This document shows, one piece after another, positions 1 through 64,000 of a DNA stretch of 64,000 nt. The notes under the pieces are model-generated. The model was not told the DNA's origin. It saw nothing but the letters and a program-made list of their open reading frames with translations, and searched no databases. Made by a program: the position numbers and the translations under genes. The stretch lies in assembly GCA_963795085.1 (NCBI GenBank), contig CAWCFX010000006.1, positions 64,001 to 128,000 of the forward strand, given 5' to 3'. The DNA comes from an uncultured Gemmatimonadales bacterium (GTDB taxonomy: Bacteria; Gemmatimonadota; Gemmatimonadetes; Gemmatimonadales; GWC2-71-9). Within the stretch, counting starts at the first letter, position 1. Every line of letters starts with the position of its first letter.

Positions 1-305
1 GAGCAGATTCATGAGCAAAGGGTCAAAGGTTGGTGGGCCGGGATACTATGACAAGAGATATTCGGCATCCATGCGAGAGGCTCGGCATCTACTGAATTCG
101 AGGCTGACAAACACGAACAACAAACGAAGAAAAGAACCAAAGCACGAACCAACAACGCCGTTTCGATTTTCTCTGTTTCCTGTTCAGCCAGGCTCACATG
201 CAGGACGCCTCTTTCTGTTGTCTTTCGTGCTTTGGTGATCTGGCTGTGAGACACCAGAAGGACCGCGCGAGTTGTCCGGGTCAGGCTCGCTTTTACCGCT
301 CACTT

Positions 306-2720
306 TCACAATAGCGACACCGGGTCCCGGTCAATGGTCACCCGGACGTCTCCCGCGCCGGTGATCTTGCCGGCCGCGTAGCGGACCACTTTGCCGATCT
401 CCTCCGACGGGCCCTTGAGGAGGAAGTGCCAGCGCCAGCGGTCCTTGATCCTGGCCAGGGGACAGGGCGCGGGGCCCAGCAGGGTGACCGGAAGGCGGTA
501 TTTTTCAACCAGGGCAGCGCACCAGTCGGCGGCACGGAGCGCTTCTTTCGAGACCGCGGTATCGTCGGGCCCGGAGACGACCACGTTGGCGAGCGCGGTG
601 ACCGGCGGGTAGGGTGGCGAGGTGCGATGGCCGAGTTCTTCCGCCAGGAAGGAATCGGGATCGTGCCGGGCCGCCCACTGCAGGGCGTGGTGACCCGGGT
701 TCCTGGTCTGCACCACGACCCGGCCGCCGCGGGGACCTCGCCCGGCGCGGCCGGCGACCTGAGCCAGCAGCTGGAAGGTCCGCTCCGAGGAGCGAAAGTC
801 CGGCAGGTGCAGCCCGGTATCGGCGTCCACCACGCCTACCAGGGTCACGTTGGGAAAATCCAGCCCCTTGGCAATCATCTGGGTGCCGAGCAGAATGTCC
901 ACCTCGCCCCGTTCGACGGCGCCCAGGATGCGGTGGTGAGACCACTTGGAGCTGGTGGTGTCGAGGTCCATTCGCGCGACTCGGGCCTCGGGGAAACGAG
1001 CCCCGAGCATCCGCTCCAGTTGCTGGGTTCCCACGCCGCGCATCTGCTGGATGTCCTCGCCGCAGGCCTGGCACGCCGTGGGGATCGACTTTTCGAGGCC
1101 GCAGTAGTGGCAGCGGAGGGCGCGCGGCGTATGGTGGACCGTCAGGGAGATGCTGCACCGGGTACACTCCTCGACGGTGCCGCAGTCGGGGCACTGGAGA
1201 AAGGTGGCGAACCCGCGCCGGTTGAGCAGGAGCAGCACCTGCTCGCTCCGGGCCAGCGCGGCGCTCACCGCCTCGTCCAGCGGTACGCTCCACGGGACCG
1301 CCCCCGCGTCCCGGACCCGGTCGGCCGCCCGCATGTCCACGATCTCGACGGGGGGCAGCGGGCGGGCTCCGATGCGCGAGGGGAGGCGAATCACCCGGGT
1401 GCCCTCGGCCGCCCGCGCCATCGTCTCGGGGGACGGAGTCGCGCTGCCGAGGAGCAGCCGGGCGCCTTCCAGGCGGGCCCGGACCAGGGCGACGTCGCGG
1501 GCATGGTAGCGGGGCGTCTCCCCGTTCTTGTAGCTGGACTCGTGTTCCTCGTCCAGCACGATGAGACCCAGGTCCTGGACCGGCGCGAAGACTGCCGAAC
1601 GGGCACCCACCGCCACCCGGCGCTCCCCGCGGCGAAGCAGGCGCCAGGCATCCGCCCGCTCGCCGTCGGAGAGACCGCTGTGGAGCACCGCGACCTGGTC
1701 GCCAAAGGCGCCCCGGACCCGCGCGACCGTCTGCGGGGTGAGCGCGATCTCCGGCACCAGCAGGATGGCGCCGCGGCCCCGGGCGAGAACTTCGCGCACC
1801 GCCTCCAGGTACACGAAGGTCTTGCCACTGCCGGTGACTCCGAAGAGCAGGCCGCTCTCGCCGGGTCCCAGCCGGGCGACCTCCGCCAGCGCCGCCACCT
1901 GGTCGGGCGTGGCCGCCGCCGGTGGCGGCGTCGCGATTTCCTCCGCGAACGGATCCCGCACCCGTTCCGCCTGCTCCACCGTCACCAGGGACCGGTCGGC
2001 CAGCGCAGTGATGACCCCGTCGGAAAAGCCCAGTTGCTGCTTGAGATGGCGGGCCTGGGCGGTGCCGCCCAGTTCCTCCAGCGCCTCGTAGAGCCGGCGC
2101 TGCTTCGGCGCACGCTTGAACAGCTGTTCCCGCTCCACCAGGGTCAGGCGGTGCTCGCTCAGGGCAACCACGCGCTCGGTGGCGACGTTGCCGCCGGCAT
2201 CGGGTGGTTCGACCTCCAGGGTGACCGCACCGACCCGGGCTAACCGGTTGAGGGCATTCCACACCGGGCGGCGGAGGGATTTGGCCAGGGCCTGCACCGG
2301 GGCTGCCCCGCCCCGCCTCTCAAGCAGGTCGAGAATTTCCTTTCCGGTTCCGCCGGGAACCGCAGCGGCATCGGCCACCCGGGCAATGACCCGGGACGCC
2401 CCCCAGAGGCCGCCGGGCAGCACGGCCCGCAGGGTCAGGCCGAGGGGCGATCCGTAATAGCGGCTGATCCACTCGGCGGTCTTGAGCAATGCCTCCGGAA
2501 TCGCCGGCTCGGGGTCAGGCGCCGCGAGGATTTCCCGCGCCGTCATTCCAGGATCCGGGGTGTCCACCCCCACCACGATGCCGACCAGTTCCCGCTGGCG
2601 CACCGGCACCACCACCCGGGCGCCGAGGGCGACCCGGTCAGCCAGGGCAACCGGAATTTTATAGGTGTACGGTTCGGCCAGCGGTAGGGGGAGCGCGACC
2701 AGGCCGAAGCCTGTGGTCAT
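306..2720 (-). CDS. priA: Primosomal protein N' (replication restart helicase)
   Basis: GVTGSGKT, LVPEIALTPQ, DEEHE, Cys-rich CxxC cluster, QVAGRAGR; start moved to ATG 2720 (ATGA overlap with upstream stop). Confidence 0.97.
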   Translation of the reverse strand: MTTGFGLVALPLPLAEPYTYKIPVALADRVALGARVVVPVRQRELVGIVVGVDTPDPGMTAREILAAPDPEPAIPEALLKTAEWISRYYGSPLGLTLRAVLPGGLWGASRVIARVADAAAVPGGTGKEILDLLERRGGAAPVQALAKSLRRPVWNALNRLARVGAVTLEVEPPDAGGNVATERVVALSEHRLTLVEREQLFKRAPKQRRLYEALEELGGTAQARHLKQQLGFSDGVITALADRSLVTVEQAERVRDPFAEEIATPPPAAATPDQVAALAEVARLGPGESGLLFGVTGSGKTFVYLEAVREVLARGRGAILLVPEIALTPQTVARVRGAFGDQVAVLHSGLSDGERADAWRLLRRGERRVAVGARSAVFAPVQDLGLIVLDEEHESSYKNGETPRYHARDVALVRARLEGARLLLGSATPSPETMARAAEGTRVIRLPSRIGARPLPPVEIVDMRAADRVRDAGAVPWSVPLDEAVSAALARSEQVLLLLNRRGFATFLQCPDCGTVEECTRCSISLTVHHTPRALRCHYCGLEKSIPTACQACGEDIQQMRGVGTQQLERMLGARFPEARVARMDLDTTSSKWSHHRILGAVERGEVDILLGTQMIAKGLDFPNVTLVGVVDADTGLHLPDFRSSERTFQLLAQVAGRAGRGPRGGRVVVQTRNPGHHALQWAARHDPDSFLAEELGHRTSPPYPPVTALANVVVSGPDDTAVSKEALRAADWCAALVEKYRLPVTLLGPAPCPLARIKDRWRWHFLLKGPSEEIGKVVRYAAGKITGAGDVRVTIDRDPVSLL

Positions 2721-3739
2721 CGGCGGGTGACGCCCAGCCCCGGACCGGTCGGCAGGCTCACCTGGCCTCCCGCGATGCTGGCGCCCTGGAACGGATCGTC
2801 CGCCAGCAGCGCCGCCCCATCGAGGTCCACGATGTCCACCAGCGGGGTGAAATGAGCCGCCGCCGTGATGGCGAGGGAGCTTTCGATCATGCAGCCCACC
2901 ATTACCATCAGCCCGTGGGCCCGGGCCAGCGCGATCATCCGGAGCGCTTCGCGAAGGCTGCCGCACTTGGCCAGCTTGATGTTGATCCCATCCACTTTGC
3001 CGACCAGCGACGGGATGTCGGAGACGGTCTCGCAGTCTTCATCCGCGATCAGCGGGATGTCGGCGCGGCGGCGGATCTGCTCCATGCCATCCAGCTGGCG
3101 GGGCGGCAGTGGCTGTTCCAGCACCGTGACCCCGAACTCCCGGAGGACCGGCAGCATCCGGATGCTGTGCTTGACGGTCCAGCCGCAATTGGCGTCCACC
3201 CGCAGTTCCTTGTCGGTAACGTCCCGGATGGTCCGCAGGATGTCCAGGTCCTGGTCACTGCCCAGCTTGATCTTGAGGATCGGGTACTGGGCGGCCTCCG
3301 CGACCTTCTTCCGGATCATCTCCGGGGTGTCGATGCCGATGGTAAAGGTGGACCGGGGGGCCTTCGCGGGATCGAGTCCCCACAGCTGGTAAACCGGAAC
3401 CCCCAGTTTCTTCCCCACCAGGTCATGGAGCGCGGCCGACAGCGCGGCCCGGGTCGCCGGGTTCCGCTTGAGCAGGGTGAACCAGCCCAGCTCGGCGTCT
3501 TCGATCTTGAACGGGTCGTCGGGCAGCAAAGTGGCGTAGGTGTTGAGCGCCCCCAGGACCGTTTCCGTGGTTTCGCCATAGAACCTGGTCGGCGCGGCCT
3601 CGCCCCATCCCTCGAGGCCGTCCTCGTCTATCAGCTTGACCAGGACGGTCTCGTAGTCGCTGCGGCCGCCCCGGGCAATGATGAAGGGATGCCGGGTACG
3701 CAGGTTCAGCACTTCGGCTTCGAGGCGGAGACGGGACAC
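2717..3739 (-). CDS. Dipeptide (L-Ala-D/L-Glu) epimerase, enolase superfamily
   Basis: GWGEA, LKIKLG, RVDANCGW, EQP, ADE, INIKLAKCG, GCMIES, DLDG motifs. Confidence 0.9.
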   Translation of the reverse strand: MSRLRLEAEVLNLRTRHPFIIARGGRSDYETVLVKLIDEDGLEGWGEAAPTRFYGETTETVLGALNTYATLLPDDPFKIEDAELGWFTLLKRNPATRAALSAALHDLVGKKLGVPVYQLWGLDPAKAPRSTFTIGIDTPEMIRKKVAEAAQYPILKIKLGSDQDLDILRTIRDVTDKELRVDANCGWTVKHSIRMLPVLREFGVTVLEQPLPPRQLDGMEQIRRRADIPLIADEDCETVSDIPSLVGKVDGINIKLAKCGSLREALRMIALARAHGLMVMVGCMIESSLAITAAAHFTPLVDIVDLDGAALLADDPFQGASIAGGQVSLPTGPGLGVTRR

Positions 3740-3802
3740 GAAAGTTTCCTTGGGGAGCGGTGTCGGAGAATATAATGGCGCCGGCCCGGAATAGAGCGCC
3801 GC

Positions 3803-4711
3803 CTACGCCCCCAGCGCCGCCACGTGCGCGGCCACTCCCTCGGCGACCCGTTCCGGCGCGTACCCGCCTTCCAGCATGGAGAGAATCGGCACCCCGGGCA
3901 GGTGTTCCCGGAGCCGGCGGGTCAGTTCGACGTAGTGTTCCGGCTCCAGCGTGAAGCCGCCCAGCGGATCGCCGGCCATCGCGTCGAAACCGGCCGAGAT
4001 GCAGACGAGGCCCGGTGCCCACCGGGCGGTCGCGGCGGCGATGGCGTTCCACAGGTCGCCGACGTATCGCTCCGCCGGGAGCCCGGGAGGCCGGGGCACG
4101 TTGAAGATGTTGCCCACGCCTCGCTCCGATTCCGCACCGGTGCCGGGATACCAGGGCCACTGGTGCAGGGAGACGTACCGGATGCTGGCGTCCTTCTCCA
4201 CGATATCCTGCGTCCCATTGCCGTGGTGAACGTCCCAGTCGATGATGAGGACGTTACCGCAGCCTCGCGACTGGGCTTCCCGCGCGGTGACGGCGGCGAG
4301 ATTGACCAGGCAGAACCCCATCGCGTGGCTGGCGGAGGCGTGGTGGCCGGGGGGGCGGACGGCGAGGAAGGCATGTTCCCCCCGCTCGAGGGCCCCGGGC
4401 AGCGCCCCCATCGCGGCGCCGGCGGCGCCCAGGACGGCGGCCCAGCTCTGGCCGTTGAGAAAAGTGTCGGACTCGACCTGGCCGCCGCCGTGCTGGGCGA
4501 CCGCCTCCAGCCGGTCGAGGTGGGCGGCCGGATGCACGCGGAGCAACGGCTCACGGGTGGCGGGCGCCGCCTCGACCATGCGGACTCCAGGCTCGCCCGC
4601 CAGCCGCTGGAGAATCGCCGGAAGCCTCCGCACGGAGTCCGGATGGCCGGGGCCGGGATCGTGCTCCCGGCAGGCCGCGCTGGTGTACACAGTGGCGGTG
4701 GTTTCGGTCAC
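3803..4711 (-). CDS. Histone deacetylase family (Zn-dependent) protein
   Basis: RPPGHHA, GFC, DWDVHHGNGTQ, YPGTG, SAGFDA, LEGGY; GTG 4711 preceded by GGAGG. Confidence 0.93.
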   Translation of the reverse strand: MTETTATVYTSAACREHDPGPGHPDSVRRLPAILQRLAGEPGVRMVEAAPATREPLLRVHPAAHLDRLEAVAQHGGGQVESDTFLNGQSWAAVLGAAGAAMGALPGALERGEHAFLAVRPPGHHASASHAMGFCLVNLAAVTAREAQSRGCGNVLIIDWDVHHGNGTQDIVEKDASIRYVSLHQWPWYPGTGAESERGVGNIFNVPRPPGLPAERYVGDLWNAIAAATARWAPGLVCISAGFDAMAGDPLGGFTLEPEHYVELTRRLREHLPGVPILSMLEGGYAPERVAEGVAAHVAALGA

Positions 4712-4824
4712 GGCGTCCGTCCCCTCCCGCCGGATGAGACGGGCTCGCGAAGACACCCCAGGCCAGAAAAGTTGGTTCTCATGATAGAGGCGCGGCTCCT
4801 CAACCCGCTCGCCGCTGGGTGTTC

Positions 4825-5112
4825 CTACGTCCCGGGTTCGCTGTCCCTCTGCTGTACCAGTCGCCTGAGCTCGACGATCTCGGCCTGCAGCGCGTCGCGG
4901 ACCTGCGCCACTTCCGCGAGGGTCCGGGCGTAGCGGCGGGAATACACCACAATGCCGGCCGACATGAGCAGCAGGGCGACGCCGAGGGCGGCCATGAGCC
5001 AGCTCCGGAGGTACCAGGCGGCCATCAGCAACAGAATGCCGTCGAGCAGGAGCAGCCCGACGGCAATCACGGTCATGGTCCGGCGGGGAGGCCGGCCGCC
5101 GGTGGTGGTCAT
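4825..5112 (-). CDS. Small two-TM membrane protein with C-terminal coiled coil
   Basis: Two hydrophobic stretches then heptad-like LAEVAQVRDALQAEIVELRRLV; 7 nt after upstream stop. Confidence 0.7.
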   Translation of the reverse strand: MTTTGGRPPRRTMTVIAVGLLLLDGILLLMAAWYLRSWLMAALGVALLLMSAGIVVYSRRYARTLAEVAQVRDALQAEIVELRRLVQQRDSEPGT

Positions 5113-5119
5113 CGGCGGG

Positions 5120-5377
5120 TCAACGCACTGCCTGCCGGCGCCGGGGCAGCATGATGAGCGCGGCGTTGCGCACCAGGCCCAGGTCGGCCAGGCTCTTGTC
5201 CTCGTTCAGCAGCTGGGCGCCCCGATACTTGACCACGTAGCGGTCCGGATCGGCAGGAACCCGGCCGAGGTCGAGGACCTGCTGCTTGAGCTGGGCCAGC
5301 GGGGTGTCGCCGGAGATATCCAGATGGAACTCGTCCCACACGTCAGTCAACATGACCCGCACCGGCATGGTGGTCAT
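5120..5377 (-). CDS. Ubiquitin-like beta-grasp protein (EsaB/YukD-like), 85 aa
   Basis: By-eye alignment to ubiquitin pattern; ATG 5377 overlaps upstream TGA. Confidence 0.75.
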   Translation of the reverse strand: MTTMPVRVMLTDVWDEFHLDISGDTPLAQLKQQVLDLGRVPADPDRYVVKYRGAQLLNEDKSLADLGLVRNAALIMLPRRRQAVR

Positions 5378-5649
5378 CGCTGCGGCTCCAGGGCGGGCGT
5401 GGGAAGCGTTGACAGGAAGCGGCTCACCGCCTGGTCGAACAGGAGCGTCGAGGCGCGAATCCGGGTGACTCCGTCCGCCGCCGTTACCGCGAAGACGACT
5501 TCTTCCCCGCCCTGTCCGCGCAGCACCAGGAATCCGGGGCCTTCCTTTTCCAGGTAGGCCGCCGTGAGCGGCACCCGCTCCGCGAAAAAGGTCCGGGCGC
5601 GCGCCAGCACCTCGGGCGGCTCCACCGTGGTCACGTACTCGTGGATCAT
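5374..5649 (-). CDS. Hypothetical protein, 91 aa
   Basis: ATGA overlaps at both ends; globular alpha/beta-like composition. Confidence 0.75.
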   Translation of the reverse strand: MIHEYVTTVEPPEVLARARTFFAERVPLTAAYLEKEGPGFLVLRGQGGEEVVFAVTAADGVTRIRASTLLFDQAVSRFLSTLPTPALEPQR

Positions 5650-6791
5650 GGCCGCTTTCTCCAGACAGAAATGCCGGTGGGCTGGGCGGGGACCGCAATG
5701 GTGGCGACGATCGCCTTGGCAGCCAGGTCGATCATGTCCACCGACCCCGGGTCGGCCCCGATGGATTCGGCGGTAATATAGGCGTAGCGGCCGTCGGGCG
5801 AGAATGCGACTCCGTGGACGATCTTCTTGGACGTGGGAATGCGGGCGATCTCGGTGAGAGTGCGGGTGTCCACCAGGCTCACGCTCTGCGCCTTCTTGTT
5901 GGTGACCACGACCAGCCCCCCATCGGGGCTGGGTTCCACGTTATAGGCCCCGGTGCCGACCGGGATCTCCCGGGTCAGCGTCAGCGTCGCCGCGTCCCAG
6001 ACCTGGAGGCTGTTGCCGTAGTTGCACGCGGCATAGAGGGTCCGGTCGTCGGGAGAGACGGCGACGAAGGTCGGCGCACACTCCCGGGTCAGGGCCGGGT
6101 TGAGCGGCGGCGCCGGCGCGCCCCCGGGGGCCGGAGCCGACAGCGCCTGGTGGCCGGCGTGCGTCCCGGTCGCGGCGGCCTGGTGGCCGGTCCCCGTCCG
6201 CACCCGCCGGGTGATCGCCAGCTCGGCCACGTCCAGCTCCAGCAACTCGTCGCTGTGCATGCAGGAGATGTACACCCGGGTACCGGCATGGTTGGACTTG
6301 ACCCCGTGCGGCATGTCGCAGGCGGGGAGGTTGGTAATGTTGGTCATGGTGGGCGTGTGCACCACCGAGACGGAATTGACCCGGGGCCGGTCGCCGTGAA
6401 AGTCGGAGTTGGCGACGAAGGCCAGTTCGCCGTCCGGCGTGGTGACGACCGTGGTGGGAAACAGTTCTACCGGCGCCCGGCCCGTGACGCTGTCGCCGTC
6501 GGCGGCCATCTGCCAGAGCGATCCATAGGGCTGCCCGTGGGCCATGGTGATGTAATAGAACCGCTGGTCCGGAGAGACGAAGATGTTGTGGGGGCCATCG
6601 ATATCGGCGGGCATGATGCCGACCGGCACTACCCGGTCCACTTTCAGCGACTGGGGACCCGGCTGGATCCAGGTGACGATGTCGCCCGATTCACTGACCA
6701 CGCCCAGCTGATAATTGAAATCGGCGCCCTGCGCCGGAGCGGCCGAGGGGGCCACCGCGAGCAGCAGCAAGGCGAGCGAGTACGGTTTCAT
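5646..6791 (-). CDS. Exported YncE/YVTN-type beta-propeller protein
   Basis: Signal peptide MKPYSLALLLLAVAPSAAPAQ; repeated (S/T)PDG blades; ATG 6791. Confidence 0.85.
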   Translation of the reverse strand: MKPYSLALLLLAVAPSAAPAQGADFNYQLGVVSESGDIVTWIQPGPQSLKVDRVVPVGIMPADIDGPHNIFVSPDQRFYYITMAHGQPYGSLWQMAADGDSVTGRAPVELFPTTVVTTPDGELAFVANSDFHGDRPRVNSVSVVHTPTMTNITNLPACDMPHGVKSNHAGTRVYISCMHSDELLELDVAELAITRRVRTGTGHQAAATGTHAGHQALSAPAPGGAPAPPLNPALTRECAPTFVAVSPDDRTLYAACNYGNSLQVWDAATLTLTREIPVGTGAYNVEPSPDGGLVVVTNKKAQSVSLVDTRTLTEIARIPTSKKIVHGVAFSPDGRYAYITAESIGADPGSVDMIDLAAKAIVATIAVPAQPTGISVWRKRP

Positions 6792-6812
6792 GCGAGCCCT
6801 GGGTACGGGACA

Positions 6813-6861
6813 GTGCAGAGTGCAGCGTGCAGCGTGCAGAGTGCAGAGTGCAGAGTGCAGA
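6813..6861. repeat. Heptamer tandem repeat (GTGCAG[A/C])x7
   Basis: Read directly; lies in the spacer just after the stop at 6869. Confidence 0.95.
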
Positions 6862-6868
6862 GTGAAAA

Positions 6869-7567
6869 CTACCGGGGTTGGGGGCGGGCCGCCACCTCCA
6901 CCTGGGCCGGTTCCATCCGGCGAAACAGGTCCAGCAGGGCCGGTTTTCGGCGGAGTACGATGACCAACTGGCCCGGCGGCGGCTCGTCCAGGCCGGTCAC
7001 CACCAGGTATGCGGGGAGCGGGAGACCCCCGGGTAACGCGACCCGGTAGCCGGTCCCGTGCCAGGCGAAGTCCAGGGTGGCCGGGGTCCGCCGGACCACC
7101 CGGTCGAGAAAGAAGTCGTCGTCCACCTGGTACACCCCTGGGACCACTTCCTCTCCGCCCAGGAAGAAGAGCGGGTCGAAACCCTCGCCATCCTGGCGGG
7201 CGAAGTTCTCCTCTGCCGCACGGTCGAAGTCCTCCAGCGCATCGGCGCGGGCCCGCCACTCGAGGTGGTGTCGCAGCTCGTGGGTCAGGGTCTGGAAGGC
7301 CTCTTCCTCCCAGTCAAACTCCGGGTCCAGCCGGGCCAGGGCCCGGAAGGAACCGTGGTACAGCACGATGCGGCTCTGGATATCCTGGAGGGCGGCGTCG
7401 TCGGCGAGCGGGCTGGGAATGCATTCCCCCAGGGTGTACACATCGGCCCGGAGCGGATGCGGCAGCACCGCGGCGGCCACCGTGATCTCGGCAACGCCCT
7501 CGAGGAAGTGCGAGGGCACCTGCTCGGCCAACTGGCGCACCAGGGCTTCAAATGCGGCGAACTGCAT
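6869..7567 (-). CDS. Zincin-like metallopeptidase family protein
   Basis: RIVLYHGSF followed by TLTHELRHH (HExxH). Confidence 0.8.
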   Translation of the reverse strand: MQFAAFEALVRQLAEQVPSHFLEGVAEITVAAAVLPHPLRADVYTLGECIPSPLADDAALQDIQSRIVLYHGSFRALARLDPEFDWEEEAFQTLTHELRHHLEWRARADALEDFDRAAEENFARQDGEGFDPLFFLGGEEVVPGVYQVDDDFFLDRVVRRTPATLDFAWHGTGYRVALPGGLPLPAYLVVTGLDEPPPGQLVIVLRRKPALLDLFRRMEPAQVEVAARPQPR

Positions 7568-7576
7568 CCCCTCCGC

Positions 7577-8863
7577 TCACGGCGCGGCGGCGCCTTCGAG
7601 CGCCTGCCGCAGGTCGGCGATGATGTCCTCGAAGTGCTCGACCCCAACGGACAGGCGGATCATACCGGGCGTAATGCCCATCCTGGCCTGGAGCTCCGGA
7701 GGAATGTCGGCGTGAGTCATGGTCCCCGGGTGCTCGGCCAGCGACTCGGTCCCTCCCAGGCTGACGGCGAGCTTGATCATGGCCAGTCGGTTGAGCACCC
7801 GGAAGGCGGCCGGTTCCCCGCCGTGCACGGTAAAGGCGATGATCGATCCGGGCCCGCTGCACTGGCGGGCGTAGACCGGCTGCATGGGATGGTCGGCCGG
7901 GAGCAGGCCCAGGAAGGACACCAGGGCCACGGCGGGGTGGCCCTGGAGAAAGTCGGCCACGTAGCGGGCGTTCTTCATCTGGGCCGTCATCCGCATCTTC
8001 AGCGTCTCGAGGCTCCGCATGAGGAGCCAGCCGGTCCAGGGGCCGGCCATGGTCCCCATGAACGTGCGCAGGGTGCGTACCGCCTTCATGGGTTCGGTCC
8101 GGCCCAGGCAGGCACCGGCAATGACGTCGCTGTGGCCCCCGATGAACTTGGTGGCGGAATACAGCACCAGGTCGGCGCCGTGGCGGAGCGGCTGTTGCCA
8201 TATCGGGCCGAGAAAGGTGTTGTCCACCAGGAGGGGCGGCGGCGGGGCGGCGCCGGCGAGCCGGTCGAGCAAGGCCCGGGTGCCCGCGATGTCCACCAGG
8301 TCGTTGGTCGGGTTGGCCGGCGTCTCCACGAGGCAGGCGGCGATGCGGCGCCCTGCGACCCGCCGCCCCAGCTCCGCTTCCAGGTCGCCCGGCTGGCGCC
8401 CGGCGGCGAAGCCCACCGGGTGCACGCCCAGTTCAGGCAGGAAGTGGCGGATAAAGTGATCGGTTCCGCCATAGAGCGGCTCGCTGTGGAGGAGGACATC
8501 GCCCGGCCGAACGAAGGCGAGCAAGGTGGTGGTGATGGCGGCCATCCCGCTTTCAAACACCGCCGCGCTCTCGGCCCCGTCCCACACCGTGAGCCGGTCT
8601 TCGAGAATCTCCAGGTCGGGATTGTTGAGCCGGCTGTAGATGAGGCCGGTGGCTTCCCCCGGCTCGGCTTCGCGAAGGCCGTACGCCACCGCGAAGAAAT
8701 CCTTGCCCGCTTCCGCCGATTCGAAGACGAAGGTGGAGGTCTGAAAGATCGGGCACTTGAGGGCGCCTTCGGAGAGCCGCGGATCGTACCCGTAGCTCAT
8801 CATCAGGCTCTCTGGCCGAAGCGGGTGTCCGTCCGGCAGGGTCAGGTGCTTCTCGGAGGTCAT
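7577..8863 (-). CDS. Cystathionine gamma-synthase / methionine gamma-lyase family PLP enzyme
   Basis: PIFQTSTF, YSRLNNP, SGMAAI, ETPANPT, VDNTF, YSATKFIGGHSD, AVSLGG. Confidence 0.92.
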   Translation of the reverse strand: MTSEKHLTLPDGHPLRPESLMMSYGYDPRLSEGALKCPIFQTSTFVFESAEAGKDFFAVAYGLREAEPGEATGLIYSRLNNPDLEILEDRLTVWDGAESAAVFESGMAAITTTLLAFVRPGDVLLHSEPLYGGTDHFIRHFLPELGVHPVGFAAGRQPGDLEAELGRRVAGRRIAACLVETPANPTNDLVDIAGTRALLDRLAGAAPPPPLLVDNTFLGPIWQQPLRHGADLVLYSATKFIGGHSDVIAGACLGRTEPMKAVRTLRTFMGTMAGPWTGWLLMRSLETLKMRMTAQMKNARYVADFLQGHPAVALVSFLGLLPADHPMQPVYARQCSGPGSIIAFTVHGGEPAAFRVLNRLAMIKLAVSLGGTESLAEHPGTMTHADIPPELQARMGITPGMIRLSVGVEHFEDIIADLRQALEGAAAP

Positions 8864-8877
8864 CGGTTGCAGGTCCT

Positions 8878-10209
8878 TCAGCCGGCGAGGTGAGTCTCCA
8901 GCCAGGCGGCGAGGTTCCCCTCCTGAACCCGTTCCTGCTGCATGGAGTCGCGGTGGCGCACCGTGACCATGCCGCCGGCCAGGGTTTCACCGTCGATGGT
9001 GATGCCAAAGGGGGTGCCGGCTTCGTCCATCCGGCGGTAGCGCCGCCCGATGGCGCCGCCGTCGTCGTAGAACAGGTTGAACCGGCGCTTGAGGTCGTGG
9101 TAGATCTGGTCGGCCCGCTCCGGCATGCCGTCCTTCTTGACCAGGGGGAACACGCCGGCCTTGATGGGCGCGATGGCGGGATGGAACCCCAGCACCACCC
9201 GGGTCTCCCCCTCGACGACTTCCTCGCGATAGGCATCCACCAGGACGGTCAGGGTGACCCGGTCGGCACCCGCGGAGGTCTCCACGATGAGCGGCAGGTA
9301 GCGCTCGTTGGCGGCCTGGTCGAAGTATTCCAGCTTCTTGCCAGAGTACTCCTGGTGGCGACCCAGGTCGAAGTCCCCCCGGTTGTGGATCCCTTCGATT
9401 TCGTTCCAGCCGAAGGGAAACTCGTACTCGATGTCGTAGGCGGCCCGGGCGTAGTGGGCCAGCTCGGTGCCGGCATGCTGGTGCCACCGGAGCCGCTCCG
9501 GCTTGAGACCCAGCGCATGGTGCCAATCCATGCGCCACGCCCGCCACCGCTCGAACCACTCCATGTCGGTACCCGGCTTGACGAAGAATTGCATTTCCAT
9601 CTGCTCGAACTCGCGGGTCCGGAAGATGAAGTTGCCCGGGGTGATCTCATTCCGGAACGCCTTGCCGATCTGGGCGATACCGAAGGGAATTCGCTGCCGG
9701 GATCCCTGCAGCACGTTGAGGTAGTTCACGTAGATGCCCTGCGCCGTTTCCGGGCGCAGGTAGACCACCGCGGCCGACTCCTCGACCGGGCCCATGAAGG
9801 TCTTGAACATCAGGTTGAACATGCGGGGTTCGGTCAACAGGCATGCGGTGTGCTCGCCCGGGTGTTTGCTGGGCTTCTGGGGGCAGGCCGCGTCCGCGAT
9901 CTTGTCGGCCCGGAAACGGGCCTTGCAGGTCTTGCAGTCCACCAGCGGATCGGTGAAGCCGGCCACGTGACCGGAGGCTTCCCAGACCCGGGGATGCATG
10001 AGAATCGCGGCATCGAGCCCCTCGATGTCGTCCCGCGCGTGCACCATGGCCCGCCACCAGCGGTCCTTGACGTTTTTTTTGAGCTCGACGCCCAGAGGTC
10101 CGTAGTCCCAGACCGACCCCAGGCCGCCATAGATCTCGGAAGACTGAAAAACGAACCCCCGCCGTTTGGCCAGGGAGACCAGCTTGTCCATCACGGTTTG
10201 TTCGGCCAT
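8878..10209 (-). CDS. glyQS: Glycine--tRNA ligase, homodimeric type
   Basis: [44 protein letters not shown]. Confidence 0.97.
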
Positions 10210-10563
10210 GCCTTTATGTCACTGAGAGTTAGGATGCGGGAACATAGCGGGGAGGCGGGGAGGCATGGTAGCCGGAGCGGCTGGAAAGCCGTCCGCCGAT
10301 GACCGTGCGATTTGCCGCAAACCGGGGCGCTGCAAGGACCTGCCGGGCCGGCGCAAGTCTTGTTGCGGCAAGGCGTTAAATATCGTAGCTTGGGGGGCGT
10401 ACTTCTTGCCTTTGTTCCCTTGCCTGGATTATGGCCATCAGTGTCCCGGGCCCCCGCGGGTCGGTACTCCCGTTGGGTGATCCAGTAAAATGGCAAACCG
10501 CCGGCGACGGCGGGACGCAGAGCAAGGGATCTCAACGAGATTGCCCTGCCGCCTGGAGAGGTC

Positions 10564-11166
10564 ATGAGAGCTCGCACCCCAATTGCCGCACCTGCCTGTC
10601 CCGCCCGTCCGGCGGGACGCCGTGGCTTCACGCTCATCGAACTGCTGGTCGTGGTGGCGGTGATCGCCACCCTCAGCGCGATCGCGATCCCCCGGATCGA
10701 CCTGGACGCCTACAAGGTGAACGCCGCGGTCCGGGCGGTCACCAGCTCGCTGACCTACGCCCAGCGGCTGGCGGTCAGTCTCCAGCACGATGTCCGGGTC
10801 GCGTTCGATTCCGCCAACAGCCGGCTCCGGGTGCACGAGGACCTCGACAACGACAATATCATGGACCCGGCGGAGCGGGTCACGTTTACCCCGCTCGACA
10901 ACGGGGTGATCTTCGGCCTCGGCCCCGCCCCCGCGTTCACGGTGGGCGCCAACACGTTCAATTTCAACGGCCAGCAGGGCGGCCTGCCGATGCTGGTCTT
11001 CCGCCGTGACGGGTCGGTCAGCGAGAACGGGGGCTTTTACCTGAACGCGACCCGGGCCGTCGCCCAGGGCAACCCCAGCAAGACCCGCGCGGCCGAGATC
11101 ATCCGGTCCAGCGGGCGGATCACCTGGTATTCCTATGGCAGTTTCGCGTGGGTGAGAGGAAACTGA
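10564..11166 (+). CDS. FimT/GspH-like minor type IV pilin
   Basis: Prepilin site RRG/FTLIELL plus hydrophobic helix. Confidence 0.88.
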   Translation: MRARTPIAAPACPARPAGRRGFTLIELLVVVAVIATLSAIAIPRIDLDAYKVNAAVRAVTSSLTYAQRLAVSLQHDVRVAFDSANSRLRVHEDLDNDNIMDPAERVTFTPLDNGVIFGLGPAPAFTVGANTFNFNGQQGGLPMLVFRRDGSVSENGGFYLNATRAVAQGNPSKTRAAEIIRSSGRITWYSYGSFAWVRGN

Positions 11167-11167
11167 C

Positions 11168-11551
11168 ATGAGCAACCGCCGCGGCTTCACTCTGATCGAA
11201 ATCATGATCGCCCTGGTAATCCTGACGATCGTCTCCGTCGGGCTGGGCAAGTTCGTCGCGACCTTCCTGCACACCGTCGGCACCTCGACGGCGAAGACGG
11301 TGGCCACCGCCGTGGCGCAGGAACAGCTGGAGTTGATCCGGGCCGATCCCGGCTACGCGACGCTGGTAACCAACTACAACAACCTGACGACCGCCGGGTT
11401 TCCCGGGTACACCAATATGACCCGGACCGTGCGGGTGGTACGCACCACCGGCGCCACTCCCCGGCGCGACTACACCAAGGTGACCGTCCAGGTCACGGAG
11501 CCGACCATGGGAACCCCCGTCAACGTAACGATCGTGGTGGCCGCGCCATGA
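11168..11551 (+). CDS. PilV-like minor type IV pilin
   Basis: MSNRRG/FTLIEIM, QEQLELIR. Confidence 0.88.
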   Translation: MSNRRGFTLIEIMIALVILTIVSVGLGKFVATFLHTVGTSTAKTVATAVAQEQLELIRADPGYATLVTNYNNLTTAGFPGYTNMTRTVRVVRTTGATPRRDYTKVTVQVTEPTMGTPVNVTIVVAAP

Positions 11552-12727
11552 AGACGATCCCGGATCCACCGCGCCGAGGCCGGCTTCTCGCTGGTCGAGT
11601 TGCTGATCGCCATGGTGGTGCTGAGCCTGGTGATGGGATCGGCACTGAGCGTGTTCCGCTCCCAGAGCAAGAACTTCCGGGTGGGCGGCACCAAGATGGA
11701 ACTGACCCAGAACATCCGCTACGCCATCAGCACCGTGGACCGGGTGCTGCGGACCACCGGGGCGGGCACCGGCACCAACCAGCCCATGCTGGTGTACGCG
11801 GCCACCGACGCGGTGGTCTTCAATGCCAACTTCGCGACTAACATCGCCGACGGCATCGCGGTGTACGTGAACCCCGACCTGCCGGCCGGGGCCATCGACG
11901 CCATGACGACCGGCACCCAGATCACCCTGCCGGGGACGGCGATCGTGTACCCCACCGCCAATTACTTCTGGGGAGGGCTCACGCCCAGCCGGGCGGAGAC
12001 GATGTCCTTTTTCTTCCGCCCCGACTCCACCACGACGGCTGACCCGAACGATTTTATCCTGTTCCAGCAGATCAACGCGACGGCCCCGGAGCTGGTCGCC
12101 CGGAACATCCGGGCCTATCCGGGCCGCCCGTTCTTCGAATACTGGTACGACAGCGTGAACGTCTCCGGAGTGACTTTCTCCCGGCAGCTGGCCGCGGCCC
12201 GGATCCCGGTGCGCCATTCGGTCGCGCTGCACGGCGACCCGGCCGACGTCGGGACCTCGGCGCTGGCCGACAGCATCCGGATGGTCCGCATCAACCTGGT
12301 CGTTACCAACGGCATCATGGGGGTCGACTCGCTCAGCCGCCGGCTCTCGACCATGATCCGGCTGCCCAACAACGGGCTGGTCCAGCTGCGCACCTGCGGC
12401 GACCCGCCGATCTTCACCAGCGCGGTGGTGGCCACGCCCAACCTGGTGGGCGATCCCCCGGCGGTCACCCTGACCTGGCTGCCCTCGGTGGACGAGACCT
12501 CGGGCGAGCAGGACGTCTCCCAGTACAATGTCTATTTCCGGCTGGTCGGCGGCCCCCTGACCTGGGATCCTTTCCTGTCGCTGGCCGCGGGCCAGGCCAA
12601 CTACAGCGTCACCAGCGGCGCCGGCCTGGTGGTCGGCAACACCTATGAATACGCCGTCGCGGCCCAGGACTGCTCGCCCGCCGAGTCGCCGCTCAGCGTC
12701 AGCAACCAGGCCATGGTGAACCCATAA
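11548..12727 (+). CDS. PilW-like minor pilin with C-terminal FN3-like domain; the ATG at 11548 is out of frame with the body
   Basis: AG/FSLVELL at 11579-11605 in the frame of ORF 11600..12727; no canonical in-frame start upstream of it. Confidence 0.75.
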
Positions 12728-12756
12728 TGCAGGAACGTCCCCGACCGGAGCCAACT

Positions 12757-14631
12757 ATGCTGACCGCCCGCAAGAGCGACGAGCGCGGTGTCGCGCTCAT
12801 CCTGACCCTGTTCCTGGCCCTGGTCGTGGCGGGGATGGCGATCGGGGTCATTCTCATGGCCAGCAACAGCAACCTGATCGCCAAGTTCCACTCGACCGAG
12901 GCCATGATGGCGGCGGCCGCCGATGCCGGCCTGGAGCAGGGGCGCGACACCCTGAACGGCACGCCGACGCTCATCCCGGTGGGCCAGGGCTTCGACACCC
13001 TGGAACTGAACGCCCCCGTCCGGGATGCCAACAACGTGGTCATCCCCGGCTTTACCCGCTCCCTCTACGCCGGCGAGAACGGCGACACCACCGGGCAGTT
13101 CGGCGTCTTCGCCAGCGTCATCTCGGTGATCAGCAACGTCCGCGGCGCGGTGGTGGTGCGGCGGATGCAGCTCAAGCAGGATTCGTTCTCCCGCTTCGCC
13201 CGGTTCTTCAACACCTGGGCCTGTTGCGCCTGGGGTAATACCGAGGTGGTCTTCGGCCCGGTGCACTCCAACCAGGGCATGGCGGTACAGACCCGGGGCG
13301 GCTTCCCGGGCGCGACCTTCTGGGGGCCGGTCACCACCGTCGGCAATGTCACCAACCAGGCTCACGGCAACTGGAACGGCGGGATCCAGACCGGCGCGCC
13401 GCCGATCGCCTTCCCCACCACCCAGACGCTCAACAACCTGCAGGCGTTTGCGACCACCGGGCAGACCGTGGTGACCGGCTACGGGACGCTCAACGCCGCC
13501 GACCCCGACACCCGCGTCGAGTTTGTCGCGTTGGACATGAACGGCGACGGCGACACCCAGGACCAGAACGAAGGGTTCTACCGGGTCTTCAAGGCCTGGC
13601 CCGGCGGGTCGGCGACGGTGCAGTCCCAGCGGCGCAGTTACGTGAGCGCCCGGCGGTGGCAGTGGGGTGACCTCGGCACCACGACCTATCCCGCGGGAAC
13701 CACGGCTGCCTCCGACCCCAACATCTATTCGCCGAACTGCGGCGGTACCTACGCCGGCGACTGGTGGACCGCGGACTCCGTGTACGTGCGGCGGCTGGGC
13801 ACCGTGGCCCAGAACGTGGCCGCCGTCCGGGCCGCGCTCGCCAGCGGCACCCGGCGCTGCTATCTCGGCGGAGACCGCCGGCTCTACCCCGACTCGCTCA
13901 ACCGGATCGCCGACCTGAACGGATACTGGGTGCCCTGGGCCGGATGGGCCGGGGCACCGCCCGCCGCGCTCATCGCGGCCGTCCAGCCCATGACGGTCGC
14001 GGGCCAGGAAACGGCGGTGGCTTCAACCTTCATACCCATCACCCGGGCGATGAACCCCAACTTCAAGGGGATCATCTTCGTCAACGGCAGCGTCGCGATC
14101 AGCGGCACGATCCGCGGCCGGGTCACCGTGGTGACCACCGGGGACGTCACCCTGGCCGACGACCTGATCTACGTGCAGCCGCCCGGCACCAACTGCGCCG
14201 ACATCCTGGGCGTCCTCACCCAGATGGATGCCCTGATCGAGAACAACAACATCAACACCCCGTTCCGGAACAACAACGTCTGGACGGTGCAGTTCGACGA
14301 TACGCCCGACGAGATCTTCCACGGGTTCTTCCTCACCCTCGGCCTCATGGAAGGGGAAAGCTTCGCCGGCGACCCGGCGGTGACCGCGCCGGAGAACTGC
14401 GGCGGCAAGAGCCGGGGCTGCAAGTCCATCATCGGCGGCACCATCCAGCAGGGCATCGCCGCGACATTTACCGGCAACAGCGGCTGGGCCGAACAGGACA
14501 CCTATGACGGCTGCGGCGTCACCGCCCCGCCGCCTTACTATCCGACCACCGGCCGCTTTACCAAGAACCGGTATTACGAGATCGACCCGGTCGGCTTCGA
14601 CGTGGCGACGTGGTTTGTAAACAACCAGTAG
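12757..14631 (+). CDS. Large PilX-like pilin with extended Cys-containing C-terminal domain
   Basis: DERG/VALILTL (no Glu5), AADAGLEQ, GPVHSN; GGAG before ATG 12757. Confidence 0.82.
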   Translation: MLTARKSDERGVALILTLFLALVVAGMAIGVILMASNSNLIAKFHSTEAMMAAAADAGLEQGRDTLNGTPTLIPVGQGFDTLELNAPVRDANNVVIPGFTRSLYAGENGDTTGQFGVFASVISVISNVRGAVVVRRMQLKQDSFSRFARFFNTWACCAWGNTEVVFGPVHSNQGMAVQTRGGFPGATFWGPVTTVGNVTNQAHGNWNGGIQTGAPPIAFPTTQTLNNLQAFATTGQTVVTGYGTLNAADPDTRVEFVALDMNGDGDTQDQNEGFYRVFKAWPGGSATVQSQRRSYVSARRWQWGDLGTTTYPAGTTAASDPNIYSPNCGGTYAGDWWTADSVYVRRLGTVAQNVAAVRAALASGTRRCYLGGDRRLYPDSLNRIADLNGYWVPWAGWAGAPPAALIAAVQPMTVAGQETAVASTFIPITRAMNPNFKGIIFVNGSVAISGTIRGRVTVVTTGDVTLADDLIYVQPPGTNCADILGVLTQMDALIENNNINTPFRNNNVWTVQFDDTPDEIFHGFFLTLGLMEGESFAGDPAVTAPENCGGKSRGCKSIIGGTIQQGIAATFTGNSGWAEQDTYDGCGVTAPPPYYPTTGRFTKNRYYEIDPVGFDVATWFVNNQ

Positions 14632-14655
14632 TGGCCAGGTGACAGGTGACAAGGA

Positions 14656-14692
14656 GAAAGGGCTGCCCGCGAAAACCGTGGGCAGCCCTTTC
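14656..14692. terminator. Bidirectional intrinsic terminator between pilin cluster and purA
   Basis: GAAAGGGCTGCCCGCG-AAAAC-CGTGGGCAGCCCTTTC hairpin between convergent genes. Confidence 0.8.
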
Positions 14693-14751
14693 AACTGGAC
14701 CTGGGAATCACTCATCACCCGGGACCTGTCACCGGTTACTTCCCCGGTGTC

Positions 14752-16032
14752 TCAGACTTCAATAATCTGGTCCCTCCGGGTTCCCACGCTGACATAGCGG
14801 ATCGGCGCGCCGGCGAGGTCCTGCAGCCGATCCAGGTAGCTTCGCGCTTCGGCGGGCAGGTCGGCGAGCCGGCGGGCGTGCCCGGTGGGTTTCCGCCAGC
14901 CTGGCAGCACCTCGTACTCCGGCTTCACCCGCTCCAGCCGGTCCACGTCCGAGGGCATCTCCTCGCAGAGGTCGTCACCCAGCCGGTAGGCGACCCCGAC
15001 CGGGATCTCGGAGAACCCGTCCAGCACATCCAGCTTGGTGACCGCCAGCCCGGTGAGTCCGTTGACCCGGACGGCGTAGCGCACCACGGTGGCATCGAAC
15101 CAGCCGCAGCGCCGAGGCCGGCCGGTCACGGCCCCGAACTCGGCGCCCACCTTTCGCAGTTCCTCTCCCGCCGCGTCGAGGGATTCGGTGGGCAGCGGGC
15201 CGTTCCCCACCCGGGTGGTGTACGCCTTGACCACACCCAGCACGCCGTCGATCGCCGTCGGCCCGACCCCCGCCCCGACGGCCGCGCCGCCCGACGTGGT
15301 ATTGGAGGAGGTCACGTAGGGATAGGTGCCGTGGTCCACGTCCAGCTGGGCACCCTGGGCTCCCTCGAGCAGCACCCGTTTGCCCTCCCGCAGCGCCCGG
15401 TACACCAGCCAGCCGGTATCGGCCGAGAGTGGCAGCAGCCGGGGCGCCAGCCGCTGGAGCAACTCTTCATGGTGCGGGAACGAAGCCCGTTCGGCGGTCC
15501 CCAGCATTTCCAGAAGCCGGTTGGCCCGGTCCACCCGTTCCCGCACCAGGGGAAGGGCCACGGCCAGGTCGCGGAGGTCCGCCACCCGGACGCCCCGGCG
15601 GCCATACTTGTCCTCGTAGGTAGGGCCGATGCCCCGCCCGGTGGTGCCGATTTTCTGGCTCTTCTCACTCGCCGCATCGAGCAGCTTGTGATAGGGCATC
15701 ACCAGGTGGGCCCGCTCGGAGACCAGGATCCGGCCGGTGGTGTCGATGCCCCGGCGGTTGAGCTCGTCCAACTCGGTGAAGAAAGTTTCCGGGTCCAGCA
15801 CGACGCCGTTGCCCACCAGACAGGTTACCCCGGCATGGAGAATCCCGCTGGGAATCTGCTGCAGGATGAACTGGGTGTCGCCGATGACGACGGTGTGGCC
15901 GGCATTGGCCCCGCCCTGGTAGCGCACCACCATGTTGGCCCGTTCGGCCAGCACGTCCACCAGCTTCCCTTTGCCCTCGTCCCCCCATTGGGCGCCCACG
16001 ACGACCACGCAGTGTGTTTTGGGATCGAACAT
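14752..16032 (-). CDS. purA: Adenylosuccinate synthetase
   Basis: QWGDEGKGK, GGANAGHT, GTTGRGIGP, TTRVGNGP, RPRRCGWFD. Confidence 0.98.
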   Translation of the reverse strand: MFDPKTHCVVVVGAQWGDEGKGKLVDVLAERANMVVRYQGGANAGHTVVIGDTQFILQQIPSGILHAGVTCLVGNGVVLDPETFFTELDELNRRGIDTTGRILVSERAHLVMPYHKLLDAASEKSQKIGTTGRGIGPTYEDKYGRRGVRVADLRDLAVALPLVRERVDRANRLLEMLGTAERASFPHHEELLQRLAPRLLPLSADTGWLVYRALREGKRVLLEGAQGAQLDVDHGTYPYVTSSNTTSGGAAVGAGVGPTAIDGVLGVVKAYTTRVGNGPLPTESLDAAGEELRKVGAEFGAVTGRPRRCGWFDATVVRYAVRVNGLTGLAVTKLDVLDGFSEIPVGVAYRLGDDLCEEMPSDVDRLERVKPEYEVLPGWRKPTGHARRLADLPAEARSYLDRLQDLAGAPIRYVSVGTRRDQIIEV

Positions 16033-16071
16033 TCCTACCTCTGAGATGGCGAAGATCGGGACCCGGAACCC

Positions 16072-16095
16072 AAAAAAAAGGCCCCCGAGGGGGGC
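16072..16095 (-). terminator. Terminator-like hairpin in purA leader
   Basis: Minus strand GCCCCC-CTC-GGGGGC-C-T8. Confidence 0.65.
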
Positions 16096-16110
16096 GGGAA
16101 TCCTCGGGCA

Positions 16111-16139
16111 AGTCTAGTCAACTCACCGGTAATCGTCAA
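16111..16139 (-). promoter_or_regulatory. Sigma70-type promoter of purA
   Basis: TTGACG-N17-TAGACT. Confidence 0.75.
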
Positions 16140-16140
16140 A

Positions 16141-17250
16141 TCATGGGGACCGGCTCGCCAGTCGGCCGACAACCCGTCCCGCCAGCACCGCCGAGTCGAG
16201 CGAGAGACCCGCCAGGGTATCCCGGGCGGTGTGAATGGTTCGAAGGGTTCCCCAGTCGAGCCGGGCCAGGGTCAGGGCTTTCGCACCGCCGCGGGCGAGG
16301 GGCAGGCTGTCCACGAAGATGCCGGCGGGAAGGCGGTGGCGGCGGACCGGAACGGCGGAGTGACTGGCCAGCAGGGATTCCGCCCGCCCCAGCAGCTCGT
16401 CGCCATCGGGCCGGTGCGTCACCAGGCGCCAGGCCCCCCGCTCGTCCACGGTGTCGATATTGATCACCTCGGTACCGGCGAGCCGGCCCCCGTTGTTCTC
16501 GGCGAAGTAGCGGGCTCCGATCAGGCCGAACTCCTCGGCTCCGGTAACCAGGATCCCGACCGAGGGATCACGGATCTCCCGGGCCGCTACCAGCAGGGCG
16601 GCGATCCCGCTGCCGTTGTCCCGGGCCCCCGGGGTGCTCCCGCGAAGCCGCCCCCGTCCCGCGAGGTATGCCCCCACCATCCCCAGGGCCGCCCCCGCCG
16701 CCATCAGCCAGGTGGGCAACGGGCCGGCCAGCCGGGCCACGGCGAGAGTCGAGAGGCCCGCGATCGCGAGGACCAGCATCCATACCGCTACCAGGCGGCC
16801 GGCCATGGAATGCCCCTGGGACTTGGTGTCGTAGTGCGCCACCACCCAGCACCGGATCGCGGCGCCTCGGGTGGCGATGAGGTTGGCGTCTTCGCGCATC
16901 GCACCCGTGGTGGCCCAGCCGAGTGCCAGCCCCGCGGCCAGGAGCAACAACGCGGCCAACCCGGTGGCCCAGACGGCAATGGCGCTCCAGGGGGGCACCG
17001 CGGGCCAGACCAGGAGGGGAATCAGCAGGAGGGTGAGCCATCCGAGGCCGGCGCCCAGGACCGGCAGGCTCGAGAGGGCGGAAGGCGAGAATGCAAACCG
17101 CTGGGTCTCCACCTGGTATCCAAACCCGGCCAATGCGGCCGCGATCCGGTCCCGGGCATCCACCGCGTCCGGCGTGCCCGCCTCCCGGGATCGCTCGAGA
17201 AGTTCGCGGGCCAGCACCAGCGGGTCGGACCGGCCCGGCGCCCCGGCCAC
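16141..17250 (-). CDS. M28-family membrane peptidase
   Basis: NLIA, AHYDT, GARDNGSG, GAEEFGLIGA, INIDT, IHTARDT; TM hairpin inserts; GTG start approximate. Confidence 0.85.
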   Translation of the reverse strand: MAGAPGRSDPLVLARELLERSREAGTPDAVDARDRIAAALAGFGYQVETQRFAFSPSALSSLPVLGAGLGWLTLLLIPLLVWPAVPPWSAIAVWATGLAALLLLAAGLALGWATTGAMREDANLIATRGAAIRCWVVAHYDTKSQGHSMAGRLVAVWMLVLAIAGLSTLAVARLAGPLPTWLMAAGAALGMVGAYLAGRGRLRGSTPGARDNGSGIAALLVAAREIRDPSVGILVTGAEEFGLIGARYFAENNGGRLAGTEVINIDTVDERGAWRLVTHRPDGDELLGRAESLLASHSAVPVRRHRLPAGIFVDSLPLARGGAKALTLARLDWGTLRTIHTARDTLAGLSLDSAVLAGRVVGRLASRSP

Positions 17251-17254
17251 GCGG

Positions 17255-18334
17255 CTACGCCTTTGGCTTCTTCTTGGGCTTGGGCTCCGGCGCCGCCGGC
17301 AGGCCCTCCGGGTCGGCGATGGCGGCCCGGGCGGTTTCCAGCGTGATGCTGCCGTCGTCCACCAGGCGCATGAGGTGCTGCTCCTGCGTCCACATGCCCT
17401 CGTCACTGCCCTGCTCGATGATCTCGGGAAGATCGCCCAGCCCCTGGGAGTCGCGCACCGCGGCCCGGACTTCGGGCGTCGCGATCACCACTTCCATCGC
17501 GGCCACCCGTCCCTTGCCGTCCTTCCTGGCCAGGAGCTGCTGCGAAATGACCGCACGGATGTTATCGGCCAGGCGCATCCGTCCGATCTGCCGCTCCTCC
17601 CGGGAGAACATCGCCAGCAGGCGGGCCAGCGCCGCCGTGGCATCAGGGCTGGGCATCGCCGCGATGACCAGGTGACCCATCTCGGCGCCTTTGAGGGCGG
17701 AATCCAGGGTCTCCGGGTCGCGGATCTCGCCGATCAGTACAACGTCAGGATCCTGCCGCAGCGCCGCCGCCAGGCCCACGCTGAACGACTCGGTATCGAC
17801 GCCCACGTCCCGCTGGGTCACCGAGCAGTTGATGTCCCGGTGCAGGAACTCGATGGGGTTCTCGATGGTGACGATGTGCTTGTGCCGGGACCGGTTGATG
17901 TGGTTGATCATGGCGGCGATGGTGCTGGTCTTGCCCGACCCGCTGACGCCGGTGACCAGCACAAGTCCCTTGTCCGACTCCGCGATCCGGGCCAGCGTAT
18001 CCGGCAACTGGAGGCTCTCCAGGGTGGGCACGTCAAACGGAATGACCCGCATGACCACCATGAACGAGGACCGCTGTTTCAGCACGTTGACCCGGAACCG
18101 GCCCACACCGGGCATCCCCCAGGAGCAGTCGAAATCCTTCAGTCGGTCGATTTTGTCCCGGTCCTCTTCACTGGCGATGAGCTTGAGGGCGATCGCCCGG
18201 GTCTGGTCCGGCGTCAGCCGCTGCTTGGTGAGGGGCACCAGCTTGCCGTTGATCCGGGCGCGGAAGACATCCCCCGCCTTGATCAGCAGGTCGGAGGCTC
18301 CCCGCTCCACTGCCGCCTTGATGATTTTTTCCAT
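17255..18334 (-). CDS. PilT/PilU-family ATPase with atypical Asp and His boxes
   Basis: GASDL, RFRVN, GSGKTST, ALRQDPDV, GEIRD. Confidence 0.9.
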   Translation of the reverse strand: MEKIIKAAVERGASDLLIKAGDVFRARINGKLVPLTKQRLTPDQTRAIALKLIASEEDRDKIDRLKDFDCSWGMPGVGRFRVNVLKQRSSFMVVMRVIPFDVPTLESLQLPDTLARIAESDKGLVLVTGVSGSGKTSTIAAMINHINRSRHKHIVTIENPIEFLHRDINCSVTQRDVGVDTESFSVGLAAALRQDPDVVLIGEIRDPETLDSALKGAEMGHLVIAAMPSPDATAALARLLAMFSREERQIGRMRLADNIRAVISQQLLARKDGKGRVAAMEVVIATPEVRAAVRDSQGLGDLPEIIEQGSDEGMWTQEQHLMRLVDDGSITLETARAAIADPEGLPAAPEPKPKKKPKA

Positions 18335-18346
18335 GGATCTCCGCCC

Positions 18347-19369
18347 TCAGGGGCGTAAATTTCCGCCCGCAGGAATCGCCTGGTTCGCCGGCAACAGCCC
18401 CATCCGGGTCCGGACCTCCCCGATCGTGCCGCCGGCCAGCGCGCGCGCCTTGGTGGCGCCCTCCGCCAGGATAGTATCGACCGCGTCGGGCGCGGCATTA
18501 AGCTCGGCGGCCCGGACCCGGACCGGCTCCAGGGTCGCCGCCATATTGGCGGCGAGGACCTTCTTGCAGTCAATGCAGCCCCAGCGCGCGCCCCGGCAGT
18601 TCTCCGCCACTTCGTTCACGGTTTCCGGGGGCGAGAAGTGCTTGTGCAACTCGTAGATATTGCAGATCTCGGGGGTGCCCGGGTCGCTTTTCGTCACCCG
18701 GGCGGGATCGGTCCGGGCCGGGCGCAGTTTCTGCCAGATCGCCTCCGGGCTCTCCAGGATGCCGATGGTGTTGCCGAGGCTCTTGGACATCTTCGCTTCG
18801 CCATCGAGACCCATGATCCGCTTGGCCGTGGTGAGGAGCGGCTGCGGCTCCGGAAAGAACGCCGCACCCCCGAAGAACTGGCTGTTCCACTTCCGGGCGA
18901 CTTCGCGGGACAACTCGAGGTGCTGGGTCTGGTCCTCTCCCACCGGCACCAGCTCGGCCTTGTAGAGCAGGATGTCCGCCGCCATGAGGATCGGATAGTT
19001 AAGCAGGCCCGCCGGAATGCTCTCGAACCGCTGTGACTTATCTTTGAACTGGGTCATCCGTTCCAGTTCGCCGATGGGCGTGACCGTGTTCAGCAGCCAC
19101 TGCAGCTCGGAGTGTTCCGGGACGTGGGACTGCACGAAGAGTGTCGCTCGGGCCGGGTCGATGCCGGACGCCAGCAGCCCCACCGCCATGTCCCGGGTCC
19201 GCTGGGCCAGGGTCTCGGATTCGTACTTCCCGGTGATGGCGTGGAGGTCGACGATGCAGAACAGGCAGTCGTGAATCTGCTGCAGCCGGACCCAGTTCTG
19301 GACCGCGCCGAGCCAATTGCCGATGTGCAGCTCACCGGAGGGTTGAATGCCTGAGAATATGCGAGCCAT
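18347..19369 (-). CDS. trpS: Tryptophan--tRNA ligase
   Basis: SGIQPSG, HIGN, VPVGEDQ, KMSKS. Confidence 0.98.
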   Translation of the reverse strand: MARIFSGIQPSGELHIGNWLGAVQNWVRLQQIHDCLFCIVDLHAITGKYESETLAQRTRDMAVGLLASGIDPARATLFVQSHVPEHSELQWLLNTVTPIGELERMTQFKDKSQRFESIPAGLLNYPILMAADILLYKAELVPVGEDQTQHLELSREVARKWNSQFFGGAAFFPEPQPLLTTAKRIMGLDGEAKMSKSLGNTIGILESPEAIWQKLRPARTDPARVTKSDPGTPEICNIYELHKHFSPPETVNEVAENCRGARWGCIDCKKVLAANMAATLEPVRVRAAELNAAPDAVDTILAEGATKARALAGGTIGEVRTRMGLLPANQAIPAGGNLRP

Positions 19370-19405
19370 GCGCCCAAGCTACCCTGCCCTCCCGAGAGTT
19401 GCAAG

Positions 19406-20191
19406 ATGGCTCCATCCTTAGACTTACTGCACTTGGCCACCGCCGCGGCGCGGCAGGCCGGCGACTACCTCGGCACTGTTCGGCGCCCGGCCAATCCAGC
19501 GGCCTGGATTCGGAAAGGCCGGTCCGATTTCGTCACCGAGGTCGATCGCACCGCCGAATCCCTCATCCGCGCGGTCCTGCTCGGTGGCGAGCCCGGGTCG
19601 ACGGTGGTCGGCGAGGAACTGGCGCCCGATCTGGTGACCCCCGGGCTGGTCTGGATCGTGGACCCGCTCGACGGGACGACCAACTTTCTGCATGGCGTCC
19701 CGGGGTACGCGGTCTCGATTGCGGCGGCAGTGAATGGGCGACTGGAGGCCGGGGTGGTGCTGGAGCTGCCTTCCGGGCGTCTCTTTCGTTCGGCGCGGGG
19801 CGAGGGGGCATGGCGCGACGAGGAGCGCCTCCGGGTCAGCACCATCTCGGATCCCGCCGACGCCCTGGTGGGCACCGGGTTCCCCTTCACCGACTTTTCC
19901 TCGCTGGATGGCTATATGGGCCAACTCCGCCGGGTCATGGAGGCCACCAGCGGTGTGAGGCGGCCAGGGGCGGCGGCACTCGACCTGGCCGCGGTCGCCG
20001 CGGGAGCGTTTGATGGTTTCTGGGAGCAGCGGCTCTCGGCGTGGGACATCGCCGCCGGGATCCTCCTGGTCCGGGAGGCCGGCGGACTGGTCACCGATTT
20101 CGAGGGCCGCGATCTCGGCGTGGAACATTCCTCCGTCGTCGCGGGGAACCCGGCGATTCACCAGTGGCTGCTGACGGTGCTGCGCTCCTGA
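19406..20191 (+). CDS. suhB: Inositol monophosphatase family protein
   Basis: DFVTEVD, GEE, WIVDPLDGTTNF, WDIAAG. Confidence 0.88.
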   Translation: MAPSLDLLHLATAAARQAGDYLGTVRRPANPAAWIRKGRSDFVTEVDRTAESLIRAVLLGGEPGSTVVGEELAPDLVTPGLVWIVDPLDGTTNFLHGVPGYAVSIAAAVNGRLEAGVVLELPSGRLFRSARGEGAWRDEERLRVSTISDPADALVGTGFPFTDFSSLDGYMGQLRRVMEATSGVRRPGAAALDLAAVAAGAFDGFWEQRLSAWDIAAGILLVREAGGLVTDFEGRDLGVEHSSVVAGNPAIHQWLLTVLRS

Positions 20192-20386
20192 CACCTCCTC
20201 GCGCTCGCCAGCCCGATTAGACAGCGGGCGTTCCGGAGCCGTTCCGCGACAGCAAATCGCGAGGCGTCCAGGCTCGACACCACGAACCCGCCAGCGGGGC
20301 GGGTGACACTGCTCACGGCTCCAACCGCCCGGCCGTTGGATTCTGACAACGGGATAAACTTTCGAGGAGCCATGGCCTAGTCCACG

Positions 20387-21160
20387 GTGGTCGCCCCCCT
20401 GCAGGATGCCGGGGACGCATTTGCCGCCAGCCTCGCCACCGTGGTGGCCTTTCTGCCCCGGCTGCTGGCCTCCCTCCTCATCATCGCGGTGGGATGGGTC
20501 GTTGCCTCGCTTCTGGGTCGGGCCGTCACGGCCATGCTCCGAGCGATCCGGCTCAACGAGCTGGCTCAGCGGTCGGGACTCTCCGAGTTCATTCGCAACA
20601 TGGGGTTCCGGGCCACGACCGCCGATGTCATCGGAATCGTGACCCGGTGGTTCGTCCGCCTGATCGCGCTGGTGGTGGCCTTTGACGCGCTGGGACTGCC
20701 GGCGGTCTCGTCCGTGCTGAACGAACTGCCGCTCTGGCTGCCCAATCTGGTGGTCGCGCTGGTCGTCCTGATGGTGTGGGGACTGGCGGCTGGCGCACTG
20801 AGCCGGCTGGTCAAGGCCACGGCGACTGAGGCAGGGTTTTCGAACCCGGACACGCTGGCCGCCATCGCCCGGATCGCCGCGTGGAGCTTCGCGGTGGTCG
20901 TGGCGATCAACCAGCTGGGCATCGCTACGGTGCTCATCAACACCCTGATGATCGGCCTGGTCGGGGCGCTGGCCATCGCGGCTGGACTGGCCTTCGGGTT
21001 GGGCGGCCGAGACCGGGCGGCGCTGGCTCTTGAGAAATGGGTAGGCAGCGGTGGCGGTGCGCCGCCCCCGCTGCCGGTCGGCGGCACCGCCAGCCGGGTA
21101 TGGGTCGACCGCTCCGGCATGGACCGCCGCCGAAGCTCTACCTCCGGACGCCGGGACTAG
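20387..21160 (+). CDS. CmpX-like / TM-helix-repeat mechanosensitive-channel-related membrane protein (possibly 5'-disrupted)
   Basis: Two (F/W)LP(R/N)L..A TM repeats, AFGLGGRD; in-frame ATG-GCC-TAG at 20372-20380. Confidence 0.75.
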   Translation: MVAPLQDAGDAFAASLATVVAFLPRLLASLLIIAVGWVVASLLGRAVTAMLRAIRLNELAQRSGLSEFIRNMGFRATTADVIGIVTRWFVRLIALVVAFDALGLPAVSSVLNELPLWLPNLVVALVVLMVWGLAAGALSRLVKATATEAGFSNPDTLAAIARIAAWSFAVVVAINQLGIATVLINTLMIGLVGALAIAAGLAFGLGGRDRAALALEKWVGSGGGAPPPLPVGGTASRVWVDRSGMDRRRSSTSGRRD

Positions 21161-21175
21161 GAGGGCGCCCGCCCG

Positions 21176-21820
21176 CTAGAACGGCGAGCCTCGACGCTCC
21201 GGCCCGGCATAGGCGAAGTCCCGTCGAGCACGGCGCTCGTGGCCGCGCCAATCGTCGCCGGTCCCATCGACCACCCCCGCCTCGGCATTGCCCAGGTTGT
21301 CCGGCCGATAGGACGGGCCCAGGTCGCCCTGGCGGTCGCGCAGGATGGCCCGGGCCTCGAGCGCCCGGTCGTCGGCGCGAACCGTCACCAGCACGGCGCC
21401 TTCCCGGAAGCCGCGGTCAAAGTGCTCGGCATCCTCCGGGGACGTTCCCATCGCCACCAGGGCGCCGATGATCCCCCCGGTCGCCGCGCCGATGCTGGCT
21501 CCGGCCAGCGTGGTAGCCAGGATCCCACCGGCGATGATGGGCCCCACCCCGGGAATGAGCAATGATCCCAGCAGGCCCAGCGCGCCACCTACCATTCCTC
21601 CGCTCAGCGCCCCACGCGCCGCCCCTTCGGCCGCCCCGGTTCCTTCGGCGAGATCCCGTTCGGCCTCCCGGTCCTGCATGGCGATGCCGATGGCGTCCTC
21701 GCTGAACCCCGCCTCGCGCAGATCGGCGATCGCGTCCGAGGCTTCACTCGGGCTGGGGAACAGCGCCACCACGATGGCTCCGGTCCGGCGTCCGACTTCT
21801 TCATGGCCTGGCGAGGTCAT
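21176..21820 (-). CDS. General stress protein-like membrane protein (glycine zipper)
   Basis: ALF..A..AI..L..AGF, IPGVGPIIAGG, GAVLVTV; AGGAGG before ATG 21820. Confidence 0.8.
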   Translation of the reverse strand: MTSPGHEEVGRRTGAIVVALFPSPSEASDAIADLREAGFSEDAIGIAMQDREAERDLAEGTGAAEGAARGALSGGMVGGALGLLGSLLIPGVGPIIAGGILATTLAGASIGAATGGIIGALVAMGTSPEDAEHFDRGFREGAVLVTVRADDRALEARAILRDRQGDLGPSYRPDNLGNAEAGVVDGTGDDWRGHERRARRDFAYAGPERRGSPF

Positions 21821-21935
21821 GTCCCCTCCTGGAAGAACGTGATTGTTCCCCGGCAGAACCAGCCGCCGGCAACAACTCAACGTTAAGGAGAGCGGCCGCG
21901 GGAGCGAGTGACTTGCCTCACTCCGCCGGCGACGA

Positions 21936-22694
21936 TCAGGAAGGGGGGGCGGTGAGAATGCGTGGTCCGTCGCTGGTGATGGCGACCGTGTGCTCAAAAT
22001 GCGCCGCCAGGGAGCCGTCGGCGGTCACCACCGTCCACTTGTCTGCGAGGGTCCGGGTGACCGGGCTGCCGAGCGTGATCATGGGTTCGATCGCGATGGT
22101 CATGCCGTCCGTCAACCGGGGTCCCCGCCGAGGGGAGCCATAGTTGGGGACCTGGGGCTCTTCGTGGAAGGAGGTACCTATGCCGTGGCCCACCAGCTCC
22201 TTCACGACGCCGAAACCGGCCGCCTCGGCCACCTTCTGCACCGCGTGACCGATATCTCCCACGTGCTGCCCGGCCCGCGCCTCGGCGATGCCGGCCGCCA
22301 GGCACTCCCGGGTGACGGCCAGCAGGCGAGCCGCCTCGGGGGAAATCTCGCCAACCGGTATCGTGGTCGCGGAATCGGCGTGCAGACCGTCGAAATGCAC
22401 GCCCACGTCCACGCTGACGATATTGCCGTCCCGGAGCACCCGCTTCGCGGAGGGTATCCCGTGGACGATCTCCTCGTTGATCGAGGTACACAGGGTCTTG
22501 GGAAACCCGTACAGACCCTTGAACGACGGCGCCGCACCGGCGTGGCTCCGGATAAAGGCCTCCGCGATGGCGTCCAGGTCCTCGGTGGACATCCCCGGCC
22601 GGGTGCGCTCGTGCATCAGCGCCAGCGTCGCGGCCACGATCCTGCCGGCGTGCGCCATCGCTTCGATTTCCCGGGGAGACTTGAGTGTGATCAC
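21936..22694 (-). CDS. map: Methionine aminopeptidase type I
   Basis: CTSINEEIVHGIP, GHGIG, FHEEP, AIEPM, AHFEHT. Confidence 0.97.
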   Translation of the reverse strand: MITLKSPREIEAMAHAGRIVAATLALMHERTRPGMSTEDLDAIAEAFIRSHAGAAPSFKGLYGFPKTLCTSINEEIVHGIPSAKRVLRDGNIVSVDVGVHFDGLHADSATTIPVGEISPEAARLLAVTRECLAAGIAEARAGQHVGDIGHAVQKVAEAAGFGVVKELVGHGIGTSFHEEPQVPNYGSPRRGPRLTDGMTIAIEPMITLGSPVTRTLADKWTVVTADGSLAAHFEHTVAITSDGPRILTAPPS

Positions 22695-22714
22695 GGGCCG
22701 CCTGGGAACAAAGA

Positions 22715-22756
22715 GTACAGAGTGCAGAGTGCAGCGTGCAGCGCGCAGCGTGCAGC
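22715..22756. repeat. Heptamer tandem repeat (GTGCAG[A/C])x6
   Basis: Read directly in adk-map spacer. Confidence 0.92.
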
Positions 22757-22759
22757 GTG

Positions 22760-23320
22760 CTACTGCAGGAGGGTCTCCACTCGGCTGGCGATGTCCTCCA
22801 CCGGGCCCACCGCATCTACGACGTGGACCGTGCCGCGCTTCCGATAGTACTCCAGGACTGGAGCGGTTTGGGCCCGGTAGGCCTCGAGGCGGGTCTTCAC
22901 CGAGGCGGGGTCGTCGTCCGCCCGGCCTTCGATGTCGCGCCGTTTTGCCAGCCGGTCCAGAATGACCTGGTCGGGAATCTCGAAGTACAGCACCGCGTCC
23001 ATGGCCCTGCGCTGCTCGGCGAGCAGGCGATCAACGCCCTCGGCCTGCGGGATCGTTCGCACCACGCCGTCGAAGATCACTCCGCCCGCTGCGCCGGGCT
23101 TGGCCAGCTCGTCGCGCACCACGCCCATGATCAGGTCGTCACTCACCAGGGCGCCCGATTCCATGGTCGCCTTGACCTCGAGGCCGATCGGCGTACCCCG
23201 CTTGACCGCGTCGCGCAGGAGATCACCGGTGGCGAACTTGGGCAGCCCCAGGCGTTCGGCCAGCAGCGCCCCCTGGGTGCCTTTGCCCGCGCCCGGCGGG
23301 CCCAGCAGGAGTATGTCCAC
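22760..23320 (-). CDS. adk: Adenylate kinase (short LID)
   Basis: GPPGAGKGTQ, TGDLLR, GRADDD; GTG 23320 after GGAGGA. Confidence 0.95.
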   Translation of the reverse strand: MDILLLGPPGAGKGTQGALLAERLGLPKFATGDLLRDAVKRGTPIGLEVKATMESGALVSDDLIMGVVRDELAKPGAAGGVIFDGVVRTIPQAEGVDRLLAEQRRAMDAVLYFEIPDQVILDRLAKRRDIEGRADDDPASVKTRLEAYRAQTAPVLEYYRKRGTVHVVDAVGPVEDIASRVETLLQ

Positions 23321-23336
23321 GGTTCCTCCAAAAGGA

Positions 23337-23422
23337 CTGAGTGCAGGGTGCACTCTGCACTCTGCACTCTGCACTCTGCTACTCTTTGCTCTGTACTCTT
23401 TGCTCTGTACTCTTTGCTCTGC
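23337..23422. repeat. Heptamer repeat array TCTGCAC / TCTTTGC-TCTGTAC with palindromic centre
   Basis: Read directly in secY-adk spacer. Confidence 0.9.
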
Positions 23423-23428
23423 CCTCGT

Positions 23429-24742
23429 CTACATGAACCGCTGCTGCCGCCCCCGAAACTTGACCCGGCCGGTCTTCATGAAGCTGTCGTACTTGCGCAA
23501 CTGCCGGTGCTGTTCCACCTGGGCGATGGTATCGAGCAGGGTGCCGACCACGATGAGCACCGAGGTGCCGCCAAACGCCGACTGGAACCCGAGTTGCTGC
23601 CCGAGGATCATCGGAACGAGGGCCACGAATGCCAGGAAGAGCGCGCCGGGGAGGGTCACCCGGGACAGGACAGTATCGATGTAGTCGGCGGTGCTGGCGC
23701 CCGGCTTGACCCCGGGAATGAAGCCGCCCTGCTTCTTCAGGTTCTCCGACAGGTCCACCGAGTTAAAGATGATGGATGTGTAGAAGTAGCTGAACAGCAG
23801 GATCATCGCGGTGAAGATCAGGATATACGGCCATTCCCCGGGAGTGAAGAAATCCGCCATTCCCTGGAGGAACGGGCTCCGGGTGACGCTGGCCAGGGTC
23901 CCGGGCACGATGATGATCGTCTGGGCGAAGATGATCGGCATCACGCTGGCGGTAAGCAGCCGGATCGGGATAAAGGTCTTCTGGGATTCGCGGACCCGCC
24001 CCCGGCCCATGACCTTGCGGGGGATCTGGATGGGGATGCGCCGGGCGGCGATGGTCATCGCCGTGGTCGCCCCCATCACCAGGATGAGCATCACGACGTA
24101 TCCAACCAGCCCGAACAGCGACACCACCTCGGCCTTGAGGAACTGGAACGCCTGCAGGGTGCCCGGCCAGAACCGTTCCAGGATCGAGAAGGTGATGAGC
24201 AGGCTCATGCCGTTGCCGATACCGCGCTCGGTGATCTGCTCGCCCAGCCACATCACGAACACCGCGCCGGCGGTCAGGATCACGACCATCAGAAGGCGGG
24301 ACGCCAGGCTGGGAGAGGCGACCGCGCCGGGGATGGACTCGGTGAACAGGGCAAAGGTGTACGCCTGCGACGCCGCGATGAGAATCGTGACGTAGCGGGT
24401 CCACTGGGTCAGCTTCTTCTTGCCCTCTTCGTCGCGCTGCATCTTGCCGACCGAGGGCACCACGCCGCCGGCCAGCTGGAACAGGATGCTGGCCGAGATG
24501 TAGGGCATGATGCCCAGCGCGAAGACGGTGGCGCGGGAAAGCCCGCCGCCCAGCATGTCGTACAGCCCGAAGAACCCGGCCGCGGCCGAGTTCCGGATGT
24601 AGTCAGCGAGGGCGGCGGCGTTAACGCCGGGCGAGACGATATGGGCGCCGACCCGGTAGATCACCAGCGCCAGCAGCGTGAACAGCAGCTTGCGCTTGAG
24701 CTCCGGGTCGATGGCAAAGCCGGAAACGCGCGGGGCGGTCAC
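23429..24742 (-). CDS. secY: Preprotein translocase SecY
   Basis: ALGIMPYISASI, WLGEQITERGIGNG, FIPGVKPG, GGTSVLIVV. Confidence 0.98.
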   Translation of the reverse strand: MTAPRVSGFAIDPELKRKLLFTLLALVIYRVGAHIVSPGVNAAALADYIRNSAAAGFFGLYDMLGGGLSRATVFALGIMPYISASILFQLAGGVVPSVGKMQRDEEGKKKLTQWTRYVTILIAASQAYTFALFTESIPGAVASPSLASRLLMVVILTAGAVFVMWLGEQITERGIGNGMSLLITFSILERFWPGTLQAFQFLKAEVVSLFGLVGYVVMLILVMGATTAMTIAARRIPIQIPRKVMGRGRVRESQKTFIPIRLLTASVMPIIFAQTIIIVPGTLASVTRSPFLQGMADFFTPGEWPYILIFTAMILLFSYFYTSIIFNSVDLSENLKKQGGFIPGVKPGASTADYIDTVLSRVTLPGALFLAFVALVPMILGQQLGFQSAFGGTSVLIVVGTLLDTIAQVEQHRQLRKYDSFMKTGRVKFRGRQQRFM

Positions 24743-24743
24743 G

Positions 24744-25202
24744 TCAGGACTCGACGCTGCCGCCGGCCGCTTCGATCTTGGCCTTGGCCGTGGCGGAGAC
24801 GGCGACGCCCTTCACCGTGTAGGCGCGCTCGACCTCGCCGGTGCCCAGGATCTTGACCGCCGATGTGGGCCGGGTGATGAGACCGGCGGTGGTCAGCGTA
24901 TCCGGGTTGATCTCGGTCACGGCCATCTTGCCCAGGTCCCTCAGGTTGACCGGGTGGGCCCTCACCTTGAAGGGATTGGTGAACCCGCGCTTGGGCAGCC
25001 GCCGGTACATCGGCATCTGGCCGCCTTCGAACCCGGGGTTGGTCGCCCCGCCGGTCCGGGCCTTGTGACCCTTGTGGCCCTTGCCGGACGTCTTGCCCAG
25101 CCCGGACCCGGGCCCGCGGCCCACCCGCTTCTTGTATTGGGTAGAACCCTTGGCCGGCCGCAACGTGGACAGCGTGATCGGGGTCCGCTCTTTGTCAGCC
25201 AT
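24744..25202 (-). CDS. rplO: 50S ribosomal protein L15
   Basis: RVGRGPGSG, GFEGGQMP, RLPKRGF. Confidence 0.97.
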   Translation of the reverse strand: MADKERTPITLSTLRPAKGSTQYKKRVGRGPGSGLGKTSGKGHKGHKARTGGATNPGFEGGQMPMYRRLPKRGFTNPFKVRAHPVNLRDLGKMAVTEINPDTLTTAGLITRPTSAVKILGTGEVERAYTVKGVAVSATAKAKIEAAGGSVES

Positions 25203-25432
25203 TACGCCTCCTGCACCGGCGTCACCTTGACCAGGTGACGCACTTTGAACAACATCCCGCGAATCGATGGATTATCGGCCAGGACCACCGTCTGCTGGTG
25301 GTGGCGGAGGCCGAGGGCCCGCAAGGTCCGGCGGAACGTCTCGGCGTGGCCGATCTCCGAGCGAACCTGCTTCACGGAGAGCTTTCCGCCCGCCGCGGCT
25401 TTCTTCGTGGTACGCTTGGCGGTCTCAGGCAT
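25202..25432 (-). CDS. rpmD: 50S ribosomal protein L30
   Basis: TLRALGL, IRGM..KVRHLV; position in spc operon. Confidence 0.92.
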
Positions 25433-26150
25433 GCGCCGCCTCCTGCCGTCCCCGGAACGGCACCTGGTCGACTTCAATGCCCCGCTCCCTCGCCACCTGG
25501 CGGGCAGTGACCAGCCGGCTGAGGCCGTCCATGACGGCCCGCACCATGTTGTGGGGGTTGTTGGATCCCAGGCTCTTGGTCAGGATATCGGTGATTCCGG
25601 CGCACTCGAGCACCGCCCGCACCGGTCCCCCGGCAATGACGCCAGTCCCGCTCGCGGCGGGCTTGAGCAGCACCCGGCCAGCGCCATGTTTCCCGATGAT
25701 TTCGTGGGGAATGGTGGCGCCCACCCGGGGCAGCTCGATCATGCTCCGCTTGGCGGCCTCGACCGCCTTGCGAACCGCCTCGGACACCTCGTTGGCCTTG
25801 CCGGTCGCGACGCCGACCCGCCCCTTGGCGTCGCCGACGGCGACCAGGGCGTTGAAGGAGAACCGCCGGCCGCCCTTGACCACCTTGGCCACCCGGTTGA
25901 TCGCGACCACGTTCTCGACCATGTCGCTGCCGTGCTCCCGGTCCCGGTCGCGCCGGGGTCCGCCCGGCCCGCCCCGGCCCGGCCCGCCCCGGCCCTGTCC
26001 GCCCCGTCCACCGCCGCCGCGCCCGCCACGCCCACCGCCGCCGCCGCCGCCCTGGGTCGGAGTCGGAGGAGACTGGGTAGCGCCGGCCTGAGGGGCTTCG
26101 GCGCCCGCGTCACCGCGCTCGGGCGCGGTGTTTTCCTGTTCGTTTGCCAT
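25425..26150 (-). CDS. rpsE: 30S ribosomal protein S5 with RGG-rich N-terminal extension
   Basis: [24 protein letters not shown]. Confidence 0.97.
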
Positions 26151-26521
26151 CAGAACTCCAATCCGCCTTCGCGCGCGCCCTCGGCAACCGCCTGGACACG
26201 ACCGTGATAACGATAGCCCGCCCGGTCGAACACCACCTTGCTGATCCCGGCCGCCTTGGCCTTCTCCGCCAGCAGCTTGCCGACCGCCTTGCCCCGAGCC
26301 ACCTTGCCGGCACCTTCCACCTGGATGCCCTCGCTGCCGTCGGCGACACCCAGCAGGGTCACGCCGCGGTCATCGTCCACCAACTGGGCATAGATGTGCT
26401 TCAGCGAACGGAATACCGCGAGACGGGGACGCTCAGCGGTCCCGCTGACTTTCTTCCGGACCCGGAGGTGGCGCCGGTGGCGCAGCTGCAGCCGGCCTTT
26501 CGGCGCATGAATCGAACGCAT
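26150..26521 (-). CDS. rplR: 50S ribosomal protein L18
   Basis: [20 protein letters not shown]. Confidence 0.97.
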
Positions 26522-27060
26522 TACTTGGCTCCTGTCTTGCCGGCCTTGCGGCGGACCTGTTCACCCTGGTAGCGCACCCCTTTGCCCTTGTAGGGCTCCG
26601 GCGGCCGCACGTTGCGCAATTCGGCGGCGACCTGGCCGACGGTTTCCTTGTCGGCGCCTTCGATCTTCACCACCGTGTTGTTCTCGACCGAGATCTTGAT
26701 CCCCTTGGGCGCCTGGTACGGCACCTTGTGGGAGTAGCCCACGATCAGGTCTACCCCGTACGGCTTGGTCTCCGCCTTGTAGCCGACGCCCTGGATCTCC
26801 AGGGTCTTGAGGTAGCCCTTGGACACGCCCTCGACCATGTTGGCGACCAGCGTGCGGGACAGGCCGTGCAGGGCCCGGTGCCGCGGCTCATCGCTGGGCC
26901 GGCTCACCGTGACCTCGCCCCCCTCGAGCTTGAGCGCCATGTCGGGATGGAAGGTGCGCGACAGCTCTCCCCTGGGGCCCTTGATGGCCACAGTCTGGCC
27001 GTTGATCGTGACGGTGACCCCCTGGGGGACGGCCACCGGCTTCTTTCCGATTCGCGACAT
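26521..27060 (-). CDS. rplF: 50S ribosomal protein L6
   Basis: [18 protein letters not shown]. Confidence 0.98.
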
Positions 27061-27068
27061 GCTCGCTC

Positions 27069-27464
27069 CTACCAGACGACGGCGAGCAACTCGCCGCCCA
27101 GGTTCGCCGTGCGCGCTTCGCGGTCGGTCATCAACCCCCGGGGGGTCGAGACGATCGCCATCCCGAGGCCGTTCTTGACCCGGGGCAGCTCACGGCACTT
27201 GACGTATCGGCGCAGGCCCGGCGTCGATACCCGTTTGAGTTCGCGGATGACCGGCGCCTCATTGTGGTACTTGAGGTAGAGCCGCAGGACGCCCTGCTGG
27301 CCGTCGTCGAGGACCTTGAAGTCCGCGATGTAATGGTTGTCCCGAAGGAGGCGCGCCATCTCGGCCTTCAACTTCGACACCGGCATATCTACCCGCCGCT
27401 GGCCCGCGGCGCAGGCGTTGCGGATGCGGGTCAGCATATCGGCGATCGGATCAGTCATGCTCAT
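27069..27464 (-). CDS. rpsH: 30S ribosomal protein S8
   Basis: DPIADMLTRIRNA, STPGLRRY. Confidence 0.98.
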   Translation of the reverse strand: MSMTDPIADMLTRIRNACAAGQRRVDMPVSKLKAEMARLLRDNHYIADFKVLDDGQQGVLRLYLKYHNEAPVIRELKRVSTPGLRRYVKCRELPRVKNGLGMAIVSTPRGLMTDREARTANLGGELLAVVW

Positions 27465-27479
27465 ACGTCGTCGGTCCCC

Positions 27480-27665
27480 TTACCAGCTGGCTTTGCGCAC
27501 GCCGGGAATCTCCCCCTTCAGCGCGAGCTCACGGAAACAAATTCGGCAGAGACCAAACTTGCGAAGAGTCGCCCGGACCCGTCCGCACCGGTTACACCGC
27601 CGCACGGTCCGCGTCTTGAACTTCGGCGTCCGCTTCGCTCTCTCAATCCAGGCCGTCTTTGCCAT
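27480..27665 (-). CDS. rpsZ: 30S ribosomal protein S14, Zn-binding 61-aa type
   Basis: RCNRCGR...LCRICFRE...KASW. Confidence 0.95.
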
Positions 27666-27744
27666 CCATCCCCCTATTGGGATTTGAGTCCACAACCTTC
27701 CATGTGAGCAGTCCTGCCCCGCTCCCTGCTCACCGCGTACTATC

Positions 27745-28434
27745 TCAGGCGGCCGGCGCCTCGCCCATGGCTATCGGGGTCTCGCCCCGGAAGGGCCAGC
27801 CGAACTCCCGCAGCAGCGACATGGCCAGGTCGTCCCGGCCGGCGCTGGTCACCAGGGTGATGTCCATCCCGTGGATCTTCTCGACTTTGTCGAAGTCGAT
27901 CTCGGGGAAGACCATCTGTTCCTTGATGCCGAACGAATAGTTGCCCCGCCCGTCAAAGCTCTTGGTGGCCAGCCCGCGGAAGTCCCGCATCCGGGGGATC
28001 GCCACCGCGATGAACCGGTCCAGGAACTCGTACATCCGGGCCCCCCGCAGCGTCACCATGGCGCCGATGGGCATGCCTTCCCGGAGCCCGAAGTTGGAGA
28101 TCGCCTTCTTGGCCCGGGTCACCACCGCCCGCTGGCCGGTGATAATCGAAAGCTCCTCGACGACCACGTCCACCAGCTTGGGATTCTTGGGCGCCTCGCC
28201 GATGCCCACGTTCAGCACGATCTTGACCAGCCGGGGAACCTGGTTCGGGTTCTTGAGATCGAACTCCCGCTGGAGCCGGGGCCGGACCACCTGCTGATAG
28301 TGGGTCAGCAGCCGGGGCGTGCCCTCGGACAGCTTGGGCGCGGGATCGACCGGCCCGCTGGTGGCCTTCTCCTTGCCCTTGCCGCCGCCCTGCTTCCCAG
28401 CCGGCGGCTGCTTCTTTTCCTTGACGTCTGCCAT
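27745..28434 (-). CDS. rplE: 50S ribosomal protein L5 with N-terminal extension
   Basis: [19 protein letters not shown]. Confidence 0.97.
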
Positions 28435-28482
28435 ATCTCCGTCTTTCTCTGGGCGGGCGGGCTCGCGGCCCGCCCCAACGTG

Positions 28483-28866
28483 TTACCGGCTGCGCGGGAT
28501 CGGCTGGCCCGACTTGACCGCGATCCGCTCCACCGTGCCGCCGCTGTCCTTCCGCCGGCGGATGCGGGTGGGCTGGCCGCTCTTGGGATCGATCAGCATC
28601 GCCTTGGAGTGGTGAATCGGTGCCGCGAACTCGATGATGCCGCCCTCCACGCCCTGGGCCGCCCGGCGGTGCCGCTTCACGATGTTGATGCCTTCCACCG
28701 TGATCCGGCCGGTCTTGGGATGCACCTGCAGCACCTTCCCCTGCCTGCCCTTGTCGTCGCCCGACATCACCTGGACGGTGTCGCCCTTGGTAATCCGGAT
28801 CCGGTGGCGGACCACCGGCTCGGTATGCCGGCGGCGGCGGGCCTTCTTGTACACGAGCGGTTTCAT
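28483..28866 (-). CDS. rplX: 50S ribosomal protein L24
   Basis: KOW motif KGDTVQVMSGDDKG, VEGIN. Confidence 0.96.
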   Translation of the reverse strand: MKPLVYKKARRRRHTEPVVRHRIRITKGDTVQVMSGDDKGRQGKVLQVHPKTGRITVEGINIVKRHRRAAQGVEGGIIEFAAPIHHSKAMLIDPKSGQPTRIRRRKDSGGTVERIAVKSGQPIPRSR

Positions 28867-28867
28867 G

Positions 28868-29236
28868 CTACAACACCTCCGGCGCCAGCGAGACGATCTT
28901 CATGTATTTCTTCTCCCGCAACTCCCGCGCAACGGGGCCGAAAATACGGGTCGCCCGGGGCTCGCCCTTGTCGTCGATCAGCACGGCGGCGTTCTCGTCG
29001 AACCGGATATAGGACCCGTCCTTGCGGCGGGTCTCCTTCGCGGTCCGCACGATCACCGCCTTGGCCACGTCGCCCTTCTTCACCTGGCCCGTCGGAATGG
29101 CGTCCTTGATGGCGACCACGACCCGGTCGCCCACCCCGGCGTAGCGCCGCTTGGAACCGCCCAGGACCCGGATGATCAGGGCCCGGCGGGCGCCGCTATT
29201 GTCGGCAATCTTGACGATCGTCTCTTGCTGAATCAT
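28868..29236 (-). CDS. rplN: 50S ribosomal protein L14
   Basis: [23 protein letters not shown]. Confidence 0.98.
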
Positions 29237-29258
29237 AAAATCTCTCGTCTCTCTGTGA

Positions 29259-29322
29259 GCCTCACCCCTGACCCCTCACCACTCTGCACCCCTGCCGTCT
29301 GCCCTCCCCGGGAGGAGGGGGT
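29259..29322. repeat. Degenerate REP-like element (CCTCACCCC...CCCTCC..GGAGGGG)
   Basis: Similar to 38233-38285; just after rpsQ stop. Confidence 0.55.
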
Positions 29323-29326
29323 ACGG

Positions 29327-29605
29327 CTACTTGGCACGCTCCACGACTTCCGTGACCCGCCACCGCACCGTCTTGGCGAGCGGCCGCGTTTCCATGATCC
29401 GCACCGTGTCCCCGGTCTTTGCCTCGTGCTCGTTCCGGGCTTTCACCCGCGACGACCGGTTGACCTGCTTGCCATACACCGGGTGGGCGAAGCGCCGGGT
29501 CAGCTCGACCGTGACCGTCTTCGTCATCTTGTCGCTCACGACAATCCCGGTCCGGACCTTCCGCCGGGTGCGTGCCTGGGTTTCCGTCACTGTCTCGTCA
29601 GCCAT
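29327..29605 (-). CDS. rpsQ: 30S ribosomal protein S17
   Basis: [21 protein letters not shown]. Confidence 0.96.
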
Positions 29606-29631
29606 GGTTCATTCCCTTGGTTGTCTGGCGG

Positions 29632-29829
29632 CTAGGCTTTCGCCGTGGCGCGCTCCCGCTGAATCGTCTGGATCCGGGCCAGGTCCTTGCGGATGTCCCG
29701 GAACCGCATCGGGTTTTCGATGGACTCCGTCGCCGACCGGAAGCGGAGCCGGAACCGCTCTTCCTTGAGCTCGGCCACCTTGGCGTCGAGGTCGTCCGCC
29801 GACAGGTCTCGCAAGTCTTCGATCTTCAT
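29632..29829 (-). CDS. rpmC: 50S ribosomal protein L29
   Basis: F.LRF, RKDLARI; position. Confidence 0.95.
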   Translation of the reverse strand: MKIEDLRDLSADDLDAKVAELKEERFRLRFRSATESIENPMRFRDIRKDLARIQTIQRERATAKA

Positions 29830-29830
29830 G

Positions 29831-30244
<414 letters not shown>

Positions 30245-30247
30245 GCC

Positions 30248-30907
30248 TCAGGCTCCCGTGCTATAGGTACGGCCGGACAGGTCCTCGACGATCTCGCCCT
30301 TGAAGATCCAGACCTTGATCCCGATCGTGCCGTACGTGGTCATGGCCGTGGACGTCGCGTAGTCGATGTCGGCCCGCAGCGTGTGCAGCGGGACCCGGCC
30401 CTCGTGATATCCCTCGGTCCGCGCGATCTCGGCGCCGCCCAGCCGCCCCGCGGTCCGCACCTTGATGCCCTGGGCGCCCATCCGCATGGCGCTCTGGACC
30501 GCCCGCTTCATGGCCCGGCGGAACGAAATCCGCTGCTGGATCTGGTGGCCGATGTTGTCGGCGACCAGCTGGGCCGACAGCTCCGGCCGCTTGATCTCCT
30601 CGACGTTGACCGCCGATTCCTTCCCGGTCAGCTGGGCCAGCTCGTCGCGCAGCTTGTCCACCTCGGCGCCCCGCTTGCCGATGACCACACCGGGACGCCC
30701 GGTGTGAATCGTCACCGTCACCTTGCCGGGCCGCCGGTCGATGTGCACCTCGGCGATCGCCGCGTGCCCCAGCCGCGCCTTCAGGTACTTCCGGATCAGC
30801 TCGTCTTCCTTGAGCAGCGCCGGCATCTCCTTGGTGGCGAACCAGCGCGACTTCCACTGCTTGACGATGCCCAGCCGGAATCCGACCGGATGTGTCTTCT
30901 GGCCCAT
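30248..30907 (-). CDS. rpsC: 30S ribosomal protein S3
   Basis: [28 protein letters not shown]. Confidence 0.98.
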
Positions 30908-31263
30908 TACTCGGTCTCCCTCGCCTCGACCATGATTTCCACGTGGCTCGTGCGCTTCCGGATCGGCGTCGCCCGCCCCTGGGCGGCCGCCGTGAACCGC
31001 TTGAGCGGCTGTCCCATGTTCACGATCGCCTTCTTGACGTAGAGCTGGTCCACGTCAAAGCTCTCGTTGGCCTGCATGGCCTTCTGCTCGGCGTTGGCCA
31101 CCGCGGAGCGCAGCGTCTTGGCAATCTGCTTCGCCGCCAGCTTCTTGTTGTACTTGAGGATGGCGTAGGCCTCGTTCACATCCTTGCCGCGGATGAGGTC
31201 GATGACCAGCCGCATCTTCCGGGGCGACTGGCGCACCAGCCGCTGAATAGCTCTGGCTTCCAT
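30907..31263 (-). CDS. rplV: 50S ribosomal protein L22
   Basis: [20 protein letters not shown]. Confidence 0.97.
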
Positions 31264-31265
31264 GG

Positions 31266-31556
31266 TTATTCCGGCTTCGCTTTCTTGTCCGCCACCAGCT
31301 TGCCGCTGTGGCCGCGGAACAGGCGGGTCGGCGCGAACTCGCCCAGCTTGTGGCCGACCATGTTCTCCGTCACGTACACCGGCACGAACTTGTTGCCGTT
31401 GTGCACCGCGAACGTGTGGCCCACGAACTCGGGAAGAATGGTGCTCGCCCGGCTCCAGGTCTTCACCACCTTCTTGTCGTTCTTGCTGTTCAGGACCTGC
31501 ACCTTAAAGAGCAGTGCCTCCTGGACGAACGGGCCCTTTTTCACACTGCGCGACAT
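31266..31556 (-). CDS. rpsS: 30S ribosomal protein S19
   Basis: [18 protein letters not shown]. Confidence 0.98.
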
Positions 31557-31575
31557 AGCAATCCCCGGTAAACGC

Positions 31576-31619
31576 CAATTCCCTCAATTCCTCAATTCCC
31601 TCAATTCCCTCAATTCCCT
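31576..31619. repeat. Nonamer tandem repeat (CAATTCCCT)x5, one unit 8 nt
   Basis: Read directly; overlaps rplB stop. Confidence 0.93.
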
Positions 31620-32457
31620 ACGTCGTCGCCTTGCCCCGCTTGCGGCCCCGGACGATGAGCCGGTTCGACTTCTTCTTCGGACGCCGGGTCTTGACCCCCT
31701 CCGGCTTGCCCCACGGCGACACCGGCGGCCGGCCGCCCGAGCTCTTGCCCTCGCCGCCGCCCAGCGGGTGGTCCACCGGGTTCTTGGCGACGCCGCGGAC
31801 CGCGCTCCGCCGGCCCTTCCAGCGGTTGACGCCGGCCTTGCCGATCTTGATCAGCTCGTGCTCCGCGTTCCCCACCTCGCCGATCGTCGCCAGGCAGCGG
31901 CCGTGAATCCGCCGCATCTCGGTGCTCCGGAGCCGGACCGTGACGTAGTCGCCTTCCTTCGCCATCACCTGGACCGCCGCGCCGGCGCTCCGGGCGATCT
32001 GGCCACCCTTGCCGATCTTGAGCTCGACGTTGTGCACCGTGGTGCCCAGCGGGACCTCGTGGAGCGGCACCGCGTTGCCGGTCCGGATGTCCGATCCCGG
32101 CCCCGCCACCACCGTGTCGCCCTGGGACAAACCCTTGGGGTGAAGGATGTAGCGCTTCTCGCCGTCGGCGTACACGATCAGGGCGATCCGGGCCGACCGG
32201 TTGGGATCGTACTCGATCTCCGCCACCCGGCCGGGGATGCCGAACTTGTTCCGCTTGAAGTCGATCTTCCGGTACATCCGCTTGTGGCCGCCGCCCCGGT
32301 ACCGCATGGTGACGTGGCCCTGGTTATTGCGGCCGCCCTGGCTCTTGATCGGCTCCAGCAGCGACTTCTCCGGGGTGTCCCGGGTGATCTCGTCGAACCC
32401 GGAGACCATGCGGAACCGGGTGCCCGGCGTGATCGGACGGAATTGCTTGATGCTCAT
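31618..32457 (-). CDS. rplB: 50S ribosomal protein L2
   Basis: [20 protein letters not shown]. Confidence 0.98.
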
Positions 32458-32460
32458 GGT

Positions 32461-32748
32461 TTAGCCCTCGAACACGGCGATCGAATCGCCTTCCTTGAGG
32501 GTGACGATGGCCTTCTTCCACCGCGGGGTGGTGCCCCGGGTGCGGCCGCGGGTCACCTCGTGGCGCCGCATCTGCATGGTGCGCACCTTGATCACGGTCA
32601 CGTCGAACAGCTTCTGGAGCGCGTCCCGGATCTGGTACTTGTTCGCCTCGGGGTGCACCTCGAAGGCATACTCTTTCCGGGTCTGGTAGGCCGCCGAACT
32701 CTTCTCGGTGACCACCGGCCGGACGACCACTTCGTGCAGTGTGGGCAT
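32461..32748 (-). CDS. rplW: 50S ribosomal protein L23
   Basis: PVVTEKS, WKKAIVTL. Confidence 0.97.
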   Translation of the reverse strand: MPTLHEVVVRPVVTEKSSAAYQTRKEYAFEVHPEANKYQIRDALQKLFDVTVIKVRTMQMRRHEVTRGRTRGTTPRWKKAIVTLKEGDSIAVFEG

Positions 32749-33621
32749 TTACTTGCTCCCCTTCTTCTTCGGCGCCTTCTTGGCGGCCGGCTTCTTCGCC
32801 GCCGACTTGGCACTCTTCTTGGCGGCCTTCTTTTTCGGGGCCGCGGCCCTGGCCGGCTTCTTCTTCTTCTTCGGCTTCTCGCTGGCTTCCGCCGCCGCCT
32901 TCGCCGCCCGGGCCGCCTTCTTCTTCGGCTTGGCCGCTGCCGGCGCCTCCCGCCTGGCGCGCGGCTGCCGCGCGTCCAGCGAGCTGGCATCGCCGGCACC
33001 GTCCGGCGCCTGGCCGGTGATGGCGCCCTGCTCCACGACCACGACATCGGACCAAAGCACGTTATACGCCGAGACCTCGGCGTAGCTCATGACTTCGACC
33101 GTCGGCAGGTTGCGGCCGCTCAGGAAAACGTTGCTGTTGTGGCCGTGGGTCAATACCAGCACCTTGCGGCCGGCCACGTCCAGCCGGGTCAGCAGCTCCA
33201 GCAGCCGCGAGGTCTTGGGCGCGTCGAACACCAGCTTTTCGACCACCAGGACCGATCCCTCAGCGGCGCGGGCATTGAGCGCCGAGCGGCGGGCCAGCTG
33301 GCGCACCTTCTTGGGGATGTCGGACCGGTAATCCCTCGGGTGCGGCCCAAACACGACGCCGCCGCCCCGCCAGTGGGGCGCCCGGATGGACCCCTGCCGC
33401 GCGCGGCCGGTCCCTTTCTGTTTCCAGGGCTTCTGGTTGCCGCCGGACACGAAGCTCCGGGTCTTGGTGCTGGCGGTACCCTGGCGCTGGTTGTTCAGGT
33501 ACGTCTTTACCGCCTGGTGCAGCACCGGCTCGTTGACATCGCCATCGAAATAGTCGCCGGGCAGCGCGAACGCCGTGTCCCGCTTCGCCCCGCCGGGTGA
33601 GTAGTGAGCAGCTTCAAGCAT
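32749..33621 (-). CDS. rplD: 50S ribosomal protein L4 with Lys/Ala-rich C-terminal tail
   Basis: [23 protein letters not shown]. Confidence 0.97.
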
Positions 33622-34243
33622 ACCGGCCCTTCCCTCCCTGTTTGGCGACGGTCACGATCCCATTCTTGGACCCGGGCACCGCGCCCCGCACGAACAGCAG
33701 GTTCCGGTCGGTGTCGATTTTCACGACCGTCAGGCCCAGTTCGGTATGGCGCCGGTCGCCCTGGTGGCCGGGCATCTTCTTGCCCTTGATCACCCGGGAC
33801 GGGTCGGTGCCCGGGCTGATGGAACCCGGCTTCCGGTGCCGGGTGTTGCCGTGGCTGGCCGGGCCGCCGCCGAAGCCGTACCGGTGCACCACGCCCTGGA
33901 ACCCGCGGCCCTTGCTGCGGCCGGTCACCTTGACGATCTCGCCGGGGGCGAAGATCTGCACGGTGACTTCATCGCCGGCCTTGGGGGCGTCATCGCCCGC
34001 CACCGGGAACTCCCGCACGATCCGGGGCAGCGTGTCGATGCCCGCCGCCTTGGCGTGGCCCGCTTCCGCGCGGTTGACCAGCTTGGGGCGCCGGTTGCCG
34101 AAGCCCAGCTGCACCGCGCTGTCCCGGACCCGGGTGACCCGGCAGGGCCCGGCCTCGATAATGGTCACCGGGACGGAGGACCCGTCCTCGATGAACACCC
34201 GCGTCATGCCGAGCTTGCGCCCGATCAGTCCTGTCGTCGCCAT
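33614..34243 (-). CDS. rplC: 50S ribosomal protein L3
   Basis: [24 protein letters not shown] 34243. Confidence 0.97.
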
Positions 34244-34245
34244 GG

Positions 34246-34554
34246 CTATTCGACCTTGATCTCGACGTCCACCCCGGCCGGCAGGTCGAGCTTGGTCAGC
34301 GCGTCCACCGTCTGGGGGCGGGAGTCGTTGATATCGAGCAGGCGCTTGTGGGTCCGCAGCTCGAACTGTTCCCGGCTCTTCTTGTCGATGTGCGGGCTCC
34401 GGAGCACCGTCCACCGTTCGATCTTCACCGGGAGCGGGATCGGACCCGACACCTGGGCGCCGGTCTTCTCCGCTGTACGCACGATGTCCGCCGCCGCCTG
34501 GTCCAGCACGACGTGATCGAAAGCCTTCAACCGGATTCGGATTCTGCCTGCCAT
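34246..34554 (-). CDS. rpsJ: 30S ribosomal protein S10
   Basis: [23 protein letters not shown]. Confidence 0.98.
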
Positions 34555-34573
34555 AAAACCTCACAGTGCGAAA

Positions 34574-34655
34574 ACTGAGTACTGGGTACTGGGTACTGGG
34601 TACTGAGTGCTGAGTGCTGAGGGGTTCCTCAGTCCTCCGTACTCTTCGCTCAGTA
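34574..34655. repeat. Inverted heptamer arrays ([A/G]CTG[A/G]GT)x7 / (NCTCAGT-like)x4
   Basis: Read directly in tuf-rpsJ spacer. Confidence 0.9.
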
Positions 34656-35858
<1,203 letters not shown>

Positions 35859-35877
35859 AAGTCCGACTCCGCGAGTA

Positions 35878-35964
35878 AGTACTGAGTGCTGAGTGCTGAG
35901 TGCTGAGTGAACGGCCCTGATTCGAGTATCGCTACTCAGTCCTCAGTCCTTTCGACTCAGTACT
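35878..35964. repeat. Inverted heptamer arrays ([A/G]CTGAGT)x4 / (NCTCAGT-like)x4
   Basis: Read directly in fusA-tuf spacer. Confidence 0.9.
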
Positions 35965-35967
35965 GGT

Positions 35968-38067
35968 TTATTTGCCCTGATTCTTCGTGATAATCTGTTC
36001 CGCGATGCTCTTCGGAACTTCTTCATAATGATCGAACTCCATCGAGTAGACCGCCCGGCCCTGGCTCATCGAGCGGAGCACTGTGGAGTATCCGAACATC
36101 TCGGCCAGCGGCACCGTGGCCGCCACCACCTGCGCATCGCCCCGCTGGGTCATGCCGCCGATCTTGCCGCGGCGGCCCGACAGGTCGCCGATGACGTCGC
36201 CCAGGAAGTCGCTGGGTGCGACCACCTCGACCTCCATGACCGGCTCCAGCAGGATGGCGTGGGCCTTCCGGGCCGCTTCCTTGACCGCCATGGAGCCGGC
36301 GATCTTGAAAGCCATTTCCGAGCTGTCCACGTCATGGTAACTGCCGTCCACCAGTTCGACCTTGACGTCCACCATGGGATAGCCGGCCAGCACCCCGCCC
36401 TCGAGCGCTTCCTTGATCCCGGCTTCCACCGGCTTGATGAACTCGCGGGGGATGCTGCCGCCCACGATCTTGTCCTCGAAGATGAACCCCTGCCCGGCCT
36501 CGGACGGCTCCACGTGGATCACCACGTGGCCGAACTGGCCCTTGCCGCCGGACTGGCGGACAAACTTGCCCTCGACATACTCCACCCGGCGGGTGATGGT
36601 CTCCCGGAAGGCGACCTGGGGCCGGCCCACGTTGGCCTCGACCCTGAACTCGCGCTTCATCCGGTCCACGATGATCTCGAGATGCAGCTCGCCCATGCCG
36701 GCGATGATGGTCTGCCCGGTCTCGACGTCGGTGCGCACCCGGAAGGTGGGATCCTCTTCGGCCAGCTTCTGGAGCGCGATGGCCAGCTTGTCCTGGTCGG
36801 CCTTGGTCTTGGGCTCCACGGCCACGTCGATGACGGGGTTGGGGAACTTCATCGCTTCGAGGATGACCGGCTTGTCGTCGTCGCAGAGCGTATCGCCGGT
36901 GCGGGTGTCCTTGAGGCCGATGGCGGCGGCGATGTCGCCGGCCAGCACCTCGTCGATCTCCTCCCGCTTGTTGGCGTGCATCTGGAGCAGCCGGGCCACC
37001 CGCTCCCGCTTGTCCTTGGTGCTGTTGTACACGTAGCTGCCGCTCTTCAGCACCCCGGAATAGACCCGGAAGAAGGTCAGCCGCCCCACGAAGGGGTCGG
37101 TGGCGATCTTGAAGGCCAGGGCCGCGAAGGGCTCGTCATCGGAGGCGCAGCGCTCGACGTGGGTGTCGTCATGGAGCGGCAGATGCCCCTTGATGGCCGG
37201 GACGTCGGTCGGACTGGGGAGGTAGTCGATCACCGCATCCAGCAGCGCCTGGACACCCTTGTTCTTGAAGCTGGCCCCGCAGAGCACCGGGACGATGTGG
37301 CCGCCGGTGGTCGCCTTGCGGATGGCCCGCTGGATCTCCTCCAGGCTCAGCTCGGCGCCGCCCAGGTACTTCTCCATCAGTTCGTCGTCATGCTCGACCG
37401 CCGCTTCGATGACTTCGTGGCGGTACAACTCGACCTTCTCCTTGTAGACGTCGGGCACCGGCATCTCGGTGAACGTCTTGCCCATGGTGGAGTCGTCGAA
37501 GACGATCTCGACCCGGCGCAGCACGTCGATGTGCCCGGTGAACAGCTCCCCCGAGCCGACCGGAAGCTGGATTGGAAAGGCCCGCTTGGTCAGCCGGTCC
37601 CGGATCATGAACAGGCACTTGTCGAAGTCGGCCCCGATCCGGTCCATCTTGTTGGCAAAAATCAGCCGGGGCACGTTGTACCGGTCGGCCTGGCGCCAGA
37701 CGGTCTCGGTCTGCGGCTCCACGCCGGCCACCGAGTCGAGCAGCGTCACCGCGCCGTCGAGCACCCGGAGCGAGCGCTCCACCTCGACGGTGAAGTCCAC
37801 GTGGCCAGGCGTATCGATGATGTTGATGCGATAAAGGATGTCGTTCCGCTTCCAGAAACAGGTCGTGGCGGCGGAGGTAATGGTGATGCCCCGCTCCTGC
37901 TCCTGCTCCATCCAGTCCATGGTGGCCGCGCCCTCGTGGACCTCACCGATCTTGTAGTTCTTGCCGGTGTAGTAGAGGATGCGCTCGGTCGTAGTCGTCT
38001 TCCCGGCATCGATGTGGGCCATGATGCCGATATTGCGATACTTGTCGAGCGTCGTTTCACGAGCCAT
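35968..38067 (-). CDS. fusA: Elongation factor G
   Basis: [37 protein letters not shown]; alternative start 38073. Confidence 0.99.
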
Positions 38068-38085
38068 GATCATCCCTATTCAGCG

Positions 38086-38178
38086 AAAAAGCGGGGCGAC
38101 CTTTGGGAAGCATCCCATGGTTTCGCTCCGCGCACATCCGGGCTCTCGCCCGTGATGGGGATCCCCAAAGGATCCCGT
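38086..38178 (-). ncRNA. Candidate structured cis-regulatory RNA in fusA leader
   Basis: Nested stems CCTTTGGG/CCCAAAGG, CCCAT/ATGGG and CGGGC-GAGA-GCCCG. Confidence 0.5.
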
Positions 38179-38232
38179 GCGTTGTCTTTGAAGGATGAGA
38201 GGTGGCGAATCCGTCACGTCATCCGTTGTATC

Positions 38233-38285
38233 ACCTCACACCCGTTCCCCCTCTCCATTCATGGAGAGGGGGTCAGGGGGAGAGG
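38233..38285. repeat. REP-like palindrome CCTCAC..CCCCCTCTCCAT-TC-ATGGAGAGGGGG..GAGAGG
   Basis: 12-bp perfect inverted repeat abutting rpsG stop. Confidence 0.75.
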
Positions 38286-38756
38286 TTACCAGCGGTAGTG
38301 CGCGAACGCCCGGTTGGCCTCGGCCATCCGGTGCGTGTCATCCTTCTTCTTGATGGTGTTGCCTTCGCCCTTGGACGCCAGGATCAACTCGGCGGCCAGC
38401 CGCTCCGACATGGTCTTTTCGGTCCGGGCCCGGGCGAAATCAATGATCCACCGCATCGCCAGGGTGCTCCGGCGCTCAGGCCGGACTTCCACCGGCACCT
38501 GCAGCGACGCGCCACCGACCCGGCGGCTCTTCACTTCCACCGTGGGCTTGGCGTTGTTCACGGCCTGCTTGAAGACCGCCACGCCAGGCTGGCTGGTGCG
38601 CTCTTCGATCAGGTCCATCGCGCTGTAGAAGATCCGCTCCGCGGTGCTCTTCTTGCCCTCGTTCATCAGGCTGTTGACGAACTTGGAAACCGTCTGGCTG
38701 TCGTACCGGGGATCCGGCGGGACCGGCCGCTTGACCGCACGATTACGCCGGCTCAC
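38286..38756 (-). CDS. rpsG: 30S ribosomal protein S7
   Basis: [25 protein letters not shown]. Confidence 0.98.
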
Positions 38757-39142
38757 TTCTTCCCTCCCTGGGCCTTGGGCCGCTTGGCGCCGTACTTGGA
38801 CCGGCTCTGGCGGCGGTCGTTCACACCCGCCGCGTCCAGCGTACCGCGGACAATATGGTACCGCACCCCGGGAAGATCCTTCACCCGGCCGCCCCGAATG
38901 AGCACGATCGAGTGCTCCTGCAGGTTGTGACCTTCACCCGGGATGTACGCCGTCACTTCGAATCCGTTGGTCAGCCGGACACGCGCCACTTTCCGGAGCG
39001 CCGAGTTCGGCTTCTTGGGCGTGGTGGTGTACACGCGGGTGCAGACGCCACGCTTCTGCGGATTCATCTTGAGAGCGGGCGCCTTGTCCTTCGCGAGGAC
39101 GTCGCGGCGGCCGTTCCTGATCAACTGATTGATTGTCGGCAT
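38753..39142 (-). CDS. rpsL: 30S ribosomal protein S12
   Basis: [27 protein letters not shown]. Confidence 0.99.
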
Positions 39143-39172
39143 GCGATCCCGAAAAACTGTCCGTAACTGGCC

Positions 39173-39221
39173 CCAAAAAATGGCAGACGCCAAACATAGA
39201 CAGGGACCGGGCTTAGGTCAA
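39173..39221 (-). promoter_or_regulatory. Sigma70-type promoter of str operon with downstream GTCTGCCATTTTT motif
   Basis: TTGACC-N17-TATGTT (39221-39193). Confidence 0.75.
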
Positions 39222-39306
39222 GTCGGTCGGCTCCTCCGCCCCCCGGCAACGGCCACAAAGACGCGAAGGCGCTCCAGAATAACGCAAGCCTCTCGGGCGA
39301 CAGGAC

Positions 39307-40401
39307 TTAGATCTCGATAACGGCCTTTATCACCTCCCGCGCCTCCACGGCGGCCAGCGCCGAGCCCGCCTCCTCCAGGCGAAACCGATTTCCCGCCAGG
39401 TCCCGCCAGGGAACCTGCTCGCCAAGCCGGGCAGCCAGCGCCACCCCCCGGTGAAAATGGGAATAATCCGATCCCCAGCAGCCCCGGATCGTGACGTGCC
39501 TCCGATTGATCTGGCGGTGGGGATTGATGGGTACATCTCCAAGGTCGGCATACTGTCCCACCACGACCACCCGGCCCCCGTCGCGCACCAGGTCCAGCGC
39601 CTGGGAGACCGCCGGGGGAGCGCCGGAGGCTTCCACGACAACGTCCGCTCCCCGGCCGCCGGTCAGCCGCCGGACCTCGCGAACCCGGTCCTCGTGGGGG
39701 ACCGCCAGGTCCAGCATGGCGCTCGCCCCCATGCGCCCGGCCATGGCCAGCCGGGCCGCCGGGGCGCCCACCACCACGACCTCGCCGGCCCCGGACAACC
39801 GGGCCAGCGCGGCCGCCGACAGGCCAACCGGCCCAGCGCCCAGCACCACCACGGATTCCCCCAGGCGCAGGGCCGCGAGGTCTGTCGCGTGGAGGGCGGT
39901 CACCAGGCCGCAGCCACCCCCGATGAAGGTCCGGGGATCGAGTTGCTCCGGAATTCGAACCATCCGCACCCCTGGCTTCATCCAGATCGCCTCGGCCCAC
40001 CCGCCGAGCAGCCCGTCGTGCGCCGAGTAGGTGATCCCGTAAACTTTTCGATGGGGGCAACGGGTGGTCTCTTTCGCGACCAGGCAGTACCAGCAGGCGT
40101 GGCAGGTTTCGTGGACGTCGAGAAAGGTGACCAGGTCGCCGGCCCGAAGCGGCATCCCTTCGATGTCGTGGACCGCGCCGTTCACCTCGGCGATCTCGCC
40201 GATCGAGACGTGGCCGGGAATGATGGGATAGGGAACCCCGGCCAGCCGCCCGTAATGAAGATGCACATCCGTACCGCAGACCTCGGAGAACCGGGTGCGC
40301 AACAGCGCCGCTCCCGGCGCCAGGGACGGCGCGGGACGGTCTTCCACCCGCAGCGGCTTCCCCGGCCCCGGCATCAGGACCGCACGATAGGTCTGGGTCA
40401 T
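39307..40401 (-). CDS. Zinc-binding alcohol dehydrogenase (MDR family)
   Basis: VCGTDVH, CHACWYC..C, GAGPVG; ATG 40401 after GGAG. Confidence 0.9.
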   Translation of the reverse strand: MTQTYRAVLMPGPGKPLRVEDRPAPSLAPGAALLRTRFSEVCGTDVHLHYGRLAGVPYPIIPGHVSIGEIAEVNGAVHDIEGMPLRAGDLVTFLDVHETCHACWYCLVAKETTRCPHRKVYGITYSAHDGLLGGWAEAIWMKPGVRMVRIPEQLDPRTFIGGGCGLVTALHATDLAALRLGESVVVLGAGPVGLSAAALARLSGAGEVVVVGAPAARLAMAGRMGASAMLDLAVPHEDRVREVRRLTGGRGADVVVEASGAPPAVSQALDLVRDGGRVVVVGQYADLGDVPINPHRQINRRHVTIRGCWGSDYSHFHRGVALAARLGEQVPWRDLAGNRFRLEEAGSALAAVEAREVIKAVIEI

Positions 40402-40484
40402 CGATTCTCCCGGTTGGGTCAGGTAATTATAGATTGCAGATGCCATCCTGATGCACGACCATTCACCTCCTCGGGGACACCGCC

Positions 40485-42134
40485 TTGGCCCGACACCCCC
40501 TCGCCGGCAGACCTGCCCCCACCGACCAGCTCATCGACCCCGCCGCAGTGGAACGAGAGTACCACACCCGGCGCCCCGACCTGGACGATCCCACCCAGCT
40601 GGTCGCCTTTGGCACCAGCGGGCACCGCGGCTCCCCGCTGCGCGGCACCTTCACCGAGGCCCATATCCTGGCCATCACCCAGGCCATCTGTGATTATCGG
40701 GCCAGCCAGGGCATCACCGGAGCGCTGTACCTGGGCAAGGACACCCACGCAGTCTCCCGGCCCGCCGAACGGACCGCGCTCGAGGTCCTGGCCGGAAACG
40801 GGGTCCAGGTTGTCCTCCAGCGCGAGGATGGCTACACCCCGACGCCGGTGATATCCTGGCTGATCCTGGCGGCGAACGAGGCCGGCCGGCCCGGCGGACA
40901 GGCGGACGGAATCATCGTGACGCCGTCCCATAATCCGCCGGAAGACGGCGGGTTCAAGTACAATCCCCCCAATGGGGGACCGGCGGATACCGACATTACC
41001 GGGTGGATGCAGGACCGGGCCAACCAGCTCCTCGCCGAGGATAATCGCAGCGTGCGGCGGGTGCCGTTGCAGCAGGCCAGCTCGGCTCCCACCACCCAGG
41101 AGGAGGACCTGGTCACTCCGTATGTGAAGGCCCTCGCCGGCGCGATCGATTTCGAAAGCATTCGCCGGGCGGGCATCCGGATCGGCGTGGACCCCATGGG
41201 CGGCGCGTCCCTTCCCTACTGGGAGCCGATCGCTTCCGCGTACGGGCTTGAACTGACGGTGGTCAACCGGCAGGTCGATCCTACGTTTGGATTCATGACG
41301 CTGGACCACGACGGAAAGATCCGGATGGACTGCTCCAGCCCTTATGCCATGGCCAGCCTCCTCGGCCTCAAGGATGATTTCGACATCGCCTTCGGCAGCG
41401 ATCCCGACGCCGATCGCCACGGCATCGTGACCGGGTCGGCTGGACTCCTGAACCCCAACCATTATCTCGCGGTGGCCATTCAGTATCTGCTGACCCACCG
41501 CCCGGGCTGGTCCCCGGCCAGCGCGGTCGGCAAGACGCTGGTCTCCAGCGCGCTTATCGACCGGGTGGTGGCGGACCTGGGACGGGAGCTTCTGGAAGTG
41601 CCGGTCGGATTCAAGTGGTTTGCCCCGGGTCTGTTCGATGGTTCCTGCTGCTTCGGCGGCGAGGAGAGCGCCGGCGCCAGTTTTCTCCAGCGGGACGGAT
41701 CGGTCTGGACGACCGACAAGGACGGCCTTCTGCTGGGCCTGCTCGCCGCGGAGATCACGGCGGTGACGGGGAAAGACCCGGGCATGCTGTACCTGGAACT
41801 GGCCGACCGGCTCGGCGCCCCGGTCTATGCCCGTATTGACACGCCCTGCCGGCCGGAGGAGAAGGAAGGGTTCAAGCGATTGACCCCGGAGGCCGTCACC
41901 GCCGCCACACTGGCCGGCGACCCCATCCTGGCCAGGCTCACCCGCGCACCCGGCAACGGTGAACCGATCGGCGGGCTCAAGGTGACCACCGCGAACGGCT
42001 GGTTCGCGGCCCGGCCCTCGGGGACCGAGAACGTCTACAAGGTGTACGCCGAGAGCTTCCGGGATGAGGCCCACCTGGCCTGGGTGCTGCGAGACGCCCA
42101 GGCGATCGTCTCCCGGGCACTGGGGGCCGGGTGA
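40485..42134 (+). CDS. pgm: Phosphoglucomutase (alpha-D-glucose-1,6-bisphosphate-dependent)
   Basis: [33 protein letters not shown]. Confidence 0.96.
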
Positions 42135-42213
42135 GCGCCTCGGCTATGGCCGGGCGCCCCGGGGTGGTAGTATCCAACCAGCGGCGCCTTCCCCCTCCCA
42201 TCCGGATGACCTC

Positions 42214-43095
42214 ATGATCTGGGCCCAGTTTTCCATCAACCCGGAGCAATTGCAGACAGCGGCACTGGCCGCGGTCCCGCGAATCGTGGCCGCCGTCCTG
42301 GTCTTTCTGCTGTTCTGGCTGGTCCTCCGGCTCACCCAGCCGGCAGTCCGGGCTGCGCTCCAGCGGGCCCGGTTTGTCGATGCCCTGATCAAGCTCATGG
42401 TCGACGGCGTGTACCGGGGGACCCTGCTCACGCTGGGCCTGGTGATGGCCGTGAGCCAGCTCGGCGTCAACGTGAGCGCGGTGCTCGCGGGGATCGGCGT
42501 GGTCGGCATCGCGGTGGGCTTCGCCGCCCAGGAGACGGTCGCCAACATGATCGCCGGGTTCCTGATCTTCTGGGACCGCCCTTTCGTGATCGGGGATTTC
42601 ATCACCACCCAGGATCTCTACGGCGAAGTCCGCGAGATCACGCTCCGCACCACCCGGATCCGGACCAACGAGAATACCTACGTCGTCATTCCCAACAAGC
42701 AGGTCATCGGCGACACGCTGGTCAATCATTCCATGTATGGCGAGACCCGGGTCAACGTGCCCATCGGCATCGCCTACAAGGAGCGGATCGCCGAGGCCCG
42801 CGAGGTCATCCTCGCGGCGATCCGGAATGTGGACGGCGTGATGCCGCAGCCGGAACCGGACGTCGTGGCCCTCTCGATGGGCGATTCCAGCGTGAACCTG
42901 ATGGTCCGGGTCTGGATTGATGAGGCCAGGGACGAGCGTCCCGTCTTCCACCGGGTCATGGAGGCGAGCAAGGTGGCCCTCGACGCCGCGGGCATCGAGA
43001 TTCCCTATCCCCATCTCCAGCTCTTCATCGAGAGCATCCGGGACGAGGTCTGGTCCGGGGCGGCCGGTGCGCTCGGCCGGGGGAGGAGCGGATGA
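42214..43095 (+). CDS. Small-conductance mechanosensitive channel MscS family
   Basis: AVGFAAQ, RPFVIGD, IPN, IEIPYPH; start approximate. Confidence 0.92.
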   Translation: MIWAQFSINPEQLQTAALAAVPRIVAAVLVFLLFWLVLRLTQPAVRAALQRARFVDALIKLMVDGVYRGTLLTLGLVMAVSQLGVNVSAVLAGIGVVGIAVGFAAQETVANMIAGFLIFWDRPFVIGDFITTQDLYGEVREITLRTTRIRTNENTYVVIPNKQVIGDTLVNHSMYGETRVNVPIGIAYKERIAEAREVILAAIRNVDGVMPQPEPDVVALSMGDSSVNLMVRVWIDEARDERPVFHRVMEASKVALDAAGIEIPYPHLQLFIESIRDEVWSGAAGALGRGRSG

Positions 43096-44246
43096 AGCGC
43101 CATCTGGAGATGCTGAGCGAGCCGGTATTCGCGACGGCAGCGCGCCTCTTCATGTTCCGCAAGCGCCATCCCCCCGTCGGCTCCATGCCGGGGACGCTGG
43201 TGACCGAGCCGGGCGGAGCCAAGCCGGTCATCCGGATCATGTCCTATACGACCGAGGGGGTAAAAGAGGAAGAAGGAGTGACTGACCTCGAGGCGCTACG
43301 GCAGTATGTCGGGTCGGCCGGGGTCACCTGGGTGGACGTCCAGGGGCTGGGCGACGAGCAGGTACTCCGCACCATCGCCGGGATCTTCGAGATCCATCCC
43401 CTTGCCCTGGAAGACGCCGTCAACGTACCCCAGCGCCCCAAGTCGGAAAGCTACGAGGACCAGCACCTGTTCATCGCCCGGATGACCCGGGTGGCCGAAA
43501 AGAACCGGATCGACGCGGAGCAGGTCAGTTTCTTCATCGGGGCGCACTACATCCTGACATTCCAGGAACTGTACGGAGACGTCTTCGACCCGGTGCGCAA
43601 GCGGATCAGGGCCGGCAAGGGACCGATCCGGCGCATGGGACCCGACTACCTGGCGTATGCGCTGATTGATACCGTGATCGACGCGTATTATCCCCTGATC
43701 GAGACCATCGGGGACCAGCTCTACGAGCTGGAAGAGGCGATTCTCACCCGGCCCACCGAGAAGGGGCTGCACCGGATCCACGCGATGCGGCGGGAGTTGC
43801 TGGGCATCCGGCGGGCCGTGTGGCCACAACGGGAGGCCGTCAACGCCCTGATCCGGGAGGAGAGCCCGCTCATCACCGAACCGGTCAGGGTCTATCTCCG
43901 GGACTGCCTGGACCACGCGACCCAGATCGCCGACCTCCTGGAGAACTACCGGGAGATCACCAACAGCCTGATGGACATCTACCTGTCCAGCATGGGCCAG
44001 CGTACCAACGAGGTCATGAAGGTGCTCACCATCATGGCCAGCATTTTCATTCCGCTCACTTTCGTCGCCGGCGTGTACGGCATGAACTTCCAGTACCTGC
44101 CCGGCCTGGCCTGGCACGAGGCCTGGGCGGTGCTCCTGGGGGGCATGGGCGTCGTGGTCATCGGCATGCTCTGGTATTTCCGCCGCCGGGGCTGGATTGG
44201 CAACCAGGATGATGACGAGAAGCCTGAGCACGGGGAGGCGGCGTGA
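43092..44246 (+). CDS. corA: Magnesium/cobalt transporter CorA
   Basis: HPLALED, QRPK, NEVMKVLT, YGMNF. Confidence 0.95.
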   Translation: MKRHLEMLSEPVFATAARLFMFRKRHPPVGSMPGTLVTEPGGAKPVIRIMSYTTEGVKEEEGVTDLEALRQYVGSAGVTWVDVQGLGDEQVLRTIAGIFEIHPLALEDAVNVPQRPKSESYEDQHLFIARMTRVAEKNRIDAEQVSFFIGAHYILTFQELYGDVFDPVRKRIRAGKGPIRRMGPDYLAYALIDTVIDAYYPLIETIGDQLYELEEAILTRPTEKGLHRIHAMRRELLGIRRAVWPQREAVNALIREESPLITEPVRVYLRDCLDHATQIADLLENYREITNSLMDIYLSSMGQRTNEVMKVLTIMASIFIPLTFVAGVYGMNFQYLPGLAWHEAWAVLLGGMGVVVIGMLWYFRRRGWIGNQDDDEKPEHGEAA

Positions 44247-44277
44247 CCCAGAATGCCCAACGACCGGGAGAACCGGG

Positions 44278-44763
44278 ATGAAAATCGGTTACCTGCTGGC
44301 TGGTTTATTCGCCACCGGCTCCCTTACCGGGAGCGCGGGCCGGGACACGAACTCCGGGCTGGAGCAGGCCCGGTGGCTCGCCGGGTGTTGGGAGTTGACC
44401 CGGGGCGCCCGCACCGGATTCGAGATGTGGATGCCGCCGGCCGGAGGCCTCATGATGGGGGCGAGCCGGACCCTGTCGGCGGGCCGGGTGGTGGAATGGG
44501 AACGGCTGGAACTGCGGGAACGGGACGGGCGGCTGGTCTATACTTCTCTCCCCTCGGGTCAGGCCGAAGCCTCCTTCACGTCCGTCGAGGTGAGCGACAG
44601 CGGGTTCACGGTCGAAAACCTGGCGCACGATTTTCCCCAGCGCATCAACTACCGGCGCCGGGGTCCGGACTCACTGGTCGCCCGAATCGAGGGGCCGGGG
44701 CCGAACGGGCGGCGGCGGATAGAGTTCCCCATGCGGCGAGCCACCTGCGAGGTGTCCGAGTAG
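44278..44763 (+). CDS. Exported hypothetical protein (DUF6265-like)
   Basis: Signal peptide, WLAGCW, ENLAHDFPQRINY. Confidence 0.75.
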   Translation: MKIGYLLAGLFATGSLTGSAGRDTNSGLEQARWLAGCWELTRGARTGFEMWMPPAGGLMMGASRTLSAGRVVEWERLELRERDGRLVYTSLPSGQAEASFTSVEVSDSGFTVENLAHDFPQRINYRRRGPDSLVARIEGPGPNGRRRIEFPMRRATCEVSE

Positions 44764-47614
44764 GTCTTCCACCCGCCGCACCAGGTCATCCATCGTGAAG
44801 GGCTTCTGCAGGAAGGGCGCGCGTTCGGGCATCAGCCCCCGGCGGGCCACCTCGTCTCCGGCGTATCCCGATGTATAGAGTACCGGCAGATCGGCGTGGA
44901 GCCGGCCCAGCGCCTGGCCCAGTTCCCGCCCGTTCATTTCCGGCATGATCACGTCGCTGATGACCAGGTCCGGCTTCCGGACCCCATCGGCAAGGATCTC
45001 CATGGCCCGGCGGCCATGCTCGGCCTCGATCACATGGTAACCGGATCCTTCCAGCGCCCGCCGGGCCAGCACCCGAATGGCCGCATCGTCCTCGACGACC
45101 AGCACGGTCCGGAGGGCGGCGCCCGTCCGGACCCCGGGAACGCCGACCGGGCCCCCGTCGTCCCGCGCCTCGGCCGGCACCGTCACCACAGCCGGGGAGG
45201 CTGGCAGGTAGATCCGGATAGAGGTGCCCACCCCAGGCTCGCTATAGGCCCAGACGAATCCCTGGTGCTGCTTCACGATGCCATAGACCGTGGACATGCC
45301 CAGTCCGGTTCCCTGCCCGACCGGCTTGGTGGTAAAGAATGGCTCGAAGACCTGGGCCAGGGTCGCCCGGTCCATGCCGACGCCGGTATCGGACAGCCGT
45401 GAGCAGCACGAAGGGCCCGGGCCGGAGATAGATACCGCCGTGCGCCTCGGCATACCCGCGGTCCAGATCCACGTCGTCAATGGAAATAGTGAGGGTGCCG
45501 CCTGCCGGCATCGCATCGCGCGCGTTGGCGGTCAGGTTGATCAGGACCTGTTCCAGCTGGGTGGGGTCGGCATGGACCGGCCGGATGGTACGCCGGGGGA
45601 CGAGATTGAGAACATTGTCGGCTCCCAGCAACTGGGCGAGCACCGGCTGCAACTCGCTGACGACGTCGAACAGGTCCACGTCACGCGGGCGGGTGACCTG
45701 ACGGCGGCTGAAGGCCAGCAACTGCTGGGTGATCGACGCGGTCCGTTCCGCCGCTTTCACCATGTGCTGCACATCGTCGAACTGGGGATGTTCCAGCCCG
45801 AGCCCCCGGAGCACGAATGCCCCGAAGCCCAGCACCGCCGTCATCTGGTTGTTGACCTCATGCGCGACGCCACCGGCCAGTGTTCCCACGGCCTGCAGCT
45901 GCCGGGCCTGGCGCAACTGGTGCTCGGTCCGGATCCGGGCCCGGAGGTCCCGGCCCACGGTGGCAAGGCAGAGCGGCGTGTCGGTGGCCGGGTCCCGCAC
46001 CAGGAAGATGGTCTGGTCCATGGGGATGGGCGCATCGGTCACTCGGTGGCGGAACCGGAGTTCCCCCCGCCACAGTCCGTCCCGGAGCACGGTGGGCAGG
46101 GCCTCGTCGCGGACGATCGGCCAGCTCTCGGACGTGAGGTAGTCGGGAATCGTCGTCCGCTCGACCGCGTCTGCATCCGGCAGGCCCACCAGCTCGCGGC
46201 CGGCGGCATTCACGTAAATGGCCTTGCCTTCCAGGGTGGCCATGCCGATGTAATCCGCGCTGTTCTCCACCAGGGAGACAAACTGCTGGCGGACCGCTTC
46301 CGCCCGCCAGCGGTCCAGTCCCAGGGCAATCGAATGGACAACCGACCGCATCGCCTCCAGGGTAGGCTCGCTCAGCGAATGCTTCGCGAACAGGGCCATG
46401 ACCCCGTTGAGCCGGTCGCCCACCATCAGCGGGAAACCGGCGAAGGCCACCATCCCTTCCCGGCGGGCCCACTCCGGGTCCCTGATGTTGGGATCGTTGG
46501 GGACATCGTTGCTCACGAGCGGGGTACGCGACTCGGCAATCCGTCCGATCTTGAACCGGCCGACCGGGACGATCGCGTGAGCGCCATCCAGGCTGGTGTA
46601 GAGGCCGGCGCTGGCCTGGAGTTCCAGCATGCCGGTGGCCGTGTTGAGCGTCCAGATCCGCGCGAACGCGGCGTCCAGATGCTCCACCACGGCCCGGCAG
46701 CAGCGGTCCAGCATGGCGGCCAGGGTGGGGCTCCCGGTAAGCGCAATGCCGACCTGGGCCGTGAAGGCGGCGAGATTGGCGCGCTCCCGCAGCGATTCTT
46801 CCCGCTCCACGCGCTCCGTCACATCCACGCAGGCGCCGGTCATGTATCGGGGCACACCCGCCGCGTCCACGAAGGTCTTGCCCTTGTTATCGAGCCAGCG
46901 GACAGCACCGTCCGGCAGCATGACCCGGTATTCCTGGTCGAAGTCCGCCCCGGTCTCGACGCACTGCCGGAGTGCGGCGGCCACCCGGGGCCGGTCATCG
47001 AGGTGTACCAGGGTAAGAAAATGCTCGATGGTCGCGACGCTGGCCTGGGGCTCGACTCCGAATAGCCGGCACAGGCTCTCGTCCCACTCCACGCCCCCGG
47101 TGGCGATATTCCACCGGGACGTCCCCGTCCCGGATGCAAACAGCGCCGCCTCCAGCCGCTCTTGCCGCTCCCGGAGAACAAGCGCCGCCGCCCGCTGCTC
47201 GTCCACGTCCGTATTGGTCCCGAACCAGCGGAGGATCCGACCCGAGGCATCCTTGATGGGCAGGACCCGGGTGAGGAACCAGCGAAGGTTCCCGTCCGAC
47301 CCGCGGAGCGGGAACTCCAGGTCGAAGGGCTCGCCGGTCTCCAGCGAGCGGCGCCAGACTTCAAGGACGCGCGGCAACTCCTTCGGATCGTGGACCGCCT
47401 GCCACCCCCAGCCCTCCATGGCCTCCGGAGTGGTGCCGGTGTATTCATACCATCGCTGGTTGTACCAGAAAATGTGGCCGTCCGGATGCGCCATCCAGGT
47501 GAGCTGGGGAATGGACTCGGCCAGGGTGCGAAATTCCCGCTCCCGCTGCAGCAACTGGCCGCTCGCAGGTTCTCCATCGGGAGCGGCCTGGCCATCAGGG
47601 GTTTCCTGAGTCAT
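44671..47614 (-). pseudogene. Hybrid sensor kinase PAS-PAS-GAF-PAS-HisKA-HATPase-REC, frameshifted at ~45396
   Basis: AHEVNNQ and NLTANARDAM in ORF 45242..47971; SDTGVG, FFTTK, GTGLG and REC in ORF 44671..45516. Confidence 0.85.
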
Positions 47615-47646
47615 GTTTCGCGCTTCCACCGGGCTTTCGGCTCTGA

Positions 47647-47847
47647 TCACGCGGGCGTGGGGCGGACCAGGCGGCGGTAAGCCCACCATGCCACGGCGAG
47701 CGCCACCACCGTCACCAGGGCCTTGAGGACCAGCACCGCGAACCCCAGCGCCAAACCGAGAACCGGCAGCAGGAGCACGGCGAGGATTTTCCATGCGAGG
47801 ACAGCCACGACCGTGGTCGCGGCCACTCCCATGACGGGCTTGATCAT
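47647..47847 (-). CDS. Small hydrophobic membrane protein, 66 aa
   Basis: GGAGG RBS, ATG, continuous hydrophobic sequence. Confidence 0.7.
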   Translation of the reverse strand: MIKPVMGVAATTVVAVLAWKILAVLLLPVLGLALGFAVLVLKALVTVVALAVAWWAYRRLVRPTPA

Positions 47848-47969
47848 CCGGCCCTCCGGAAAGGGGTTTCAAGTATAAGGTGAGGAATCCGGCCGGGCAA
47901 AGGAGAGGGCGGGCCTGGCGGACCAGGTCGGCGGTTACCCTGACCTGCCGGGAAGATCGAGGGGAATAC

Positions 47970-47998
47970 AAAAGGGCGCAGCACTCGCTGCGCCCTTT
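47970..47998 (-). terminator. Intrinsic terminator after rpoC
   Basis: AAAGGGCGCAGC-GAGT-GCTGCGCCCTTTT. Confidence 0.85.
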
Positions 47999-48041
47999 CG
48001 TGGATGGCTTCCCGGGCCCCTGGGCGGGGCCGCTTGCGCGG

Positions 48042-52556
<4,515 letters not shown>

Positions 52557-52583
52557 TTATAGGTTCCCTCTGGTAATTGCTAC

Positions 52584-52611
52584 GCTGCACTCTGCACGCT
52601 GCACTCTGCAC
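52584..52611. repeat. Heptamer tandem repeat ([G/T]CTGCAC)x4
   Basis: Reverse complement of the 6813 and 22715 unit; rpoB-rpoC spacer. Confidence 0.9.
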
Positions 52612-52617
52612 TCTATA

Positions 52618-57090
<4,473 letters not shown>

Positions 57091-57114
57091 CTTCACTCTC
57101 ATGCAACACAAATG

Positions 57115-57160
57115 GCCCCGTCGCGTGCCTCCCGCCCAATGCGGGAGGACCTCGCGGGGC
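57115..57160 (-). promoter_or_regulatory. Long hairpin in rplL-rpoB spacer (possible attenuator)
   Basis: GCCCCG/CGGGGC enclosing CCTCCCGC/GCGGGAGG, followed by ATTTGTGTT. Confidence 0.45.
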
Positions 57161-57265
57161 TGCTGGTACGACGGATTAGGAAGTGCTTCTCAATGTCATG
57201 TCGTCTCACCGAAGCAGGGGAGCCTGAAGCCCGGGCGGCTGAACGCCATCCCGGGTCGGCTTCGC

Positions 57266-57658
57266 CTACTTCAGCTCGACGGACGCGCCCTGCTCTTCCA
57301 GCTTCTTCTTGATTTCCTCGGCCTCGGCCTTGGCGATGCCTTCCTTGATGTTGCTGGGCGGGGCGTCCACCAGGTCCTTGGCCTCCTTGAGGCCCAGGCT
57401 GGTCACTTCGCGGACCACCTTGATGACCTGGATCTTCTTCGCGCCGGCCTCTTTGAGCACCACCGTGAACTCGGTCTTCTCTTCGGCCGGCGCCGCCGCG
57501 GCACCGCCGCCGGCGCCCGCGGCCGGAGCCGCCGCCACTGGAGCCGCGATGGTCACGTTGAACTTGGTCTTGAACGACTCGATGAGATCCGCGAGTTCGA
57601 TCACGGTCTTGTTGCCGATGGCGTCGAGGATCTCGTCGTTGCTGAGCGTCGTGGGCAT
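57266..57658 (-). CDS. rplL: 50S ribosomal protein L7/L12
   Basis: Ala/Gly hinge, [16 protein letters not shown]. Confidence 0.98.
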
Positions 57659-57678
57659 TTCAGTGTCTCCCAATGTGA

Positions 57679-58203
57679 TTAAGAACCAGCGCTGCGCTGG
57701 GTACGGAGCGCTTCGAGAGCGCCAACCATCTGCATGAGCAAACCATTCATTACACCCGCGAGCTGGGCCATGGGGGCCTGCAGCGTCCCCGCCAGCTGGC
57801 TCAGCAGGACTTCACGGGACGGGAGGCTGGCCAGTTGCCGGACCTGGTCCGGCGTCACCGCCTTGCCGTCCACCAGCCCGATCCTGATGGCCGGCTTCTC
57901 GAACTCGCGGGCAAAATCGGTCAGCACTTTCGCCGCGGCGACCGGGTCGGACCCGCCCAGCACCAGCCCGGTGGGGCCGGCCAGGTGATCGTCCAGCTCG
58001 GTGATCTGGTTCGCCGCCAGCGCCCGCTGCGCCAGCGAATTCTTGACCACCACGTAGCCCACCCCGGCCGACCGGAGCCGGCGGCGCAGCTCGGTCATCC
58101 GGAGCACGTTGAGCCCCGTGAAATCGGTCACGTACAGGGTCGGCGAGGCCTTGAACTGCTGGGCCAGGCTCTCCACGGTTTCCTGCCGTTGGGTCTTGCT
58201 CAT
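57679..58203 (-). CDS. rplJ: 50S ribosomal protein L10
   Basis: [20 protein letters not shown]. Confidence 0.97.
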
Positions 58204-58889
58204 CGATACACCGCCGTGTCGAGCGGAACGCCGGGGCCCATGGTGCTGGAAACCGTGGCGGACCGGATGTAGATCCCCTTCGCCGCGGCCGGCTTGGCCC
58301 GAACGATGGTGTCCATGAATGCGCTGAGATTCTCCGCCAGCTGGTCGGCGCTGAACTTGACCTTGCCGATCGGCGCGTGAACGTTCCCGGTCTTGTCCAC
58401 CCGGAACTCGATCTTGCCGGCCTTGATCTCCTTGACCGCCTTGGTGACGTCCATGGTGACGGTGCCGGCCTTGGGATTCGGCATCAGGCCCCGGGGCCCG
58501 AGCACCTTGCCCAGCTGGCCGAACTGGCCCATCACGTCCGGCGTGGCCACGATGACATCGGCCTCCAGCCAGCCATCCTTCAGCTTCTGGATGTACTCAA
58601 CCCCGACGAAATCGGCGCCCGCGGCCTCGGCTTCCTTGACCCGCTCGCCCTGGGCAATCACCAGCACCCGGACCGACTTCCCGGTTCCATGGGGCAGCAC
58701 CACCGTGCCCCGGACCACCTGGTCGGCGTGCCGGGGATCCACGCCCAGCCGCACGGCGATATCCACCGTCTCGTTGAACTTGGCGAAGGACGCCGACTTC
58801 ACGGTTTCCACCGCGTCCTTGATGGAATAGGCCTTGGACCGGTCCACCTTGGCGACGGCGGCCGCGAATTTCTTTCCCTGGCTCGGCAT
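58200..58889 (-). CDS. rplA: 50S ribosomal protein L1
   Basis: [24 protein letters not shown]. Confidence 0.98.
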
Positions 58890-59314
58890 CAGTCAGCCAC
58901 CTCCAGGCCCATCGACCGGGCGGTCCCGGCGATCATTTTCATCGCCGAGTCGAGGTCCGACGCATTCAGGTCGGCCATCTTGATCTCGGCGATCTTCCGG
59001 AGCTGGGCCCGGGTCACCTTGCCCACCTTGTTCCGGTTGGGCTGCGCGCTGCCCTTGTCGAGCCCGGCTTCCTTGAGCAGGAGGTTCGGCGCGGGCGGCG
59101 TCTTGGTAATGAAGGTGAAGGTCCGGTCCCCGAAAATGGTCACCACCACGGGGATGACCATCCCCGCCTGGGTCTGGGTCCGGGCGTTGAACTGCTTGCA
59201 GAACTCCATGATGTTGACGCCGTGCGGACCCAGCGCCGTACCCACGGGCGGTGCCGGGTTCGCCGCGCCAGCCGGGCACTGCAGCTTGACGACAGCGGTG
59301 ATCTTCTTGGCCAT
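58889..59314 (-). CDS. rplK: 50S ribosomal protein L11
   Basis: [26 protein letters not shown]. Confidence 0.98.
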
Positions 59315-59382
59315 CTAACTCTCCCTCATAGCGCCCTCGCGGGCTCCCACCTGAAGACCGGGTGGTTGCGGTTCCCTTGTCC

Positions 59383-59470
59383 TGCCCTCTCCGTAAAAGG
59401 GAGAGGAAAACGTTCCGTAGAACTCACCCATCGCTCCCGCTCCGTGAACGGAGAGGCAACAGGGCGAGGC
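59383..59470. repeat. Two degenerate REP-like CCTCTCC..GGAGAGG hairpins
   Basis: CCTCTCCGTAAAAGGGAGAGG and CTCACCC..CCGCTCCGTGAACGGAGAGG..GGGCGAGG after nusG stop. Confidence 0.55.
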
Positions 59471-59472
59471 CT

Positions 59473-60015
59473 TTAATGTCCCCGGAGCTGCAGGTAATCC
59501 AGTTCCACGACCGTGGGCCGCCCGAACAGGCTGACGCTGACCCGGACCTTGCCCTTGTCGCCGAGAATCTCCTCGACGGTGCCGCTGAAGTCGGAGAACG
59601 GCCCCTCGGTGATCTCCACCACCTGGCCTACCAGGAACGGGATCTCCTCCTTGGGCTCCGACTCGGCCACTTCCTCGACCACGCCCAGCAGCCGGTTGAC
59701 CTCGTCCTGCCGCAGCGGCTGGGGAAACCGGCCCGATCCGACGAACTTGATCACTCCCTGGATGCTGTTGATCACGTGGAGCGCCTCCTGGCCCATGCCC
59801 ATCTCCACCAGGACATAGCCGGGGTACAGCTTCCGCTCGACGTTGACCTTCTTGCCGTTCTTGATCTCGACCACGTCCTGCACCGGCACCAGGGCCTGGC
59901 GGATGAGCTTGTCGCCCTCCGGCCGGGGGTCCTCCCCGATCCGCTGGGCGATCAGGTTACGAACCTTGTTCTCATGCCCGGCCGTGGTCTGGATGGCGTA
60001 CCAGCGATATTCCAT
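59473..60015 (-). CDS. nusG: Transcription termination/antitermination factor NusG
   Basis: WYAI, YPGYVLV, GPFSDFSG, FGRPT. Confidence 0.97.
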   Translation of the reverse strand: MEYRWYAIQTTAGHENKVRNLIAQRIGEDPRPEGDKLIRQALVPVQDVVEIKNGKKVNVERKLYPGYVLVEMGMGQEALHVINSIQGVIKFVGSGRFPQPLRQDEVNRLLGVVEEVAESEPKEEIPFLVGQVVEITEGPFSDFSGTVEEILGDKGKVRVSVSLFGRPTVVELDYLQLRGH

Positions 60016-60020
60016 ACCGG

Positions 60021-60287
60021 CTAACGGGCCAGCAGGGCCACGCCGTCCACCAGCACCTTCTGCAGCACCAGGTCCAGCAGGCCGATCATGATGCCCAGCA
60101 CCACCGAGAAGATCAGGATCATCCGGGTCGCCTTGACCAGCTCGTCCCGCGTGGGCCAGGTGACTTTCTTCATCTCGGCCTGGGCCTCGGCCACGAACGT
60201 CACGGAGCGGGCGAAGAAGTTCTTCTCGCCACCCTCCCCGCCCTTCGGTTTGCCCGGCTCGGAGCGCTCGATGACGTCCGCGCTCAC
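60021..60287 (-). CDS. secE: Preprotein translocase SecE
   Basis: [12 protein letters not shown] plus one TM. Confidence 0.95.
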
Positions 60288-60436
60288 TTCGATTCCTTGT
60301 GCAGGTTGTGCTTATTGCAGCGGGGGCAGTACTTCTTCCACTCCACCCGCTCCGGGTGCTTCCGGCGGTTCTTGTCCTGGAAATAGTTCCGCTCTTTGCA
60401 GTCGGTGCATTCCAGGATGATCTTTTCGCGTGGCAT
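60284..60436 (-). CDS. rpmG: 50S ribosomal protein L33, Zn-binding type (absent from ORF track)
   Basis: Translated by hand: [50 protein letters not shown]. Confidence 0.96.
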
Positions 60437-60458
60437 CGGTCAGCCTATCACAGTTGCG

Positions 60459-60515
60459 AGTACTGAGTACTGAGTGCTGAGGGGTTCCTCAGTCCTCCGT
60501 ACTCTTCGCTCAGTA
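60459..60515. repeat. Inverted heptamer arrays, shorter copy of 34574-34655
   Basis: Read directly in tuf-rpmG spacer. Confidence 0.88.
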
Positions 60516-61718
<1,203 letters not shown>

Positions 61719-61843
61719 TCTGCAAACTCCGTGGTGCTGGGTTCCGTGTTCTGGTGAGCGGCCAGTGGGTCTCGAAGATCGCCCCGCGCTGACTGCCGCA
61801 ACTACGCCTGGTTTACTCTCCCGCTCCCTGCGTACCGTTGTCA

Positions 61844-61916
61844 AGCTCGCGCGCGGGATCGAACCGCGGACCTCATCCTTACCAAGGATGTGCTCTACCA
61901 ACTGAGCTACGCGAGC
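61844..61916 (-). tRNA. tRNA-Thr(GGT), CCA not encoded
   Basis: GCTCGCG acceptor stem, CATCC-TTGGTAA-GGATG, GGTTCGATC. Confidence 0.96.
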
Positions 61917-61932
61917 GGTCGCTTGTACCTCA

Positions 61933-62005
61933 AGCGGGCGACGGGGCTCGAACCCGCGACCCTCAGCTTGGAAGGCTGATGCTCTACCAACTGAGCTACA
62001 CCCGC
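61933..62005 (-). tRNA. tRNA-Gly(TCC), CCA not encoded
   Basis: GCGGGTG acceptor stem, TCAGC-CTTCCAA-GCTGA, GGTTCGAG. Confidence 0.96.
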
Positions 62006-62095
62006 AAACAGCGGCGGACACCGAATAAGCCGCCGGCGCATCCCGTTCGTCCACCCCAACTCATCTGATCCACCGTCTATCCGCCCGTCCGCCAA

Positions 62096-62179
62096 TGGTG
62101 GGGGTAGGATTCGAACCTACGTAGGGCAGAGCCCGGCAGATTTACAGTCTGCTACCATTAGCCACTCGGTCACCCCACC
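62096..62179 (-). tRNA. tRNA-Tyr(GTA) with long variable arm
   Basis: GGTGGGG/CCCCACC, GCAGA-CTGTAAA-TCTGC, GGTTCGAAT. Confidence 0.96.
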
Positions 62180-62266
62180 GACAGCCACTCAGGCCCCTTA
62201 CGACACAGAACCCCGCCGCCCTGCGGGGTTCGAAAAACTCAATTGGGCCGGCTGCAGCTTCTCCAC

Positions 62267-62342
62267 TGGAGCTGACGATGGGAATCGAACCCATAACCTC
62301 CCGCTTACAAGGCGGGTGCTCTGCCAATTGAGCTACGTCAGC
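62267..62342 (-). tRNA. tRNA-Thr(TGT), CCA encoded
   Basis: GCTGACG/CGTCAGC, CCCGC-CTTGTAA-GCGGG, GGTTCGATT, TCCA. Confidence 0.97.
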
Positions 62343-62349
62343 CGGACAG

Positions 62350-62397
62350 CCAAAAATGGCAGACCCATATGATAAACAGTGAGTTAGCGTGGGTCAA
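62350..62397 (-). promoter_or_regulatory. Sigma70-type promoter of tRNA-tuf operon with downstream GTCTGCCATTTTT motif
   Basis: TTGACC-N17-TATCAT (62397-62369). Confidence 0.82.
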
Positions 62398-62566
62398 CGG
62401 GGCCGGGCTGGATCAGAAGAAGCGGGCTAAGCATCATGGGGGCGAGGGATTGTCCCCATCCGCGTCGGGCTCCGCCGTGGCGCGGCTGCGACAGGAGGGG
62501 GCTGGTGCCGGTGGCCGGGCCCGGGGCGGAGTGCATAAACACCTGAAATCCAATGACTTAGACTAT

Positions 62567-64000
62567 CTACCGCTGGCCTCTCACCTTGACCGGAAATGGA
62601 ATACCCCCGACTTCGCCCAGGGTTGCGGAGCCCAGTTGGCCGGAGGTTGCAGCGCCCCAGCAATACGCGGTTGACTGGACCGTGATTCCGCAGGTGTGGC
62701 CGGACCCGGCACTCAGCAACCGGAAGGTCAGGCCACCCAGCACCGGGACCGGAGTGGTACGTCGGGATCCGTTGGGCAGAAACGACCCGTCTCCAAGTTG
62801 GCCGGAGGTATTCGCGCCCCAGCAATAGGCCTGACCCGTGGCGGTCAACCCGCAGCTGTGGGAGTATCCCATGGTGAGCGCTGTAAACTTGAAGCCTCCC
62901 GGAAGGAGGGCAGGATGCGGATCCCCCGCCCCTGTGGGCCAGCAGTACACGTCCTGGGACAAGGCAAGCCCGCAGGCGCGGCGCTCCCCATTCCTGACCT
63001 CTGAGAACTGGTGTCCCCCGGTGACCATAAGGGGCAGAGGACTGTCAGTCCGAACCCCGTTGCCGAGCTGCCCAGAATAGTTGTCTCCCCAGCAGTATGC
63101 GGCACCCGCACCCGTCAGCCCGCAGACATGATAAGAACCCGCCGCAATATCGCTGAAACTGTGGCCTCCCACCACGGCGGTCGGCACACTCCGGGGTAGT
63201 TCCGTTCCATCCCCAAGAGCACCGTGATAGTTGGAACCCCAGCACCACGCCGCCCCGCCAGAATCAACGCCGCAGATGGCCGAGGAGCCGATGGCCAGCT
63301 TCGAGAACGCATGGCCGCCGGGCACCAGGGTCGGACTGCCGCCCCAGCACCAGGTCTCGACCCCAGTCAGGCCGCACGCCCCCGAACTCCCCGCGACGAC
63401 CGCCTGAAACACAAGGCCGCCCGACACCGGGACGGGAGCGTCACTGAACGTGGATCCGTTTCCAAGCGACCCGAATCCCCAGCACCAGGCGGCACCGGCG
63501 GCGTCGAGGGCGCAGGTGGGCCCCCGCGTTGAGATGTCAGCAAAAACATGACCCCCGGTGACCAGTTCGGGGGTATGGACCGAGATCGCCGGCGACCCGG
63601 TCCCCAGTCCGCCACCGTAGTTGGCGCCCCAGCACCACGCTTCTCCGTTGGCCGTCAGGCCGCAAGTGGAGTACTCCCCGGCGCTGATCCGTGTGAAGAC
63701 ATGGCCGCCAGCAACCTTCGCCGCCGGGTACTGAACGTTCTGGGAACCGGTCACGCCGGTGCCCAGTTGCCCTTCGGTATTGGCGCCCCAGCACCATGCC
63801 TCGCCCAGAGAGGTGAGACCGCAGCTGTGCTCACCCCCCTCGCTGATCGACGCGAAGGCCACCGAAGCCGCCTCGGCCACCGGAATGTTGCTCTCCTTTC
63901 CTGCATGATGAAACCGCTTGAAGCCCCAGCACCAGGCCACTCCGCTCCCGTCCAGCCCACACCCGCGGTCGAACTCCCCACTCACCTGGGTGAAGGAATG
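62567..64000 (-). CDS. RCC1/BLIP-II repeat protein (5' end probably outside window)
   Basis: About ten CGL..G.A(W/Y)CWG repeats, several continuing N..GQLG. Confidence 0.9.
   Translation of the reverse strand, partial: HSFTQVSGEFDRGCGLDGSGVAWCWGFKRFHHAGKESNIPVAEAASVAFASISEGGEHSCGLTSLGEAWCWGANTEGQLGTGVTGSQNVQYPAAKVAGGHVFTRISAGEYSTCGLTANGEAWCWGANYGGGLGTGSPAISVHTPELVTGGHVFADISTRGPTCALDAAGAAWCWGFGSLGNGSTFSDAPVPVSGGLVFQAVVAGSSGACGLTGVETWCWGGSPTLVPGGHAFSKLAIGSSAICGVDSGGAAWCWGSNYHGALGDGTELPRSVPTAVVGGHSFSDIAAGSYHVCGLTGAGAAYCWGDNYSGQLGNGVRTDSPLPLMVTGGHQFSEVRNGERRACGLALSQDVYCWPTGAGDPHPALLPGGFKFTALTMGYSHSCGLTATGQAYCWGANTSGQLGDGSFLPNGSRRTTPVPVLGGLTFRLLSAGSGHTCGITVQSTAYCWGAATSGQLGSATLGEVGGIPFPVKVRGQR

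Follow-up and report, generated by a model that had tools for sequence, protein, structure and literature searches.

The window analysed here is a stretch of 64,000 nucleotides from the genome of an uncultured Gemmatimonadales bacterium. A gene for a small ubiquitin-like protein (Ubl) was identified on its minus strand, and the genes around it encode a beta-propeller, the small proteins p91 and TM95, an HDAC-family enzyme, an MLE-type enzyme, and PriA. The features considered below were as follows.

2717..3739, minus strand: enolase-superfamily (MR/MLE) enzyme; among NCBIfam families it comes closest to DgcA (N-acetyl-D-Glu racemase), with a score below cut-off
3803..4756, minus strand: HDAC-family enzyme (arginase/deacetylase fold), 317 aa; PF00850 E 4.7e-72, full length
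4825..5112, minus strand: TM95, 95 aa; basic N-terminus, two hydrophobic helices, RRY motif, and C-terminal amphipathic helix
5120..5377, minus strand: Ubl gene, 85 aa plus stop; ubiquitin-type beta-grasp, with an acidic body and the basic tail PRRRQAVR
5374..5649, minus strand: p91, 91 aa; possibly KA1-like fold, invariant RGQGGEE loop, no Pfam or NCBIfam family
5646..6791, minus strand: secreted YVTN-type beta-propeller, 381 aa; N-terminal signal-like MKPYSLALLLLAVAPSAAPAQG
6869..7567, minus strand: Zincin_1-like putative metallopeptidase, 232 aa; PF06262 E 8.2e-5, 22.9 bits against a cut-off of 22.4

No promoter-like site was found in a scan of 2600-7700, and terminator-like sites occurred there at chance level.

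The Ubl gene begins with ATG at 5377 and ends with TGA at 5120-5122, and a GGAG motif is located 9-12 nt 5' of the start codon. The Ubl peptide quoted in an earlier note on this DNA forms the end of the minus-strand translation of 5120-5698, and a longer ORF of 192 aa had been called over the locus. GC content by codon position was 0.73/0.38/0.88 in 5120-5377, in contrast to 0.83/0.74/0.50, a non-coding pattern, in 5378-5698. The real 91-codon gene of p91 (5374-5649; GC3 0.85) runs through this upstream stretch of the open frame in a different reading frame. Codon composition thus fixed the real Ubl gene at 5120-5377, and the 192-aa call was a high-GC artefact; the contrast bore out the suspicion of the earlier note that the true start was hidden inside the longer call. 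Long spurious ORFs are plentiful in GC-rich DNA, this call being one of them, and Ubl might likewise be regarded as a chance open frame with no functional gene. That explanation, however, has already been refuted by conservation and retains practically no probability: the codon bias of Ubl was of the coding type, the protein kept its length and position among relatives with as little as 41% identity, and its fold was predicted with confidence.

As a side observation, gene callers mis-annotated the Ubl locus in GC-rich genomes, where products of 166-173 aa (P0184, P0187) ran through p91 in the wrong frame.

The AF2 model of Ubl (pLDDT 89) was a confident beta-grasp of ubiquitin type, with the order strand-strand-helix-strand-strand-strand. 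When this model was searched with Foldseek, 500 or more PDB entries matched at E <= 1e-3, led by ubiquitin variants, the BilA Ubl (8tyx_A), NEDD8, and ISG15, with TM values of 0.74-0.85 for ubiquitin, NEDD8, and ISG15. At the sequence level, Ubl scored 23.4 bits (E 5e-5) against Pfam PF00240, not reaching the gathering cut-off of 25.4 bits, and 8 of 23 family members matched PF00240 at E <= 0.01 (best 1.8e-6). The best PDB sequence match was polyubiquitin (5vix, E 0.0027). Further, searching the family profile against 1.84 billion representatives gave 395 matches at E <= 1e-3, long multi-ubiquitin-repeat proteins among them. The likeness to ubiquitin therefore exceeds chance. Homologues of Ubl formed 58 clusters of 82-91 aa, and the invariant residues were R7, V8, W14, D15, L19, K31, L35, K50, G53, A54, G67, N71, L77, R81, and V84.

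Ubiquitin and NEDD8, which share beta-grasp topology and length with Ubl, were thus its best matches in both sequence family and structure, and the end of the last strand of Ubl, L-x-R-R-R, aligned with L-R-L-R of ubiquitin. In contrast to ubiquitin, Ubl is a bacterial protein that was confined to a single phylum in the collections searched, carries Q/R-P-V-R at the position of GG, and has no E1/E2/E3/DUB context.

Among 401 sampled Gemmatimonadota genomes, Ubl was present as a single copy in 286. By family (numbered here f1 to f12), it was found in 161/165 genomes of f1, 86/94 of f2, 5/5 of f3, 2/2 of f5, and 29/30 of f6, and in none of f4 and f8-f12. Two weak matches in f7 were probably spurious, and the one examined (L092) falls within an MraZ-like ORF. 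Genomes of cultured Gemmatimonas also have the locus (L037). The distribution of p91 mirrored that of Ubl (f1 53/53, f2 28/28, f3 1/1, f5 1/1, f6 5/5). All Ubl relatives came from the one phylum, and the loci counted below are not independent of one another. The portion of the literature on ubiquitin-like or beta-grasp proteins in Gemmatimonadetes and Gemmatimonas that was covered contained nothing on the Ubl family.

GG was found within the last eight residues in 0/79 relatives, in agreement with the earlier description of a ubiquitin-like protein without a di-Gly tail, and the window protein has no Gly at any position of P78-R85. The last residue was R in 72 relatives, K in 4, H in 2, and L in 1. 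The conserved basic tail was R-R-x-P-V-R, which reads PRRRQAVR in the window protein. In a second clade, with proteins of about 108 aa, the body had only about 30-40% identity, yet the end was still R-R-R-R-P-V-R; the tail is therefore under selection. We infer the taxonomy of this clade from a form of it encoded at locus L122 in genome G036 (family f2). The Ubl-like proteins of the sister clade in f5 and f6 ended in F-[RKE]-G, with a single terminal Gly, for which covalent chemistry may be possible.

The gene of p91 was located directly upstream of Ubl in 79/80 related loci. In the window, the TGA of p91 overlaps the ATG of Ubl by four bases (ATGA). The same 4-base overlap was present in 58/78 related loci, a gap of 5-8 nt was found in 14 more, and in one locus (L038) the two genes were fused in frame. 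The label "stand-alone" used in the earlier note was therefore misleading, since Ubl is translationally coupled to p91.

Homologues of p91, whose net charge is -2, formed 2105 clusters. The AF2 model (pLDDT 90) consisted of strand-helix-four strands-helix, a two-layer arrangement resembling that of KA1, CIPK-regulatory, and AMPK-alpha C-terminal domains. VIA-align gave Z 9.7 for the CIPK14 regulatory domain (2zfd_B; rmsd 1.8 over 80 residues), Z 9.2 for the Chk1 KA1 domain (5wi2_B), and Z 7.2-8.4 for SAD, MARK, Kcc4, and AMPK entries; values of 7-8 are common background, and p91 stands out only with its top two matches. A Foldseek search with the p91 model gave no match at E <= 1e-3 (best E 1.7e-3), a search of the p91 sequence against the PDB gave none below E 0.5, and in the ESM Atlas only Gemmatimonadota hypothetical clusters were retrieved. 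KA1 domains bind acidic phospholipid and are C-terminal in kinases. Unlike these domains, to which its identity was only 5-15%, p91 is a stand-alone protein with no kinase part. In addition, a p91 paralogue (hhalign 99.3%) was encoded directly upstream of MoaD in 5/5 loci examined in other Gemmatimonadota, Longimicrobium included, as p91 is upstream of Ubl. Given this adjacency, proteins of the p91 type seem to be partners dedicated to beta-grasp proteins.

Most of what is understood about bacterial ubiquitin-fold proteins concerns three roles, as sulfur carriers, conjugated defence tags, or accessories of type VII secretion systems (T7SS), and the Ubl family fits none of these. YukD/EsaB proteins are small bacterial non-covalent Ubls; Ubl shares with them its small size and the lack of a functional di-Gly, and is presumably non-covalent too. 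Ubl gave a weak match to YukD (PF08817; 18.2 bits against a cut-off of 27, not reached), as did 4/23 members at E <= 0.01, and the gene of a small membrane protein follows it, so that an accessory role for a T7SS encoded elsewhere could be envisaged. The genome searches make this reading barely credible. In the source genome, which is 93% complete, WXG100 had no matches, the sole YukD match was Ubl itself (16.2 bits, below threshold), and FtsK_SpoIIIE had one single-domain match, in an 828-aa frame. WXG100 was likewise found in 0/101 genomes of the order, with the control positive in Bacillus subtilis, Thermotoga maritima, and Corynebacterium glutamicum. Ubl also differs from YukD/EsaB in its partners (p91, a 2-TM protein, and an HDAC-like enzyme), and no T7SS genes were found in the source genome or in the 101 genomes of the order.

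The earlier note had also recorded that no T7SS or E1 was nearby. This holds for the neighbourhood, in which no T7SS, E1, E2, or JAB gene was found. Elsewhere in the genome, one ThiF-type E1 with a rhodanese-type C-terminus was identified on another contig beside an aspartase/fumarase-like gene, ThiS/MoaD had two matches at loci other than that of Ubl, and Prok-JAB had one match of 22.6 bits, below the cut-off of 25. The genome search with UQ_con gave no match, and its control was silent too, hence this result carries no weight. In Bil operons, which act in phage defence, the Ubl is encoded together with E1, E2, and JAB. The Ubl of BilA (PDB 8tyx) is likewise a bacterial ubiquitin-like fold (TMq 0.81, rmsd 1.8 over 82 columns), but Ubl differs from it in having no adjacent E1/E2/JAB, in its tail ending in Arg, and in being a core single-copy chromosomal gene. 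Moreover, the PADLOC defence-system models had no match to Ubl, p91, TM95, the HDAC-family enzyme, or the zincin.

Covalent use of Ubl as a sulfur carrier or protein modifier would require activation, conceivably by the single MoeB/ThiF-type E1, and perhaps after trimming by a protease such as the Zincin_1-like protein. The putative metallopeptidase gene is syntenic and was found upstream in 44/80 loci. The presence of this E1 with its rhodanese-type C-terminus, the single terminal Gly of the sister clade, and the p91 paralogues beside MoaD-MoaE-MoaA likewise count in favour of covalent use. The tail itself speaks against it: in addition to the missing GG, its conservation to the very last residue (R in 72/79) argues against removal. 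Further, although MoaD/ThiS share the beta-grasp fold, Ubl has no adjoining MoaE, ThiG, or ThiF, gave no match to PF02597 at E <= 1, and reached only 4% probability against Gemmatimonadota MoaD in hhalign. The E1 lies on another contig, and neither E2 nor JAB is adjacent. Covalent use is accordingly judged quite improbable.

On the downstream side, TM95 (GC3 0.91) begins 7 nt past the Ubl stop. No family was found above cut-off for it; LPG_synthase_TM (E 0.0035) and SCO2097 family (E 0.0065) were far below their cut-offs, and membership was rejected. A two-helix ORF matching TM95 was present between Ubl and the HDAC gene in 60/78 loci by script, and additionally in L014 by tblastn, often with an overlap of 4 bases or 1 base at the Ubl stop. 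The HDAC gene, for which no NCBIfam equivalog was found, was downstream of Ubl in 79/80 Gemmatimonadales loci, followed by the syntenic gene of the MR/MLE enzyme in 75/80. The beta-propeller, whose stop overlaps the ATG of p91 as ATGA, was a variable operon member (upstream in 41/80 loci). This survey of homologous neighbourhoods gives a definite composition, p91-Ubl-(2-TM protein)-HDAC-like enzyme, to what the earlier note had called an uncharacterised module.

Whether the HDAC-family enzyme belongs to the functional unit was judged from gene order. The whole stretch from hisS to priA was syntenic across the order, so the adjacency of HDAC could be inherited gene order rather than function. 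In the distant loci of f5 and f6, the p91-like/Ubl-like pair was adjacent in 4/4, with homology supported by hhalign (Ubl 98.6%, p91 97.1%), and the other window neighbours were absent within 8 kb; an HDAC orthologue (43-49% identity) was encoded elsewhere in these genomes, away from the pair. The p91-Ubl association is the sole one surviving there, and the p91 paralogue that pairs with MoaD has no HDAC gene beside it. These observations favour a unit consisting of the p91-Ubl pair only, which might use the Arg-rich tail to bind nucleic acid or acidic lipid, or might chaperone another protein, with HDAC as a syntenic neighbour only. Three observations weigh against this. In 17 loci without TM95, the HDAC gene started within -4 to +80 nt of the Ubl stop. 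The HDAC gene was also kept after Ubl of the divergent 108-aa clade in 14/17 metagenome loci, despite differing neighbours. In addition, at locus L123 (genus g65, genome G099), which has no Ubl gene, p91 with an intact RGQGGEE directly precedes the HDAC gene. On balance, a unit restricted to the pair is considered rather unlikely.

The Ubl profile had no match in any of the five g65 genomes listed. Because p91 and HDAC stay together at L123 while Ubl is missing, Ubl is not essential to whatever role p91 and HDAC have. The p91 motif and the Ubl tail co-vary between clades. The idea that the tail binds the RGQGGEE loop is, however, weakened, because L123 without Ubl retains the motif.

The reading that we prefer, with a probability a little short of even, is that Ubl is a cytoplasmic, non-conjugated, and non-covalent subunit of a module of p91, Ubl, a facultative membrane anchor, and a deacylase, and that it regulates or targets the enzyme. 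In this view, Ubl seems to be a helper subunit specific to the lineage and no part of a tagging system. Under this proposal, Ubl, a single-copy gene, would be inherited vertically within Gemmatimonadota, in the orders around Gemmatimonadales, and translational coupling through the overlapping stop and start codons would keep Ubl and p91 in fixed proportion. In Gemmatimonadales, the pair would be co-transcribed with the HDAC-family zinc deacylase, usually with the two-helix membrane protein between them. The conserved face of Ubl (W14-D15 loop, K50, and N71) and the invariant basic tail R-R-x-P-V-R, which stands in place of L-R-G-G of ubiquitin, may form the docking surface for p91, for the deacylase, or for both. 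Where the membrane protein occurs, docking would take place at the membrane, and the enzyme would thereby be regulated or targeted. The analysis establishes the gene, its fold, conservation and tail, the gene order, the coupling to p91, and the absence of conjugation or T7SS genes, and from these we infer the binding of Ubl to p91 or the deacylase, its non-conjugation, and its regulatory role. In the phrase "non-conjugated adaptor of an uncharacterised module" from the earlier note, the module has thus been defined; the non-conjugated adaptor stays conjectural, and the sister clade of f5 and f6 ends in a single Gly.

A bolder form of the preferred reading, which we regard as unlikely, holds that p91 proteins are a class of dedicated beta-grasp partners, specific to Gemmatimonadota and so far unrecognised, one paralogue serving MoaD and another the Ubl with its invariant Arg-rich docking tail where Gly-Gly would be, and that p91 and Ubl form a non-covalent switch on the HDAC-family deacylase at the membrane. 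If true, it would describe a bacterial ubiquitin-fold regulator that binds its targets and does not tag them, and both its recognition tail and its receptor fold would be new. Ubl is closest in sequence to true ubiquitin, with the conjugation end swapped for a strictly conserved tail, and it is tied to a new small protein family, p91, that also accompanies MoaD. If the binding holds, Ubl would provide a tractable bacterial case of the ubiquitin fold as a pure docking subunit, and would give a first way into the function of an HDAC-family enzyme conserved across an abundant, little-studied soil phylum.

In the ESM Atlas, Ubl retrieved assorted Ubl families, and among other small Ubls, TmoB and DUF2604 were the nearest named clusters by language-model features (0.91-0.93), as leads without alignment support. 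Ubl differs from TmoB in that no monooxygenase genes are near it, and a DUF2604 match was obtained for 1/23 Ubl family members (E 0.0075).

The G+C content of the window was 64-70%, and long spurious ORFs are therefore common in it. An open minus-strand frame extended from 5698 to 5120, and its translation ended in exactly the peptide for which the earlier note had proposed a ubiquitin-like protein at 5120-5377, with a true start hidden inside a longer ORF call. Codon-position G+C was 0.73/0.38/0.88 at 5120-5377, the pattern of the window's real genes, and 0.83/0.74/0.50 at 5378-5698, the upstream half of the same frame. The latter stretch was coding in another frame, as a 91-codon gene (hereafter p91; 5374-5649, GC3 0.85). 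The p91 stop overlapped the ATG at 5377 as ATGA, and GGAG was located 9-12 nt 5' of this ATG. From the split in codon-position G+C and the presence of p91 in the other frame, the feature is therefore an 85-codon minus-strand gene (hereafter Ubl), in exact agreement with the proposed coordinates and hidden start. For other genomes, public annotation gives products of 166-173 aa at this locus (P0184, P0187), whose Arg/Pro/Gly-rich N-terminal part results from reading through p91 in the wrong frame; the 192-aa ORF of the window is over-extended in the same way.

As a single sequence, Ubl matched PF00240 with an E value of 5e-5 (23.4 bits, just under the Pfam cut-off of 25.4), with weaker matches to UBL_UBAC1 and YukD, and its best sequence match of solved structure was polyubiquitin (E 0.0027). 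Among 23 family members, PF00240 was matched by 8 (E <= 0.01), UBL_UBAC1 by 9, and YukD by 4. A family profile yielded 395 matches at E <= 1e-3 among 1.84 billion representatives, including long many-repeat ubiquitin-like proteins such as P0183, with 15 matched stretches. The AlphaFold2 model, built from a 23-sequence alignment, had a pLDDT of 89 and the order strand-strand-helix-strand-strand-strand, with low confidence only for the last seven residues. A Foldseek search of the PDB matched it to at least 500 chains (E <= 1e-3), headed by variants of ubiquitin, the BilA Ubl of bacteria (8tyx_A, TMq 0.81), NEDD8, and ISG15. The beta-grasp fold expected in the earlier note was thus borne out. 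Within the superfamily of ubiquitin-like beta-grasp proteins, Ubl represents a new family that is confined to one phylum and has a conserved tail and a partner family of its own. A full-text literature search retrieved no paper on this family from the part of the literature it covered.

When aligned by HMMER, L-P-R-R-R at the end of the last Ubl strand paired with L-R-L-R of ubiquitin, and the G-G position of ubiquitin was occupied by Q-A, followed by V-R. GG was found in the last eight residues of none of 79 relatives from genome contigs, so that the reported lack of a di-Gly tail extended to the family. The last residue was R in 72, K in 4, H in 2, and L in 1 of these relatives, and the commonest tails were RRRRPVR (22) and ARRQPVR (18); R81 and V84 were invariant in the family alignment. 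A second, divergent clade, of proteins of about 108 aa, has an N-terminal extension and has no more in common with the window protein than the W-D, K, G, and E positions of the core, and it retained the end R-R-R-R-P-V-R. Because it is conserved to the last residue across such divergence, the tail is functional and unlikely to be removed. The window protein has an acidic body and a tail of charge +4. Ubl was shown to be a cytoplasmic ubiquitin-fold protein without a conjugatable end and with a selected basic tail.

Conjugation and secretion genes were searched for in the window's genome, which is 93% complete. It harbored one ThiF-family E1 (384 aa, MoeB-like) on another contig, consistent with the earlier statement that no E1 lies nearby, two ThiS/MoaD genes in their usual thiamine and molybdopterin surroundings, and one Prok-JAB match below cut-off. 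A search for eukaryote-type E2 gave no match, and its control was silent too. A covalent role of Ubl by way of this lone E1 is unlikely. WXG100 was absent from this genome and from all 101 sampled genomes of the order (control working), one single FtsK domain was present, and YukD was not found beyond Ubl itself, which scored below threshold. A constant co-occurrence of the homologues with type VII secretion, which would have spoken against the earlier note, was thus not seen, and despite the YukD matches a role of Ubl in that system is essentially excluded. By analogy, Ubl may work like non-conjugated bacterial ubiquitin-like proteins, of which YukD/EsaB is the textbook case. However, it lacked the tested defining features of YukD/EsaB, ThiS/MoaD, and Bil-type systems, and is therefore a member of none of them.

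The genes surrounding Ubl were as follows.

Genes around Ubl in the window
8878-10209 (-), hisS
7577-8863 (-), Cys/Met PLP enzyme
6869-7567 (-), putative Zincin_1-like protein, 232 aa (PF06262, 22.9 bits, barely reaching the cut-off of 22.4)
5646-6791 (-), secreted YVTN beta-propeller
5374-5649 (-), p91
5120-5377 (-), Ubl
4825-5112 (-), TM95, a 95-aa membrane protein with two hydrophobic helices, then an amphipathic helix
3803-4756 (-), HDAC-family enzyme (PF00850, E 4.7e-72)
2717-3739 (-), MR/MLE enolase-superfamily enzyme
306-2966 (-), priA

By tblastn in 80 related loci, p91 was found in 79, HDAC in 79, MLE in 75, priA in 72, and hisS in 61, followed by zincin (44, upstream), propeller (41), and TM95 (34). 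The locus without p91 (L005) and that without HDAC (L071) were both truncated at the end of a contig. A 4-base overlap between the p91 stop and the Ubl start was present in 58 of 78 loci, and a further 14 had 5-8 nt between the two. In one metagenome-assembled genome (L038:5695-6255), the sole case among 79 loci, p91 and Ubl were joined in frame as a 187-aa protein, which reflects either a genuine gene fusion or a misassembly. Between Ubl and HDAC, a hydropathy script detected a two-helix ORF of 80-99 aa in 60 of 78 loci, and tblastn detected it in L014 as well; this ORF frequently shared 4 or 1 bases with the Ubl stop. Where it was missing (17 loci), HDAC started at -4 to +80 nt relative to the Ubl stop. 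The C-terminal helix of TM95 would lie in the cytoplasm, because the N-terminus is basic and an RRY motif follows the helices. The 108-aa clade was represented by 17 metagenome loci, of which 16 had p91 and 14 had HDAC immediately downstream; the membrane ORF was absent and the outer neighbours were partly different. Gene arrangement showed an apparently obligatory co-translation of p91 and Ubl, and a putative operonic link of Ubl to the HDAC-family deacylase in Gemmatimonadales, usually via the small membrane protein.

The propeller stop also overlapped the p91 start (ATGA) in the window's genome, in a gene found in only 41 of the 80 loci; the propeller had partial NCBIfam matches, far below cut-offs, to hydrazine synthase beta subunit and lactonase-type NosZ. 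The best NCBIfam match of the MR/MLE enzyme was N-acetyl-D-Glu racemase DgcA (244.7 bits, below the cut-off of 400), and together with the adjoining HDAC-family deacetylase it might form an N-acyl-amino-acid racemase/deacylase pair unrelated to Ubl.

A word-index search with Ubl gave 58 clusters, all of 82-91 aa, and the sole cluster assigned a taxon by its source was Gemmatimonadota. Of 162 relatives found by a genome-contig scan, 80 were kept; 79 came from records titled Gemmatimonadota, Gemmatimonadales, Gemmatimonadaceae, or Gemmatimonas, and one (L078) was titled only 'uncultured bacterium'. Of 401 genomes sampled from the phylum, the unpublished G057, G182, and G157 among them, 286 had a match to the Ubl profile, nearly always a single one. 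By coded family, matches were found in f1 (161/165), f2 (86/94), f3 (5/5), f5 (2/2), f6 (29/30), and f7 (2/70), and none in f4 and f8-f12 of this sample. The one f7 match that was opened lay in an MraZ-like ORF and was probably spurious. Some f2 genomes scored negative carry the divergent 108-aa form (L122 from G036). PADLOC models matched neither Ubl nor its neighbours. Given its distribution across the 401 genomes and the kept relatives, Ubl is therefore a vertically inherited, single-copy, core-like gene in part of one phylum, as opposed to a mobile gene or one for defence.

p91 matched neither a Pfam nor an NCBIfam family, and its 2105 homologue clusters were all unnamed or 'hypothetical', the labelled ones being Gemmatimonadota. 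Its model (pLDDT 90) had the order strand-helix-four strands-helix. Foldseek matches were weak (best E 1.7e-3). VIA-align against 48,161 chains ranked the CIPK14 regulatory domain first (Z 9.7, rmsd 1.8, 80 residues) and the Chk1 KA1 domain second (Z 9.2); other KA1 and AMPK-alpha C-terminal domains had Z 7.2-8.4, a range that VIA-align calls common background. VIA-align also matched, at this background level, a domain that is fused to a beta-grasp domain and forms the C-terminal part of a Thermus 'MoaD-related protein' (1v8c_A residues 89-165; Z 8.0, rmsd 1.8, 66 residues), a likeness to be taken as a lead only.

The p91 profile also matched a paralogue in f5, f6, and f8 (hhalign 99.3%, E 4.5e-20); those records that name its organism give Longimicrobium or Gemmatimonadota. 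This paralogue lay directly 5' of a MoaD ending in I-P-P-V-[SA]-G-G in all five loci opened (L118, about 5950-6830; L119, 5800-6427; L121, 5908-6498; L124, 6211-6731; and L120), or 4/4 without L120, which is from the unpublished genome G097; MoaE and MoaA came next in L118, L119, L120, and L124. In the window's own genome, MoaD is preceded by an HU gene and has no p91 paralogue beside it. Ubl is no recent MoaD derivative, since hhalign of the two gave 4%.

In four f5/f6 loci, hisS, propeller, zincin, HDAC, MLE, and priA were all absent within 8 kb, and a p91-like gene was still immediately 5' of a Ubl-like gene (L093:7779-8051, L094:8045-8362, L095:7843-8109, L096:4836-5096). Profile-profile comparison with the window's clade confirmed homology for both Ubl (98.6%, E 7e-16) and p91 (97.1%, E 6e-11). 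An HDAC orthologue of 43-49% identity was present in f5/f6 genomes, but far from the pair. Two features shifted together in this sister clade: the Ubl tail was Y-D-[LM]-x-H-x-x-F-[RKE]-G, with a single terminal Gly, and the p91-like partner lacked the RGQGGEE loop, which was exact in 75 of 78 loci of the window's clade. As f5/f6 keep the pair with no HDAC nearby, the robust unit is p91-Ubl, and the link to HDAC is confined to Gemmatimonadales. Three p91 branches each lie immediately 5' of a beta-grasp gene, which suggests that p91 proteins are partners of beta-grasp proteins.

The reading that we favour, at somewhat less than even odds, is that Ubl is a non-covalent subunit. Its docking face would comprise the invariant W14-D15 loop, K50, N71, and the Arg-rich tail, its target would be p91, the deacylase, or both, and docking would tune or localise the deacylase. 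In the sequence alignment, W14-D15 occupies the position of the Leu8 loop, which has a role in ubiquitin. Several points stand against this reading: the HDAC link is missing in f5/f6, the entire region is syntenic in the order, and all loci are from one phylum and not independent. Further, at L123 (G099, genus g65; about 5271-6465, -) Ubl was lost while p91, with RGQGGEE intact, remained directly before the HDAC-like gene, approximately 30 nt apart, and the profile matched none of the five listed g65 genomes, this one included. The main alternative, that the p91-Ubl pair alone is functional and the HDAC gene a bystander, draws on the same f5/f6 loci and has the gene linkage in Gemmatimonadales against it; we regard it as rather unlikely.

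Elsewhere in the window, the stretch 10564-14631 (+) held two pseudopilin-like genes (N_methyl motif, weak GspH) and, after them, two ORFs (375 and 634 aa) whose GC3 was of coding type and which matched no Pfam family at E <= 0.001; a T2SSE-type ATPase was encoded at 17255-18346 (-). The region 26500-57200 (-) is a core translation/transcription cluster, in which Pfam identified EF-Tu (34656-35942, -), EF-G (35968-38079, -), rpoC (48042-52556, -), and rpoB (52618-57189, -). At 26.5-34.5 kb, numerous small ORFs with high GC3 resemble genes for ribosomal proteins.
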